The position numbers were made by a program, and so were the translations under genes. The notes under the pieces were generated by a model, which was not told where the DNA came from, did not search any database, and saw nothing but the letters and a program-made list of their open reading frames with translations. Below, one piece after another: positions 1 through 64,000 of a stretch of 64,000 nt of DNA; within the stretch, counting starts at the first letter, position 1; every line of letters starts with the position of its first letter. Source of the stretch: Botryllus schlosseri (Eukaryota); the NCBI GenBank assembly GCA_051294905.1, contig CM119373.1:31062001-31126000 (forward strand), written 5' to 3'.

Positions 1-139
1 AAACCGGTTGATTGGAAAACCGTTTCGAAAATAGTCTTCCCTTCACTTAAAGGCGAATCTTCACAACTAAACTTGAACGAATCATCCGCTAGTGTGCAGT
101 GTCTCGCTTGTAGTCATGTCAGGCAAGTTCGGTATAAAA

Positions 140-601
140 CAGGGGCGGGCAACTTCTCCAGTCGGCGGGCCAGATATAGGAAAATTAGGTACTAGCCGGG
201 CCGGATTGCTGAATCGATACATTATTCGCCCATTCATCCACATATACAACGAATAAAACGTTTTTAATGAATGTATTTTAACGATAGCAATGTCACCTCA
301 AAGCCATTTCTCGCCGATAATGACGAAGACAATGTTGATTTGAGGATAGCATTGTCATACAGGCGCTTCTATTTGATCAATCAACACAAGGTGCAATCCT
401 TAGTTAGCGTTGCAAGGCGTTTGATAACCCCAGTATCCCTAATTTACCAAGATATTAATTCATTAGGGTTGAATAGGTGACGAGATAGCGACGATGTTCA
501 ACTGTGTGGCCTGATTAATCTCGATATTGAATTCATGCGGACCGCGGCCTCTACGAAATTTGAAAAGTGGCCCGCGACCCGTTTTGAGTTGGCCACCCCT
601 G
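140..601. mobile_element. hAT-type non-autonomous element (CAGGGG...CCCCTG MITE)
   Basis: Termini caggggcgggcaac / gttggccacccctg are imperfect inverted repeats with GCGGGCC/GGCCCGC subterminal motifs; flanks gtataaaa / gtatatgc are a degraded 8-bp TSD. Confidence 0.7.
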
Positions 602-1229
602 GTATATGCGGTGTCGTACTAGGGTTACCATACGTCCTCTTTTAAGAGGATTATCCTTTTTTTTAACTTTTTTGAAGTAGTCATCAGAGGACGCCAAATG
701 TCCTCTTTTTTGAGATTTTGTCCTCTTTTTCGAGGACTTTAGTAAATACATCGCAAAATCGACTGAGATACAGTAAATTAGCAACGAAGTAACGCTCCAG
801 CGACTATTTAGGGAGATGAGCCGGAAAGTTGACCTTTTTTTTAGTCAATCAACTGATAATGTGTAAGAAAAAACTGTATTTTGGGCGCTGAGCGAGAGAG
901 TGGACCTTTTCTTTTTTTAGTCAACTAACCGCGAAGTGGGAAAAATTTACAACTTCGCGGCTTGTTATTGTGCCGTTACCTCTTGATAAGGGGAACACGA
1001 AAAGTATTCGAGGTAATAAATTCTTTACTGCGAAGAATATAGTCGTGAAAGCAATACTCAAGTTCAATACCGCCAACCATATATTCAAGCTTCAATGAAT
1101 AGATGGTTAACTTTTACGTAAACACACGAAGTATATTTTACTCATTTCACGATATTTCTATAAGTGATATGGCCATAGGGCAACCACAACCGGAAATACA
1201 ATACCGCGTCCATAACATTAGGTTACAAT

Positions 1230-2200
1230 AACCTACGGCGGTTTAAACGGTATTCCTAATCGACTTCAATTGTGTCGACCGCTGACGACAATAGGAAATC
1301 GCAGGCTGGGTATTCTAAACCCGATACACCAATATTGATTCGTTGCAATATGCATAGGCGACGACGTGTTTTTGCTTGATTCATGTAGGTTAGAGTCGGC
1401 ATTGGTCATTCCGTTTTGCACCATGCCTTCATACTTCAATACAATTGAAGCTTCTGAACTTGTGCACGTCCCGATTGTGTTCTGGGTTTTTACATGACAC
1501 TGCTTCGATCAAATTCACAAAGATCCAATGATAATTAATTCATCTCCGTCGCCTAGTTAAAAGATGCTGCTCTATCAAACGCTGTCGTAGGTAGGTTATT
1601 GTGAATGTTAATGTTCACGAATGATCCCGACAATTATGCGTCGCTGCACGATGAATGATAAAAATTAAGGATCACGCTACGCATGCCATTCTTAACAGAT
1701 TCAACCCAAAGCACGACGCGCTGTCGTCAATAAACTGTATGTTTTTAAACGTAGGAACCGTGAATGTGTACGATTGAGGCCTGTCGCAGGGTGGTGAATG
1801 AAAATAATTTTCGATAACACCACAAATAGCGTTCTCAGCTGTTTCAACGCAAAACACGACGCTCTTTGAGCGTCCCATAACGTAGGAACTGTGAATGTGT
1901 ACGAATTTTACCAATATCGAATGTGGCTCTAGGCTGACTGAAAACAATTTGAGATAACAATTGCGACGAATGAAATCTTTTACAAATAACGCTGAACCTA
2001 AACACGACGCATATAGGATATCACTTTTGTTAATACAGCTAATGCTGTCAATATTGGACCATTAAGTTCGCACCTGTTTTGTTGACGACTTTGTCCTCCA
2101 TTCATTTTTAAGCTTATCAACACTGACCAGTTCAATCATGACAAAAGTCTCTCAACGTTTCTTCGAACAGTAACCGTAGTACTGTGGTCATACCCAGGGC
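1230..2200. repeat. Copy of a dispersed, internally repetitive (~130-150 bp period) degenerate sequence family
   Basis: Recurrent motifs gtaggaac(c/t)gtgaatgtgtacga and caaaacacgacgc repeat within this block and recur in the same orientation near 13.3-13.7, 22.9-23.5, 44.9-45.8, 46.4-46.5 and 48.5-49.3 kb. Confidence 0.75.
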
Positions 2201-3316
2201 CGTAACAGCACTTCGTCAGCCCCCCTCCCAAAAAACTTTGGTCTTGGGCTCCCCATATGATTTTGAAACGAACTTATGGGGGGATTCGCCCCCCAGACCC
2301 CCCAGACTAGACGCTGTGTACCGCTACTTACCATCTACATAGGGGACCGTTTACTGAGGCAGCTTTTCTCGCCTAAACGCGCCAAGCGCGAAAATTTTCT
2401 TTAATTCATGATTGAATCTGTCAATATGATCGGGAATTGCATATATATTGCTATCAATTTTTATCGTTTCTGTGCTCACGTAATCAGATTTACAGGTAGA
2501 GCTGAGTGAAGTGTGTTTGAAAAGGTAGGTCTCCTCAATGATAATTGAACATCTTCGTGCGTATACCCGCTGGAACGAAACAGCACCCCCAAAAACTTGG
2601 GTTTTGGGCTCCCATAGGGTGATAAACATACCTCAATCACCTTGTTCGCTTTTGCCACGAAATTAGTCGTACTGTGCGGTGAGCCAGCACGAAGGGCGAA
2701 AATTTTCGATCATTCATGATAAAATCTGTCAATAAGATTGGGAATTGCATATATATTGCTGTTAATTTCTTTTCTTCTTTGCTCACGTAATCAGATTTAT
2801 TGATAGAGCCGAGTGAGGTGTCTTGGGAAGTGTAGGGCCCGTTGGTATGACTCCGTAACATGATGTTATTTCGTGACCTCCTATCTGCTATACCAAAAAA
2901 TATATAGAATCGCTCAAACGAAGGCTATTAAACTAAAATAAGCACACGATTTCAAATTGGTATTTCTTCACTAGCATATATTTTTCCCTGCGAGATCGTA
3001 TTTTTCTTGTGAGGTTCGGATTGCTAAGACAGGGATATTCGGCGCCAGTCATTTAGGCGCCTATGCACAATTAAACCTATATGGATTTTGTATATGTAAC
3101 GAAGTTTTCGGTCAGCATGAGGGCAGTCCTTTTCGGCCAAAGTTTTCTAGCTGCTGATCGTTCTGGCATACTCTTTGGAGTCACATGTTACATGGCTTAA
3201 AACAGCGGTTCTCAAATTTTTTTGACACGCGCCCCCCTTGGCGATGGTCAAAACATCCCTCACCCCTGACCCCCATTGCATTTATCATCATGTCAAAAAG
3301 AGCACATAATCTAATA

Positions 3317-3833
3317 CAGACGTTGGCAACCTTTTTGCTAATCATGGCCGCATTTCAATAACTTATGTAGGCTAAGGCCCCATTACAGGCCATAGCCGCA
3401 ATGAACGATGTGGTCGCGACATAGCTATGGTAAACTGTCCATATCCATTCCCGGTGAACCCCGGACTATTCTACTTGTCACAACGGCCTATTGTACGCAC
3501 CGAAATCGCGAGTGGCAATGTTATGAATAGTTGCTGGGAGTGCATATTGTCGCAAATTTTCAGAGCCGCGAGTGAATTGTTATTTCTTGACGATTCCCAT
3601 TCCGCCTCAGATCAAGAAGGACGTTACTGAATTAAAATCGAAAATGAATTCCTGTTGAATTGCGCTGAGCGCGAAGAAAATTTCAAGATTAAATAAAATC
3701 TCTCGAAAATTTGGGAGTGAATTCGTGATTGCAAGTAGTATGTCTATGTCTATGGCCGACACCACACACCAATTGAATTAGGCGTCGACGGCCGCACAAA
3801 TTCCCTTCTACGGGCCCAGGTTGCCCACCCCTG
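3317..3833. mobile_element. hAT-type MITE
   Basis: Termini cagacgttggcaacc / ggttgcccacccctg, flanked by a perfect 8-bp direct repeat atctaata (3309-3316 and 3834-3841). Confidence 0.85.
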
Positions 3834-5374
3834 ATCTAATAGTATACATAAGGTATATCTTCCGCCAATTTTGAATCCGCATTCCAGTTGTCTAGTCTTT
3901 TACATTGCTGATGGCGGACTTGTTACGCGTGCGACGCAAGATGTTCGACCTAAGTACCACGAAAGATTTATTTCGTGGGTATTGTAAGGTAAAAATTACA
4001 TTCTAGGTTCCTGGATACTCTCGAATTTGTTAGGTAAGCTATAAATCAACTGGTGATTTATTCTCAAATCTATGTCGATTAGGCGTCCTAGCAGTTACAA
4101 CGAAATCATGCCATATCCCTGTTCTGAAATATAATTAGGACCCTGACGCTGGGACTTCATAATAACAAATCGTAGGCTTATTTTCATATCAGATATATAT
4201 CTATGCCGTGGGTCGTTAGTTGCCACTTTCAGATATACTAAAATGTAGATAACTCAACACCATATCAAACGATCAGTTTTTTTTCACTGAATATAGGACT
4301 CTTGCAACGCTATTATAGTACTGTGTCTACCGTTTCCATTGCAATGATGGTTTTCAAGGCTTGAGTCTGTAGTTGTGTGTTATGATTTGCTGAGCATGTT
4401 TATGCGACATTACAGGATTTAAGCGGAGAGTACGAGGAAAGTCAAATACTCCCAACCATCAAAGCATTGTGTACTGAGTGAGCAACTGAACTTAATTTGG
4501 TGTTCAGACTCCTTTTCGGACTCATATTGTTACTGTGTCGATACCCTCTCTCAAAACTGCGATTGCAAGGTCGCTTCAGCTCCGGCGTGCTAGTAAGAAA
4601 TGACAATATTTGTATTTTTTTATAATTTGAAGTGGAAGAGTAGAGAATTTAATTTACTTCAATGATCAGCATTTCCACACAGCTGAGCATTCGCGTCTGT
4701 TGCCTTGATGAAGAAATTACTTGCAGAGTCATGGGTCGGGCTATTGCATATAATTGTCTCTAACGGGCTACGTGAGTACCGCTGACGGCTGAAAAAACGC
4801 TGTCAGTAATAGAAATAATGCAATACTGTGAAGAAGCCTCTGGATGATCCGCATGAGGAAGGAAGGTTGCCATGTTGTAACGGTGTCAGGATCATACCAA
4901 GGATTAGGTCGAGTGTCTTCTACAATGTGATCGAAGAACATAGACGATGGAAACAGTAATAAACAATACGTGACGGCTTTTATTTGTATTTCGTAATTAT
5001 GTTTGCATAACGAACATTTATCATTATCTTTTTTCTTTTAGATCTATCCCAGAACTAAATATACACTGGGTTCTATAGATAGCTCATGCACCTCCCGGGA
5101 TTTGCAACAACGTCCCGCCATACTTTAGTATCAAAGCAGTGTCAGGCGGCTACAATGGACTCACCATCACCGCATTCACCTGAATTGCCGACAACAACTG
5201 GACCGAGATATGAGCACGTAGTAGCCTTGTACGCAGGCCGTGTTATTTTTGGCATTCCGGGAACCAAATGCCAAAAATAAGATATTTTTGGCATTTTTGA
5301 CATATGAAAAAATAACAATGTATGTGCAAAGGCCTCCATGGTAGATCTATATGTACCATACATAGGCCCTACAT

Positions 5375-6564
5375 CAGGGGTCTCCAACACGCGGCCCGCG
5401 GGCCGCATGCGGCCCGCGAGGTCCTATTTTGCGGCCCGCGACCTGATTTGAAAAAAATTCAGAAAAACGCTTAGTAAATCATGTTGTAGGCCTAACGCTA
5501 AAATTGATTTCAGTTGAAACATAATGTTGTTGTTTTTCAAAGTGAGCCATTCTATGTGCCCACTATCACTATTACTCACTAGTTGATACGGCTTCGGCAT
5601 GGTAATATCATTCCATGGATGAAGAATTTGCTGGTACGAATGGGCATATTGCCTTGACGTGCAATGGCCCACCACTGCCAAGACCGAGACGCCTGCAAAA
5701 CGACTTCGGGCGCTCCAAAAGACCATGCTTTACGAGGAGATAGTTGTCTAGCAAGTAGGCCTACCGTGTATAGCTAACCCCAATATTGATTCTTCAATCC
5801 ATGGGTGGCCAATCTGCAGCAGTAGAAGGAAAATTATGCGGCTGTCGACACTTGTAATAACAACCCTAAGTTTTCACAGATACCCCCTGCATCAGCTGTA
5901 TCTGGGAATCTGATCACATTGGCCGAGAAAGGATAAATATTTTATAGTAATATGTGGAACTATACTAATATTTATTGACGAAATTCACTCATGAACATGA
6001 AAAATTTTTCGCGCTTCGCGCGACTACAGATTGGTTCTCGGTGGCTCTTTACAACATAACTACTAACGATTTGGTGCGCATAGTAAGCCGATATGTGCAT
6101 ATAGATTAGTTCGGAGTGTACCGGCAATGGACATGGACATGATAACGTGGGTATTTGGCCCCAGCTAGTTTATCACGACTAACCACCGGTATGCGGCCGC
6201 AGGCTACATGAGTACGCGAAATGCGGCCGTGAATTACAAAAATGTTGGCCACCCCTGTTTTAGCGGCTAAAGAGTGTTGTCATTGTCAGGTATCGTGTAC
6301 AGCTCATAGTCCAAAATATAATGACATTGATGATCATGATACTTTTTGTTGTATTTGTGTTTGTTCAATAAAATATTAGTTCTTTTGTGGTGACTATTGC
6401 CGTCGCCTATGTTAGAAAGCACAGCGTTGTAATAACGTAGAGTTATCAGACGTGGTTGTTGAACTGCGTTGCCTACTTTTATATCGATATTGATGTCATG
6501 CGGCCCGCGGCCTCCAGGAATTTGGAAAAGTGGCCCGCGACCTATTTTGAGTTGGCGACCCCTG
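5375..6564. mobile_element. hAT-type non-autonomous element with a second MITE nested at about 5800-6257
   Basis: Termini caggggtctccaac / gttggcgacccctg; perfect 8-bp TSD ccctacat (5367-5374, 6565-6572). Inner catgggtggccaa...ttggccacccctg pair. Confidence 0.85.
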
Positions 6565-7331
6565 CCCTACATATATACATGCAGTACAGGGATATCTAGA
6601 TATCGTTGCTGCAGTCCTTTCCTAGTTTTTCTTGCCGGGTGGATAACTTTTTAAATAATATTGATTATTTAAGTCACTCATGATTTCTAACCATTGTTTG
6701 GATATAGTGTAGACTTCTATGCGAACGTATTAGAAGCCCCTGTTATCGTAAGTTATCGTAAGTATTGTGACCTGAGTGAATGCCGGTAATGTTATACGCA
6801 TAGTGAATCGACAGTGGTCAACTGGTCATATTCCATATACTTTTTATTGTCGAATACGCAAAGATACACTACATTGTTGTCATGAAACGATAACTCAATG
6901 CTACGTATATCAGCACCGGATCGCAGAATCGTTACTAAATATTGGTGAAACTGGCTAAACGTTGAAGATTACACATCAAAACAATGTGATGTGAAAATTT
7001 GAATATGAAGGACATTAGGGTAACAAAAGCATAACAGAAAATAGCATTTTATCAATAAACAGGCACCAATTCATGCGATTTGATCAATACGTTAAACCAC
7101 AAACAACGAGAGGATTCCAAAAAAGAAAATATAATGGGGAAAATACGACTCCCGCAGCAGCCACTATTACTGTCTACATCTATTTATTTGATTAGGTTGC
7201 GGTGTTTTATATGCGAAAGTGCAGAGTCTACAATTTCGTTCAGTGATTTATATGAAAAAGACTACTATCCGGTATCAAACAACGAAAATCTGGTTGATTC
7301 GTACCATGGCTCCCACTGACCCATCCGTTCA

Positions 7332-7910
7332 CTATATTGGCTTTCCAGGGTTCTCTTCGAGGTCTTCAACAACGACGGCACTGATTTGGTTTGATCGTGT
7401 GGTAGGTAGAGCGGCGCCAAAACATACCTGATTGACGCAGCGGATAGTATGGGAAATTGCGATCGGTACAGTTACCACACAAAGTCCCACGATCGCAACA
7501 TGCATTGAAAATACCGTCTGTATACAAATAAAATCTCCTCCGTCTGGTATAACAATCGATGTAGCTCCGTGTAGATTCATGACGCCGGCGACAATCCCCG
7601 ACACGATATTTGCGACCTGCATCTGCTTTCCATCATTCTTCACTAGTGCCAAACCTAGTAATCCAAGAATAAGAGTAGAGACGCCAGCCAAGATACCGGT
7701 ACCATTTCTCGCGACACGTTTCAAATGATTGAGGTCGAAATTAAAACATTCTGCAAGGTGGTAATTGGAAAAGTTATACGAAGTTATATTGTATGTGGTC
7801 GGAATCAGAACAATTCCCAGCGATATTGCAGCAGTTCCAATAATCAATTCTGCAATAAAGTGTGGTATTAGAAATCTTTTTCTCCCCTGTTGGCCTTTAC
7901 TCTGTTGCAT
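7332..7910 (-). CDS. Intronless four-TM CD20/MS4A-like membrane protein (~192 aa)
   Basis: Four hydrophobic segments (FIAELIIGTAAISLGIVLI; GTGILAGVSTLILGLLGLAL; VANIVSGIVAGVMNLHG; MHVAIVGLCVVTVPIAISH) with short loops. The track start at 7937 is GTG; the first ATG in good context (ggaaccATG) is at 7910. Close paralogue at 43450. Confidence 0.8.
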   Translation of the reverse strand: MQQSKGQQGRKRFLIPHFIAELIIGTAAISLGIVLIPTTYNITSYNFSNYHLAECFNFDLNHLKRVARNGTGILAGVSTLILGLLGLALVKNDGKQMQVANIVSGIVAGVMNLHGATSIVIPDGGDFICIQTVFSMHVAIVGLCVVTVPIAISHTIRCVNQVCFGAALPTTRSNQISAVVVEDLEENPGKPI

Positions 7911-8611
7911 GGTTCCTATCCGTTGTCGTATGGTCACTTATCCACAGAATGTTTATGCTATAGCTGTGGCAGCTTTCTGTATAAATTAAAATTTATGCGA
8001 TAATATGTTGCTCTGTGGAGAGGACAGGTATATACATCTTTATCATATAGGTACATGCAAATAATAGATTTGGGTTGTAGACACACCTTTATTATGCTAA
8101 TATTACGCACAACGTGGGGCCAGGAAAAATGACTTGGTCGCTTTTGAAATTATATCGAGTACATGGCATTAAATACCGCTATTCAAATGAACGCGTTGCC
8201 CTAAAACGACTTGTCCAGCAGTTTATAAGCTAATATTGTTGACGGCGCCCTTTGAATCCCGTCGACATGAAAACACGGCACCCCAGCAACTAAAAAATTG
8301 GTTATCTTTCAAGATGGGCCTGTATTAGAATGGTAAGTATTATTGTTACCACAGACTAACCGCCTTTGCCCTAATATAGTGCGACAAAAATGACAAGAGC
8401 AGCGTCACAGCCAACAAGCGGAACATGTTTGCAAGCCGGTTAACATGCATTTATCGTAACCCAGGAGGTCGGTAATGTTCTTCGCCCACATCCACATTCC
8501 ATCACATCCACATTGGCCCGATATTCCCAGTTGTACTTCACACACAAGTAGCCATCTTGCTCTCGATAGACGATTCCGTATTACTGTGCCTTAAAGGCGC
8601 ACTGCACTTTA

Positions 8612-8963
8612 AAAATGATGTGGTCTCAAATTGAAGAGCAGAACGAAAGAAAAATTTTGGCCGCAGCCGTTTTCTTCAGAACGTCACCGTAATGAAGCTG
8701 TAATGTACTGAAATTTCCACAGTTGCGTCACCCTCCAGCATTCACGTAGAGATCGAACTTTATATAGTTGATAGCCGATGTTATGAAGGAAATAGAAAAC
8801 ACTAGGTCCCATTTTTACATAAATATCCAGACTGGACATCTTCCGTTGAACGCGGTATCTAAACCACCTTGGCGTGTACGACATATTTCCTTCATAACAT
8901 CGGATGACAGCTATATAAACTGCAATCTCTATGCGTGAGACCACGTCATTTTTAGAGTGCAGT
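8612..8963. mobile_element. Small TIR element (CACTG termini)
   Basis: cactgcactttaaaaatgatgtggtctca and tgagaccacgtcattttagagtgcagtg are ~28-bp inverted repeats; absent from the paralogous block near 44.9 kb. Coordinates approximate. Confidence 0.65.
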
Positions 8964-9029
8964 GCTGCTCTATTGAGTATTTAGGTTTTTCCCGATTCGA
9001 TTGCAACAAAGATTAGTGTAGGGTTGAGT

Positions 9030-12000
9030 CAGGGATATATAGAACTCCGGGATGGCTGACTGCGTCAATTGCGTCATCGCGGTATTACCTAAGTGGGTCC
9101 AGATTCGCGCATTCAGTTTTGATTCACGTTACGGTCAGCCGCTTCATCTGTGTGTAATTTTAAGTTTTTGAGAGCGGTAGAGGCATATAATATCCATGTT
9201 TATGTTATTATATAAAGCTAGAGGTTAACTAGGTTATGAGATGTTCAGGTAATCTGAAACTTTGCGGTATTAGCCCTATTCCTTTAGCACAGGGGTTCTC
9301 AACCCGCGGCCCGCGGGCCGCATGCGGCCCGCAGACGCTTTTTCTGTGGCCCGCGAGATCTTTCAATATGATCGCAATTACTACCGGCACAGTATTGTTG
9401 CATACGGTATCAATTTAGCTACTAAAGGTCTCTTATCGCTCCGTCTCTGTTTCGTTTGATTTATTCTCATTCTTCAATGTTTCCTGGTTTCTTGATATAT
9501 GGTCAAGTTTAGATTCCTATTGTTCTGAATAGGTCTTCGGACAGTTCCATCTCGAGTTACATATATCACCCGATTTTAGAAAAAAGCGTTGTTAGCTAGG
9601 TCTCAGGCTAAGCAATCCATATTTTGAGGCATTGTTGAGATTGCCGACGACGTTAAAAACACATGGTTCAAAATTGCTTGGTATATCGCTTACCCATGAA
9701 ATCTGTTAGAAAAGGTGTTTCTCCAACAAGACGTTACTATACTGTGCGAATCTCCGCTGTTGCCGGAATTTAGTAGTAAGGACAACTTCACCTAACAAAT
9801 TTCGAAGCTGCAGTTGTCTAATTCAACCGTGACAAGAAGAGTAACAGCAATGTCAGTTAATCTTTTGTCGCATGTTTTGAAACACGTTGCCCCGTAGACT
9901 ACTTTAACCTAGCATTGGACAAAATCTACGGACATTGCAACGCTAATTGTATTGCGATATTCCATCAGAGTGGATATATTTGTAGACGTAATCCTGGCTG
10001 GGTAAACGTGGGGAGAGGGGACTAGCAAACAACATCAACTTAACAAAGCTGACTTCTGTAACTATTGGTGCAGGGCACCAGCCATGGAAGGAAAGGAGAA
10101 TGGTTGATTGGTTTGCTCAGAAATTACCCCGGACATGAGACTTCTTCTCCTATCACTGAGAGCCCAAAGTGACAATGGCCTCTGTGAAGAAAAAGTTACC
10201 GTAGTTGTATACTTGCCCGCTCACGCATTGAAACAGAGAGTTCAGTTCTCTGATGCAAGGGTTTGAAGGTGCACATACCGACTTGGGAACGAATGCAATG
10301 CACGCTTCATGAAGAGATTTACTTGTTCCGTCGGAAGATGACACAATCTCACTAGAAACAGCAACTGAAAGCTTACGAACGCTGTCCATTATGCTGTAGA
10401 ATGCATACAAACTAAATGTCCATAGATGACTGGTAAATAAGCTATATTAGCCTAAATATAATAGTATAGTCCACAAATATACGGTAATAATGTTCTGCGG
10501 CCCGCAGCGCTTTTTGCAGTTAAAATGCGGCCCGCTACGCAAGGAAAGTTGAGAACCCCTGCTTTAGCAGCAATTTACCGGTATACCGGTACGGCCATTT
10601 ACTCGCCTTCGGAATATCTCTGCTTCTGTAGTATCTTATGTAACATGATTTGCTGCGCTGATAATCGTGAGAAGATAACAAAATGTAGAATAATTTCCAA
10701 CGTTAACATTGATATCCGCAGTATGATTTTGATTACGCCTTGCGGTATGTTTTTCATTTACCGGCATGTTATGCGAATGTATGTCACCATCCAAGGCTGT
10801 ACATTGCACAAGTACAAGTGTACATTTACACTGTGCCGTGTCAACTATGAAGGCGACCGTTAGGAGGGACTTTGTCAGTTAAGATCTTGTACTACAGATT
10901 AATATGTGAATATGCAGGTAGTGCTGGCTGCTGGTATTGCAGACTTACCGGTATTCCAGATCATTGCTGGATTATTCCTAGTAAGAATTGGAGCCACTGA
11001 GTACACCACCGGTGTGCAAGATTAAGAGGAATTTCAATTGAGAATAACCAAACATTTGAATCTAATACAAACACAACACAACGCGTCAAGGTCTTTGCAG
11101 TTGTGTAAGTGTCCATAACAACTGTTGAATCCAATCTCTTGTTACAGATACTATTCATCAGTAACATGTCTGGTAAAACAAGGCAGGCATATGTTTGTTA
11201 ATGAGCGGCACCTCAATGCTACAGTACTGGAATTATACTTCAACAGAAGTGCACTGTTGGGAACTACCAATGGCTGACTCCCAGTATATGGCCACAACAT
11301 TTGTTGACCATTTGCTCTTACTGAGGCCATGAAGATGCCCACTCCCTTGAATGGATAAGCCAACACAATCGTCAGGACACGAGACGACCCTGAGATACGG
11401 CCTGTCTTTACCATATAAACACTTATAGCCTATAGGCTATAGGCCTGTACGATGGAGGAAGAGAAAACTCTGAAGATTGCTTTCAATTTGCAAGGTTTAG
11501 TCAAATCGTTGCAATAACGCATGGACCTCTCTTCAGTCGGCCCAAGGTAAGTTTGGCTGATTCTAGTGATACGTTATTACATGAGCGATTTACATTAATC
11601 TTGATGTGGTTAAAGTAGTCTGCATTGCTACTCAAGTAACAGTCGTATTCCCGAGCGTACTGGTATTTAAACTTCCTCAAGTAGCTGTAAAGTGAAATGC
11701 CTGCAAGGTACTCAAGTTTGGAGATGGCTGCTTCAGAATTACAAGATGTATCTTCGAAAATAGGCAACAACTACTTGAGTACTGCAATGAAGTAGAAGTT
11801 CTTCACTATTGACCAACTCTGCATACATCTATATATATTCTTAAGGTTAATTTGTGTCTCTAAATACATCATTTGTTTATTTTTGTTGCAGATTCCGGAA
11901 AAACAAACGCGATGTTCCAGCATTTGCATCACGTCAACAGTGGATATCCTGATATATTATACTGGGCACATTCCATTGAAATCTTGGCAAAGATGGCCAC

Positions 12001-13329
12001 GATTTGAATATTTGGATCTCGTGCCTCCTCATCGAGATGATTTTTTTTACATGGAATCATCTATCGCTCTATCGGAAAATCTGCAAGACAATGATACTGA
12101 ATATTTCTCAACTGATAAATGGCATGAAATGCTTCAGGAGGCCCATTCGTGATGTACCGTTAAGCCATGGTGGCAATTTCTTCACTGCGGTCATGAAACT
12201 ATTTCTCGGTGAACAAAATATCAGCTGAATTCAACAACTGGGTCTACCGAATGCTTCTTGAATTGATAATGATATGTACCAAACTTCTACCCGAGGCTAC
12301 ATTTGAACCTGAAGAGAAGTATCAATGGTGTGTTGATTTCTTGATCAACTTTCATTGAGTGACATAGAAGCTGACAATGCTGCTATCACAATTTCGAGTC
12401 CTTACAGGCCGTGCTATCTTTTTGTTATTGGAAATGCTCCATGGCAGGGGTGCATTTAAAATAAACGGTGTTGGAAATACTATGTTTAAAACATGCTTTA
12501 AACAGTGTTTTAAACAAAGGCCCTTTAAAAAAAATTCTTCCAACGTTGTAAAATTATGCCGTAATTGTGTAAATACTTTCTAAAATACGTGTTATATGAG
12601 CCTACGGATGATTACCACCCGATATAGCCGACTAATATCGATATGGGATGGCTGGAACCCTCAAAATAGTCGGTTCAACGGCAATAGCACAGATATTTCG
12701 TCAAAGGAGCTATATTTACACTATATTTGCAATTGTCAATGTCAATCCAATATGACGTCACTATTGAATATTCTTGACGTCATGACTTGAAAAAAGTATA
12801 TTTTATACAAGGGCCTGGTTTTAAATATGTTTGTTTTAAATGCAACCCTATACTCCATGGTAATTGTCGGTTAACGCGAATTGAAACGGTTGATTTAATC
12901 AATCCTATTACCCCCCCCCCCCATCCCAGCTGCAAGGTTTCCGACAATGGCTTGTAAATAGGTAGAAGACGCTGATATTATTCGTTATTCACTCTGTTAT
13001 TTATGGCCTGATGCAGATTATATGATGTGTAGAAATTAAACACATTCATGCTTTACTGAAATTCAGAGTTGTGATAGTTTACTTGGTTGGCTATACAGCA
13101 GTGTTGAACTTTACTAGGTTGGCTATACAGCAGTAAGGTTGTGATAATGGAAGAATGTCTAGCTTAACTAACTATTCCGCAAAAGGTTGAGGATCGTTAT
13201 TCTAGAAACAGCTGTATTGCTAGCTTGCAGAAAAGTGGATATTTCGAGGCAGATTGCAGGTAACTTTCTGGACCTACTTAGGTAATGGCCAAAATGAAGT
13301 CAGCCATCCCGGAGTTCTATATATCCCTG
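9030..13329. mobile_element. 4.3-kb hAT-like non-autonomous element
   Basis: 31-bp TIRs cagggatatatagaactccgggatggctgac / gtcagccatcccggagttctatatatccctg; perfect TSD ggttgagt (9022-9029, 13330-13337); empty paralogous site near 44935. Confidence 0.9.
9290..10561. mobile_element. hAT-type element nested in the 9030-13329 element
   Basis: TIRs caggggttctcaac / gttgagaacccctg; perfect TSD ctttagca (9282-9289, 10562-10569). Confidence 0.9.
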
Positions 13330-14356
13330 GGTTGAGTGACCTTAAATTTGTGTGCATACCTCTGTGCAATCCTATAAGTCATCCTACGAAGTGTATACAT
13401 CTTAATCTGACCTGATCTCGTTTGCAAAAAACTCATCGAATAATATTTCTTTCATATGAATGTACTCGAACTCGCGTACAAACGTTCCTGATTTTTAATT
13501 GGAAGCATACATGATGAACCTCGCAGAACACTGCTTCAATCGTTCCTGGATGAGATTCCACAGTTAAACTTCCGATTGATCAAAGCAAACATGAGCGCTG
13601 AAATATAGTCATGATCGAACGCTGTCGTAGGAACTGTAAATGTATACGAATAGACCTACTACCGATTATATAATAATGCGTCACAGGAGGATGAATCAGA
13701 ACCATCGACATTCCATAACATTCGGATTAATGCAACCTTTCCCGAGTGTCGCAGTGTGGTAAGCGACACCATCGCGACACCAATGGTTGTATATTCGAGT
13801 CTCTATGTCGCAGGTTCATCTTCGCTCCTCGTGACTTATAAAGCCCAGAAAGTATATTGAGCTTAGAAGCCTCAGTAAACATGCGATGAATGATGAAACA
13901 CTGATTCGTGGAATTGCCATTGATCCATTGTAGTGGATGAAAAAGCCTCATAAGGCTATAAGAACCACTGTCGCACGTTATCAATACAATACAATGCCAC
14001 CCCACACGTGATGCCGCTTATAAACCGTAGTTATTCAGAAGCTGGAACTCTCTATGTGTGCAAATCGAAGCAATAACAATGTGTCGCCATGGGATCAATC
14101 ACTACATTTCAGATAACGCTACCCAGGTTATTCTAAAGAGGTTCATCGCGACACACGAAGCGCTATTGACCACTAACAAATTACTTCAAACGTGTATACG
14201 AAGTATAATTATGTACGATGGAATAATTGCAGTGCGGACATTGAACGTGGTGCGAAAGAGTGCGAATGAAAATTGTGAATAATTGGCATTTTCTTGACAA
14301 GGAACAATTCGGGAGTAACCAAGGTAAACCTCCAACACTTCGGTATAGGAATTCTG

Positions 14357-14437
14357 AAGTCAACCTCATTCGGACTTGAACCCGCAAATCATTGGTGTTG
14401 CAGCCGGGGATTATACCACTGCACGCTATCTCGCCAC
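14357..14437 (-). mobile_element. tRNA-derived SINE-like head
   Basis: Reverse strand reads gtggcgagatagcgtgcagtggtat...gggttcaagtccgaatgagg, with A-box- and B-box-like motifs; a related copy lies at 35511-35587; no clean tRNA cloverleaf seen. Confidence 0.5.
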
Positions 14438-14740
14438 TACTTGCAGCAATTGCCAACCCAAAATGTCAGAGCTCTAGTGGCGGTTTCCTCGAGAATCATT
14501 GTAGACTGATAATAATTAAACACATGTCAAGTCCATCCTGTTTTACTCCGTATGCAGCAATAAGTCCATCACCAACGTTGAAATGATAAGAAGAAACATT
14601 TTCTCATGACATCAGGCAAGGAATGTAATATAAAAGCTGCGTGCAGCTGATATAATAAATAAAAACTGTACAGCAATGCACACCTGCAGACCAAGTCAAA
14701 ATGTTCTTAAACATAATCTTGCCTATTTATTGTTGTATCT

Positions 14741-15572
14741 CAGAGGTTCCCAACCGGGCTCCGCGGACCCCTGGAGGTCCGTGAAGCATTTTCCAGAAAT
14801 CGGCGAGACCTGTAAATTTGAAAAGTAATTGTAAAACGATTGATAACCTAATGCTTTTTAAAAATTAGGTGAGACAGTTTCGCCTAAATCTTGACCCTAC
14901 AAATTTGACGTTAATAAAATGGTCGTCTGAGATGTAATATCGTACTGTGCGAACTCATTTTTGTTGTGAAATTACCAATAGCTTGCCGATGCAAACAGAT
15001 TGTTGTCGAGAGCTGTTTTGTTTGGGTTTGTGAAAAGTTGTCAGTCTCAGCACAATAGTAAGCAGTCGTTTGAAAAAGAAATTCCTGTACTTTATTCCTA
15101 ATCTGTTCCAGTGGAAGGAATTGAACCACTAAATAACTCTAAGATGAGATGCTATACAGCAATTAGGCCTACTAGGCTGGGTGTGATATGTTTATTAAAA
15201 CCACACACCAAAAGCTGTCGCCGGATGCTTTACGCTTTATTATTACATCCGGCACCATTATATCTTTGTGAAAACAGATTTTCTGCACTCGTTCATATAT
15301 CTGATCGAAAACGCGGATTTCAAGACAATAAATTAGACCGCAGAATTTGTTTCGATATATTGAAAGTCTACCAATTTTTACGTACAGTGTGATGTTATTT
15401 TCAAAAGTAATTTCATGGTTGTATATTACTAGCCTATACAATAAAATTTGCACGAGACAGTTGATAGGTACACGATATTTGCGCTAATTTTGAACGGAAA
15501 CTTGAGGGGAACCGCGGGGGTCCGTGGTGGCCCAAAAGGGGTCCAAGGGGACAAAAAGGTTGAGAACCACTG
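14741..15572 (+). mobile_element. hAT (Charlie/Buster-like) deletion derivative with a transposase C-terminal relic
   Basis: TIRs cagaggttcccaacc / ggttgagaaccactg; near-perfect TSD ttgtatct / ttgtagct. Internal ORF reads LLLHPAPLYLCENRFSALVHI, resembling the hAT dimerisation-domain LLPFxSTYLCExGFS motif. Confidence 0.8.
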
Positions 15573-16292
15573 TTGTAGCTGGTCATTATTCCATTTTACT
15601 GCAGATATGGTACACTCTAGTACACCCAATCTGCTGGGTACATCCTTTCAAAATTCGCATACATAAGGTTACACCAGGTTGAAGACTATATTGGATAGAG
15701 AATAACTTCCTCCTGATTATCTCGATAATAACGAATAACTGATTAATTCATCGGTGTTTGGACCTTCCCTCTATCGCGTTCTTTTTCAGAAACTTCCTCG
15801 AACTATTTATTACTGAATTGCAAAGATAGAGAAATTGCTGTGATCGCATAATTTCACGATTTTATAGTATATGTCCGATATCATATAGATAGGCTAATCA
15901 CACTATCGCTACATGTTATCGTTTACTAATAATAAAATGAAAGTTTCGGCATCATCAATATAACGTTGTTTTGATACGAGTGAAATCGAGAAAAGATAAC
16001 CGATAGGTTTCGAAAAACAGCCTTTGACCCCTGTTCGCACGATAGAACAATAGTATCGACATGGTTCCAAAATCCTAAATGTGATGGCCAAGGGCGCCTA
16101 CTTCAGCTACTAAACCTATCACTGACTATATAAGTATTTTTGTGGCTATATCGGCCTTGGATGTTAATTATGTGAATGTGCAAAACTTAGAAATATCTGC
16201 TATGGATTATATTAAAGCACGATAGTCGCTATATCATCTAGGTATCAGAAGGCGAAAGTCTGGTATATTCCCAGCACAGCTTTATTATTACT

Positions 16293-16940
16293 TCAAAATT
16301 TTGGTTTTCCTTGTCTGCCATTTTCAGGATATTCATCGGGCATAGTGCCGATTTGATTCTGGCGTAGCGTCGGATCAAAAGTAGGTACAGCGATGCATGA
16401 TAATCCTTCCTTGACCGATCGGATCGTGTGAGAAATCGCGATCGGCACAAATATTACACAAAGCAACGCGATCGCGATATGTATACCATAGACGGTGTCG
16501 ATACAAGCTAAATCGTCTGCGTCTGGCAGAGCGGAAGATAGAACACCTTGTATGTTTATGACAACGGCGACAATTCCCGTCACAATATTTACGATGTGCA
16601 TCTGCTTCGTATCCCGTTTTTTCAGTGCGCAACCTAATATCCCAAGAATAAATGCCGCCACACCAGACCAGATCCCAGTGGCATTTTTCGCGAACTGTCT
16701 CAAGCGATCGATACGGCCATGATCACATGATGGCTCGTTATCATAATAGCCCGTATGTTTGACATCTTGTATATCATACGTGAGCGAAATCACAACAATT
16801 CCAAGCGATAAAGCGGAAGATCCAATGATCAATTCTGCAACTGCGTGGGGTATCAGCCATCTCTTTTTCGTCGGCTCGACTTGAGTTTTCTGCATAGTTT
16901 CGATCTGTTTTCGGTTGTTGGCGTCTTTTGTCAGATCCAT
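16293..16940 (-). CDS. Intronless four-TM CD20/MS4A-like protein (215 aa)
   Basis: Same four-TM layout as the 7332 gene, with the family-typical TM2 motif TGIWSGVAAFILGILG; aligns by eye with the 7332 and 43450 paralogues (LIPH-AELIIG; IHIAIALLC). Confidence 0.8.
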   Translation of the reverse strand: MDLTKDANNRKQIETMQKTQVEPTKKRWLIPHAVAELIIGSSALSLGIVVISLTYDIQDVKHTGYYDNEPSCDHGRIDRLRQFAKNATGIWSGVAAFILGILGCALKKRDTKQMHIVNIVTGIVAVVINIQGVLSSALPDADDLACIDTVYGIHIAIALLCVIFVPIAISHTIRSVKEGLSCIAVPTFDPTLRQNQIGTMPDEYPENGRQGKPKF

Positions 16941-17103
16941 CTCTTGTTATTTTTCGGAAAGTACCTGTGGTTTCTTTGAGCAATAATCTTGACGTAAGCA
17001 GCAGTACTATGAGGACCTTAGGAAATATATACATTATTTGAAGAGCTTCTTGGAGGTACAGAACTTCAATATACAATTAAATAGTATATTCATATTGAAA
17101 TGA

Positions 17104-17137
17104 ACCCGAATATTTTCGGCTGACACTCGTCAGGGGT
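17104..17137 (-). ncRNA. Minimal type-I hammerhead ribozyme in Penelope pLTR (left arm)
   Basis: Reverse complement of the 18316-18349 motif: ACCC-CUGACGA-gugucagcc-GAAA-auauU-C-GGGU. Confidence 0.65.
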
Positions 17138-17238
17138 AATCGTCAGCAACTAGTAGAGAATTGGAAAGAACATTGTATATCAACAATCGTATCACAAAAT
17201 ATGACGTCACCAGCATGAAATTTCGAATGAGAGAGCGT

Positions 17239-17964
17239 TCAATGTACTATTTTTAGGTGATACACGAACTCCTTTTGTTGACAGAGTTTTGGTTGGTGTA
17301 TTTTGATAAAAGTTGATTCCAAGGCACACAAATGAAAGTGTGAACGGCCTCGACCTACGATTCGAAATCGGTCGTCTCGATAATTATTCGCACAAATCGG
17401 ATTATCCAACAGATGTTTGCCGATGGCAGAATTAATGGCCTTTGATCGATCAGCATCAATCTTAAGTGGATGAGTTAAGGGTGAGCTTTTCACATCGCGT
17501 GACGCACGTGTTCTGATAAATCTGGGGACATGTTGGTTTATGCGGTCCTGCAGACGTCTTGACGTTCTTCCCACGTAGCCACAATCACAGTGGCACCTAT
17601 ATTCGTACACTACATTACTTTGTTGAAGTGCAGGAAGCACGTCTTTGCGTGCTGAAGGGAGCAGTTGTGTTGTTGTAAAAATCACATTGGTTTTGACTGT
17701 ATCGTAACATTTACCGACAGCAGAAATCAATTGTTTTTCAAAGCGGGTGGAAATGGGGCCAATCCAAGGTAGATGGATATAAACATCTTTTATTGTTCGT
17801 GCGGTGGGCTCTGTTCGTTTTTCTGCGTTTAATTGCGTTAATTTCCTCTCCATGCCGCGGCTGATGACGTGTTCAGGGTAACCGTTATCAAGTAAGATTT
17901 TTCGGATGTAGTCAAGTTCTAAACTCAGTTTGTTACCCGAACATATCATCAACGCTCTATGCAC
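17239..17964 (-). pseudogene. Penelope-like ORF C-terminus (RT thumb/linker plus GIY-YIG endonuclease), 5'-truncated
   Basis: LPWIGPIS...NVVYEYRCHCDCGYVGRTSRRLQDRINQH...SAIGKHLL...ALESTFIKIHQPKLC is the Penelope-type GIY-YIG signature; the RT core is missing. Confidence 0.9.
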
Positions 17965-18315
17965 GAGTGTGCCCTTAACTCACCCACTTAAGATTGATGC
18001 TGATCGATCAAAGGCCATTAATTCTGCCATCGGCAAACATCTGTTGGATAATCCGATTTGTGCGAATAATTATCGAGACGACCGATTTCGAATTGTAGGT
18101 CGAGGCCGTTCACACTTCCATTTGTGTGCCTTGGAATCAACTTTTATCAAAATACACCAACCAAAACTCTGTCAACAAAAGGAGTTCGTGTATCACCTAA
18201 AAATAGTACATTGAACGCTCTCTCATTCGAAATTTCATGCTGGTGACGTCATATTTTGTGATACGATTGTTGATATACAATGTTCTTTCCAATTCTCTAC
18301 TAGTTGCTGACGATT

Positions 18316-18349
18316 ACCCCTGACGAGTGTCAGCCGAAAATATTCGGGT
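18316..18349 (+). ncRNA. Minimal type-I hammerhead ribozyme in Penelope pLTR (right arm)
   Basis: Core CUGANGA (18320-18326) and GAAA (18336-18339); palindromic stem III aatatt; UC cleavage at 18344-18345; stem I ACCC/GGGU. Stem II pairing is weak. Confidence 0.65.
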
Positions 18350-18529
18350 TCATTTCAATATGAATATACTATACACATTATTACACATTTCCAATGGTAC
18401 ACCGTATTTTCACGGTAGTTTGAGAGATTTTTTTTCTGCGCGAGTGGATCACGTCGAAGTTGAGAAAGAAAGCAGTAGTGGAATCGAGATCAGTTATTCA
18501 TAAATATCTGCCGTGTATGGACCGGGTGG

Positions 18530-18642
18530 TAGGGTTACCCAAACTTCTCAAAACACAGGACATCTGGGTGTCCTCCGAGGAGAGTTTCAAAAAAGTAAAG
18601 GAGAGGACAAATCCTCTTAAAAGTGGACGTATGGTAACCCTA
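18530..18642. mobile_element. Short TAGGGTTACC-family MITE
   Basis: Termini tagggttacc / ggtaacccta; same family seen near 619, at 33251-33578 and at 47555-48186. Confidence 0.7.
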
Positions 18643-21409
18643 CTGGGTTTAAACCACAGACGATGCCAGTATTGACATATGGCATATTTGGGTGCCAAAT
18701 ATCGGAATTTTGGCACATACATATTCATGTCGGTTGGCACCGAAATTTTGCGTTTATCACGTTCTTACTTTCGACTTTCTTCAACTATAAAAATGAGCAC
18801 ATAAGATCTCCAACAAATGTTGTGTTTACGTGAGTATCTGACAAAGTGTTCCAGGTTGTTTGAAATAAAATCAGAGTAAGAACATTGGTGTCTTACGTGC
18901 AATGAACTTTTATCTTGCATTACATCGAATTAATAAGTCATTGGGCAGTTTATCTACTGACCATTGTAATAGACTGTTTTTAATGCGAAATACACCCTTT
19001 GGTCTTAGACGCGCATTCCTGTTCTTGGACTGATGATCTCTAGCCGAGTATAGATCGTGATTGTGATGCCACCAAGCTTGCTGATCCATGGAAGGAAAAC
19101 TTTGACTAGATCGTATTCGTGCCACTTTTGTTTGTAGCCTACTACAAACTTTGAAGTATTGTAAACCTTTACAGACTCAACTTACGCATCCTATGAGGAT
19201 CATAATTGAACCCACCAATACGTATGTTGTAAGATATTCCTTCCGCAGCCTAATTTCGGCCTCATTATACTGTAGAATCTCATTCCTCTTCACATAGGCG
19301 TATCCAGAAAAATATTTCGGGGTGAGCAATTATTTTCAAGTTGAAAGGAACTTTCCCAATGAGACCGCCTCCCCGACCAATCCGCCCTTCTACGGGAATT
19401 AGATCACTACCCTTTACACCAGGGGTGTAAAACTCAAGTTGCGTCGCGAACCGGATTCAGAGCTTCGAATCGCTCGCTGGCCGGAATGGTTACAATATTC
19501 CAAAATGTTACCTCACAGTCCAGTTCCGTGCCCGTGCTGTTCACCTGAATACTCAATTACATAGGGCTCTATTCTATCAACATCTTTATTCGCAAGCAAC
19601 GGGATTGGAAAAATTACGATGATTGGTCGATTATATACAAATATATAATTTGCTAAAACAGTGACTTTAATGACGCTATTCGCTGGCATATTGCTCTGAT
19701 GGCTTTGTTTTAGTCCCGTGTATGCATTGTGAGGAATTCACGATATTCAACTGTAAACGCAGTCGTTTGATCACTGGTACGTGCTTATATTGCATATACA
19801 TTATCGAATGGCGGGTTCGAAAATTTAGGGCACGTAGGTATAAAACCTGAACATTGTTCATGTCACGCAATTGAGACTATTCATTAGGTTCTCCCAGGTT
19901 ACAATAGAATCAGGGCTTTGGATCCGGATCCGGAGCCCCGGGGCTGTACATTTTCAACAGAGCCAGAGTCGGAGCCAGAGCTGCATATGGAGCTCCGTCT
20001 AAAATTTAGGTGGAACCGGAGCTGGAGCCAGTTGTTTGAAATGTAGCTCCGGCTCCGATGTAATCCGTACAATGTTATGGTACTAATATTGACAGAATAC
20101 AGGTAATTTTACCGTAATCGTTCACAAAATTATGCCTCGTTGGAACCATCTTTTCTAACCATGTTCATTGCTCATACATAGGCGCCAAACCTGGGTAGGA
20201 TATATATGCCGTGAGTTACTCCGTAATTACTGTATTTTGGGTATTCTTCATACCCGCAATTTAGTCTTTAGCACAACACCCGTGGCCGATTGGGCGGTTG
20301 GAAAAATAATGATCACTATGTATTTCACAGAACGGGACAAATGCTTATGTGAGCTGAGCAATATATCCAATAAGTAATCATACGAATATGTAAACGACGC
20401 CAGAGAATAAAAACGTGACCTCGCCTCACATGTCGATTTGGAGGCGTATTCGCCGTGAAACACAGTCTTCTTTCTGAATTGGACGAGCAAACGAACGTTT
20501 TTTGGTGATCGTTTTTGAATCGTAGCGCGAACTAAGAAAGTGACTATACTTCATCTCGAATTCAAAAGCGCACAAGTAGGCCAACGTGCGTAAACGAAGA
20601 GGAACTACCATACCAAACTAAGAAAAAGTAACTTGGTGAGATTCGTGCGATTCCAAATTTGCACTCTTTTACATGGCTGAGGTCAATATGTTCCTATGGG
20701 AGCAGCATTTCTACCGCGGACGTCAGATCAAAAGGATAGTACCTACTATTCGGCGCCAGTCATTTAGGCAACTGGACCTTTGAATATGGAAGGCTTCAGC
20801 CAGCATTCGTTGGTTATATCACCGTCGAACTTTAATGAAGTCGCATGTTGGCCAGAACTTTATGTCCTTACGTGTTCTGTCCAGTATGGCCAGTCCCCAA
20901 ACCTGAATACTGCAGAGCCCTACACAAACCCAACGGCACTGGGTGATTCTAGGCAATGCGTATGTATCGTTCACTTGCAATTTCGAATCCAGTTAAACTC
21001 AATTTGGGAAATTATGCATATTTCAAAAAAGGGAAGGGGCACTCTTTATAAATAAAAATTGAATGTAGTGCGAAGCGCGCAGAAAGTTTTATCTTTATTT
21101 CATATGCCCAAAAACACTCTACTTTCTATCGACTTGGGAAATCTCGCGAAAATATTGGGAGTAAGGCATTGCCCCTTACGCCACTTTGACTTCAATAATG
21201 CATCTTTATATATAAGGATAGTTGGGATAGTAAATATAATTTGACACTATTTCAGTCCGTTTGCCATTATTGTACGACTGTCCTCAGAGCCTTCCCGCAG
21301 TTGGCAATCCTAACCGATATAACTGCGTGTTAATTATAAATGTTATGCAAGTAATACTTATTCGAGTATGTGTGTTTGCTTCGACAACCCCACGGATACC
21401 GCAAGGTTG

Positions 21410-22050
21410 TTATTGAAAGATTTTTGATTTGTTTATGGAATAGATAAGAAGGGAATGAGCCCTACGCCTATCCATCCATAAAGACCCGTCACCAATTACT
21501 AAGACAGTGAAAGTTTGTATAGCAATGCAATCCTGTTTTCCACGTCCACCGTACAATCCAGTCAAGTAACATATTTTAGTACGATGAAGCATCTTTTCGA
21601 ATGTTGTCAGAAAATGAACCAGTGTTGTCAAAAAACGAACCGAAGGTGCTAGACACAACATTGAAGCTCCGCTTCAAGTGCAATTTCACTCTTGAGTGCG
21701 CTCTAAATGCGAACACATAAACACCGCGATGGAGTAGCATGTGGTGAAGTGATATTGCTGCGAATGAATATTGTTCGCAGGTCCATCCTTCAAGCTTCGA
21801 AGAACAAGTGTACAGGATAGTCGTTATAAACACCGGGCCATCCAAGCACTAGAACTTCTTGTACACAATACCACAACTGATCTGGATGAACAGTGCTTTA
21901 GTGCATCAGTTAACATCAAAACTAGGAAAAGGACTTCTTTATGAGACACTTGATGACCTGATGCAGAAGCCTTGGGGCCAGAAGTTATGCCTAACTCGTC
22001 TAATATTTCCAACAATATTCAGCAGCAACCGACTCATCGACAAACCGCTA
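21410..22050 (-). pseudogene. Highly degraded hAT-like transposase relic
   Basis: Fragments such as GPKASASGHQVSHKEVLFLVLMLTDALKH and LKRSFN resemble hAT central and C-terminal motifs; multiple frameshifts and stops. Confidence 0.35.
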
Positions 22051-23789
22051 GCATAGTTGTATAACATTCGAATACAAAAATATGAGGTTTCGACGTTTCT
22101 CTATGTCCGATAAATTTCGGCTGGCTGGTGCGAATGAATTTCTTTTAAATAGGTGCGGATTGGTCGCAAAAACTTTGAAAAGCACTGGTCCGTGGCAATA
22201 TTGTTACATTTACATTTCAAATAAAGAGAACGCGAGCACATTAATCAACATTTATCTTTGAATTCGTTTCCAACAACATCGACTTAAGTTTGTTATCGAG
22301 TCTTAATAAAACATTCGATGGTCTGTCATAGACCGTGAGCCTTCATTTTTCTGATTGAGATGCCCAATTTTTTATAAATCATAATTCTGTTGAAGATATT
22401 GCGGAGGTACGCCAAATCTGTTTACAGAACTGATCGTAATGTACATTTAGTCAATAATAACCATACTTTGCGACGTACATCTTACAGATTGACGTAAATG
22501 GCTGATGACAACAGTTGACGCGATTCCAAAAAAAAAGTAAACGTGATACAAGAAATATATTGCTCATCCGATTTGACAATTTCACTGATGAAGGCAATAA
22601 AACATATCTCAAAACTTCCGTCTACTTCCTTTTTACTCTGTTGGTCATCTTGCGATCACGAGCGGGCTGCATTTATTTAAATATGGGATGAACTCGTCAG
22701 CAATAAACAAATCCAGACTACTTAAATCCTTCAGTTTACACTCCAGTCCATGCGAATGCGCTCGCCATAATTTTCTACTTAGTTGAGGCTTATCTGGGGA
22801 ACCATACAAATACTGCCTCACTAATTTCAAAATTAATTTTCAACAGTGGCACGTCTGATCGATCAACGGAACTGCGGGAGTTCTTATATAGTCGTTATCA
22901 AACGCCGTTGTAGGTAGACTATTGGGAAAGTTAATGTTTACGAATGATCCCGAGAATTATGCCTTGCGCGCGATGAATGATAACAATTACGGATCACGGA
23001 AAGAATGCCATTCTTATTAGGTTCAACGCAAAACACGACGCGCTGTCGTCAATAAACTGCATGTTTTCATCAGTAGGAACCGTGATTATGTACGATTGAA
23101 ACCTATCACAAGGGTGTGAATGAAAATAATTTTCGATAACGCCACGAATAGCGTTGTCCTCTGGTCCAACACAAAACACAACGCTATGTAAGTAGCCCAC
23201 ACGCGTAGCAACTGTTATTGTGTACTAATCTTATCATTGCCGATGTGTTGCGCTGAGATGAATGAAAGCGATTAGAGACAACGATTGCGACGAATGAAAT
23301 CGATTTCAAATAACGCTGACCCTAAATATAACGAATAGGATATGACTTTTGTTGAATAGATCATTCTCATTCTGCGTATATATTGGATCATTGAATATAC
23401 GCCTGCTTTGTTAACGCCTTTGTCCTATACTCTTCATGAGCTTATCAACACTTCCAAGTTAAAACATGACCAAAGTTTCTCAGCGTTGGTTCGAACAGCA
23501 ACCGTAGTACTTTGATTGCAGCGCACCCCTATTAAGCATATAGGTCTGCGCATAGCGTGGTTTAGTCGGTCTTGTGACTAATATTCAACATATATTGCCA
23601 AATCTACATCCTGACTGGGACTCGGACTTGCCTTTGTGGTGCATTGAAAATGACTCGACTTGACTTGAGTAAAAACTGTAAATGTGAGATTGATTTTTGC
23701 TCGAAACCTTGTGACCTGGTTACAACTCTGCCCCGCCCTACTTACCATTATTACCAGAGAGGTTGAGCATTGTCAACTATGGGATTGTT

Positions 23790-24251
23790 GATTCACAGCC
23801 AAGCATTATTAAGGTAATGCGATGTATTGCATTACCTTAATTGGCATGGTCGCCATTCATCCCATGTTCTTCTATCGTTTTTATTATGAGTAAAAACTAT
23901 AAAAATCAGAAAAATCATGATTTGAATCATTGCCTCGATTAAACGCGATTTTAATCAAAGGCATAACGATTTTTGGCAGAACCCTATATTCTAGTGTGAG
24001 TAGCCGTGTCAGCATTGGGAGTGCTATTATTGACTAGTTGCAGTCACGCAATATCTGCAATTCATGCGACTATATCCGTGGCGTGTTTTGTCCCCATGGT
24101 AATCATCATAGTGCATGCAGCATTCATGTGCGGCTGCGCATGTTGCAAGAAACGACATGTCGTGATTTTAACGTCACCACCGCAAGCGTTCGATCGGTTG
24201 CTTCAAGCAAGCAGCCCGCCAAGATATAAATCGCAGAGCGAATGCAGCTGA
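23790..24251 (+). pseudogene. Disrupted CD20/MS4A-like gene (TM3-TM4 plus cytoplasmic tail clear; upstream part broken)
   Basis: AVSALGVLLLTSCSHAISAIHATISVACFVPMVIIIVHAAFMCGCACCKKR matches TM3/TM4 of the paralogues; tail has PPRY. In-frame TGA at 23997 and a MITE end (aacccta) just upstream. Confidence 0.55.
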
Positions 24252-27200
24252 CTTGAGAACCGAGAGTGATCGGAATGAATGATTGGGACACCGGGAGTTA
24301 CTTCATTACTTTTCAGATCTATCCTTCGTTCTTTTTACTTCCACTGGAGGTAGGTTTTACGTGTCCTGGAAATTACTAATTTTATACCTGTACTTGAATT
24401 TAAATTTACGAAGGCAATACGATTTATGGTTTGGTGCGAACAATAAATGATTTGACCGATTTCCGTGAATACGTGACAAACAGATTGTGATATCAAATAG
24501 TCTTCATTCAAGTTGTCTTAGCAACTATGACGAGCTCATATTCCAGTTACTGAAAACATGAAACATCATGACGCTCTATCTATTTTTCGCAATAATAAAT
24601 CGTAGGCTGGTTTCGTTAGCACTTACCATCACTGCAATCGTTAACGGTTCGGCAATGTCTTACATCGACGGGACGAAGATATAAGTATCTTACCGCGTTC
24701 GTTGGCTTTGGAGTAACGGAGGTCACTATTGCGGCTTTCTCTGTACTAGTCGGTCTAACTGCAGCGATTCTATCATCTACTGCCGAAAATTCTAATTATG
24801 CAACAGGAGTATATTGTCGTGTAGCAAAGTTCTTTTCGTTCGTGTGTCAAGGGCTGGTGTGGATTGCCCTTGGTGGCGACAGGTGTTCTTGGCATTAAAT
24901 TTACCAAACAACCATCGAGAGATGTGTATTAGTCATGAGAATCGGAGCGGAGTCGGAGTGGATCCGGAGCGGAGTTTTGCCGATTTTGTGACAGTCGGAG
25001 CGGAGTCGGAGTTTACTACAGATATTTTTTCTCCAATATCTTTGGATAGCTCTGACCCGAATACACTCTTGATTATGATTACAAACCAAAACGCAGATAG
25101 TTGACTCCTTGTGAAGTTGTAATATGACGGGTAGCATGTAACAATGATTGCCAAGTGCATAAAAATCAGCCATCTGCACTGCAATTGAGGACTGGAGAGT
25201 AGACAATACCATGAGGCCAACCCTATTATCACATTAATTTAGTAAAACACATTACCAAGTGTACCGTGCTTGCCACTGTTTCGGATACTTGACGAGATTC
25301 ATCGGAGTATCTCGGAGTCTGGGATTGAACTCTTCGGAGTCGGAGGAAATTTTTCTCAGACACTAAAATTGTCGGAGGAATTCGGAGTCTCGAAAAGCAC
25401 TATCCGCTCATCACTGGTGTGTATCAGTGATGAGCGGATGTTGATTTTTGAGAATCCGAATCCGTCCGACAGTTTTTGTGTCTGCGGAACTATCCGTCCG
25501 ACTCCGAAGAATCTCATCCAACTATCCGACTTTATCCGGGAATCTCGTACAAGAATCCGAAAAATCCTTACCGAATAATGATATCGCAGCATATCAATTG
25601 AACAGCTGAGCTTAGATACAGTTCTGCACTAAAAGATCACAAATTGTATCTATGGAATGAACAAAAACAAACAGAACAAAAATTGGAATTTTAATTATAG
25701 GAACGTTAACGCGAAGAAACAACGCTACCAATTTAAAGTAAGTGTGCAAATGAAAGTGGGGTCTCAAATCAAAAGAAAAGTAAAAATGACAGATTATTAG
25801 GCAATCAGGCATTTCACCAAATTACCCAATATCAAGAAGTAATAGTAGCAAGTTGTAACCATGGAATTTTACAATCTCAGATGGTCAATATTGGATGCAG
25901 ATAATCCACATTTTGTCCACAAATATGCTGGAATGTGTGAAGGCCCGTTCAGTAGAAACTTGATGATGCTTATAATACGTTTGGCAAATCAGTTCAAAGT
26001 TTTGAGCACGGCGCTTATAGTCGAGTCACACAAAACGTCAATAATAGCACCATCCTGAATGTCCCTCTTTAGCTGTCCAAATTTCCTCTCCAATGACTAA
26101 TAGCAGGTCAGTAGTTGTCTTGCTGACTTGTATATTGGAAGAGAAGAAACTTATCTTCAACTGTGTTGTATCCTTGGCCTTTCGGATATGATTTCTAAGG
26201 TGCATTGGGCCACTTGAAAAGTTGTGGTGTTTCACTTGAACATAGCAATTATCGCATACAGGCAGTGTCCCATAAATCAGGATGCAATCTCTCCATGCTT
26301 CACTCTTGCTGTGCTATCTCTCAAGACGTCGACTTTCCTCATTGATCCATTATTACGGAGAAACCAAACTCAGACAGCACGAGTAGTTTGACCACATTCG
26401 AGGTCTTCAAATAATGCAAAGTAAACTGTACCGTACGCGGTACACTTCGAACAGTCGATGGAGCTCCACTCAAGAGAAATGATGCATCCCTAACGCACTG
26501 ATCACCACTGCTTGGTGTTGACTTTCAAACTGTTAACATGGTATCTCGTTTAAATCATATAGGAAAGCACCATAATAAAGTTAAAGTTTTTGTCACAATT
26601 CGTAAACTGAAATCAAATTTATATGAACAGACCATTCGTTGAAAAAAAAAAGTAACAGCTTTTGGTTATATGGCTCAGTGGTTCTAGATGATTGATTCCG
26701 TCAATCATATTGGAGAAAATATAGCTGCTGAAGGAAGGGTACTGTAAGCAGGAGTTGAATAGGTTTGGGTTTCGTTGTAACTGTATATAGGAATTCTGGA
26801 TTTCATAGTCTTGTTATATGTTATAAGTATACGTTAGTAAGGTTTGCATGTATCTTGAATGATTTCAATGGGGACGATATGCTACTGTATAGTGGAGGCA
26901 TCGTTATAATAATTATCATCATTTTATCTGTCTACATATCTTTTTATATAATTTTCTGACTGCAGAAAGTTACTTGTATATGTTTGTATGCATATTCTTA
27001 GTTGATTGGTCGGGCTACAGGTGTGTGGGTACTGTAGCTGTTAACACGACGTGCCAAGCTCACGCAAAGTCCAAGTCGACACTGGGAATACCTTCTCACA
27101 ATCACAAAATGGAGTTAATACATTGTTGAACGTCATTGGGATATATTCCGTTATGATCATGAACTGCCGGAAGACACATGGTGGCTAAATATTGTACCAT

Positions 27201-27279
27201 AACACAAGCACCGCTGTATAGTGCTGATTGAAAGGGTATCATACAACTACTGTGGTAGTATGAATATCAGTCATCCAAC

Positions 27280-28893
27280 CAGAGTTGGATCAATTGTAAT
27301 TTGTAATTGTAATTGAATGTAATTAATTACATTTTTCAATGTAATTGTAATGTAATTGTAATTGAAGCATTTTTATTTTGTGTAATTGTAATTGTAATTG
27401 TAATTTGACAAAAATTTTGCTCAATTACAATTTCAATTACATTAAATTGCTATTATGACCTGACAAGCACAACATAAAACAATTGACTTATAATGCATTC
27501 TCTTTAAATGTCGAGAAGGAATTTGGTGGATCCATTCGCGGAAGCCCTTGACTGCGCCCTTGCGGGCGAAGTTTTTTTTAATTTTTACCGCTATGCTGGC
27601 CTCGGCTGCCATTGTATACAATTTTTAGATTACTAACCAACGGATGGATTCGCAACACGTGACTCACGATTGAATACGCCGAGAAGCGAACTGCTGAGCC
27701 GGCTAAAAGCAGCAGAATTGATATTCCCATAGCTGGCGATCCAATCGTCGAAATTTGATATGTATGGTCCTAATCGAAAGCTAGTGTCGCACTGATTCCG
27801 CAATAAAAGTATATTTCCAGGCAATGGTACCATCCCAATATAGTCGTGAAAGTCTGGGAATCGGCATTGTTCTGAACAATCGCTGGGCGTAATTGGTAAT
27901 TGTTGTGGTCATGCTGCTGCAGCGCTCTCACTTTTCAGAGCAGTCGGCCTTAAACGGCTATTTTGGGGCAGTTACATTGCCCTGACGAGATTTCATTTTG
28001 TATTTTCGGAATTAGTACATCAATAGCTTACGATAAATACCAGATGCATCAAATTTGGACGCATGGATCGCCAGCTCTAGGACTACAAAGTTTGCTGCTT
28101 TTAGCCGACTCTGCAGTATGTTTGTAGTTGCATTCATCCGTGACTCACATCTTGCGCATCTATCAGTGGGTTGGCAATCTACCATACGATTTCAGATCAC
28201 GATGCTGCATCGTTATTTCGTCTGGCTAACTAACCAGACCACTGGATATTATATAACGTCTTATCTGACAAAGCACGGTTTTGTTTCCACTCCTCATCCT
28301 AATTCCTACGTCCCTCGATAAAAATAATATTATTACTTTAATTATATACTATAGACGCAAATCCAACACGTGCATATATTATAATACTTTTTCAACGACA
28401 CACTGCACCCTATCCTTAATCCTAACCCATAGGAGATTAGGTAAATAACATTTTACATTTCCAATTACGTGAGCCATAATTACCGAGCATTCAAAACACG
28501 CTTATATTACGCCACAATGACATCTCACATAGCATACTATGTACTTGTACGCACATGAACGCATTTATTACTACACAATCTGAACTAGACTTGAATTGTT
28601 GTTAAAGACGACGCTACGGTTGTCAAGGAGCACGGTTGAATTTATGATTATTAAATTATATGTTCAACAGCAGCAATTGTAATTGTAATTGCAATGTAAT
28701 TGAAGCATGCAAGGAGTAATTGTAATTGTAATTGTAATGTAATTGAAGCATGCAAGGAGTAATTGTAATTGTAATTGTAATTTGATATTTTTAGCTTGGA
28801 GTAATTGTAATTGTAATGTAATTTAAACATTCATGAAAGTAATTGTAATTGTAATGTAATTGAACTGAAAATAATGTAATTGATCCAACTCTG
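27280..28893. mobile_element. hAT-like element with (GTAATT)n subterminal arrays
   Basis: TIRs cagagttggatcaatt / aattgatccaactctg; perfect TSD catccaac (27272-27279, 28894-28901); gtaattgtaatt arrays inside both ends. Confidence 0.9.
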
Positions 28894-29579
28894 CATCCAA
28901 CAAAGTACGCAAAGAGGGATTTGTCTTATATTTATCTACAGAAGACTGCCACAACAACTACTTTGAGGATTCTGGAAATTGTATGCCCTATTGTGACATT
29001 CGTCAGCTATGGGTTCAAAAACTACATGTCAAGGTGGAAAGCAAATGCAGTTCTGCGACCGATGTTGAAACAAAACCTTCAATTTTGTGAACTTCAGAAA
29101 CTACTCTGCTAGAATACTGTACTGATGATAACTATGACAGGAGAGCTCATGTCTGATCATACCATCTTTTATCAGTTCACATATTATATATCGTTAGACT
29201 GGCAAGTAGGCCTATGGCATACTTGATGTGTTTTAGCAAATAAAGTATTGTCTACTCTTGAATGGTAGTGGCGATAGTTTATTTGTATTTTTTGGACTTT
29301 TGACAGACATTTTTAGACTGCAACCATTCATATCGCAAGGTGTCAGCTGTTTGTATTTGGTTAACTATTGAATCGATGACTTTTTTCTATTGGCCTGTAA
29401 TCAAATCTCACATCTAGTTACAACTATCCGGAAATATCCGTATGAAAAGTTACAGCTATCCGACAATATCCGGAAAAAAATCTGCGATAATATCCGAATC
29501 CTATCCGACTGCCAAAAAATTGTCTAATATCCGGTCCGAATGCTATCCGAGTCCGTCCGATGCTCATCACTGGTGTGTA

Positions 29580-29735
29580 TACTGCAAACATGGTGATGAC
29601 GATAATCATGCCTATCACAATGTCTGTGTAGGTAATCATGTCTGCAATCGGGGAGACCTTATCGACATCTTGCAGTCAAGCACTATAGTTGACATAGGCT
29701 ACGTGGGCGAAATCACAACAATTCCGAGCGATAGG
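29580..29735 (-). pseudogene. Fragment of a CD20/MS4A-like gene
   Basis: tacgtgggcgaaatcacaacaattccgagcgata matches the 16293 gene (reads LSLGIVVISPT* versus LSLGIVVISLTY); truncated by a Penelope fragment. Confidence 0.6.
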
Positions 29736-29736
29736 C

Positions 29737-30290
29737 GAGCGTGATGCACGTGCTCTGATAAATCTGGGGATATGTTGGTTTATGCTTTCCTGCATACGCT
29801 TTGACGTTCTTCCCACGTGCATAACGCTCGGGGAAAAGCTCACCCTTAACTCATCCACTCAAGCTTGATGCTGACCGATCGAAAGCCATTAATTCTGCAA
29901 TCGGCAAGCATTTGTTGGATAATCAGATTTGTGCGAATAATTATAGAGACGACAAATTTCGCATTATTGGGAGGAGCTGTTTACACCTCCACTTGTGTCC
30001 CTCGAAGACGACTTTCATCAAAATACACCAACCTAAACTCTGTCAACATAAGGAGTTCGTGTATACCACCTGGCAATAGTGCACTGAACGCTCTCTCATT
30101 CGAAGTTTCATGCTGGTGACGTCATATTTTGTGATACGATTGTTGATATACAATGTTCTTTCTTATTCTCTACTAGTTGCTGATGATTACCCGTGACGAG
30201 TGTCAGCCAAAAATATTCGCGTTGCATTTCAATATCAATATACAATTCAATTGTATACCGAAGTTCTGCATCTCCAAGAAGCTCTTTAAA
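29737..30290 (+). mobile_element. Second, decayed copy of the Penelope-like element (short inverted GIY-YIG fragment plus pLTR)
   Basis: Clear similarity to 17495-17575 and, in inverted orientation, to 17039-17481; hammerhead core mutated (gtgacga...caaaaat at about 30189-30222). Confidence 0.85.
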
Positions 30291-31889
30291 CCGTAGTATA
30301 CAATGATCCGTAGTAGGCAAAGAGCATTTTCCATATGTCACAATTTGTGTATTTTTAGCACTTTTCGACCCAAAAATATGAATTATTTTTAAAAATCGAA
30401 CCAATTCAGAAAAAGTAATGTAATTATTTGATTTAGCGACCTAAAAATACTCTAAAACCTTTAAACTTTTCTTGGCACCAAAATTTTTTGACTAGTGATA
30501 TTAATAAACCAAATTCCAACGTCCGCGTTTCCAATTCTTGTATTCCCTCGACGAAGCATATGCAGGGCTAACGTCAGATTACAACTAAATCCAATGGAGC
30601 ATAGACTATGCCAACTTATATCGTCGTTAACGCCACTGTTTTATCAGTTCCTAACTGTATTCAACCGGACAGTCATTGTAGTTCTGCCAGGTCCATTGTT
30701 CACGAATAAAGACTCGTTACTTTAAAAAACCGTATGTTCCATGTATTATCTACACTACATTATATGCTATTCAGGCATTCAAGTGAACAGCAAGAGCACG
30801 AGGTAACCTTTTGTAATCATTTGACTGGTCGAGCCCGCGAGCGATTTGAAGGCCTGAGTCCGGCCTGCGACGCAATTTGAGTTTGACACCCCTGCTGTAG
30901 TGTACATAAGCATTTAAACAAGCATGATGTATTTCTTTGCTCGTATTCTTAAATACCAACTTTCATCGCAAGGCAATTATATGAAAATGCAGAATCGATT
31001 TTACTAAGATTGCTGTATAGACCTACATATCGCCTATAGCAGACCTGGGCAAAGTGCGCCCGCGAAGCAATTCTGTGCGGCCCGCGAAAGGTTGCTTGGA
31101 ATTCAAAACATAAGACTTGCTTTTTGAATGACTTAAACTATAGGTTGTATCAACTGAACAGGAAATTCGTTTACTTTGAAGCCTGTTCATTATTATGCTA
31201 CGATTACGCTGCCTTCGTACCCCGCATGAGTAATCCCTATTAAAATAAAGGCAATGCGGCAAAGTATGAGTAGCGATTGAAGTCACAAGAAATCACTTTT
31301 TCCATATCGTTTAGTTCAAACCTACTTCGTTGCCATTGTCACACAACGCATTATTCGGTATGCGTTTGAAATTGTTATGTGATACGTTTCCAAATCTATA
31401 ATTCGTGAAACAAGTCAATTAGTGCTCGCGATTATTATATGACTCATCATATCTATCACCTATAACGGATTAACAGGCATACCACAATAAGAAAGCCGAA
31501 AACTGAAATTCAAAGAAGGTTTGTATACTGGAGTTAGGGGTAAACCCGTCCTTCTAGTTTTTGGCGAGCATGTCGCCGAGATCCAGAGCTTTAATTAAAA
31601 TCGGTCTTAGGACAAAACATGAAACACTGGGTCAAGGGAGCGCGAAGTTCAGAAAAGCTGCCAAGCTTCGTTCAACATCAAGGCAATTTATGCTGCACAC
31701 TGCTCGGAAGGCAGCGGCCAAGACAATAAGCTTCGTACTATTGTATGTACATTTCAGTGCACTAGTTCTCGAACTGGAGGGGGCGTGAACGCATCAGCTG
31801 GTGGGCGCGAAGCCGAAGTTTAATTAACATCTTTTCGCGCATCGTGCGATTTACCTCCAGCTTATGGTTGTTGACTTTGATAACTCAAA

Positions 31890-33100
31890 ATTCTCTCATC
31901 AACAGCCATACACTTCCATGCCATCAAAATATCTGTTGGTATTGCTGGATTTTTGGTAAGGTACAATATTAGGCGTGTACCAAAATTTATAAGCATATTG
32001 AAGTTATTCTAGAATAGTGTCTACGTCTATAACAGGAAAAAACTTCAATTATTCGTTTCATTCGACTTTGAATGTTTACCAAATTAATGAGAGTAGAGCG
32101 ACAGCTTCAATTGGAGAAAATTCCACAAACATTGCGATCATACCGTAATTGACCATTGTAAAGAGTGATACAGAGCAAGGGTATCAAACTCAACTTATGG
32201 GTCGCGGGCCGGATTCATACCTTTTGATCGCCAGCGGGTCAATCCAGTCAAATGGGTCCAACTGTTATCTCCATATCCATTCCCGTGTTTTTCGCTTTAT
32301 TACTTCTTTATTCTCGAAGCTTATATACATAATCGTATATTACGGATCTTATGGATATGCTATATTGTAGCAACACCTCTATTCGCAGGCAATGGAATTG
32401 GCCAAAATACGATGGTTGGTCGATTGCATACATTATAACTAGTAATGAAGCGAAACTGATTTGGACGCAACAATGCTGTCTGGCGAGACGAGAGAGTAGC
32501 TCAGGACGCAACAATGCTGTCTGGCGAAACGAGAAAGCAGCTCAAGAGAAAAAGAGCCAGACAGCATTGTTGCGTCCGAATGCCAATCTCCATAACAATG
32601 AAAAATTCGAGGATGATGGTGGGAGTTCCAGGGCCACGAGCGGAATAAAATTTATATTTTCGTAATCAGTGCAGAGTCAGCTTTCGATTGATACCCGTTT
32701 TACCAAATTTAACGCTCGGCAAGCCGGTCAAAAATGACCGTCAAATTGCCTGCAGCCAAATGGAAATCGTGACGTGATAAAATTTCACTGAGGCGTGAGA
32801 TTTGTCTGTGTCGACACCATATAGGACACTATGCTAATATGTTTCGTTGCTATGGTGATGCCGCTTCTTCATTCATGCTTCAGTTGCGGCGGAGCCTGTA
32901 CCGGAGATTCACCACCGCTGGCGACACAAATCCATCAAATAACTGTGACGCAGCCGCATACCACTGTGTCTGTGAGTCCGCAATACGCCTGCAGTCCTAG
33001 TGGACAGATGGTAACTTCTTTGAATCCGGCGCAATACTACCAATCAGCCGAGGCGCCGCCTACGTACTACAATCCAGGCTATTCTGTAGAAGAGAAATAA
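31890..33100 (+). pseudogene. Fragmented, possibly spliced CD20/MS4A-like gene; terminal part 32825-33100
   Basis: MLICFVAMVMPLLHSCFSCGGAC resembles TM4 of the 24006 copy, followed by a tail with PPTY; exon-like piece ag|...AIKISVGIAGFL|gtaagg at about 31894-31947. Full structure not reconstructed. Confidence 0.4.
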
Positions 33101-33250
33101 TAAACTACATTATATTGTGCTCTATTGACTGCTGCCATTGATAGTGATTCATTGCATGGATTATTTCGTTAGCAGCGATTGTATGTAAAACGTGGTTCTC
33201 CAATTCAATTGTGCTCGCATGCTCATTCTGAACCTTTAATGATCTTACAA

Positions 33251-33578
33251 TAGGGTTACCATACGTCCTCTTTTAAGAGGATTTTGTCCTCTTGTTTGAC
33301 TTTTCTTTAATGTCCTAGAAGAACGCCTAAATGTCCTCTTTTTTGAGAATTTTGGTTAAATGTACGTGGAAATTGAACTGAGATAGAGGAAATTAGCGGC
33401 CAAGTAACGGACCGAGGGTTTTTTTCGGGACTTGAGCCAGAAAAACTACCTTTATTTCGTCAACCGTCCATAAAGTCGGGAAAAATGTACCATTTTTCAG
33501 GATTTTACTCCGGCATTGTAAGTCTGAAAATTTTGAAAAAGTGTCCCCTTTTCAGATATCTAAAATATAGTAACCCTA
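33251..33578. mobile_element. TAGGGTTACC-family MITE
   Basis: Termini tagggttaccat / atagtaacccta; TSD tcttacaa / tcttacga. Confidence 0.8.
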
Positions 33579-36408
33579 TCTTACGAGCACCATTCACATT
33601 TCCCTTTCGAAAAATGTAAGTTTATTGCAGAAATTACAGAACCAAATAAATTGATAGATGTTCGATACGTGTTTCTTATATTCGTTATCACACACCCTTT
33701 TGCTGAATAGTAGCTGCCGAGACCGCCGTTTTAAAGTGAATGTAAGTTCGTAGGCCAGTGACACAATGCAGCATCGCTACATGCAACGAAAATTCAGTAA
33801 TATGCCAACTGTACATCGTTTTATATCGACGAAATGGCGGTGGATCCCACAGTTAAGATATACTTGGTATCCAACTTTTTTTGTGCAAGTATACAGGAAA
33901 TCGTTCATTCATTGCGTGGCAATGTCTATTCCGCCGTACTTATAATACGTCACCTATACAATATCGTTCCCTCAGATTTGCTTACTCGTTCGAATGCTCG
34001 ATTAATGGAAACATTTCCAGCTTCACGCATGAAATGTATCGATCTCATGGATCATGTTGATATAATGAAAATATATTTACTACACAACGAATCTGAGAAT
34101 GTATGATAACGGTATATTGCAGGGGTGGGCAAACTGCGGCTCGCTTTCTGCATGCGACTCTTTCAGCCTTTGATTGCACACGCGTTTCGCCATTTTGCTT
34201 GAGAGGTTCCGCATAATTATAAAGTGATCTATTTTATCGATCGCGTATTAACAATATACCTATTGTTTTCGTGTTGTTACTTCCCCTAATGGTTTACGCA
34301 AGACTTGAAATTTAGAATTGTCCAATTGAACTCGCGAATCGAGTTCACACAAACGTTTCACCCGCATCAATGGATGCCTTTTCATCAATCTCTGATATAT
34401 CTTTGTGTTCACAATGAACTTGATATTTAACTACGCCAGGGCAGGTCACAATCATTTCCGGGCTAGCAATGGTGAATACGGCTGTTCCATTTTATTGTAA
34501 AGGTTAGCAATAGCTGCAGAGTTTTGGCCAAGAAAGGGCCTCCGAGGTTACCAAACTGAAATCATCCTAAAATTTTCATCCGCACTTGAATGAAATGCTC
34601 CGAACGGCTTAGACTTCATATCAGCCTGATTTCAGACACATTGTAGCCCAGGTGGAGACGCACCGTATCAGTATCACCACAGAATAATAAACTTTATTCG
34701 ATACCCAACATTTCATTGTGACGTCATAAATTCGAATATTTGAATTTTGGTGTTGTGGCTCTTTTAAAGTTGATATTTGTGATATGCGGCTCGCGCAACC
34801 CTGGTATATAGCGTTGTCACTGCGCTACAAAAAATATGTTGACAAATAACTTCATTCGAATGATGCTGTTGTGGATGTTGTATATTGAAACAAAAATCTA
34901 GCACTTATCACCTGCTGGTCTAACATTCGAATGTATGTCATGGTTCTCAAAAGCCATTATCTGCCAACTTTCAAACCGGTCCACGAAATATATTTCAATT
35001 TTTTGAAGACTTTAACACTAATTTGGGGAGTTTTTGACTGATTTAGAAATTTCGAACTTAATTTCCGAACGCTTTTTAACGGAGGATAGAGAGTTCATGG
35101 TCTACTTTCGTCTTATATGTCACAATGCTGCAGGTCTTGTATCAAACTGTTTAAAAGTAACCTCCAAGTCGTTCGCGACCAGTGATATGTAAAGGAAGAC
35201 GTTTTAAGTACAATTTTACGATATCCGAATTAGCGAATTTGATAGTATAACATAAACTCAAATAGTACGACGCGTAGCGGGTATCGTATATATAATTATG
35301 CTAGTCCGCAAGTATAGAAAAGCTTGAGAACCACCGATCTCTATTATATGCGTGGTGAGATGCAACTAAAACAATAGCAAAACTACGACAAACAATAATC
35401 CGTGTTCAGTTGTTCACTGATACCCAGAAAAATTGTAAATCAAGAGGTTGTCTTTTCAGGACAGCAGCTACCGACTCAGCAAGTCAATCACGAAAAAATG
35501 ACACCCACAATGTCGACCTCGGTCGGACTGAATCTGCAACCCCTTGGTGTTGTAGCTGTGGATCATACCACTACGCTATCTCGCCACATTTTTTTCGCGT
35601 ACAAATGAATTTAAGATGAACCGAATACGGTTTCGAGGTATTCACGGTGTATTCTAGTAATCAGATTTGCCGTAATATAACAAAACCTGTTCAGTAGAAA
35701 ACAGTTTCGTGAATAGTTTACCTGTCACTGACAGGTGAATCAACACTACCAAACTTGAAAAAATCATCCACCAGTGTGGAGTGTCTCGTGTGTAGTCATG
35801 CCATGCAAGTTTTGTATTAAATAGTAAACCTTTTTCAATAATTAAATAATGACAATGCGCCAAAACGCAGCAGGGCTGAGTTGTGTGAGATAAGTAGTAG
35901 CGCCGTCATAAATTCGACCATATCCCAGTTCATAGTCCAATCGTCACCTGTACTTGATTGTGAAAGGACATTATCTTATAGGATATCGTTTGATAGTATT
36001 CCGAGCGTATCGGTGTCTTCACACGTCGATACTGCATCACAGTTAGTAAAGCGAACATATATTATAGACCTCAAAGTCAAGACATTCCCAGAAATACACC
36101 AACCGAGTCGGTGTCGAATGAGCTTAGTATTACGGCAGGGAGAAAAGTGGTGCTTTGTGTAAGCATTTCCAAATCATATCGTAAAATGGGCATTTCATTC
36201 CAAGACTTATATGTAAAGGTAAGACCAATTCGCGTCACTGTGTTTTGAGAGTTATGCAGAGAGTAATGAATAGCCTATGTATATAGGGTAAATTGCAACG
36301 GCTATGTCGATGCGCTAGTTTCGTATGTTTAGTCAGAGATTTGACTGTGCGATGTGACAAGACTGTAACAGTTTTGCCTGTTGAAAAATATATTTAATAT
36401 TGGAATAA

Positions 36409-36500
36409 ACCCGAGTATTTTCGGTTGACATTCGTCAGGTGTACTCGTCAGCAACTACTGTAGTGGAGAATTAAATGGAACATTGTATATCAATATTCAA
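36409..36500 (-). mobile_element. Solo Penelope pLTR remnant with hammerhead-like core
   Basis: Reverse strand cctgacgaatgtcaaccgaaaatactcgggt and adjoining sequence match the 18270-18350 pLTR. Confidence 0.7.
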
Positions 36501-36858
36501 CAGTCGACGAGTCTCAGCCACAAATATTTAAATGTATTGTATATATTACTCGATTTTATACCTACATTTTGTAGCTCAAGTGTTTTGCCTGTATAAATCA
36601 GCCTAGCGGAGCGTGACATAGCACTGCTATCTCGGTCTGTTCATTGACAGGGATTTGAAAGTTACAGTGGCGTATTGGTAATTCATACTATCTTGAGAGT
36701 AATTCATTCTCGTTCATGTTACAACGAGGATATATGACGCAATGATGCAATGCAATAGCAGGGACATTAGACAACCACCGAACTTCTATAATAAAACTCA
36801 CTGACAATTTACTCTTAGTTCTAAGCCGCATAATGTAGCTACCTACAAGACGTTAAAG

Positions 36859-37350
36859 ATGTCGGGTCATATATTGATACATCAACGGGATTTTCTCAAC
36901 ATCAAAGAAGGAGGTCGACGAGCTAAACGGCACTTAAATAACATTGCACGAATAGAGGCCACTCTTGGCGGTCTGTCAATACTAATCTCTATTGGCACGA
37001 TAATACTGTCGACACCACAAGACGGACTTCGATTTGTAAACACACAGGACGGCATCGTAACTCACAGTTATCAAGGCATATGGAGTGGATCGCTTCTGAT
37101 TGTATGCGCAACTGTGGCGTTTCTGTCCGGCAAAAAGCAAAGCTCTGGGATACCTACCTTAAGTGTGATACTATCGACGGCGACTGCTATTGTATTATTT
37201 GTATCCGTGATATTATCTGTGTTATCTTCCACAGTCCATACGTACCTGGGGCAACCTATGATGGTTTTACTGCACGCGATTGTCATTGTTTTGGGGTTCG
37301 CGGGGCTAATCACGGTGGTTGTACAATGTACATTCATGCATTTCCGGTAG
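36859..37350 (+). CDS. Intronless four-TM CD20/MS4A-like protein (163 aa as read; probably frameshifted before its tail)
   Basis: Four TM segments with SYQGIWSGSLLIV (family TM2 motif). Stops right after TM4; a plausible tail continues in another frame to 37519. Confidence 0.8.
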   Translation: MSGHILIHQRDFLNIKEGGRRAKRHLNNIARIEATLGGLSILISIGTIILSTPQDGLRFVNTQDGIVTHSYQGIWSGSLLIVCATVAFLSGKKQSSGIPTLSVILSTATAIVLFVSVILSVLSSTVHTYLGQPMMVLLHAIVIVLGFAGLITVVVQCTFMHFR

Positions 37351-40300
37351 ACAAAAATACAACGTTTCCGTGCGTTTCTCTCGGCGACTGATGGAAAACA
37401 CGTCGTTGGCGACCAGCGATGCTCCAAATCACCCCACCGTCAAGACACAAGACATTCCGAATATCGAATGCGCGTCTGGATCAGGGCCGATTTACCAGCA
37501 GATTTATCACGAAATCTGAGGTCTATACATTGACTATTCAACGTTGCCTACAATTATTACGATAACATCAAAGCACTGTGCTGACAGTTCAAAACGATTT
37601 TGCGATTGATTTTGCTGTTTTAGTATTTATCGTGTCTTTACTATACTGATATTGATATTCACTATTATGATTCCCAATCTGCCGACTTGTAACACGCCCC
37701 ACTTTGTTATCGGGCTTTGAAAGACACCACTTAAGCGGATCAGATTCTTGATAAGAGCGTAGGTAAACCCGCAACTGTTATACATGAACTCTAGACTAGT
37801 CCCGTGATGCTGTAGCTATCTCTCTAACTCTCCAAATTGTAATTTCTATGTTGACGCAATGGTTCCGTCCTACTATCGCATAACATGCATGGTGGGAGTG
37901 ACTGAGAAAATGGCAAGTGCTATAAGTGCCGTCTATAATAAAATACGTTATGCGCGCAAACAATTTTCTCGGCTTGATTTCTGCGAATTAGATTCTGAAT
38001 TCAAATGTACGCACATTGTATCCAAAAACTTTTGCGGCAAAAGCTGTGACTTCGGTATTAGCTTATCCACTGATTTTAAGCTTTTATATAGTGTCTCGCA
38101 TCAGAAACAAGCAATACTATCATTAAAGACAGGGAATGGCAATATGCGGCCCCCGATGAGATTTTGAGCAGCCCGCAGAGAGTTTTTTTCTCAGGAAAGG
38201 GAAATTATAATCCGAAAGTAATGACAAATTTTATGCGTCACAGAAGGAATCCAAGTTTGCCAACCCGAGAAAGATGGTCATGAACCTACCTGTTCTGTTT
38301 GGGCCTAAAACATTTTCGACTATGTACATTAACAAGACAGGGCTAGCCTACGTTCCGATACAGCTGATGTTCACAAGCAGTCTTTACTAAGGGTTTCTAC
38401 ATCCGACATGCAGCCAGAGCTCAAATAACTTGTGGAAAACCTTGATCGACCACACATTTCAGATTAACTTCAACAGCTATTGAAGTAGATTAGGTTAATA
38501 AATTTATTATATATTGTTATTATTCTCGCGTTTACAATAAATACAATTTATTCCTTGTATAGGGGGATAAATACGGGATTAATATATCCATCATGTAATC
38601 CGGCCCGCTAAGTACTTCATTTTCACGTATCAGGTCCGCTGACCGGATAAGTTGCCCGCCCCTGATTTATAGGCAATTATATACGACTGTGCAATTGTGC
38701 ATGTGCATGAGTCTTTGTACAGGTGTACACTGTCCAGTGTCTATAGTCCATACTTTTTATTGTCGAAAAAGCAAAGATACACTACATTGATGTCACGAAC
38801 CTATAATTCAATGCTACATATACCAGCACCTGATCGCAGAATTGTAACTAAATATTGGTAAAAGTTACTAAAAGTTGAAGATTACACATCAAAACAAAGT
38901 GATGTCAACATTGGAATATAAAGGACATTAGGGTAACAAGAGCATAACAGTAAATAGCATTCAATCAATAAAGACTCACCAATTCAGGCGATTTGATCAC
39001 TGTGTTAAAACACAAACAACGAGAGGATTCCAGAAAAGAAAATGCATTCTGGAAAATACTAGGGATAGTACGAACCTCTAGAAGGTTCAAATTCGTGTGA
39101 ACGCGAACCTTTTTGGAAAGTTCTGTGGGAACGCGAACGTGAACCTTATGACGTCACATGACGTGATATTGCTAATCCAACCCTATATTTCAGTGAAGGG
39201 ACATATTAATGTACTAGATACCTAGCGACGACTTAGGCCACATTATTCTACAATGCTGTAGTACATGCTGACCTTTTAAAAGTCACCAAATGTATCAACT
39301 GGAACAATCATATGACATGATATCATCAATCTTTTCCGTCGATTCATCAACCATTTCGTCGAGGACTTGCGAGTGGATATATAAGCCTACGCCTTATTGG
39401 TCTCCGTCAGACCGGACAATGTATTTTGCGTGACTATTGCTGGATTGATATTGAGCAGAGTAGTAAATGAATTTCTATTTCAGTGGTTCCCAAACGATGG
39501 GGAATTCCCCTCTGGTGGCAATTTCGGGATTTATGATAGGGAATAGACTCACTTTTGAAAAAATCTTTGCAGTTCTGATTTATTAAATGTCGTTTTGAAA
39601 TGCCGATCGTATCTCTCATATTTCTTAGCTCATTTGCAATTCAGCGATTCATATTATCATTGCCTCCAATTCGCGTGAATCGCATGGATAGCGACACGTG
39701 ATATCCAGCAACTGTTTGTATTCATTTGTACGCCATCATCGGTCACGAAACGTAGCGATAGAATTATCCTGATTCGTTGTAATAAGAGGTCATATTGCTG
39801 AACATGAATTCAAGAGAGATCATGGACTCGCTAATTGAAAGCACATCCAGACTTGTTACAAATGCAACTACATATTTATTTAATTTCAAGTTCTTTTAAT
39901 AGCGTGCGAAAGTGAAGTTTGCGGAAGCTTATATATATATTAGGGTTGTCCAAAATTTGGAAAATCTTAAAAATACCCCGTGATTGTGTCTCATTCCATA
40001 GATTATTGATAAAAAATAACAATGAGCCCAAAAGCAGCTCACGGGAAAGCCGTTAAGATTTCGGCCAAAGCGTTTTAAAGTAGCTGCCCAAGAATGGGCG
40101 TGCCACCGACCATAGAACGGCGAGAAGACTAGTAATCAAATAACCACGGCTCCTGATTGGCTAATTGGCTATGCTTCAATGATCACCACAGCAACAACTT
40201 GCTGATTATGTGCTCAAGGAGTCTGCTACCGGTGGGGATTCTGAAATCGCGTTGTTGGTAGGTTGGCAGATGATGATTTAAGATTAATTCAGGACATGTT

Positions 40301-40410
40301 AAGGTACGAAATACATGATGAACAATCAACAGCTGCTTCACATAAACTTCTACAGCATGACTGCTTTGCTGTGAAGGAAACGGCTGTAGCCTACATGCCG
40401 TGTTTTCATC

Positions 40411-41382
40411 GATTACCAGTGAACCCGTCCCTCGGTGAACCCGTCCCGTGAACCCGTCCCTCGGTGAACCCGTCCCTCGGTGAACCCGTCCCACGGTGAA
40501 CCCGGCCCTCGATGAACTCGGCCATCGGTGAATTCCGCCCTCGGGAAATTTTGTATTTACCGGCAACCCTAATATCCCACCTCCGGCAACCCTAATATCC
40601 TACCGCAACCCTAATGTCCCCCTACCGGCAACCCTAATATCCCACCTCCGGCAACCCTAATATCCCACCTCCGGCAACCCTAATATCCTAACCCTAATAT
40701 CCCACTTCTGGCAACCCTAATATCCTACCCCAACCCTAATATCCCACCTCCGGCAACCCTAATATCCTAACCCTAACCCTAATATCCCACCTCCACCAAC
40801 CCTAATATCCCCCCTACCCCAACCCTAGTATCCTACCCGAACCAAATGTCCCACTCCCCGAACCCTAATGTCTCCCCACCCCCCACCCTACCCAACCCTA
40901 ACACCCCACCTCAACCTACAGTTGCAATAACGAGCAGACCACGCGTGGTTGATATGTGAGCAATAACAATCGTTGGGATATATTTTTCATCTGAACAAGT
41001 CACACACATTATACAATGCGATAAGACCCAATGCGATGTCATGAAGAGATACGAGGATGTCGAACGTCGCACGACCGCCCCTCGCCAAGTCAATTCAACA
41101 ATGAGCCGACCACGCAATCGTGATCACGTGATCTGATCACTCCGTGACTGCGTGATCTACGCATGCCCTGACCTCCTTACAAGATCGACAAATCAGTTGA
41201 TAATGACATTATTAGTTTAATAATTCATAATAATACTTGTTAATACACTTAATTTCAAAATTTCCCGAGGGCGGAATTCACCGAGGGCCGAGTTCATCGA
41301 GGGACGGGTTCACCGAGGGACGGGTTCACCGAGGGACGGGTTCACGGGACGGGTTCACCGAGGGACGGGTTCACTGGCAACC
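40411..41382. mobile_element. Merlin-like non-autonomous element with 15-bp tandem subterminal repeats and an internal CCCTAA-rich array
   Basis: Termini gattaccagtgaacc / ggttcactggcaacc; TSD ttttcatc (40403-40410, 41383-41390); tandem gtgaacccgtccctcg units inverted at both ends. Merlin assignment inferred from GG-type terminus plus 8-bp TSD. Confidence 0.7.
40561..40910. repeat. Telomere-like C-rich tandem array (ggcaaccctaatatcccacctcc units)
   Basis: Repeated aaccctaa-containing units inside the 40411-41382 element. Confidence 0.9.
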
Positions 41383-43449
41383 TTTTCATCGAGGGAAAGC
41401 AAAGACGCTTATGCAAGTAGTGAACGAATTCCCCGTTTCAGAAGGGATCCATCATCAGTGAATACAAATATAAAGCTTGACCATGACACTATACTTTGTG
41501 TGAGCTTATTGGACTCAAGTTGTAGTATATAGTTGATATTTTGAATGCTCTAGGGATTGACTGAATCAGCCGGTTGTGCTTGGCAGTTATACTTACAGCA
41601 AATTGAATTCACATGTAAGTCTTGTCAAAGTCCTTAATGATGCTGCAGAAAAGAGGTGTAAAGTAAGCACAATGCTGGATATCATGTCCAAACTATGCTG
41701 GATACTATGCAGTATAGTCTGTGATTATCTTTACACCTATTTTCTGCGGGATCAATAGGGACTTTGACATACCACATTGGGCATAGCCTGTGCGAGTGTG
41801 CGTTATCATTAGGGACTTTAGCAACACTTACAAGTGAATTCAATTTACTGTAAGCATCTGATGAGTGCCAAGCATAACCCGCTGATTCAGCCGATTCCAA
41901 TATCATTCAAAACGTCACCTATATATTACAGCTTGAGCCTAATAAGATCACACAAATTACGGTATCGTGTCATTGATAAGCTTTATATTTGTGTTCACTG
42001 ATGATGGATCCTTTCCAAACGGGGAATTCGTTTACCGCGCTTGCAAAAGCGCCTTTGCTTTCCCTCGGTGAAAACACGGCATGTAGGCTACAGCCGTTTC
42101 CTTCCAATAAAGCAGTCATGCTGTAGAAGTGTTTGTGAAGCAGCTGTTGATTGTTCATCATGTTTTCGTACCTTAACATGTCCTAAATTAATCTTAAATC
42201 ATCATCTGCCAACCTACCAACAACGCGATTTCAGAATCCCCACCGGTAGCAGACTCCTTGAGCACATAATCAGCAAGTTGTTGCTGTGGTGATCATTGAA
42301 GCATAGCCAATTAGCCAATCAGGAGCCGTGGTTATTTGATTACTAGTCATCTCGCCGTTCTATGGTCGGTGGCACGCCCATTCTTGGGCAGCTACTTTAA
42401 AACGCTTTGGCCGAAATCTTAACGGCGTTCCCGTGAGCTTCTTTTGGGCTCATTGTTATTTTTTATCAATAATCTATGGAATGAGACACAATCACGGGGT
42501 ATTTTTAAGATTTTCCAAATTTTGGACAACCCTAATATATATATATCACACGCATGAGTTCGTCAACATCAGGAAGTTTATCCGACCCATGTATTAGTCG
42601 GCATTTACGTATGCAAATTGATGCTACCCCGCAACATTTGGAAAATGCATCATTCGCTGATTTCCCACATGTAGTGCGTATTACGTTGTTGGTGTTGTGT
42701 GTTTGCGGGTCAAGCTCACCGCAGAGAGCCACTAAATATTCACTAACGAAAAGCTGAATGTTTCGAGCAACGTTTAGTAACAAAGCAAGTAAGATATTTC
42801 GAGATTAGTAAGATGTGTGATCGCTGATTGTTGATTCTTTTATGCTCCCAGCGCCATGCATAGAGTGGTCCGCAGTTGAAATGCAAATAATTTCAACCAG
42901 AGATCTTATGAGGTAAAATATTGTAATATATGAAACAGGTTCACAGTGCAGAACCTACCAAAGGTTCGTCTGTTAACGTGAACCTCTAAATTTCTGAGGT
43001 TCACACACAGAACGCGAACGTGAACCTCACGTTCACACCATCCTTAGAAAATACGCCCCCTTCCCATTATTCCCCCTAAGCTGCGCACGCGGGCAATTTC
43101 GCAGTGCTGACACTGTCTCTGCGCACAAAATATCTAAGATACGCACAAAAATAAGCCGAAGTGATGACCTTTTTTAGACGTTACGCAGTGTTGTCCAAGG
43201 GACCGCGCAGTGAGTTGGTGTGTGCGCGCAGATTCGTGAAAAATTATAGGGATCATGGATTCTGCCGCAGCCACTATTACTGTCTACCTTTTTATTTGAT
43301 TAGATTGCAATGTTTTATATGCGAAAGTGCAAAATCTACCATTACTTTCAATTATTTATATGAAAAAGATTGATTGTCTCTACTACCCGATACCAAACAA
43401 TTAAAATCTGGTCGATTAGTACCATGACTCACACCGCCCCACTATCCGT

Positions 43450-44031
43450 TCAGTATATTGGCTTTCCAGGGTCCTTTACGAGGTCTTCAATAACCACAGC
43501 ACTGGTTTGGTTTGATCGTGTGGTAGGTACAGCGGCGCCCAAACATTCCTGATTGACACAGCGGATAGTATGGGAAATTGCGATCGGCACAGTTACCACA
43601 CAAAGTCCCACGATCGCAATATGCATAGCAAATACGGTCTGAATACAAATAAAATCTCCTCCATTGGGCATAACAATCGATGTAGCTCCGTGTAGGTTCA
43701 TGACGCCGGCGACAATGCCCGACACGATATTTGCGACCTGCATCTGCTTTCCAACATTCTTTATTAGTGCCAAACCTAGTATTCCAAGAATAAGAGTCGA
43801 GACGCCAGCCAAGATCCCGGTACCATTTCTCGCGACACGTTTCAAATGATCCAAGTAGATATCAGTACATTCCCCGTGACCCCAATTGTGAAAGTTATAC
43901 GGACTGATAGCATATGTGGTCGGAATCAAAACAATTCCCAGCGATATCGCAGCAGATCCAATGATCAATTCTGCAATAGTGTGTGGTATGAGAAATCTTT
44001 TGTTCCTCTGTTTGCCTTCGGTCTGTTGCAT
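43450..44031 (-). CDS. Intronless four-TM CD20/MS4A-like protein (~193 aa), paralogue of the 7332 gene
   Basis: TM segments nearly identical to the 7332 gene; first ATG at 44031 (track start 44058 is GTG). Confidence 0.8.
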   Translation of the reverse strand: MQQTEGKQRNKRFLIPHTIAELIIGSAAISLGIVLIPTTYAISPYNFHNWGHGECTDIYLDHLKRVARNGTGILAGVSTLILGILGLALIKNVGKQMQVANIVSGIVAGVMNLHGATSIVMPNGGDFICIQTVFAMHIAIVGLCVVTVPIAISHTIRCVNQECLGAAVPTTRSNQTSAVVIEDLVKDPGKPIY

Positions 44032-46124
44032 CGTTCCAATATGTTGCTGTATGGTCACTTATGCTTGATTCGTGTCTACAGAAGGGTTGAACTATATCAC
44101 TGGCAGATTTTAGTATCAATTTACATTTATGCAGTAATATGATGCTCTGCAGAGAGATATAGAGGCATACATCTTTATCATATAGGTACACCGTATCCAT
44201 GCGAGTAGTATGGATTTGATGTTGCCGACACACGAGTGTTTTTGCTAACATTACCACACAACGTGGTACCCAAAAAGTGACCTTATCAATTTTGAAAGTC
44301 TATGGAGTACATGGCATGGCCTTCAATAAAGCAATTCAAATGAACGCTTGGGCCTTTAATGACTTTTCCTTTGGTTTCCAGGCTATTTTTGTTGACGACG
44401 CCCTTTGAAGCCCATGCATACACGCCCAGTAAATATAAAATTGGGGATATTTCTAGATTATAGGCCTGTAGTAAAAAGGTCATCAAAACATTTTATTTCA
44501 ATAAAATGCACCTAACGAAGCAAGTTGCTTGTTGATTTCATATTTCAGAAGGACGACGCACATTTTTTGATAGTGTAATACCCATCTCGGTATGTCAATT
44601 TATTGTGGGGGTTCGACTCGATCATTGCTACAACAGAACAACCGCCTTCGCACTAATATAGAGTGTAAAACATGACAAGAACATTAAGAGCTTTACAGCC
44701 AATAAGCGAAACATTCTGGAAGCCGGCCAAAGAGCGTTGGTTGTAAACCAGGTTGTCGCGAAGCTTTTCCGCCACAGGAGCCACATTGGCCCTTTATTTT
44801 CAGTTGTAATTCACAATGAGCCATCTTGCTCGGGTTGGACGATTCTCGTACTGCTGTATTTCAATAAGTAGGCATATTTCGGTTTGTCCCGAATCGATTA
44901 ATATACTTACACAGCGAAGCTCCTTGTATGATTGCGTGACCTTAAGTTTGTGTGCACACCTCTGTGCGATCCTATTGGTCATTTTGCGTACTGTATATAT
45001 AATAATCTGAGCTGAACTCGTTTGCAAAAACTCCAGACTTCATGGTTCGTTCAGATGAATATACTCAAACTCTCGTACATACGTTCCTGATTATATAATG
45101 GAAGAATGTATGATTAACCTCGGAAAACACTGCTTCACTTGTTCCCGGATGAAATTTTACAGTTACACTTCCAATTGATCAAAGCAACTATCAGCGTTGA
45201 AAAATAGTATTGACCGAATGCTGTCGTAGGAACTGTAAATGTATACGAATACCACCGATTATATAATTATGCGTCGCCAGGTGATGAATAAAAACAGTCA
45301 TCGTTTCGCATAACATTTGTAACAGATTCAACCCAAAACACGAGGAGATGTCGCTGATAAACTGTACTTTTTTGATATGTAGAAACTGTCGATGTGTGCG
45401 AATCGAATCAATAACTACCAGTACGTGTCGTCAGGCGATGAATTGAATGAAACCTTTTGGATAACGCTACCTATGCTTTTCTTAAGTGGTTCAACCCAAA
45501 ACACGTCACACTATCGCCCATTAACAGTACTCTTCAAACGTATAGGAAGTGTAAATGTGTACGAATCAAACCAGATCGAATAATAAAAACTATGGGAAAA
45601 AACGATGCGACGTATAAAAACGATTTCAAATAACATTGACACAAACATGACACAAAGGATATCAACATTGTACATTGTACATTCTGCGAGGCAATTTTGT
45701 TGACGACATTTCGTCTATTCATTTCTGAGCTTATTATCGACACTGGTCAGTTGAATAATGGCCGAAGTTTCTCAGCGTTGGTTCGAAAAGTAACCGCAGT
45801 GCTTCGATTGGACCAGATTTTCAGAACTTAAAAAGAGGACATATTTTAGCCAGCAAGTAACACGAAAGTATAACATAGTTACGTTAAAGTTTGATGAAGT
45901 TTTACATTTCTTTGGTATAGTTACAGTCAAAAGTTACAATAACAGACACTTAAATAACAAATCAAATCCAATTTTAAGATTCACCACATGAATACTGCGG
46001 GGCTCCCTTAACTTTTGCAGATGATCGATAGATTTAACGAGATCATGGTATTGTTTACACGAAATATTCATTGGAGTTATATACAAACATCAAGATGCTA
46101 AAAGCTAATGCAACTAATAGTCTG

Positions 46125-46241
46125 CAGTCCCAATTGTCATGAGCGTGATTGTGGTATTCCTAGGCTGTATCCATAGATAGATAGATGTCTCGGAAATTCA
46201 GCCTAGGAATACCACAATCACGCTCATGACAATTGGGACTG
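46125..46241. repeat. Perfect 43-bp inverted repeat with a 31-nt spacer (mini-MITE or hairpin)
   Basis: cagtcccaattgtcatgagcgtgattgtggtattcctaggctg (46125-46167) and its exact reverse complement (46199-46241). Confidence 0.9.
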
Positions 46242-47554
46242 TGCCTCACTTGGCTTGCGGCTCATACTTACTCTTTAATTTTGCTACTAGTTCAATATTA
46301 GAAAATATAAAATTACCGAATCAATATTGGAATGTCAACCGTCAAATTTATAATTATCTTATATTAGAGGGCATCATCAAGTTACACCGTGAATGATGAC
46401 AATTACGGATCCCACTACGCGTACCATTCTTATCAGGTTCAACCAGGGTTGTTAATATTATTATTATTAGTTGAATCGTGACAGTGGCGCTTATCACAGC
46501 ACAGGTTTTGTTCGCCACTTCTGTACTGATTATCACAAAGAATTTGCATTATCCAAATATATACAGCATCGCTCAGCATTATTGGCATACCAAAATGCAC
46601 ATTTGATATACGGAAGTAGCCTAAAATATACATTGTACAAACACGACATCAACACATTTAGTAGTAGAACTAATGAATATATATGTATTAGCTATACCAG
46701 AGGTTCTCAACCTTTTTAACCTCGCGGACCGGTGAAATTTCAGAAAACGTCTGCAAAAAATTGAAATAAACCCAAAATTTAAAGTACGCGGCCGTTTATT
46801 TTGCGAATGCTATACTAGAGAGTGATATTTTGAAGGCTTCGTTCGTAATCATATGTGTTCATTGTTCATGATCGTATTCATGAAGTTGTACGGTGGTGAG
46901 TCACGGCGGGGTAAAATCGATCTTCTTCTTCTCTCCGACAATATGTAGAGAAGAGGCGTTCCGAAGTCGGAACAAGCACCTTGCCGTGCTACCTTGCTCA
47001 TTTCCCACTACCACCAAACGTACTATACGAATACACTGCGTCGTACGAAACACCTGTCAACGGCGACACCAGGTCACCCACAAAATGAATGAATCGAAGA
47101 CGAATTTAGCGAGTCAGCTTGTACTTGTCGCACGCATGTCGTCACCCGAGAAGGCTTGAGTTTAAAGTCAAATCGAACAGGCCTATAACGTTACCTCATG
47201 AAGTGCTGAATCATTTTAAAATTTGAAGTTTTATATGTTGTATCAATGGACAAGCCGTCAATATATTGCATCTTGAAATTAATTTCACAGTTTTGATACA
47301 CCTGGAGGACCGGCAGAGCGACGTCGCGGACCAGCGGTTGAGAATCAATGAGCTATACGATATCAACAAGGATTGTAATGACGCGATTTACTGATAACTC
47401 GACTTGACTCGAGTCATTTTCTCATTTCCTCTCTCGCATAACTCGGACCAAGTCATATGACTCGAGACTCAGGCGGTCAAGACCGACATCTTATTGTAAT
47501 TTCGAGGAATAGTAAAATAACCACACTATTGGTATTTCGTCTATTAGTATAGCG

Positions 47555-48186
47555 TGGGGTTACCATATTTCAGCAAACCCAATTCCGGACACTCTTTAGC
47601 GCCCACTAGTGGATTTCAAAATGAGTTATGACGTCATACTAGCAAAGCTTTGCTCATAGACCAGAGGTGGTCACGATCCGGTTCAGGAGTATGTGGCTGT
47701 GTGTTATGTAACCGGGACCGAAAGCACATGTTTTCAGCCCCCTCCCGCCAAATTAAACCATTATTTTGAGCCCACACTATAGGGTAATCTATGTCACTTA
47801 CCGGTGCGCACCATGGAGCTTTATAAAAAAAAACATCCAGGGGTTTCCAACCTTTTATGGTTGCGACTGAATATGGGCTTATTTCAGTAAATGAAGGTTG
47901 TTTCTATTTACATTTTATTGCAGTTTTTGCGAGGGTGGTAGTCTCCATATTAAAACCGATAAATGTGATAGTAAATCGCGTGCAGTGCGAAGAAAAATAT
48001 CATGCATCAGCAAAAATATTCCCCAAAAATGATTGTTGTTATGCTAATGTACGAAAAAGTTATGAGCCTACGTCAAGTCTTCAAAATTCCGGACATTTGG
48101 CATATTTTAGAAATTTCTCCCGGACGCTAGTTTGAACAGTGAAATTCCGGACATGTCCGGGAAATTCCGGACGTATGGCAACCCTA
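47555..48186. mobile_element. TAGGGTTACC-family MITE nested within a GACTCGAGTC-repeat element (~47366-48469)
   Basis: Termini tggggttaccat / atggcaacccta; perfect TSD gtatagcg (47547-47554, 48187-48194). Confidence 0.8.
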
Positions 48187-50295
48187 GTATAGCGGTACTT
48201 CAAATTTCGACAAGAAACTGTTGAAGGCGAGAAAAAGTAGTCTACTATAAATGTGAACCGTTCGAGACCACCAAATACTGCTATAAAAATTGGGTTAAAC
48301 AAGACTGGAAACTGAGCATTCAACGCAATGACTTGGACTCGACCGTCTGCTTGCTGACTTGGACTCGGTAGTGTATTGAAAATGATCGAAATGACTCGAG
48401 GAGAGTCAAAACTATAAAAGTGAGATTGACTTATGACTCGGAACCATTTGTGACTTGATTACAACCCTGGGTTCAATCCAAGACAGGACGTGCTGTCGGC
48501 AATAAACAGTAGTTTTTTAAACGTTGGAATTGTGAATGTGTACGACTAAAATGTGTCGCAGGACGATGAATGAAAATGATTTTGGATAACGACAAGATTA
48601 GCTTTCTTAGCTGGTTCAACGCAAAACACTACACTAGCTGGGTATCCAATAAACATAGAAACTGTGAATGTGTACCAATGAAACGTGTTACATGGTGATG
48701 AATGGAAATTATTTTTAGATAACGCCACGAATGGCGTTGTTAGCTGGTTCAGCGAAAAACACGACGCAATGTAGGCATCCCATAGCAACTGGTAATGTGT
48801 ACTTATCTTACCAATATCGATGTGTTACACTGGGATGACTGCAAACCATTTGAGATAATGATCGCGATGACTGAACACTATTACAAATAACGCTGAATCT
48901 AAACACGACGCATAGGACATCACTTTTGTTAAACAGCTCATTCTGCGTGTATTGGACTATTAAATTCGCGTCTCTTTTGTTGACGACTTTGTCCTCCATT
49001 CATTTCGGAGCTTATCAACACTGACCAGTTGAAACATGACAAAAGTATCTCAACGTTTCTTCGAACTGTAACCGTAGTATTATGATCGCACCGCTCCCCT
49101 ATTAGGAATATATTTCCGCGCACAGCGTGGTGGCAGGTCTTGGGACATATATTCAACAATCGTATAGTTTTTGGAAATCTGAATAATGCCACAACTTCGT
49201 AGGATACAGATTATCGGAATCCAACAGTTTATTTTGCGTATATTGAACTATTAAAAGAGTGCCGTTTTTGTTGAAAACTTTTTCCACCATTCGCAACGTT
49301 GGTTCGAACAGTAACCGTAGCATTTTAGGCTTGACTTGCATGTGCCTCAATTGTGCCTTTCTTCTCCTTTCAGGCTTTATTTTCGAACGATAAAGAAGCA
49401 TAGTGTGTGATTTTGGGAGTAAAAATGTTGAAAAACTAGTCATTCATGAACATCGATAGAAAATGCCATAATCATTGATGGTTTCACATTTTTCATGCAC
49501 TCATCCTGACGATAGGGGAGGCACTGCCTCACTTGCCTCCCCTAATGACCCCTCGTCCCTGACGCATTTACAGTGAGTATGTACTGTTACAGTGACAGAT
49601 GACGATGTTTGACTCCACCTACTCACGTAAGCATGCGTCCGCGCACTTAAAAAGAGCATCAAAGCGAATCTACGATCTTGTATAGCTGACGAAAGTCTCA
49701 AATGTTGTATGAATTTTGTATGTACCAAATTATCAACCAGATTACGAAGCCACCCAACACCAAAAGACGCCTTGACTATAGAAAGTGTGTAAACAGTAGA
49801 TTCACACTTTTACTGTTTTCTACATATGTTGGACATCGAAATGGCACTTGTCTTAAGATTCGAAAAATATCATATGGCTCTTACTGTAATACAATCAGAA
49901 AGATGTAGATGGCAGAACATCCGTGTGGCTAAAGTTTCGCATGACCAAATAAAGCAACCAGCATTATTACTAGTCTTGACAGAGAAACTATGGCGGACAT
50001 GATGTATCCCGTGTAGGGAGTTCGAATTAGTGCCACGATGGCGTCACGAATTTTCAATGTGATGTAACAGTTGATTGACATGTGAGGCTCTTTAGGAGGT
50101 AAAATTGAAAATAGAGGACTAACATGGCTCTTCGGACGAAAAAGGTTCCCGATCTCTGTCATACAGTAGCATACCTAGCAGGATATCAGGTCATTCCGGA
50201 TTCAATCTAGTATACGCAACCTTAACATGCAAGATTTCACAAATCAATATGATCAAGTCGAAATCTGTGATGTAACCATTAGCTATCCCGGCCAG

Positions 50296-51075
50296 TAGGG
50301 ATGGTCTGAACCCCTGAAAGGTTCAGGTTCGCATGAACGCGAACCTTTTTGAAAGGTTCTGTGTGATCGCGAACGTGAACCTATGACGTCATATTGCTAA
50401 TTCCAACCCTACATTTCAGTGAAGTTATATACGAGATACATATAGCGACAAATCAGGCCATATTATGCCACAATGCTTAAGTACATGCTGACAATTTAAA
50501 CGTCACCAAATGTATCATAACTGGAGCAATAAAATGCTATATTAATCACACAAAATCGACATCTTCCGTGGCTTTGCAACATTTTATTCGAGGACTTGCA
50601 AGAGAATATAAGCTTACGCCTTAATGGTCAGATCAAACAATGTATTCGGTGTCTGACTATAGCTACGTTGTTATTGAGCAGAGTGTCAAAGAAGTTTCTG
50701 TATTTACTGCCGATATTACCCCATGACGCAATAAACATATCAAATCAAGTTCGATGCCGTTCACCTGCTATAAATTTTTTTACATTACACAATGATGTAT
50801 TCTTTATATCAATTTCATTGATTGGTTGCATAAGCATCATTCGTTGTGTGAATGTAGTGAATTTCGTTTTTGACGTTGCGTGATTTGGGGTCAAGCTCAC
50901 GGAAGAGAATCACTAAATATTCACAAACGGAAAGCGGATTATTACGAGCAAACTTTCATAACAAAGCAAGTAAAGTTTTTGAGATTGCAATGTGCATGCT
51001 CGTTTAGTGCTGATTTTTTATACTGTCAGCGCCATATATAAAGTGGTCCGAAGTTGAAATGCAAAGACTTTCAAC
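50296..51075. mobile_element. Left part of a second TAGGGATGG-family element, interrupted at 51076
   Basis: tagggatggtctgaacc start; collinear with 39060-39430 and about 42680-42897; similarity stops exactly at the hAT TIR. Confidence 0.85.
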
Positions 51076-54000
51076 CAGTGGCGGCTCGTGACAATATCGG
51101 GTGGTGGGGCAAGGGCCGCAAGCGACTTGTTATCAATATGACGTCACAGTAGCGTTTTTCAACGTTCATGATGGCCACATGAATTTCCCGTAAAACAATG
51201 ATTTTTAACGTAGGTGCCGCGAGAGGTTTGCCGGTGGCGTGACTTGAAGTGCGGTAACAAATATTTTATTCATTGTTTTTTATTCAAATGATTATTTAAA
51301 AAATGTACGCGAACTAAGAATCGTTCCCATGCCACGAATCAATCATCAGGTTATCCTTAGTAGCATGCGTTATGATTTCGTGGTAGAGATTACGCAAGCG
51401 CCGAGTAAGACTATACCAAAAATACACAGACCAACTACCTACAAAGAGCATTCGCATGACACCTTGTGGTGTTTTAATCGTTCCATGCTCAGCAATTCTG
51501 TAAAGTGCTGCAGCGCCTCCGACCCGATTTGTATATGGATTCTCGTCCCGAAAGCGAGTCAAATCGATTTGCCCTCGTCCGAAAGTGTTTGGTACACGAT
51601 CCTGATGCGTTACGACCTGCAGGGGATAGGCAATCAAAGCGTTGGCACCCATAAGCGTAAAACATTATAAAAAGCCAGCTGTTATCCATGGAAGATTAAT
51701 TACGAGTCTGCCTGCCATCATTCAAGCAGGAATCACAGCATTGTGTTAAATTGAAATGCGAGCACATATCGCATTAAACAATTTCATGAATAAATTATTT
51801 CATCTTGATGAATTTTTCACTTTTTTTCCATAGCCATAACAAAATATATCGGTAAATTAACTGTCAGTGTGCCTCGAGTAATAAGGATGAAAACCACTCA
51901 CTTTTCCTTAGCCATAGACATGGTTGAGTTACCTGGGCTCACTTGATTGAAATTATTCGGAAAGAACATGATGTGTACAGTCGTCCGCCCACCAGCATTA
52001 ATTTATGTCTTGTATAAGTATTGTGCGCGACGTGATTTCTTATTAGCAAAATGTTCAATAACGAGTTTATTGAAATCTGGAATTCCCAGAACCACGTCGT
52101 TGTGAATCAAGAGAACAGCCAACGCATTAAGCCCATCTTGGCCCATCATGTTTCTGAGAAAGGTCTTGATACGTTTCAATGTGCTGAAACTGCGCTCGGA
52201 TTACGCGGATGAAATCGGGGTGGTCAAAATGATATTCAGAAAGCTAGTTACTGTAGCAAAGTTGATCGAAAGCGAATTTTCAACTAGGAATTTTGAAAGT
52301 TCACTAGTGGTTTTAATTTCCGAAAAGGATGTGTTAGAATACAAACAAGTCAACTCGCTCTCCAACCGAGCAATGTCGATCATCGGGTAATAACGAGGCA
52401 CGCTGCGCAGTAGTCCAGAAGGAAAATGAATTTTGTAGGCAGGGAAATTTCTCGGATTTAACAGGGCGAAAGTAACCAACTGGTCACTATTCAGACGATG
52501 TTGGATTTGGGACATCAGTATATCGCAACATTCGTAAGCCGCAACAAGCAGGTTTTGCACACTTATCCCACGACGTAAAAGCGCTGTGTCACCAGCGAAG
52601 TGTACATTCGCCCGGATATGCGAAATTGCCTCACAAAAATGTGCAATACACAATTTCGCAGTAGTACCATCGGCCATACGCGACTGAAAAGTGCTGTACA
52701 GTGTATCGACGTGCATGAAGATGTCACAAAAAAGCTTCAAAAAGAACAAAAATTCTTCGTCTTCCAGGAGTCGTTTAAGCCCCGCCGCTTCACGTATGGA
52801 AGTATCATCCGAGACAGGAGAACTCTCAATCACTGAGAAGCATTCCAGAAGCTCCACCCTACTCTCTGACACTCGTTGCACAACTCTGGATTGGAAGTTC
52901 CACCGTGTTGATACGCATCTAGGTAACCGGTGCTTGCATATGTCGCGCAATAGATCAGATCGCTTTGGCGGAACAGAGAAAAAGGAGGAGAACCCTGAAA
53001 GATTTGCAAAGAATATCTTGACAGAAGATATTCCTAAGCACATTTTTTTCACTACAAGATTGAGCTGATGCGCGTAGCAATGCAAAAAATGCGCATGCGG
53101 GTAAACTTCTTTCATTAAAACTTGTACGCTATGTCGCGATCCGCTCATGACTGCTGCGCCGTCGTAGGTTTGCGCAATAAGTTTCGACTCAACTGAATAG
53201 GGCTGTAATGTTTTTTTTAATACGTAAGAAATTCCGACAGCAGTGCGATCGTCAACAGCCACAAAGCTGTGGAATCGTTCGACTGGCATACCAAATTTCG
53301 TGAACCGAAAAATCACGACTAGTTGTGTCAAACACGTAATGTCAGTTGTTTCGTCAGACTGAATAGATAGAAATTCAGCGTCAACAATCTCGGTAAACAA
53401 ATGCTGTAGATAGATGTGATATATCGAATCAAGCACATCATTTTGAATAGTCTTTGAGGTACCCTTAGCTACTGTCGCGGTGTCGAGATGTTCGCGCAAA
53501 ATGCTATCAATGGAAGCCGTGTATTTAATTAGATCCAAAAATACCCCCCTATTGAGAGAGCATTCCTTCTCATCGTGGCCTCGAAGGGGCAATTCATGAA
53601 CTCCAATAAATTTAATGGCATCAATCACCCGAGAGAGAACATGCCTATTCTTATCTACAAGCTCATTGTGCTTGCAGACTGATACGCGATAACTTTCATT
53701 GAGCTGCGACATTACATTTACTCTGCCAAACAATTTATATTTAACTGCACTAGCCATGTGCACTTGGGATTTTTGGTGCGTTTTCAGACGCTCTGACAAA
53801 TGCTTCAGATCGCGATAACCAATTTTGTTCCAACAAGAGCCACTGCTTCCGGTACCGGCACTGTCGAATAAAAGACAGTAAAAGCAAAACAAGGCGTTTT
53901 TATCCTCGCCATAAGTAAGCCATTCATTTTTATCGAAATGCGCTGAAGAAAAGGCACGAGTGCGCTTTCCTCCGGCGTACGATTGGATCAATGGGCAATT

Positions 54001-54121
54001 TCTAGGCTGATACGGACCTAGTCGCTTTACCTCTAATTTTTGCTCTAAAGGCAGCTGGCTAAACGGCGTACGGAGCAAAGATTCAACACGATTCATGTTC
54101 GCACTTGACCTGACTACTTAT
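51076..54121 (-). mobile_element. hAT DNA transposon (ZMYM1/PRKRIR-like clade); only the 3'-side terminus is visible
   Basis: Terminus cagtggcggctcgtg at 51076 interrupts the host MITE (putative TSD ctttcaac, 51068-51075); transposase at 52003-54096. The matching cacgagccgccactg end was not found in the window, so the right coordinate is a lower bound. Confidence 0.8.
52003..54096 (-). pseudogene. hAT transposase with a single premature stop at 52201-52203
   Basis: TTF-type Zn finger (WLTY...LFCFYCLLF), DUF4371-like LRGHDE, SDETTD, TYDGAAVMSG, HCYAHQLNL and STRW motifs. After TAA the same frame continues SERSFSTLKRIKTFLRNMMGQDGLNALAVLLIH to a stop at 52003. Confidence 0.92.
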
Positions 54122-54489
54122 CTGCAGAAATGGAAATGACTATAAATCGAGAGATTGCGTATGCCTAACTGGAAAGGTCAACGAGTTCGGACACATACGC
54201 AATTGTTATCTCATAGATTGGACAAGGAAATGTCGGTACTTGTGAAATAAGTGCCCGGAGGTCTAGGCGGCAATAGTTGTTGCACCATAAAATGGGTGTG
54301 TAGTGGGATAGTAAGTGTTTTGCATGTACATTGAAATGAGGGTGAAAAAATCATTAGGCCTGGTAAGGAACAAGTGAAAAAAATAACCCTGTCATAGGAA
54401 TAACACGGGATTAAAATAGGAGAGAGTCAGTACACATGAAACGCCAAGAAAAAGGGGGGTTTGATCCGCCAAAGACGATGGGGAGTTGA

Positions 54490-55473
54490 TCGACGCCACA
54501 TGTCGTATTATTTACTTGCGCAGATACGCGGAAAAGAACATACAATGTGTTGAGTTTGGTCGAATCGGGTGCATTGCTAAACACACGGGATTGTGTGATA
54601 TTTCTGAGAAATCACGGGTTGTTGGTGCGAAGGATGAAATGCAAGCGATGTAAAAAAATAATGAAAGAGGAAATTACGCCAACAGGCGATGATGGATTTA
54701 GGTGGCGATGCAACCCCTGTGACACTACGGCGACTATACGGAAACACTCGATATTCGCGGGAAGCAAGGTAGAACTTCCCAAATTATTAATATTGTTCTA
54801 CTTTTGGTCCCATGACGCGTTGCAAACCCAAATTTCGCATGAAGCCGAGATTAGCCAACGTTCAACGGTCACCTGGTGTGGCCGATTGCGAAAGCTTTGT
54901 ACGGCCGAATTTCACAGGAATAAGCGACGTTTGGGAAATGAAGGCGGTTGTGTAGTTATTGATGAAACGCATCTGGCTAAGCGTCGGGTTGCCTCAGACA
55001 AAGGACCAGCCGTTAAAGCCATTTGGGCGTTCGGGGGAATAGACAAAGCCACCGGAGAAATGTTCATCGAAATAACTTCTGACAGGACTGCTCAAGTATT
55101 TCGAAAGTTCATAGTAGAAAATGTGGCAGAGGGGTCCACAATTTTAACCGATGCCTACCCTTCCTACAGGGGCATAGAAAGCTGGGGGAAGGGTTATATA
55201 CACGGTGTAGTGGACCACTCCCGGTGGTTTAAGGACCCTCGGACAGCTTTTTGTACTAATGAAATCGAGGGGGCCTGGGGACAGCTTAAATATCATTTAC
55301 ATAGGTCTCGTGGTTTGGCACGTCACCTTTTGGCCGATTACGTAGGGGAGTTTTTGTGGAAACGTCAACATCAAAAGACTGACCGATTCTTGGCACTCCT
55401 GCGCACCATACACAATGATCCACGGTATAATTTTGACAAATTTGATGGGTCTCCTGTATTACCACATTTGTAA
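54490..55473 (+). CDS. Merlin/IS1595 (ISXO2-like) DDE transposase, apparently intact; true start unresolved
   Basis: Zn-ribbon CKRC...WRCNPC; catalytic VVIDET, ILTDAYPSY, HSRWFKDP, TNEIEGAW and YVGEFLWK motifs. Frame open from 54490 without ATG until MKCKRC; acceptor-like ttatttacttgcgcag ends at 54523. Confidence 0.92.
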   Translation, partial: STPHVVLFTCADTRKRTYNVLSLVESGALLNTRDCVIFLRNHGLLVRRMKCKRCKKIMKEEITPTGDDGFRWRCNPCDTTATIRKHSIFAGSKVELPKLLILFYFWSHDALQTQISHEAEISQRSTVTWCGRLRKLCTAEFHRNKRRLGNEGGCVVIDETHLAKRRVASDKGPAVKAIWAFGGIDKATGEMFIEITSDRTAQVFRKFIVENVAEGSTILTDAYPSYRGIESWGKGYIHGVVDHSRWFKDPRTAFCTNEIEGAWGQLKYHLHRSRGLARHLLADYVGEFLWKRQHQKTDRFLALLRTIHNDPRYNFDKFDGSPVLPHL

Positions 55474-55602
55474 ACCCCGTTTTAAGGTTCCAGGACGGAA
55501 ATGACGACATCTGTTGTTTTGTGTTTTTACAGACGGTAGTCTAGGTCTAGTGCGCGATTATATTTAGTTTATGACGTGGCGAGAACCACCACTGTCTGTG
55601 CC

Positions 55603-58119
55603 ATGGACCTCCTTCCTTATTCTCTGTCTATCCTTGTTGGTATCATTTGTACGTCTGATGTGGTGCTGCATACGGCGGCGAAAGGCATGCACGGACTTGC
55701 AGATCCTGTAACAAGTAGGGCACGGTCTTTCACTCAGGGGACGCTAGGGGAACTACGGGGACCCCTGCCTGAAGAATGGATCACTCTAAATGATACACAA
55801 TGGGAGGACTATCACTTGATGAGCATTTTCAACAAAACGGCGGAGCGACATGTATATAGACGGCCTGAACTATTTTACAGCAAGTCATTTGGTTACGTAG
55901 TAGCTGAGCGTGTTTCATTACAACAAATGGCGTTTCCACATGGAAGATATTGGACAAGTGTACAAGATTTTGAACGCACCTGTCTCTGTCAACGGCGCCT
56001 GGGCCAAATCATGCCCAATATTTCCTATGATGTCCTTAAACAAACGAACATGTTCGTGCGTCCAATAGGGTATTATAGGATTCGTTGGTTCTGGAGTGGG
56101 GACCAATACATGTCGTTTCATGACCTTGGCAAGAATTACTCTATGTTTGCTCTGACCAAATTTAAATTAATTATGATGAGGCTATTCGAAAGTTATTCAG
56201 CTATTGAAGCATCATGCCGTCAAGAGCCTATGGGAGACCGGGACAGAGCCGAAATAAATGAATTGAATAAGTATAATGCCAGTAGCAATAGTTTTACACA
56301 ATGCTGGCATCTAATACAAAAAAGAGCCTATCGGGGCGACTATTGGCAACAGTTGTACTCCTATAGGGAGAAAGGGGTCATATTGGGAATCTGTACAAGG
56401 TGTGATTTTAGAGGAGTTATCTCTGCCCTGGAACCAAATAAGGCAGATATAATCATCCAAGAAATAGTAATGACTAAAGTAAGTAACGTGCAGTATGTGC
56501 GCACTCCATTGATACCATGCCGGGCTCAGGGGGGATGGATTAATCAGGACTGGTTTGAGCACTTATGGCCAAGGGGTCGTGTAATAGCCCATTCGTGCAA
56601 CTTCTGGCCAGGAATGAATACCACTCTATGGGGTGATCTACCAACGACAAATTTTCCTCCCAGAGTAAAATGGATACAACCGTCTTTTCCAAATCTGGAT
56701 CACAGTGTGTATGCTAATCGTGGCAATCAGGGCATGAGGTGGAATAACCTTTTTGATGGTGTGCCGACTAGGTTTAAGGCATCTACATCAACATGGGTAC
56801 CTTTTCCCAGGCCTATGTGGAAATTCTTCCCCTCTCTTACTGCATCGGATGAAGCATGTAAAAATAGAATATCACATAACCAGGATTTGTGCCGCGACCC
56901 TGTAGGAGGACCCATTTTGAAGGCAGCCTTTTGGGACCATGTTCATTTTGATCCGGAGCTAAACCGACCACGCTTCCCAGGGGGACCAATAGAAATTAAA
57001 GGTGAATTGGTATCAAGCAATACCGCCCCACGGGGTACGCGTAGAAGGCGTAAAAGGTTCCTGGCAGGACTGGTATGTCTCGTTTTTGCTGCGATATCAG
57101 CGATCGCCGTCGTTGCGACAGTTTCATCCCAGTTACATGAAGAAACATTGGATCTTAGCCGACAAATCAATAATAGAATGATACAGGCCACGCAGAGGTC
57201 CACTGCACTAGGGAGAAAGATTAACGAACTCTCTCTTCTGCAAATAACCCAACAACAGAAACTGGATCAAACGATCGCTACCATGGAAATGAGGACAACG
57301 TTAACAAATAAACGACTTGTACTAATGGAAAAGTACATAGAAAGAAACCGACAAATGATAGTACGACAAGCCACAGCATCCCTGACCTCTTTTCAAAACT
57401 ATAAGGAAATGAGCGAAGCTGAACTGGCCCTTGATCGATTGGTTTTGGACGAGTTGGCTAATTTAACTGGCAAGTTAATATTCGACTCCAGCAAAGTATA
57501 TCTCACAAAAATCCGACAAGGAACGCTACGGATAAAAGAACACGCTCAGCAATTAATAGCCTATAGAGACGCTTACATCAATGAGACGAATGACATTGGG
57601 GAAGAGCTACGTGCTAACCGAATCAGTCTAGATCAAGCCCAACAGGGTGTGGATTTGGGTTTACAAGTTTGGAGAAAAGATCTAAATAAGAGTGTGTACA
57701 TGAATATTTCTGATTGGCGATATGAGAATATTACAATTAAGCCTTTCGAATTTGTTGGAGGAAAAGAATTTATGAATAACTTGGGCCAAACGATAGAAGA
57801 CATGACACATGGTGTAGGAAGCTTGATAAAATCAGTAGGAGATAGCACAGGAGATCTTCTACAAGATGGATTAGGTGCGGTCGGAGGAATATTCAATAAG
57901 GGAGTGAGCGGAATTTTTTCCGGCCTGGGGTCTGTTCTAATTCCAGTAATTTTGATATTGGGGGCCGGGATCATCTTGTTTTGTGGCTGTCGTTATAGCA
58001 GTCTTTGCTGTCCTAAGTTAAAACCTAAGGTACAACGGCGGAACACGAATACTCAGTTGACGATGTACATATCATCGGCATCGAACCCCGTTAAAACGGC
58101 CAAATCGACAAGAATGTAG
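55603..58119 (+). CDS. Viral envelope-like fusion glycoprotein (class-I-like, ~838 aa)
   Basis: gccATGg start; signal peptide; many N-x-S/T sequons; RRRRKR|FLAGLVCLVFAAISAIAVVA (furin site plus fusion peptide at 57040-57120); long heptad-rich region; Gly-rich amphipathic pre-TM segment; TM VLIPVILILGAGIILF; Cys-rich tail. Confidence 0.85.
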   Translation: MDLLPYSLSILVGIICTSDVVLHTAAKGMHGLADPVTSRARSFTQGTLGELRGPLPEEWITLNDTQWEDYHLMSIFNKTAERHVYRRPELFYSKSFGYVVAERVSLQQMAFPHGRYWTSVQDFERTCLCQRRLGQIMPNISYDVLKQTNMFVRPIGYYRIRWFWSGDQYMSFHDLGKNYSMFALTKFKLIMMRLFESYSAIEASCRQEPMGDRDRAEINELNKYNASSNSFTQCWHLIQKRAYRGDYWQQLYSYREKGVILGICTRCDFRGVISALEPNKADIIIQEIVMTKVSNVQYVRTPLIPCRAQGGWINQDWFEHLWPRGRVIAHSCNFWPGMNTTLWGDLPTTNFPPRVKWIQPSFPNLDHSVYANRGNQGMRWNNLFDGVPTRFKASTSTWVPFPRPMWKFFPSLTASDEACKNRISHNQDLCRDPVGGPILKAAFWDHVHFDPELNRPRFPGGPIEIKGELVSSNTAPRGTRRRRKRFLAGLVCLVFAAISAIAVVATVSSQLHEETLDLSRQINNRMIQATQRSTALGRKINELSLLQITQQQKLDQTIATMEMRTTLTNKRLVLMEKYIERNRQMIVRQATASLTSFQNYKEMSEAELALDRLVLDELANLTGKLIFDSSKVYLTKIRQGTLRIKEHAQQLIAYRDAYINETNDIGEELRANRISLDQAQQGVDLGLQVWRKDLNKSVYMNISDWRYENITIKPFEFVGGKEFMNNLGQTIEDMTHGVGSLIKSVGDSTGDLLQDGLGAVGGIFNKGVSGIFSGLGSVLIPVILILGAGIILFCGCRYSSLCCPKLKPKVQRRNTNTQLTMYISSASNPVKTAKSTRM

Positions 58120-58206
58120 TGCACGCATATGTACTCAAAGGATTTTACTTTTATTAATTTAAATTTTTTCAAAAGTCCACAGATATACTAACTAATTTAT
58201 AATAAT

Positions 58207-61200
58207 ATGAATCGTTACCTTAAATTATGGATTGTGCTGGCAGTAGCCTTAACACTACACCGAGGATATCTTCAAACTCATGGCCAATTATTGCCCCTAT
58301 CTGCTATGAGTGTGAGGTTAGCATTTAATCTTACAGGATGGACAACGTTCCGGTATCAAGGTCTCAGATACATCCGCCTTAATCGTCTATTCAAATTAAA
58401 CGAGAGTTGGCCAATAGGTGAAACGGAAAATAATTTTCCAATATACGAAGAGACGCCCAAATTTGGTCCAACACGAGCTAGTCAGGATCAATTGTACAAG
58501 TTATTTGCACCCTCGGGGTCTGACAAGAGGTATTGGAACGATGTTAGACAATACGAAAGAGAATGCGGGTGCAATCGGAAACTATCAAGAATATCTCCCG
58601 ATATTACGTTGGCAGCCTTTACCAGAACCACAACATATCGCCGAAAGAATAACTTTGGCTTAGTACATACATGGAAGTATGTGGTAGGAAGGGAAGAACA
58701 TGGCACTATGGCTGTGCCGGGTCCGATCCTTCGGATGATATCTCCTAATGCTACTCCACAAGTTACTATACATCAACTGTTGACGGTGTACAAGTTATCA
58801 GTGATGAATATCTTGGCACAATATGCAACAGTGACAGCAAGGTGTCAGCAGCGTTTCGAAGAAATCGCGGGATGGAGAGTCAATAAAGGCGAATTTAACG
58901 TATGTGTGCACGGAGAAGACAACCAGATGCAATGCATAGGATGCTCATTTTATACAGAGGATCTGGCAGTAAATATACTTTCCAGAGACTTTGTGGTCAT
59001 GGAAATAGATAATAGCATAAGAGGATTAGGGACGAGAATGCAAGAAACTTATTCCTACAGTCAATGGCCAGCGGGAGTCAAATTACCCAGATTACATCAC
59101 GACATCGTGTGGTTGAAGGCTCGAAATGAGACGGGCCCCAGGGAGAGGCCAGCAAACTTTGATGGTCATACTTGGTTTAGATTGAGGATTTACGCTCTCC
59201 GCGAACATCTGAATAATGATACTCAACGGATAATGGGGAAGAGAAATTTTCCGACTATGTTGCAAGGCAGCATAGAATGTGAACGTAAAAAAAATCAAAA
59301 GGTTTGTCGAAATTCAATAGGAAGTTTAAAGACGGCATTGGCCTTTAAGGAAGTGTTATATGATCCATATACAAATCAACCCGTGTATGCAGATCATAGC
59401 AATGGTCGTTTACGAATTGCATCTCCAAAACCTGCAGGTCAGGAATCTCCCCTCAAAGCATGGCCTAAGAGTCTACCCAAGTGTAAACAACCCGGTAGAT
59501 TAGGCGACTTTATCCTGACTGCATCATTTAAAAGCAATGGGCAAAATACAAGGAATATGGACTATTATCTAGCTCGCCTAGGAATGTATTACGTAGAAGC
59601 AACAAAACGGCGGTTACGCCAGTTATCTTTGCCCATATATAAAATGCGGAGAAAACTGGGGAGATTGGACAGGTCCATAACTGGTGAAGAGATGGAGTCT
59701 CTAAGTCAGGCGCTACGGTCAGCCTTGACACCTCAGAAACTGAGTAGGATAAATGAAGAATTACTGAGCTATATGTCAACACGCAAGCTCATAGAGGTGC
59801 AGTTTCATGATATCCGGATATTCCGACCAAGTGTGGCCTACACAGCCACAATATGTGCTGGAATATTGGTGTATACGCCTTATGCCTATAAGGACAATAA
59901 CAAAATCAGAACTAACTCTGAAATGCCATTGAGTACCGCGGAATCAATAACGACAAAGGCTGTAAATTTTGAAGGAACCACTCGAAAAGTACCTTCTAGC
60001 TCCGTAATGCCACGAAGTAACGCGGAAGCAATAACGACAAGGACTGTAAGTTACGAAGGAATCACTCGAGAAGTGCCTTCTAGTAGCGAGACTGGTATAT
60101 GGGTTGATATCACTTCTGTTGTAGCGACTCCAGAACCCGCTGTGACACGGGTAAAAACCATAACAATTACTGAGGAAAATGTAAGAATGACGAATCAATA
60201 CGACACTAACCAATATAACTACGATTATATAGAAGGTTACGACGAAGGAATTAGCTATGCCGGTTATGACGATAATACTAGTTTTCAAGACGCTGGAAAT
60301 TACTACTACGATTATTATGACAAAGACGGAGAATATAATGTTTTATTAAAACATAGGCCCATACAGATAGCTTATACTACGGATTCTACAAATATTATTG
60401 AAACTACAATGGCATTACCAATGATTGAAACTCCAACATCAATTAAAAATACTCAATATACGACTGAGTTAACAACAGATACGACAATTTCCACGCCAAA
60501 AACGTCTGCACATACGTCAGATAGTATTACGACCACTTTATCCACTGCTGCAATCACACCACATACTGGAGGGTTGACATCGGCTATTGCTATTTCCGAA
60601 ACGACTTCATCAACATCGCTCCCAGCCATATTGACTACTGTGCATTCCTCACGCGAAGATAACACCGGCCCAAGACCAACTACATCTATTATTACATTCT
60701 TAACTACGGTGAAAACTGTTAGTGAGCAAGAAAGACGCAGGACGAGTCCCACTGATATTTTCACAACTGTGGAACCATCTATGGCTATATCAGCAGAGAT
60801 GGACACTCAGAAAAGCATTGGTATTGCCACGACAGGAGTCACCTTTTCTGAAAGTGGGTTAACAACACGTGTACCAATGGCGAGAAGTGTAAAAGCAAGG
60901 TTACAATGGAATACCATGACCTATCAAATACCCTCAAAAAATGGTGAAATGTTAGGCTCCTTATCCGTGCCAATAAGGAAAACATCCCAAATTACGCAGA
61001 TACCTGAGTCTTACATACAATTAAGTCATCACGCAAATCAAATCAAGGACACGACACCGCCAAGAGCGCATTTCAATATGTTGTTTGATACATCACAAGT
61101 AGCAACGACAGTTGAAACGCACCAATACTTCGTCACCAGCAAGTCCCGCTCTAATACAGAACCAGATAATTTAAACAAAAAGCAAGATCTACAGGTAAGA

Positions 61201-61689
61201 ACTAAATCAACGTCAATGCTTTCATCAGGTGACTATCAGAGCGATCCCACATCAGTAAGTAAAAATGATGTGATCAGAAGTTGGAAGAGTACTTCCAATA
61301 GTGCACTTTCTTCAATTACACCCTCTATCGAAGAAGAAGGAAAAACTACACTCAGTATACCGCATACCTTACCTACGGCCAGATATGACAGATTGGACCG
61401 AATTACATTTGACTTCTATGGACGATTGCACAAACTACACGAAATAGAACAAGGATATGCATCAGGTAACATTATTGTGGATATTAACAATAGAAAGGAT
61501 TTAGAAGAATCACTTAACAATTATGTCTTGATTTTTGCGGTTAGCGTAACAACAATGGTAGGATGTATGTATCTTTGTTATGCGAAATGCGGGAGAGTTG
61601 CAGCAAAACATTATCTTAAAAAGGTTGTTCGGCGGAATAACCAAAAGACGTATATTACAGCAGTAACATTGCATGAAAAACTGAGATAG
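58207..61689 (+). CDS. Type-I membrane glycoprotein with Cys-patterned head and Ser/Thr mucin-like stalk (1160 aa); putative attachment protein
   Basis: Signal peptide MNRYLKLWIVLAVALTL; head shares motifs with the upstream glycoprotein; Thr/Ser-rich ~59900-61380; TM YVLIFAVSVTTMVGCMYLCYA (61522-61584); short basic tail. Confidence 0.8.
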   Translation: MNRYLKLWIVLAVALTLHRGYLQTHGQLLPLSAMSVRLAFNLTGWTTFRYQGLRYIRLNRLFKLNESWPIGETENNFPIYEETPKFGPTRASQDQLYKLFAPSGSDKRYWNDVRQYERECGCNRKLSRISPDITLAAFTRTTTYRRKNNFGLVHTWKYVVGREEHGTMAVPGPILRMISPNATPQVTIHQLLTVYKLSVMNILAQYATVTARCQQRFEEIAGWRVNKGEFNVCVHGEDNQMQCIGCSFYTEDLAVNILSRDFVVMEIDNSIRGLGTRMQETYSYSQWPAGVKLPRLHHDIVWLKARNETGPRERPANFDGHTWFRLRIYALREHLNNDTQRIMGKRNFPTMLQGSIECERKKNQKVCRNSIGSLKTALAFKEVLYDPYTNQPVYADHSNGRLRIASPKPAGQESPLKAWPKSLPKCKQPGRLGDFILTASFKSNGQNTRNMDYYLARLGMYYVEATKRRLRQLSLPIYKMRRKLGRLDRSITGEEMESLSQALRSALTPQKLSRINEELLSYMSTRKLIEVQFHDIRIFRPSVAYTATICAGILVYTPYAYKDNNKIRTNSEMPLSTAESITTKAVNFEGTTRKVPSSSVMPRSNAEAITTRTVSYEGITREVPSSSETGIWVDITSVVATPEPAVTRVKTITITEENVRMTNQYDTNQYNYDYIEGYDEGISYAGYDDNTSFQDAGNYYYDYYDKDGEYNVLLKHRPIQIAYTTDSTNIIETTMALPMIETPTSIKNTQYTTELTTDTTISTPKTSAHTSDSITTTLSTAAITPHTGGLTSAIAISETTSSTSLPAILTTVHSSREDNTGPRPTTSIITFLTTVKTVSEQERRRTSPTDIFTTVEPSMAISAEMDTQKSIGIATTGVTFSESGLTTRVPMARSVKARLQWNTMTYQIPSKNGEMLGSLSVPIRKTSQITQIPESYIQLSHHANQIKDTTPPRAHFNMLFDTSQVATTVETHQYFVTSKSRSNTEPDNLNKKQDLQVRTKSTSMLSSGDYQSDPTSVSKNDVIRSWKSTSNSALSSITPSIEEEGKTTLSIPHTLPTARYDRLDRITFDFYGRLHKLHEIEQGYASGNIIVDINNRKDLEESLNNYVLIFAVSVTTMVGCMYLCYAKCGRVAAKHYLKKVVRRNNQKTYITAVTLHEKLR

Positions 61690-61994
61690 ATATTGTGAAA
61701 ATAATTACTGAATTATTGTAAAGGTAGAAGTTAGGGTTGTTATGTGTTGTGTTGTGTTCGGCCCGTTTTCACGGATTAGAGTCCATGTGAAATTAACTAT
61801 TAACCTAAATTTAATTCCGTTGAAATAACATAGTTTAAAAAAAATCATGCTGTATTTGTTTATGGAAGCCTAAAATTGTACGGAATTTGAGAATGTACGA
61901 GGCAAATTTGCGGTATTAACGGTGATTATACAATGACTATTATTGCGAAATACATAATTGCGAAATTTTCGGATGGTATTGCTAAGCCAAATCG

Positions 61995-62128
61995 GGATTA
62001 AGTAATGCAGTAGTGAGAAAATATGGAAGCAGTAAAAATGGTAGGATTGAGTAATACAGTAGTGAGTAAATATGGAAGCAGTAAAAATGGTAGGATTAAG
62101 TAATGCAGTAGTAAGTAAATATGGAAGC
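61995..62128. repeat. 49-bp tandem repeat, about 2.7 copies
   Basis: Units start at 61995, 62044 and 62093 (ggatt(a/g)agtaat(g/a)cagtagt...atatggaagcagtaaaaatggta). Confidence 0.95.
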
Positions 62129-62719
62129 GGGATGGCGTGATTTTTGTACATGTTGCAATAGCATATTGAAACGGCAAAATACGACCCCAATTGAGGGGTT
62201 GATCACGCCATTGCAAAACTCTTGCACAATAGGCCACAACTAATGGTGGGAAAGGAAGCGCTACAGTGGGTAATTGACGAACAGGAAATATTTAACTGCA
62301 GCAAAAGGGTGAAATTTGTCTGTAATGGGGGGCTTAATTATGCCTGAGTACAAAGGATAGCGACAAAAATTTGCTTGATGAATGTTCGGAAGGACGCCAA
62401 CCCCCTAATTTACGAAAATAGCAAATTGCTCGTGGTGATGGAGGGTGCATGCGCGTTAACGATCTTCCGCTCAAAAATGGATAAAACGCGGAGCGCAGGA
62501 ATGGAAAATCAGTTGACTCCACATCAAACTGTAAGGTGTTAGGGGAGTTGAGGGCTGGTAGCAGTTGGAAAGAAAATTTTTTTTTTTCAAATTAACAGCA
62601 ATAGGACATGCCATAATGATTGAAATATGGGCAAATATAATACGCAATGACAGAGACTTAGACTGTCCAGTTACGGATATCTAATCTCCGTGTGATAGTT
62701 AGCTTATCCATATATAGGT

Positions 62720-62870
62720 TGACACCAGTATTGGGGTGACTCGGGTCAAATGCTTTGAGTGGTTTGACCTGGAGCGGTTCGCTTACAGGGAACGAGTGTC
62801 TTGGCTTGACTCGGGTCGCATTGAGAGTCGATTGACTTGGACTTGACTCGAGTCAGAATGTGCGTTAACT
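62720..62870. repeat. GACTCG/GACTTG subterminal-type repeat of a host MITE family
   Basis: gactcgggtc and gacttgactcgagtc motifs as at 23.6-23.7, 47.4 and 48.3-48.5 kb; suggests a return to host-type repeats. Confidence 0.6.
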
Positions 62871-64000
62871 GGAAGTGACTGGTGTATCGAAGGTCGTGTT
62901 TTTGTCCCAGCACTAGTTGACACTCAACAAGTTTTGGTATGTCAAGAAAATAGACCTGAATATAACTTGGGTCATCATGGTACAGACTGCCAATATAATA
63001 TTATCGCGTGGAAACTGTATCAGTTATACCAAATGTTACTAAAAGTAGAAAAACTAATGCTCACCTTTCCATAAAGGGGAGAGAGAAAATCAACGTGGTA
63101 CTTATAGCTATGATATGAGACTTATATTGTGATCACTCGCTGCACTGATATCCTTATTATACAAAATTAAACACCCGATACTAATTCAATATAAACGCTG
63201 GTGTCTCACGGTTAGGATGATTAGGATTGCATGAGATAGCATGACATACGGATATAAGCGTAAAGTATACTATGAAATAGAATCACGACACGCCAAGCAC
63301 TCGCTCACTCATAATGTGGCCTGTGTCTAAAAAAGGTATGGATAATCCCTGCTAAAGACATTTGAAAATACAATCACTTGAGGCAAATAATGATAGTAGA
63401 TCTGGAATTTTAAGGTTTATAGTATCAGCCTGCTGTCAACGCGCTTTGCTACTGTAGTTGTTCTTTACATAACTTAAATCTAACAATATTGGGTAACATA
63501 GGCGCCAACTTACGGGATTACGAGGTGGTGCAGCCACCTCGTGACCACATTTGCGGGGTGGCGGTCACCTCGTACAAAATGCTCAAACGCTAAAGTGATT
63601 TGAGATTAGTAATCAGTAATCAGGTGAATCGATGCGACCTCGTTAGAGACGTCTTCGATTTCGGTATGCGCGTGTGCCAGGTGCAGCCACGGGGATTTCG
63701 GGGGTCGAACTTGTCTATTTTGAAACGCGAAACTCTGTCATTTTAAAATAATCATTGGAAATCTAATATTCAGCTGCAATTCAATAATTGTGTAATCAGT
63801 GTTCCGCGCGGCGGGTTTGCGAGAAACGTATTGTCAATTAGCGAGAGGTATCTGTGTTTATCTCCCGCTGAGATGGTCGCGAAATTAGATCATTCATTCC
63901 TGTGCGCATGGAAAACTTCGCAAGCCTGATTTATCGCGTCTAGATAAAGCCTGGTTTTGCAGGCCTAACAATCACATCTGCAATAGGCCCAGTTCCCACT

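Follow-up and report, generated by a model that had tools for sequence, protein, structure and literature searches.

We describe a unit of about 9 kb that encodes a Merlin/IS1595-type transposase and two envelope-like glycoproteins and lies next to the start of a hAT transposase gene in the 64,000-nt stretch of DNA analysed here (the window). The locus is best read as a stack of insertions, to which we assign a probability of roughly 0.6: a hAT transposon lies in a host element, and the Merlin and two-glycoprotein unit lies in the hAT 5' region. A preliminary description of this DNA had left a choice between such nesting and a composite element with a bidirectional promoter. Nesting is the better supported of the two, and the juxtaposition of hAT and Merlin is most likely ordinary nesting. 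The features are collected in Table 1.

Table 1. Features of the hAT–Merlin–glycoprotein locus (window coordinates)
Feature	Position	Strand	Basis or remarks
Host non-autonomous hAT-type element, left part (TAGGGATG end)	50296..51075	+	Comparison with paralogue
Expected target duplication of inserted hAT	51068-51075		Last 8 nt of host left part
3' terminal repeat of inserted hAT	51076..51090	-	Sequence; junction compared with paralogue
hAT transposase gene (ZMYM1-like/DUF4371 group), 697 codons	52003..54096	-	Domain and relatives
Putative splice acceptor, hAT 5' UTR intron	54122..54145	-	Inferred; similar stretch in P0061
Candidate left end of inner unit, weak	54193..54213	.	7-nt direct repeat 54193-54199, then short imperfect inverted repeat
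Putative first intron of Merlin	54363..54523	+	Donor-like GTAAGG at 54363, acceptor ending 54523
Merlin/IS1595-type transposase, main exon	54524..55473	+	D158, D221, E260 in stop-to-stop frame from 54490
Splice-acceptor-like signal between Merlin and ORF3	55505..55532	+	Conserved behind Merlin relative P0002
ORF3, 838 aa	55603..58119	+	Class I fusion-like
ORF4, 1160 aa	58207..61689	+	Ser/Thr-rich stalk, transmembrane helix 1106-1125
G-skewed tail	61690..63243	+	49-nt tandem repeat 61995-62128; stop-ridden 137-codon frame 62132-62542
Candidate right end of inner unit, weak	63229..63250	.	Inverted repeat to 63243, direct repeat 63244-63250
Probable left end of further inserted element (CATAGGCG start)	63497..64000	+	CATAGGCG occurs 6 times in the window

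Host element and hAT insertion

The host element starts with TAGGGATGG at 50296 and matches a paralogue in the window at 74% over 39060-39476 and at 78% over 42669-42900. The paralogue is flanked by an exact 8-bp duplication, GAAAATAC, and has the terminus CCATCCTTA at 43046; therefore the host is a non-autonomous hAT-type element. It is split at 51076 by the hAT end CAGTGGCGGCTCGTG, which occurs once in the window and directly follows CTTTCAAC at 51068-51075. Because the hAT gene is on the minus strand, this is the 3' end of the hAT. The paralogue continues into CAGAGATC at 42898, across the site of the interruption, as had been noticed before. It had also been called uninterrupted, which is true at the hAT junction only: about 3 kb of other insertions lie between 39476 and 42669. 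The window is in general rich in nested insertions.

Elements of the hAT superfamily are defined by paired short terminal repeats and an 8-bp target duplication, and one end and one 8-mer are found within the window. A mismatch-tolerant scan of 51091-64000 revealed neither the closing hAT end with its target duplication (up to 6 mismatches in 23 nt) nor the right end of the host with its duplication (up to 4 mismatches in 17). The remaining 149 nt of the host are absent from the window, apart from the host's own internal inverted repeat. Both absences had been reported up to 64000, and both are confirmed. The CATAGGCG start at 63497, which may be a hAT-type end, probably marks a further element that could displace any closing hAT end beyond the window.

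The protein encoded by the hAT gene matches DUF4371 with 70.6 bits, over the cut-off. Its closest relative, P0008, is intact, 99% identical, belongs to a cluster of 7 member sequences and carries PF14291 and PF05699, so that the C-terminal dimerisation domain of hAT transposases is recognised via P0008. A second relative is found at 87% (585 matches among 8000 candidates scored). The frame carries a premature stop at codon 632 (52201-52203), and the C-terminal part is lost in the window copy. Compared with P0008, this copy has 8 private amino-acid changes, one of which is the stop, and P0008 and P0009 agree at all 8 positions. The hAT is an ordinary, common transposon, and its copy in the window is broken and decaying. 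A distant hAT relative, P0061, has an acceptor-like stretch before its start that is similar to the putative acceptor of the hAT 5' UTR.

Merlin transposase and the spacer

The Merlin protein matches DDE_Tnp_IS1595 with 40.8 bits (the curated cut-off is 27), and the DDE triad is present. A protein search gave 6 matches among 1323 candidates, the best at 75%. A search of phage records gave no match. When bacterial and archaeal genomes were scanned with the alignments for the envelope and Merlin proteins, none of the 48 and 85 pattern matches was a relative.

The first exon and the start codon of Merlin were not identified in the window, and the gene is probably spliced. The stretch 54363-54452 is homologous to the upstream non-coding read-through of the Merlin relative P0002, and 55487-55558 matches non-coding read-through of the same relative (0/1000 shuffles as good in each case). 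No match to the spacer was obtained with the upstream read-through of P0003 or P0004 (813/1000 and 325/1000 shuffles as good), and thus the link between Merlin and the spacer comes from one of three relatives. A simple acceptor scan listed 55532 among its 8 hits; 54523 and the site before ORF4 were not listed.

The two transposase genes are divergent, as described earlier, and the spacer is shorter than the ~450 bp given then. Measured from the hAT ATG (54096), it is 393 nt long if it ends at Merlin's stop-to-stop frame (54490) and 427 nt long if it ends at the splice acceptor of Merlin. About 210 of these 427 bases are attributable to the putative Merlin intron or hAT splice acceptor. Rfam gave 0 matches in 50000-64000.

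Two glycoprotein genes

The envelope-like gene noticed earlier behind Merlin is in fact two such genes. ORF3 has an N-terminal hydrophobic leader, a Cys-rich head, a furin-type site at 480-485 and a hydrophobic peptide at 486-504; a long helical hairpin and a transmembrane helix (778-796) come next. Class I fusion proteins are defined by a basic cleavage site, a hydrophobic fusion peptide after it and a C-terminal membrane anchor, and ORF3 has this arrangement. The ORF3 search gave 1 match among 4881 candidates, at 61%. The family comprises 40 clusters at 50% identity, none of which reaches the Pfam cut-off; in particular, a paramyxovirus-F or gB match is absent in all 40 members. The furin site and peptide are also found together in 14 of the 40 relatives, many of the others being fragments that do not cover this region.

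The monomer model of ORF3 contains helices 508-601 and 648-694. The trimer model scored 0.75 against 0.00 for the best control (contacts at least 86% alike between runs, pLDDT at least 76), a score of the model only, which long coiled coils may pass by likeness. The mark was calibrated on two copies, not three, and was reached by 21/30 solved pairs and 0/23 single chains (eukaryotes 17/29 and 0/30). Overall, ORF3 resembles class I fusion proteins and belongs to a family without a Pfam match.

Comparison with solved and predicted structures gave no match at E≤0.001 by Foldseek, either for the whole ORF3 model against PDB and BFVD or for the head model against BFVD. The top VIA-align hit of ORF3 was HIV gp41 (Z 9.4, rmsd 5.6, 130 aligned), level with unrelated helical hairpins, and the best Z for the head model was 3.1. 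The similarity of the head to HE/HEF chains (Z 2.7-2.9, rmsd 6.8-7.1, 175-186 aligned; Foldseek E 0.15-0.22) is at noise level and serves as a lead only. Against the sequences of solved structures ORF3 gave only weak HA2/spike heptad matches (E at least 0.49). In the ESM Atlas its hits were spike clusters of coronaviruses (0.90, low recognition), and the ORF4 head hit nothing.

Judged by its sequence, ORF4 is a fusion-less, mucin-stalked paralogue of ORF3. The two are related over ~560 aa, and ORF4 matches the ORF3 family profile with a probability of 99.8% over 456 columns; it has neither the furin site nor the fusion peptide. In a tree of 18 of the 42 family sequences (the longer ones), which has long branches, ORF4 joins P0161 at 55/65, a grouping compatible with either a common or a separate origin.

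Composition and candidate ends of the inner unit

A G-rich strand skew begins just 5' of the hAT start codon, spans Merlin and both glycoprotein genes and extends to about 62.9 kb. The GC skew measures -0.001 in 51076-54096 and +0.31 in 54200-54523; it is +0.24 over 61690-63243 (matched by 0/32 equal windows in 1-50000) and +0.01 over 63244-63496. The change points fall in 53908-54295 and 62127-63029. The 137-codon frame of the tail has no Pfam match, and no capsid or polymerase gene is recognised within the skewed unit.

Exhaustive scans for repeats with duplications, together with local alignments, yielded only three candidate pairs of ends for the inner unit, which are weak and mutually incompatible (8/300, 11/300 and 28/500 shuffles as good); because about a dozen tests were made, this is approximately what chance would yield. 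The candidate ends of Table 1 carry a candidate target duplication of 7 exact nt, or 8/9 with shifted ends (11/300 shuffles). Among the 9856 GG..CC pairs in the window the best inverted match is 14/20, and no pair has both a good repeat and a duplication of 8-9 bp. A 16-nt match between 54198-54213 and 1950-1965 lies inside another repeat without extension and was taken as chance. A resumption of the hAT at 63244 was not supported: the stretch 63244-63500 is unlike the hAT 3' subterminal region (190/1000 shuffles as good; the two share 11 7-mers, where the background is 11.8). The 2313 codons of the cassette contain no stop (1.7 expected, P=0.18), which is uninformative for dating the cassette later than the hAT.

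Proposed history and alternatives

We infer the following order of events. A hAT transposon would have entered a non-autonomous hAT-type element. The ~9-kb unit (roughly 54.15-54.3 kb to 62.9-63.25 kb) would then have entered the hAT 5' UTR in the opposite orientation, just 5' of the start codon. The 5' end of the hAT would have been pushed outside the window by the inner unit and the insertion at 63497, or deleted. The inner unit would be one transcription unit of the Merlin/IS1595-type transposase, ORF3 and ORF4, in which a promoter near 54.2-54.3 kb may produce a short leader spliced to acceptors before each gene. The transposase would excise and integrate the unit; ORF3, cut by a furin-type protease, would fuse membranes as a trimer; and ORF4 could be an attachment or shield protein. 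With a fusion protein and an attachment protein the element would therefore move between cells, perhaps by membrane vesicles, by cell-cell fusion or in a capsid borrowed from a helper.

The alternative that survives best, though we consider it unlikely, is that three unrelated pieces are stacked here. Besides the hAT, there would be a small Merlin that stands alone and two glycoprotein genes left behind by some other element, either an LTR retroelement or an integrated fragment of a virus, and Merlin would not move the envelope genes. Nested insertions are dense in the window, envelope genes are common in Ty3/gypsy elements as PMC13524379 presents them, and no ends were found that enclose Merlin and the glycoproteins jointly. 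A 17/19-nt inverted match does surround Merlin alone (54100-54118 and 55537-55555; 28/500 shuffles as good), but it lacks a target duplication and has not been retained in P0002. Moreover, Merlin and ORF3 share a strand, all frames are open, and the distance from the stop of the former to the start of the latter is only 129 nt; the acceptor-like signal between them is conserved behind a Merlin relative of 75% identity. The G skew covers Merlin and the glycoproteins alike, and neither an LTR pair nor a gag/pol remnant is recognised in 54-64 kb.

A second alternative, which had been put forward in the preliminary description and which we now regard as improbable, is a single element of 12.9 kb that unites hAT, Merlin and glycoproteins, is mobilised by the hAT ends and is driven by a bidirectional promoter. 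The absence of the hAT 5' end and the host remainder from the window agrees with it, as does an inner unit without proven ends; with a donor-like GTATGT (minus strand, 54198) the hAT could have an intron of 77 nt in the spacer, which would leave room for a compact shared promoter. However, the protein relatives, the hAT decay, the strand composition and the spacer assignment all speak against it. The hAT protein has near-identical relatives, whereas none were found for the Merlin and envelope proteins (99% vs 75% and 61%); the hAT copy is broken, and the composition changes twice, once at the junction and once more before the end of the window. At most ~110-160 nt are left for two first exons and a promoter, and the new terminus at 63497 is a simple reason for the missing hAT end.

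A pair of fusion and attachment glycoproteins is a viral trait and would fit a piece of a larger integrated DNA virus, with Merlin as its integrase; the genes for capsid and replication would lie beyond the window or have been lost. Teratorn, a transposase fused to a whole virus (in the account of PMC10175614), is a precedent, but this origin is very improbable here: the skewed unit ends near 62.9 kb, within the window, its tail has no recognisable gene, and structural comparison with viral proteins gave nothing significant.

Under the nested reading, the inner unit may represent an undescribed kind of element, although we propose this tentatively and with some doubt: an enveloped, capsid-less Merlin/IS1595 transposon that has its own fusion and attachment glycoproteins but no polymerase and moves between cells or hosts. 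How cut-and-paste transposons pass from soma to germ line and across species is an open question, and the usual answer is carriage by a virus. If the proposal is true, a small transposon equipped with an envelope pair of its own would provide a direct, testable route for both kinds of passage. The ORF3 family would also represent a class I-like fusogen lineage as yet unplaced, and an attachment-like protein would have arisen by duplication of a fusion gene.

Comparison with known systems

The outer element resembles the ZMYM1-like/DUF4371 hAT elements in its DUF4371 match over the cut-off, its CAG-starting end and its intact relatives with PF05699. It differs in that the window copy is broken and its 5' end is absent from the window; otherwise it is ordinary.

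Merlin (IS1595/IS1016-related) transposons share with the inner unit a DDE_Tnp_IS1595 domain, an acidic triad and a protein of ~320 aa, whereas the gene in the window seems to be spliced and has two envelope-like genes behind it, and the window showed neither GG-ended terminal repeats nor a clean 8-9 bp duplication. Merlin terminal inverted repeats are 24-462 bp long and start with 5'-GG, and very imperfect ones are known; the passages on Merlin in PMC8101967, from which these data come, do not mention envelope cargo. Our literature search found no report of a Merlin element that carries envelope genes.

Env-carrying Ty3/gypsy elements provide a case of invertebrate mobile elements in which an F-type env protein has both a furin site and a fusion peptide (as covered in PMC13524379). 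In contrast, no gag, pol or LTR is recognised in the inner unit, the ORF3 family has no significant fold match, and 54-64 kb contains no long direct repeats or further long frames of the kind expected of an LTR retrotransposon or errantivirus.

Two systems join DNA transposons to viral-like genes. As outlined in bioRxiv 10.1101/2022.07.12.499685, nematode Mavericks have gained MFUS-1, a viral-like fusogen of class III (gB-like) with a signal peptide and one transmembrane helix, and encode an integrase, PolB, an ATPase and capsid proteins. The fusogen of the inner unit is instead class I-like and duplicated, and the capsid and DNA polymerase genes typical of Maverick/Polinton or Teratorn-like elements are absent within the skewed unit. 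Teratorn likewise joins a cut-and-paste transposase to viral genes; as summarised in PMC10175614, it combines piggyBac with a whole alloherpesvirus in 180 kb, whereas the inner unit described here carries glycoproteins only, in ~9 kb.

The hAT terminus and its host element

Our preferred reading of the region, to which we give a probability of about 0.6, is a Merlin-glycoprotein unit nested in the 5' region of a hAT element and working as proposed below. The hAT gene reads leftwards from 54096, so 51076 is the hAT 3' end. The terminal 15-mer CAGTGGCGGCTCGTG occurs once in the window, at this position, and its reverse complement is absent from the window. The host element, beginning with TAGGGATGG at 50296, has a paralogue with which it aligns at 39060-39476 and 42669-42900. 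This similarity breaks off at the hAT end and the paralogue runs on into CAGAGATC, which confirms the preliminary description of a terminus that cuts its host. An exact 8-bp duplication flanks the paralogue; thus the host is a non-autonomous hAT-type element. Even with generous mismatches allowed, scans up to 64000 found neither a closing end of the hAT nor the end or the remainder of the host, again as described.

The CATAGGCG terminus, which occurs six times in the window and begins at 63497, is presumably a new hAT-type end. Other features of the window are listed in the table. Two of the four hydrophobic host-like genes were scanned and gave weak CD20/MS4A-like matches below the cut-off.

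Features of the window (positions within the window)
Feature	Position	Strand	Remarks
Single-frame hydrophobic host-like genes	7332-7937, 16293-16946, 43450-44058	-	Repeat copies
Single-frame hydrophobic host-like gene	36805-37350	+	
401-nt inverted arms (99%) around a fragment	17081-18372		Taken by us to be Penelope-like; weak GIY-YIG match (17239-17979, E 0.04)
Paralogue of host element	39060-43046		Holds about 3 kb of nested sequence
Palindrome nested in paralogue	39930-42545		382-nt arms around AACCCTAA-rich repeats
ORF3	55603-58119	+	Class I fusion-like glycoprotein
ORF4	58207-61689	+	Fusion-less paralogue of ORF3
49-nt tandem repeat, 2.7 copies	61995-62128		Precedes the 137-codon frame
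Stop-ridden 137-codon frame	62132-62542	+	Without a Pfam match; possibly the remains of a small gene belonging to the inner unit
Acceptor-like tract	near 62600		

Composition and ends of the inner unit

Gene content and composition boundaries of the inner unit are demonstrated, and composition separates it from the hAT. Over the hAT the GC skew is zero; it is +0.31 at 54200-54523 (4 of 154 equal windows reach that absolute value) and +0.24 at 61690-63243 (reached by none of 32), and falls to +0.01 at 63244-63496. Single skew change points lie within 53908-54295 and 62127-63029. When two change points were fitted over 50-64 kb, the Ser/Thr-rich part of ORF4 dominated the outcome, which was uninformative.

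Merlin elements have repeats of 24-462 bp starting with GG and 8-9 bp duplications in the accessible text of PMC8101967; that of PMC10045372 gives an 8-bp duplication. No such combination was found among 9856 GG..CC pairs in the window, and therefore we class the inner unit as bearing a Merlin transposase, not as a proven Merlin element. The best end candidate, noticed post hoc, pairs direct repeats of 7 nt at 54193 and 63244 that flank a short, imperfect inverted repeat; it ranks first among 48 pairs, and 11 of 300 shuffles do as well. Its right end lies about 200 nt past the change-point range, and two further candidates, incompatible with it, score alike. The stretch past 63243 does not resemble the hAT 3' subterminal region. 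Weak inverted similarity over about 110 nt between 54106-54215 and 62626-62739 (8 of 300 shuffles) may reflect chance or a long terminal repeat that has decayed.

Putative splice signals around the Merlin gene

On the minus strand, a pyrimidine tract with CAG ends at 54122, lying 26 nt upstream of where the hAT gene starts, and a similar acceptor-like stretch precedes the start of one distant hAT relative; hence the hAT would need its first exon and promoter further right. A minus-strand donor-like GTGAGC (63308) and TATAAA (63417-63422), both common motifs, could be this displaced exon and promoter.

The Merlin frame, on the plus strand, lacks a start codon ahead of its conserved N-terminal part. 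In all three close relatives reaching this far, conservation starts directly after an acceptor-like F-x-x-A-G/D stretch, which corresponds to the CAG at 54523. The over-long called N-terminus of the Merlin relative P0002 aligns with 54363-54452, starting at a donor-like GTAAGG, and its over-long called C-terminus with 55487-55558, spanning the acceptor-like signal before ORF3 (0 of 1000 shuffles each). N-terminal extensions of P0003 and P0004 do not align to the spacer before the Merlin gene (813 and 325 of 1000 shuffles). By these alignments P0002 has the same non-coding architecture, which suggests that a spliced gene may lie downstream of it as well. We regard it as rather unlikely that the arrangement consists of three unrelated pieces, namely hAT, Merlin and the glycoprotein pair.

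The eight sites returned by a crude acceptor scan include 55532 but neither 54523 nor the site ahead of ORF4. A 17/19-nt inverted match between 54100-54118 and 55537-55555 (28 of 500 shuffles as good) is not kept in P0002; its arms lie just past the hAT acceptor (minus strand) and just past the acceptor before ORF3.

Probable independence of the hAT

The hAT protein search gave 585 matches among 8000 candidates scored. Among the best 120 of these, which were listed, P0008, an intact protein of 697 aa representing seven member sequences, is 99% identical to the window hAT, and P0009 is 87% identical. Compared with P0008, the window copy has 8 changes in 697 positions, among them a stop at codon 632; P0008 and P0009 agree with each other at every one of these sites. 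Judged from these proteins, the window hAT is an ordinary, decaying copy.

If hAT, Merlin and ORF3 travelled jointly, as in the composite element considered earlier, one would expect the three to have relatives of similar closeness, or at least the short Merlin gene to do so. However, the closest relatives in the same database reach 75% for Merlin (6 matches among 1323 candidates) and 61% for ORF3 (1 among 4881), an argument from proteins only, through searches with limits on word and length and with a longest P0008 contig (4823 bp) too short to contain the whole block. A single composite is improbable, and the two transposases probably reflect simple nesting.

Glycoproteins of the inner unit

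The ORF3 protein begins with a hydrophobic leader, carries 11 sequons and a single transmembrane helix, and contains a furin-type site with a hydrophobic peptide behind it. Its family comprises 40 clusters (profile search, 1.84 billion representatives), none of which reaches any Pfam cut-off; torovirus spike and foamy virus Env are hinted at weakly. In the ORF3 model (mean pLDDT 63), a helix of 94 residues is followed by one that runs back. Modelled as three copies, residues 500-712 score 0.75 against 0.00 for the best control (contacts agree to at least 86%, pLDDT at least 76). The mark for this score, calibrated on two copies, is attained by 21 of 30 solved pairs and by none of 23 single chains, and coiled coils may pass it through likeness. 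The head is modelled confidently (pLDDT 77, pTM 0.81) and has no significant structural match. Weak fold matches of the head (55780-57012; Z 2.1-3.1) include several hemagglutinin-esterase/HEF and SGNH hydrolase chains; they are within noise, and a very distant origin is possible.

ORF4 aligns with the family profile over 456 columns (probability 99.8%); it is without cleavage site and fusion peptide and gains a Ser/Thr-rich stalk and anchor. The family member P0161 has the same plan, a common origin being neither shown nor rejected. The ORF3 relatives P0132, P0136, P0149, P0158 and P0163 are extended at the N-terminus by long stretches, which in some include an EGF-like repeat or several hydrophobic segments; leaders thus vary within the family. 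No capsid, polymerase, gag or LTR was recognised in the inner unit, and that it is a fragment of a larger virus is highly improbable.

Proposed mechanism

In the nested reading, the inner unit would have inserted into the hAT 5' untranslated region, which could have separated the hAT gene from its promoter. Transcription would start at about 54.2-54.3 kb, and splicing would join a leader to each gene. The unit would be integrated by the DDE enzyme, and a cleaved ORF3 trimer together with ORF4, as attachment protein or shield, may pass it between cells through vesicles, cell fusion or a helper.

Comparison with known elements

Fusogen-bearing DNA elements are already known. Nematode Mavericks with a gB-like fusogen carry capsid and PolB genes beside it, according to the accessible text of bioRxiv 10.1101/2022.07.12.499685, whereas neither was recognised in the inner unit. 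Teratorn, piggyBac joined to a whole herpesvirus, is called the first such fusion in the accessible part of PMC10175614, and that of PMC13524379 describes Ty3/gypsy elements carrying F-type or gB-type env. Merlin is not mentioned in the accessible part of a giant-transposon review (PMC6431247). The full-text literature searched, whose coverage excludes Repbase, supplements and most subscription papers, yielded no account of a Merlin element carrying envelope genes in its accessible text. The real lead is the inner Merlin-glycoprotein unit rather than a hAT-Merlin composite, and proof that it moves as a single unit would make it categorically new.

Follow-up and report, generated by a model that had tools for sequence, protein, structure and literature searches.

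A 40-kb gag-pol element with Merlin-type transposon ends in Botryllus schlosseri that appears to insert as an opened circle

The marine invertebrate Botryllus schlosseri hosts a 39,928-bp element that combines Merlin-type ends and 8-bp target-site duplications (TSDs) with the core of a retroelement, and that appears to insert as an opened circle via its transposase. The unit is classed as a retroelement because its ~40 kb carry gag, protease (PR), reverse transcriptase (RT), RNase H, and a tRNA primer-binding site (PBS); it is best read as an Ortervirales-like lineage in which a Merlin/IS1595 DDE transposase replaces the retroviral integrase. We favor, with moderate confidence, a reverse-transcribing and probably enveloped element with circular DNA that the Merlin transposase opens and inserts in the manner of phage lambda. 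The 64-kb window, i.e., the whole stretch of DNA analyzed, holds the left part of the element, and the remaining ~30 kb continue past its end. The features in the window are:

52201-54096: hAT-type ORF of 631 aa, a neighbor of the element
54227..54234, no strand: left TSD, 8 bp, GAAATGTC, with an exact second copy after the right end
54235..54257, plus strand: left terminus, a 23-bp imperfect terminal inverted repeat (TIR) beginning with GG
54490..55473, plus strand: tnpA, Merlin/IS1595-type DDE transposase (Pfam, motifs, dN/dS)
55603..58119, plus strand: gp1, 838-aa type I membrane glycoprotein (ORF, motifs, dN/dS)
58207..61689, plus strand: gp2, 1160-aa membrane protein (ORF, BLASTP to gp1, dN/dS)
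61690..64000, running past the window: start of a largely non-coding internal region of ~12 kb, common to other copies

A preliminary description, confined to the window, had reported three uninterrupted plus-strand ORFs with gaps of ~90–130 bp and proposed that the transposase and both glycoproteins form one mobile unit. The ORFs were recovered, with gaps of 129 bp (tnpA–gp1) and 87 bp (gp1–gp2), and they belong to one multi-copy unit with shared termini, of which they occupy only the left fifth. The remark that most neighboring elements are decayed holds in part, but the hAT-type ORF is an exception. Both ends of the unit are 23-bp TIRs (GG...CC), complementary at 17/23 positions. The left boundary is sharp and common to six other loci; a genome search with the left terminus gave 46 matches (0 in the control), and 45 end pairs were found. 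Aligning copies, as had been advised, defined TSDs of exactly 8 bp in 12/14 copies tested and of 9 bp in 1/14, with none in 1/14. At the locus under study, RNA reads derived from host-repeat copies that carry no insertion cross from position 54234 into the sequence after the right TSD. TSDs measure 8 bp in Merlin/IS1016 elements versus 3–6 bp in LTR elements, according to passages of PMC10045372. A TIR closing a short Merlin element between 55473 and 55603 was looked for, and copies compared across the genome have no terminus between tnpA and gp1. Within the element, we found no repeat longer than 88 bp, no flanking LTR pair, and no internal copy of the ends, and an Rfam scan of 60 kb including both ends returned no ribozyme and no other Rfam family. 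Across copies and subfamilies, element size ranges from 18 to 40 kb.

The assignment of tnpA as a DDE transposase was borne out by a match to Pfam DDE_Tnp_IS1595 (E 2.9e-10), a CxxC...CxxC motif, and intact D, D, and E residues. The frame is open over 54490-55473 and its first ATG lies at 54634; because a conserved N-terminal part precedes this ATG, behind a conserved acceptor-like AG (54522-54523), the true start is probably spliced. PF12762 scores above cut-off in both tnpA and a second intact transposase, tnpB, located past the window, and the dN/dS of tnpA is 0.06–0.09. A same-strand transposase lies within 800 bp upstream of gp1 at 52/53 scored gp1 loci and no terminus separates the two genes; thus, their adjacency is not due to chance, and the suspicion that they occur independently elsewhere does not hold. 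Nor are the glycoprotein genes single-copy host genes, as they are multi-copy within the mobile unit; gp1 is present in the unit of 40/42 pol loci.

The furin site and mucin-type stalk reported earlier are both present in the predicted glycoproteins. By motif and hydropathy, gp1 shows the signs of a class I fusion protein, for which it is a candidate: an N-terminal hydrophobic stretch (signal peptide), a furin site (RRRRKR, residues 480–485) followed by a hydrophobic, fusion peptide-like segment (486–504), and a C-terminal transmembrane (TM) segment (778–796), along with 11 N-glycosylation sequons. The basic site and the hydrophobic peptide after it recur in 8/8 aligned gp1 rows. The AlphaFold model is of low confidence (pLDDT 35), Foldseek returned no fold match at E ≤ 0.001, heptad periodicity reached p < 0.05 in only 1/15 windows, and Pfam matched no fusion family; Atlas matches to spike/F/HA reached only 0.88–0.90, at low recognition, and matches to spike glycoproteins were weak (E 0.27–6). 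gp2 is a candidate attachment protein, with a stalk of 30% Ser+Thr (residues 561–1050), a C-terminal TM segment (1106–1124), and an N-terminal domain paralogous to the surface part of gp1 (BLASTP E 5e-10). gp1 and gp2 are two paralogous env-type genes of a new family that lacks a Pfam model and comprises 52 representatives at 50% clustering. The dN/dS is 0.18–0.22 for gp1, and for gp2 it is 0.21–0.30 over residues 1–560 and 0.38–0.45 over the full length.

Beyond the window, the whole element is coded on the plus strand and contains the following features, with positions in the coordinates of loci L014 to L017:

L014:3918 to L016:2188, plus strand: accessory block of ~15 ORFs
L015:2256-3305, plus strand: LRR protein, in the accessory block
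L015:3994-4941, plus strand: tnpB, second intact Merlin transposase, in the accessory block
L015:6086-7780, plus strand: IAP with three BIR domains and a RING, in the accessory block
L016:525-980, plus strand: E2 enzyme, in the accessory block
L016:3086-3110, plus strand: conserved 25-bp motif upstream of the PBS
L016:3335-3352, plus strand: PBS, 18 nt, matching the sequence of host tRNA-Ile(AAT)
L016:3660-6482, plus strand: gag, 940 aa
L016:6575-9895, plus strand: pol (PR-RT-RNaseH-Tpt1), without integrase
L017:4140-4162, plus strand: right TIR
L017:4163-4170: right TSD, directly after the right TIR

The absence of gag and RT noted in the preliminary description is true inside the window, but only because the window ends before them: both sit 24–30 kb beyond its end, inside the element. 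The window alone does show just the three ORFs, which had been taken for a simple DDE transposon with captured env genes or for a fragment of a large DNA virus, and the IAP, E2, and LRR genes now found past it are typical of large DNA viruses. However, both ends have been mapped with gag, PR, RT, RNase H, and the PBS between them, and the 18 ORFs scanned past the window include no DNA-virus core gene (polB, packaging ATPase, or DNA-virus capsid family), leaving either version exceedingly improbable. Likewise, no piggyBac transposase, herpesvirus core gene, recombinase family, or RNA ligase gene was seen among the scanned ORFs. Judging from the function of their families, the IAP and E2 proteins probably act against the host's apoptosis and ubiquitin defenses.

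At 325 bp ahead of gag and 33 kb in from the left end, the PBS is internal rather than beside a terminal LTR; the conserved motif upstream of it looks like an internal LTR signal. With the PBS so far inside and no internal repeat above 88 bp, transcription of a linear copy cannot yield the complete genome RNA. Exact matches to a 15-mer of the PBS number 53 in the genome and 0 in the control; among the 15 outside known copies, 10 are tRNA-Ile(AAT) genes and five have an extra TGG, like the element. The PBS is also kept in a neighbor element whose proteins are only 25–52% identical, and the exact 15-mer is retained in 12/15 copies without a scored gp1, these short copies being largely related and not independent events. 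A capsid region in gag is a lead only. A family scan detected no rve integrase in pol or 17 other ORFs, and tblastn with 20 rve-bearing Pols, part of which end in RT rather than integrase, matched the element in the gag-pol region alone, as far as RNase H.

RNase H is joined to a Tpt1/KptA domain in both genome copies scanned and in P0002 (Pfam), and similar C-terminal motifs are retained in P0003 and P0004. By analogy with its family, this domain probably removes 2'-phosphates or ADP-ribosylates nucleic-acid ends. The fusion lends some credit to a route in which the circle forms at the RNA level, by ligation or back-splicing, Tpt1 clears the junction 2'-phosphate for RT, and the transposase integrates the cDNA circle with no DNA excision; Tpt1 is described in the literature as taking the 2'-phosphate off RNA ligation junctions. 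Yet both ends of such an RNA would have to coincide precisely with the TIR tips, neither an Rfam ribozyme (60 kb scanned) nor an RNA ligase gene was seen, and the motif upstream of the PBS resembles an internal LTR signal, which makes this route improbable in our view.

The RT active-site motif is YIDD, and its best PDB sequence match is the ‘Enzymatic polyprotein’ 8r0s (E 4e-19), which we take to be the cauliflower mosaic virus RT. In a midpoint-rooted tree with a long-branch warning (2/49 rows dropped), whose reference set contains no caulimovirus, retrovirus, or Bel-Pao sequences, eight rows are split from 39 Gypsy-like rows by a 100/100 branch with a length of 2.33, which places the RT, as judged from these sequences, on a long branch separate from the Gypsy-like rows.

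Purifying selection acts on all four genes tested (RT, transposase, gp1, and gp2), with dN/dS of 0.04–0.45 overall and 0.04–0.11 for RT and transposase, and internal stops are absent from 39/42 pol loci and 46/54 gp1 matches. Within a subfamily, dS is ~0.22–0.28, but TSD pairs differ at 0/105 bases (upper bound 2.8%); thus, copies diverged before insertion, under selection, unlike host-replicated cargo. Along with the conserved PBS, this is an indirect pointer to movement by reverse transcription. These data bear on the reading of a large Merlin transposon of the cut-and-paste kind that at some time took up an env-bearing LTR retroelement and carries it as passive cargo, with the RT unused. 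The TIRs, TSDs, and DDE enzyme are indeed of DNA-transposon type, deletion derivatives exist, and no junction RNA was seen in low-depth reads. However, purifying selection on RT, gp1, and gp2, the stop-free pol and gp1 copies, divergence before insertion, and the persistence of layout and PBS in a relative at 25–52% protein identity largely refute this reading, which we consider very improbable.

Gene order is circularly permuted between subfamilies: gp1 comes first at 35 pol loci, and the order is pol-transposase-gp1 at five. In the permuted subfamily, two copies have no terminus between pol and transposase, and the right terminus comes after gp2, with five different flanks; a left end and TSD were looked for and not located. 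Read on a circle, the order is PBS-gag-pol-transposase-env-env-accessory. Linear tandem copies that rearrange could be another source of the permuted order.

In the cycle that we infer, with its circle, particles, and membrane fusion, the opened-circle element would proceed in four steps. (i) Transcription: the template would be a DNA circle with right and left ends joined, on which one internal equivalent of an LTR, immediately before the PBS, would give a terminally redundant RNA. This RNA would run PBS-gag-pol-(end junction)-transposase-gp1-gp2-accessory genes, an arrangement that follows the usual retroviral one, except that the transposase stands where the integrase would be. (ii) Reverse transcription: Gag would package the RNA, and tRNA-Ile would prime its conversion into a one-LTR-type circle. 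(iii) Entry: gp2 would bind cells and gp1 would fuse membranes. (iv) Integration: the transposase would cut the circle at the end junction and insert it with an 8-bp duplication, generating a permuted provirus like prophage lambda, which the same enzyme could re-excise as a circle. For the bacterial IS1016-group element ISApl4, a circle was detected by inverse PCR, as described in part of PMC12561309. The RT would have to copy a very long RNA, of 40 kb. No right-end/left-end joint was present in the RNA reads examined, which cover 3–6% of three raw runs at a body depth of ~0–3.4x, with 24/190 loose ends listed.

The low expression of integrated copies, which give very little RNA, also fits an episomal, pararetrovirus-like enveloped virus replicating from a nuclear circle, whose Merlin-integrated copies never leave and represent dead-end endogenization of virus or defective genomes. 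High synonymous divergence with perfect TSDs fits many independent captures from such a circulating population, and the match to 8r0s points the same way. Against it, the element keeps two intact transposases and ends that hardly vary, and 13 copies of 10–16 kb without a scored gp1, at separate loci and most with the PBS similarly far from the right end, suggest spread within the genome, although co-circulating defective genomes could also explain them. We regard this virus as unlikely, and retain a slight preference for a so far undescribed family of animal viruses, enveloped and reverse-transcribing, with genomes of up to ~40 kb and a circularly permuted provirus that a Merlin DDE transposase both inserts and excises.

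To our knowledge, reverse-transcribing elements with gag and protease integrate via a retroviral integrase or a tyrosine recombinase, or never integrate; no description of such an element or life cycle was found in the literature searched. A tRNA-primed gag-pol-env core joined to DNA-transposon ends and a Merlin transposase in itself blurs the class I/class II divide, and LTR-based annotation would miss the family entirely. The family further contributes a new group of glycoproteins, along with a DDE enzyme whose ends enclose inserts of 40 kb. If the circle model is correct, the element would bridge pararetroviruses and retroviruses and show an integrase-less circle regaining precise integration, which is testable with simple junction assays. 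It would be a ‘temperate’ retroelement of eukaryotes, with an attachment site like that of lambda, and a further independent integration route for retroelements, beside rve integrase and tyrosine recombinase; it carries a new envelope family of two genes and a Tpt1 fused to the RT.

In prophage lambda, as proposed for this element, a circular genome is opened internally, and the integrated order is a permutation of the packaged order; lambda uses an internal attachment site, a tyrosine recombinase, and DNA replication, whereas this element would use a DDE transposase and reverse transcription. DIRS-like retroelements have a tyrosine recombinase and split repeats or an internal complementary region; this identity was rejected, given no recombinase family among the ORFs scanned and no internal copy of the ends. 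Merlin units are typically small. The Merlin/IS1016 group of IS1595 shares DDE motifs, TIRs, and the 8-bp TSD with our element, in the passages of PMC10045372 and PMC12561309 that treat it; unlike transposase-only Merlin/IS1595, the element spans 39.9 kb with gag, pol, env-type, and accessory genes under selection. Teratorn, a piggyBac-alloherpesvirus fusion of medaka, likewise holds a virus genome within cut-and-paste TIRs and TSDs, with intact viral genes in many copies; portions of PMC5601938 and PMC10175614 propose its excision to a circle and report that particles were not found. Compared with Teratorn as described there, this element has a reverse-transcribing viral part, a Merlin/IS1595 transposase, a size of 18–40 kb, and an order permuted between subfamilies. 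Caulimoviridae also have capsid-PR-RT-RH without integrase and tRNA-primed reverse transcription, and transcribe terminally redundant RNA from a circle, as this element would (PMC7660458). They are non-enveloped, 7–10 kb, tRNA-Met primed, and plant-infecting, with no integration phase (PMC7660458), whereas this element has envelope-type genes, a tRNA-Ile site, precise TSD-bounded transposase-type insertions, and an animal host.

Metaviridae share gag, PR-RT-RNase H, and a tRNA PBS upstream of gag with the element, which differs in having no rve integrase, no LTR pair, TSDs of 8 rather than 3–6 bp, two paralogous env-type genes outside any Pfam model, and an RT that appears to sit on a long branch of its own. 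Errantiviruses and Oikopleura Tor have flanking LTRs and a retroviral integrase. Like our element, these and planarian Burro combine gag, pol, and env in invertebrates, according to sections of PMC13524379 (errantiviruses), PMC4402516 (Tor), and PMC6431247 (Burro). Burro further resembles it in exceeding 30 kb and carrying BIR and ubiquitin-related domains, but has flanking LTRs and a retroviral integrase (excerpts of PMC6431247). Kuafuorterviruses/Troyka, also a divergent RT lineage of marine invertebrates, differ in their LTRs, integrase, 5–6 kb size, and IADD/VADD/LADD motifs in place of YIDD, as covered in part of PMC11673190.

Relatives of the element are present in other public assemblies. 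In subfamily G, the transposase is at 56% to tnpA and gp1 at 64% to the neighbor element; the distances for transposase and for gp1 thus do not always agree, so that modules get swapped.

The three open reading frames (ORFs) of the preliminary description, a transposase followed by two glycoproteins, are present as described and form the left part of a 39,928-bp element. This feature is real and its architecture is categorically new; its life cycle would include a circle, particles, and membrane fusion. The sharp left boundary at 54235 is common to six other loci in a genome search, and beyond the window the element continues, on the + strand throughout, with ~12 kb of largely non-coding DNA, an accessory block, gag, and pol. 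The main features are as follows (L-numbers denote coordinates in fetched loci, bare numbers the window).

54235: left end of the element
Frame open from 54490, first ATG 54634, + strand: tnpA, Merlin transposase (PF12762, E 2.9e-10)
55603-58119, + strand: gp1, 838 aa, with a furin-type site (480-485), a hydrophobic peptide (486-504), and a transmembrane (TM) segment (778-796)
58207-61689, + strand: gp2, 1160 aa, with a stalk of 30% Ser+Thr and a C-terminal TM segment
L016:3335-3352, + strand: tRNA primer-binding site (PBS), 325 bp 5' of gag, with 33 kb of the element on its left and 6.8 kb on its right
L016:3660-6482, + strand: gag
L016:6575-9895, + strand: pol, with a Tpt1 domain at its C-terminal end
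L017:4162: right end, 267 bp 3' of pol, complementary to the left end at 17/23 positions

The 8-mer preceding the left end recurs directly after the right end, and an empty site is confirmed by RNA reads of uninterrupted host-repeat copies, which run from 54234 straight into the sequence following the right target-site duplication (TSD). The preliminary description regarded the three genes as a candidate mobile unit, and comparing copies for shared termini, inverted repeats, and TSDs bore this out. The two end motifs have 46 and 49 genome matches, compared to 0 and 1 in controls; by position they form 45 end pairs, leaving over one left and four right ends, with a scored gp1 match inside 30 of the 45 and a median length of 39.7 kb. 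The TSD is exactly 8 bp in 12 of 14 copies tested, 9 bp in one, and missing in one. Further 8-bp TSDs were identified by eye in one copy of a 26-kb subfamily and one 12-kb deletion copy, and the neighbour, an 18-kb distant relative lying tail-to-tail with this copy, has its own. According to PMC10045372, Merlin/IS1016 elements make TSDs of 8 bp; those of LTR elements and retroviruses span 3-6 bp. The insertion point lies within a transcribed host repeat, just upstream of a 631-aa hAT-type ORF (DUF4371; 52201-54096, - strand).

The genes also travel together, as the preliminary description proposed: a transposase lies within 800 bp upstream at 52 of 53 gp1 loci (54 matches scored of 146 candidates, two being merged). 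For pol, 42 of 1676 candidate loci were scored; 35 are downstream of gp1, five just upstream of transposase-gp1, and two lack gp1. The earlier readings, i.e., a simple transposon with glycoproteins or a fragment of a large DNA virus, now seem extremely remote.

The surface part of gp1 and the N-terminal domain of gp2 are paralogues (E 5e-10); at its N-terminus, gp2 has a visibly hydrophobic stretch that falls below the hydrophobicity threshold used. From its sequence, gp1 is a candidate fusogen. AlphaFold models (single-sequence or 8-row alignment) were uninformative (pLDDT 35), Foldseek with the 8-row model gave no match, and Pfam, run on 32 of the 52 homologues of gp1, detected no fusion family apart from a sub-threshold Foamy_virus_ENV match on the database relative P0104. 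In four subfamilies, a conserved tnpA N-terminus (54490-54633; also L054, L056, and L058) lies 5' of the first ATG, behind an acceptor-like AG. On a circle, the gag-pol side could be the source of the start exon. An ATG-plus-donor exon upstream of tnpA is not supported, being found in only 3/7 copies. Splice-acceptor scores of at least 8 precede 7 of 18 ORFs versus 16% of background, a weak enrichment.

A Pfam scan of 18 of the ORFs beyond the window identified LRR, a second IS1595-type transposase, 3xBIR+RING, UQ_con, RVT_1, RNase H, and PTS_2-RNA, with a CCHC knuckle slightly below the cut-off. Against solved structures, the PTS_2-RNA domain of pol matches Tpt1 (E 1.3e-8). As a lead only, the middle region of gag gave Atlas feature matches to Retrotrans_gag/Ty3 capsid (0.89-0.92). 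A slippery-type heptamer is found at the gag/pol overlap in both this copy and the neighbour. An 89-aa single-TM ORF (L016:3382-3651) begins shortly 3' of the PBS, its start being kept in the related loci L084, L087, L094, and L095. A 68-bp direct repeat (78%; L016:1621-1686 and 3007-3074) lies 5' of a conserved 25-bp motif and ahead of the ORF that precedes it; it may be a duplicated promoter element.

Six-frame comparison of 20 integrase (rve)-bearing Pols with this copy, its neighbour, and parts of a permuted subfamily (copies with pol ahead of transposase-gp1) gave matches confined to gag-pol up to RNase H. The longest repeat within the element is an 88-bp duplication inside gp2, and no Rfam family matched in the 60 kb scanned, both ends included. 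Similarly, rve is absent from three close external Pol relatives (36-45% identical), while most of the remaining 73 Pol matches (at most 29% identical) carry it. In an RT-RNase H tree of 47 rows (2/49 dropped; midpoint root, no reference families included), five genome copies and the three external relatives are separated from 39 Gypsy-like rows by a branch with 100/100 support and a length of 2.33.

This copy and the neighbour share only 52% identity in Pol, 37% in Gag, 34% in gp1, 25% in gp2, and 41% in the transposase. Upstream of gag, significant DNA matches between them are limited to two, the 25-bp motif at L016:3086-3110 and a block of 18 bp. The 15-mer core of this block has 53 exact genome matches versus none in a control; 38 were assigned by position to element copies, and the 15 others, when fetched, comprised 10 tRNA-Ile(AAT) genes and five matches with an upstream TGG as in the element, four of which have related downstream sequence. 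The TGG, missing from all 10 tRNA genes, is the complement of the CCA added post-transcription. The block is an 18-nt tRNA-Ile(AAT) PBS. Its exact 15-mer occurs in 37 of 45 end pairs, including 12 of the 15 without a scored gp1, many of which are mutually related and not independent. The 20 loci scanned first had no tRNA genes, and an earlier PBS candidate near 62557 was discarded as unconserved in other copies. L091 has a full tRNA-Ile primer site with unrelated sequence 3' of it, and may represent another retroelement family with the same primer.

From a tRNA primer, reverse transcription in retroviruses and caulimoviruses first copies RNA on the 5' side of the primer site, after which it requires terminal redundancy (PMC7660458). 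The element has a single internal primer site and lacks repeats, which leaves a circle or a tandem as the only possible templates for a terminally redundant RNA. On a circle, the order would be PBS-gag-pol-[joined ends]-transposase-gp1-gp2-accessory. Given this template requirement and gene order, the reading we moderately favour is a one-LTR-type circle; the Merlin enzyme would open it at the joined ends, insert it, and also be able to excise the integrated copy. A bacterial IS1016-group element makes such a circle, according to PMC12561309. No end-to-end junction was seen in RNA, with 3-6% of three runs and 24 of 190 loose ends covered and a depth of ~0-3.4x, which is too low for start sites, splicing, or junctions; element RNA is mostly sense in one single-cell run. 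Circularisation might instead occur at the RNA level, assisted by the Tpt1 domain that pol carries, which we consider improbable.

The permuted subfamily bears on the DNA circle. Here, accessory genes and a second Merlin transposase (tnpB) precede pol, and pol and the transposase share a frame with a single TAG between them (L054:3-1487, L055:3-1472), so that the two could be expressed as a Pol-transposase fusion, by readthrough or splicing, with the transposase in the integrase position. No terminus lies between the two genes in either of two copies, and the right terminus, 3' of gp2, is homologous to that of this copy and has five different flanks. On a circle, the main-gene order of both arrangements is identical, and the opening point alone differs; integrated prophage lambda is likewise permuted in gene order. 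Four approaches found no left end for the subfamily, one giving a chance-level result. Its right terminus (L063:791-813) has 74 genome matches, far exceeding the scored coding copies, which suggests a large non-autonomous family.

Comparing copies for dN/dS, another proposal of the preliminary description, revealed purifying selection on each gene tested: relative to this copy, dN/dS is 0.06-0.09 for tnpA (4 pairs), 0.04-0.11 for RT-RH-Tpt1 (5 pairs), 0.18-0.22 for gp1 (4 pairs), and 0.38-0.45 for gp2 (4 pairs; 0.21-0.30 in its N-terminal domain). Internal stops are missing from 46 of the 54 gp1 matches, and the same holds for 39 of the 42 pol loci. Within the subfamily of this copy, dS is 0.15-0.28 (four more distant pairs are saturated), and the TSD pairs of 13 copies differ at 0 of 105 bases (bound 2.8%); the copies therefore diverged before insertion and, in each gene tested, under selection. 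This is the pattern expected if the element passes through an error-prone replicating phase, and not if it is host-copied cargo; retroelement genes that are passive cargo seem very improbable. We regard an episomal virus whose integrations are dead ends as unlikely.

A gp1 profile search of 1.84 billion proteins returned 52 representatives at E<=0.001. The longest contig listed is 246,134 bases for the Pol relative P0004 and also for the gp1 relative P0087, which suggests that the two may be linked in another assembly. A marine metagenome yielded one 4.7-kb contig with a related gag-pol, too short for ends or transposase; metagenome contigs contained no gp1 relatives, and viral contigs no related loci.

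The element falls outside the DIRS definition. It has Merlin ends and departs from Merlin organisation; its replication would resemble that of a caulimovirus, and it falls outside Caulimoviridae. Like Teratorn, it would be a virus integrated via a DNA transposase (PMC5601938 and PMC10175614). Having neither integrase nor LTR, it is excluded from Metaviridae as delimited in PMC13524379, PMC4402516, and PMC6431247, and it is also outside Kuafuorterviridae (PMC11673190). Searches of the openly accessible literature, Repbase and the PMC11673190 and PMC13524379 supplements aside, returned no description of it.

The 18-kb relative (C3; L017:~7830 to L020:~3270, minus strand) lies ~3.7 kb past the right end and has the same order as this copy: transposase, gp1, gp2, one ORF, PBS, gag, and pol. 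L017:~4765-7830 is a 3-kb repeat of little coding capacity with dozens of genome-wide copies (92-99% identical), and L020:5037-8521 is another transposon-like unit, in which 219-bp inverted repeats flank ORFs of 177 and 529 aa, the latter without a Pfam match. The non-coding region of this copy includes three 49-bp tandem repeats (61995-62141), and gp2 an 84-bp duplication (59912-60079). A 246-aa open frame (17239-17979, - strand), without a Pfam match at E<=0.01, resembles a Penelope-type RT tail/GIY-YIG endonuclease. A cluster of short multi-TM ORFs (7332-7937, 16293-16946, 36805-37350, 43450-44058; L003:29-859) includes one with a weak CD20/MS4A-like Pfam match; 1.7 Mb from here, the same contig holds another element copy flanked by a similar ORF.

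Follow-up and report, generated by a model that had tools for sequence, protein, structure and literature searches.

The window analysed here, a 64,000-nt stretch of a 495.5-Mb eukaryotic assembly (G000), contains an env gene that lies within the left end of a longer mobile element inserted in a host hAT-type repeat (Table 1). Judged by hydropathy alone, the encoded protein has the layout of a type I membrane glycoprotein, with peaks at aa 3-26 and 778-796 and 11 N-x-S/T sites. The RGTRRRRKR site and adjoining hydrophobic peptide that a preliminary description of this DNA had reported are both present, the one directly abutting the other (Kyte-Doolittle peak 2.79), and R-x-[RK]-R followed by a hydrophobic 18-mer was found in all 38 long env ORFs read from the genome and in 14 of 40 homologues from outside it, a set that includes many fragments and paralogs. 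The same description had placed about 200 aa of helical, heptad-like sequence after this site: the AlphaFold model does predict long helices there (mean pLDDT 65, lower (~30-79) in the post-cleavage half), but the spacer between the fusion peptide and the GDLLQ motif, which begins at aa 750 (nt 57850), measures ~240 aa and its heptad periodicity is weak, the value observed at 102.9 degrees being reached by 246 of 3000 shuffles for aa 509-597 and by 180 of 3000 for aa 645-696. The Gly-rich segment reported before the transmembrane (TM) helix is also there, although longer than quoted; it has 24% Gly, against 5.5% elsewhere in the protein, and is strongly amphipathic with an 11/3 period (strongest at 97.8 degrees; none of 5000 shuffles equalled it). 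The TM helix spans ~aa 778-796, and the Cys tail noted previously comprises Cys 794, 796, 802 and 803.

Table 1. Features at the left end of the element and in its flank, in window coordinates.
Feature	Position	Strand	Remarks
Host hAT-type (DUF4371) transposase gene	52201..54096	-	PF14291 E 2.3e-19; belongs to the invaded repeat, outside the element
8-bp target-site duplication GAAATGTC	54227..54234	+	second copy past the right end at G000:C3:31156162
Left 9.8 kb of the element	54235..64000	+	whole element 39,928 bp, G000:C3:31116235-31156162
Left terminal inverted repeat	54235..54249	+	begins GG; 11/15 bases identical to the right end read in reverse complement
Merlin/IS1595 (ISXO2-like) DDE transposase	54634..55473	+	279 aa from first ATG; PF12762 E 2.3e-10
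Env/F-type class I fusogen candidate	55603..58119	+	838 aa
Env surface subunit, alpha/beta	55774..56988	+	aa 58-462; model pLDDT 77; no significant fold match
Polybasic furin-type site RGTRRRRKR	57031..57057	+	aa 477-485
Putative fusion peptide	57058..57126	+	aa 486-508
Predicted long helices	57127..57690	+	aa 491-597, 605-622, 645-696; dN/dS 0.08, best-conserved part of env
Gly-rich amphipathic membrane-proximal helix, 11-mer period	57769..57933	+	aa 723-777
TM helix and juxtamembrane Cys cluster	57934..58011	+	putative palmitoylation sites
Env paralog, candidate attachment protein	58207..61689	+	BLASTP E 5e-10; profile E 4.6e-46
LRR, second ISXO2 transposase, BIR-RING IAP, UBC E2, PWP3A-C-like, gag (zf-CCHC), pol (PR-RT-RNase H-Tpt1-like)	beyond the window, toward the right end

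The left boundary of the element is sharp and common to 26 of 40 fetched loci, with variant ends in three more. The termini are short, imperfect inverted sequences of the form GG...CC, and the left repeat, used as a query, missed the right end in the first searches because the two ends differ. Target-site duplications (TSDs) of 8 bp flank all nine copies in which both ends were read; together with GG...CC ends, they were found in all six large copies examined (37-40 kb), in both compact ones (~17.8 kb, L067 and L105) and in one 4.7-kb deleted copy (L034). The empty site is represented as well, in RNA reads of sister hAT-repeat copies that pass from 54234 straight into right-flank sequence. Long terminal repeats (LTRs) were not found when the last 600 nt of the window copy were compared with its first 1.5 kb (direct matches reached 10 nt at most), and no primer-binding or terminal-redundancy signal was identified in the element. 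We argue for active integration because TSDs and terminal inverted repeats (TIRs) are present. Merlin elements have GG termini, TSDs of 8-9 bp and TIRs described as 24-462 bp long (PMC8101967), with one transposase gene each; the element described here shares with Merlin/IS1595 transposons the DDE_Tnp_IS1595 domain, the GG termini and the 8-bp TSD, but it is 18-40 kb or more in length, carries ~20 ORFs, among them gag, pol, two env paralogs and accessory genes, and has a TIR matching at only the 11 of 15 positions given above. About ten further left/right end pairs lie 10-16 kb apart with no scored env or pol between them (for example, G000 C3:6128652-6141619, C2:15288067-15301718 and C3:3986215-3998339), and these are probably non-autonomous derivatives.

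Matches to PF12762 (DDE_Tnp_IS1595) had E values of 2.3e-10, 2.6e-17 and 2.1e-16, and from the sequence we infer D110, D173 and E212 as the catalytic triad of the transposase in the window. Its reading frame is open for 48 codons 5' of the first ATG (54484-54633) and paralogs begin earlier; translation may start at a codon other than ATG, or the transcript may be spliced. Toward the other end of the element, gag encodes 940 aa with a CCHC knuckle (zf-CCHC E 5e-4), for which a PDB search returned no match to a capsid fold, and pol of the window copy ends in a Tpt1-like tail 267 nt before the right end. The full Pol of the compact family reads PR-RT-RNase H-Tpt1/KptA, with RVT_1 and RT_RNaseH domains and a protease motif visible in the alignment, and lacks an rve integrase domain; an rve scan of the genome (150 of 1389 candidates scored) placed none within the window copy, which is weak evidence. 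The best PDB match of Pol was 8r0s ('Enzymatic polyprotein', E 3e-15), which we take to be a caulimovirus RT, followed by foamy Pol and Ty3. A Tpt1/KptA RNA 2'-phosphotransferase-like domain (PF01885 E 2.7e-7) occupies the integrase position at the end of Pol (L105:5493-8609 and L111:1-595) and was also seen in an outside protein (P0043); our guess is that it serves RNA end-healing or counter-defence. In one copy, pol is broken by a BEL/Pao-like element (L102:8636-9808, env orientation), the type being presumed from its motifs.

The remaining gene content resembles that of large viruses in including intronless host-like accessory genes for an LRR protein, an IAP (three BIR and RING) and a UBC E2 (L091:5256-6305, L092:86-1780 and L092:3525-3980); several PWP3A-C-like paralogs and other small ORFs also occur among the accessory genes. 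A further 9-10 kb or so of the element (window 61700-64000 and L071:1-8900), lying before these accessory genes, is poor in ORFs and 75-95% conserved among copies; it could hold RNA signals or spliced genes, and includes a 49-nt tandem repeat at window 61995-62128.

Across the assembly, 54 env matches were scored among 146 candidates (32-100% identity), 46 of them without an internal stop, and 39 of 43 scored pol loci were likewise free of stops. A listed family pol lay on the same strand within 75 kb of 43 of 53 env loci, downstream in 38 and just upstream in five; the other ten had no listed pol, with 43 of 1659 pol candidates scored and three further pol positions added to these. An upstream pol marks a permuted subfamily with the order pol-transposase-env-paralog-right end, in which pol is upstream in five copies and the right end is common to six (L060, L061, L062, L064, L065 and L066), at ~8276-8296 in env orientation, just past the env paralog. 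No terminal repeat separates pol from the adjoining transposase in five of these six copies, and the transposase occupies the position of the integrase slot in retroviruses; the permuted order may reflect a circular stage or rearrangement.

Pairwise dN/dS for env was 0.22 (300 pairs from 25 close copies), indicating purifying selection, and was lowest in the helical region (0.08), intermediate in the fusion peptide (0.15) and highest in the surface subunit (0.29). Values stayed at 0.1-0.3 up to the point where dS saturates, and the arrangement of motifs was preserved at 30% identity. Seven copies compared with the window copy gave dN/dS of 0.55-0.63; in one (L036), the differences were concentrated at aa 201-350, a mosaic pattern that is common to other copies and that, at the sequence level, fits recombination between copies. 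The closest env copies are 99.0-99.7% identical and lie on different contigs, and therefore fit germ-line amplification. Transcription of env was not seen, because RNA depth on the ORF was 0-0.26, compared with 11-32 on the adjacent host repeat, in three informative runs (3-13% of each read).

The set of genes, the termini, the TSDs, the number of copies and the selective constraint can all be read directly from the assembly. The interpretation that we consider probable is that env belongs to an enveloped reverse-transcribing element that is integrated by a Merlin/IS1595 transposase instead of an integrase. The preliminary description, which took env for a divergent, perhaps unclassified fusogen lineage, is supported in part but missed the multi-copy gag-pol-env element with Merlin-type ends to which it belongs. 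Alternatively, the whole could be a very large composite DNA transposon of the Merlin type, mobilized by cut-and-paste, whose cargo consists of a captured retroelement (gag, pol and env) together with host genes; neither reverse transcription nor the envelope would then be needed for its spread. The Merlin-like ends, TSD and transposase suit such a composite, as do the near absence of element RNA, the ~10 end pairs with no scored env or pol between them and the internally deleted 4.7-kb copy, which keeps both ends and a TSD as ordinary DNA transposons do, and Teratorn offers a precedent for a transposon-virus composite (PMC10175614). Passive cargo should decay, however, yet env is under purifying selection out to saturated dS with its layout kept at 30% identity, 39 of 43 pol frames are open and assemblies other than this one hold the same integrase-less PR-RT-RH-Tpt1 Pol; we regard the composite as unlikely.

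Rather improbable, in our judgement, is that these loci are insertions left by an enveloped exogenous virus resembling pararetroviruses, with selection acting in the free virus and the transposase providing optional integration (latency). The match of Pol to 8r0s, the survival of several intact subfamilies despite 30-95% divergence, the virus-like accessory genes (IAP, UBC and LRR) and the permuted gene order would all be compatible with a free virus, but the near-identical copies on different contigs fit germ-line amplification, and no relatives were found among IMG/VR contigs, a set in which viruses of this kind are poorly covered. In mechanism, moreover, an exogenous virus of this kind overlaps with the transposase-integrated element that we favour.

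Relatives outside this genome bear on how widely such an element is distributed. Searches of 1.84 billion representatives returned 40 env homologues at E<=0.001, all unnamed proteins, two of which (P0006 and P0009) have long N-terminal extensions, with an EGF-like domain in P0006. No env relatives were confirmed in viral and metagenome contigs, and the linkage of transposase and env was seen only in this genome. For Pol, no relatives were found in IMG/VR viral contigs, a collection weak for such viruses, whereas metagenome contigs yielded 71 loci, one of them close (L117, 44% identity, gag-pol only, on a 4.7-kb contig) and the others distant. In a quick RT tree (built without P0095 and without reference rows for retroviruses or caulimoviruses; subject to a long-branch warning), the element Pols, four ENA proteins and one marine metagenome contig formed a single long branch (SH-aLRT 100), apart from 61 mostly integrase-bearing Pols; because five outside sequences share its branch, the Pol lineage exists beyond this genome.

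Among known systems, Ty3/Gypsy errantiviruses, Retroviridae and Caulimoviridae share with the element a gag CCHC knuckle and PR-RT-RNase H, and its RT is nearest to Gypsy-type, foamy and caulimovirus-type enzymes; unlike them, it has neither rve integrase nor LTRs, its Pol ends in a Tpt1/KptA domain and its RT sits on a long branch of its own. To our knowledge, caulimoviruses have no env and no active integration, and known retroelements integrate by rve integrase, tyrosine recombinase or endonuclease, or not actively. Lokiretroviruses and env-bearing Ty3/Gypsy elements keep LTRs and integrase (PMC7947760 and PMC13524379). The nearest concept is Teratorn, a piggyBac-alloherpesvirus combination (PMC10175614) that is likewise a virus-like genome bounded by a cut-and-paste transposase and its ends, whereas here the partner is a gag-pol-env unit without its own integrase and the transposase is of Merlin type. 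Searches of the open-access literature in PMC and bioRxiv listed no description of this combination of genes and ends.

The class of the fusogen was assessed by sequence, structure and neighbourhood. Comparison with viral fusogens in the PDB, proposed with the preliminary description, gave no significant match by sequence or fold: Pfam and PDB sequence searches with the env ORF returned nothing usable, fold searches of PDB and BFVD found no significant match to a known fusogen, and F-type fusogens in BFVD ranked 43-50 with E above 1. Atlas neighbours of env at 0.88-0.90 were coronavirus spike, a Fusion_gly cluster and haemagglutinin, with a low recognition score; PF00523 (Fusion_gly) occurred in 18% of the members of the row at 0.89, and the likeness to Fusion_gly/baculovirus F had no counterpart in a Pfam match for the window protein (25 of 32 families were shown for the members). 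Internal fusion loops in a beta-rich domain, as in class III, were rejected on the grounds that the hydrophobic peptide follows the cleavage site and the post-cleavage model is all-helical. The gB five-domain fold was not among the env fold matches listed, a listing that does not by itself exclude gB.

In the Gly-rich segment the preliminary description saw a likeness to gB, which would make env a class III fusogen or a chimera of classes I and III. gB has an amphipathic Gly-rich-type region before its TM, and the helix preceding the env TM is strongly amphipathic and Gly-rich. Invertebrate retroelements also include gB-type env (PMC13524379), but the cleavage site directly adjoins the hydrophobic peptide in every one of the 38 copies, the proteins nearest to env in the Atlas belong to class I and the sole viral-envelope sequence match to the segment, albeit weak, is to a class I protein, foamy virus Env (8ozh, 909-987; profile E 0.28). 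The link to herpes gB that had been drawn from this segment was not borne out, given that amphipathic helices before the TM are also predicted in class I foamy Env (PMC11468914) and that the post-cleavage half of env is modelled as all-helical; we consider class III membership very improbable. Scarcely credible is a host-domesticated or non-fusogenic surface protein, which the lack of a significant fold match to a known fusogen would allow but which sits badly with dozens of dispersed copies within a mobile element, fresh TSDs, and the fact that of the two paralogs one has retained the furin site and hydrophobic peptide while the other has lost them.

The sequence and model evidence instead supports env as a divergent class I-type fusogen candidate that looks functional. 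The earlier proposal to that effect holds, with the layout kept in 38 of 38 copies, the low dN/dS overall and in the helices, no Pfam family and no significant PDB or BFVD fold, and, judged by sequence, env constitutes a new family among class I-type fusogens. With foamy virus Env (PMC11468914), lokiretrovirus Env (PMC7947760) and F-type errantivirus Env (PMC13524379) it shares a signal peptide, R-x-K-R cleavage, a fusion peptide, long helices and a TM, here at the level of sequence and model; it differs from them in showing no significant sequence or fold match and in being adjoined by a non-cleavable paralog. That paralog has 1160 aa, the same surface-subunit domain, a Ser/Thr-rich stalk (S+T 0.29) and a C-terminal TM-like stretch, with no R-x-[RK]-R furin-type site in its sequence.

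The surface subunit gave a weak end-to-end alignment to coronavirus haemagglutinin-esterases. The hallmark of the HA/HEF/HE family is an SGNH-esterase-type head with an inserted lectin domain, with Ser-His-Asp motifs in active HE and HEF only. All scores of this family (PMC7495468 and PMC9487903) against the env subunit were sub-significant, and unrelated small folds scored an equal or higher Z. The G-D-S and D-x-x-H catalytic motifs are absent from the aligned conserved blocks of the env family (by eye, with block placement inferred), so the env head would be at most a vestigial esterase-like fold. Pfam Hema_esterase had no match in this genome, where the control was equally silent, and a Lipase_GDSL match in one homologue (P0012) was dismissed, as it sits in the helical post-cleavage half. 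Kinship of env with HA/HEF is, on these sequence comparisons, a doubtful prospect.

If the transposase-integrated element is as we propose, host furin would cut env after the polybasic site and free the hydrophobic peptide, the long helices would refold to a trimeric hairpin and the 11/3 amphipathic helix would rest against the membrane in the manner of the membrane-proximal regions of other class I proteins, while the uncleavable paralog would serve attachment or shielding. Gag would package RNA and Pol, Pol would copy the RNA to DNA in the next cell and the transposase would join the GG...CC ends to host DNA, giving rise to the 8-bp duplications. For the regeneration of ends without LTRs, our guess is a circular DNA stage with a terminally redundant RNA, as in pararetroviruses; Caulimoviridae have circular episomal DNA replicated through terminally redundant RNA. 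We put at about even the chances that these elements belong to a new order, found in marine animals, whose members are enveloped, reverse-transcribe, replicate without LTRs (probably via a circle) and integrate by the Merlin/IS1595 route. The order-level reading adds a fusogen that would be a distant HA/HEF relative retaining a vestige of the esterase head, alongside a paralog that attaches but does not fuse, and of this the HA/HEF kinship alone is tentative. An intact, amplified gag-pol-env element with a Merlin insertion signature would add a new integration route, and the signature would show that a bacterial-IS-type enzyme can replace an integrase; should the weak HA/HEF link be confirmed, a retro-like element would carry that fold, with implications for the origin of influenza-type spikes.

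Elsewhere in the window, three intronless multi-TM ORFs (16293-16940, 36859-37350 and 43450-44031), two with weak CD20/MS4A-like Pfam matches, are a small host gene cluster.
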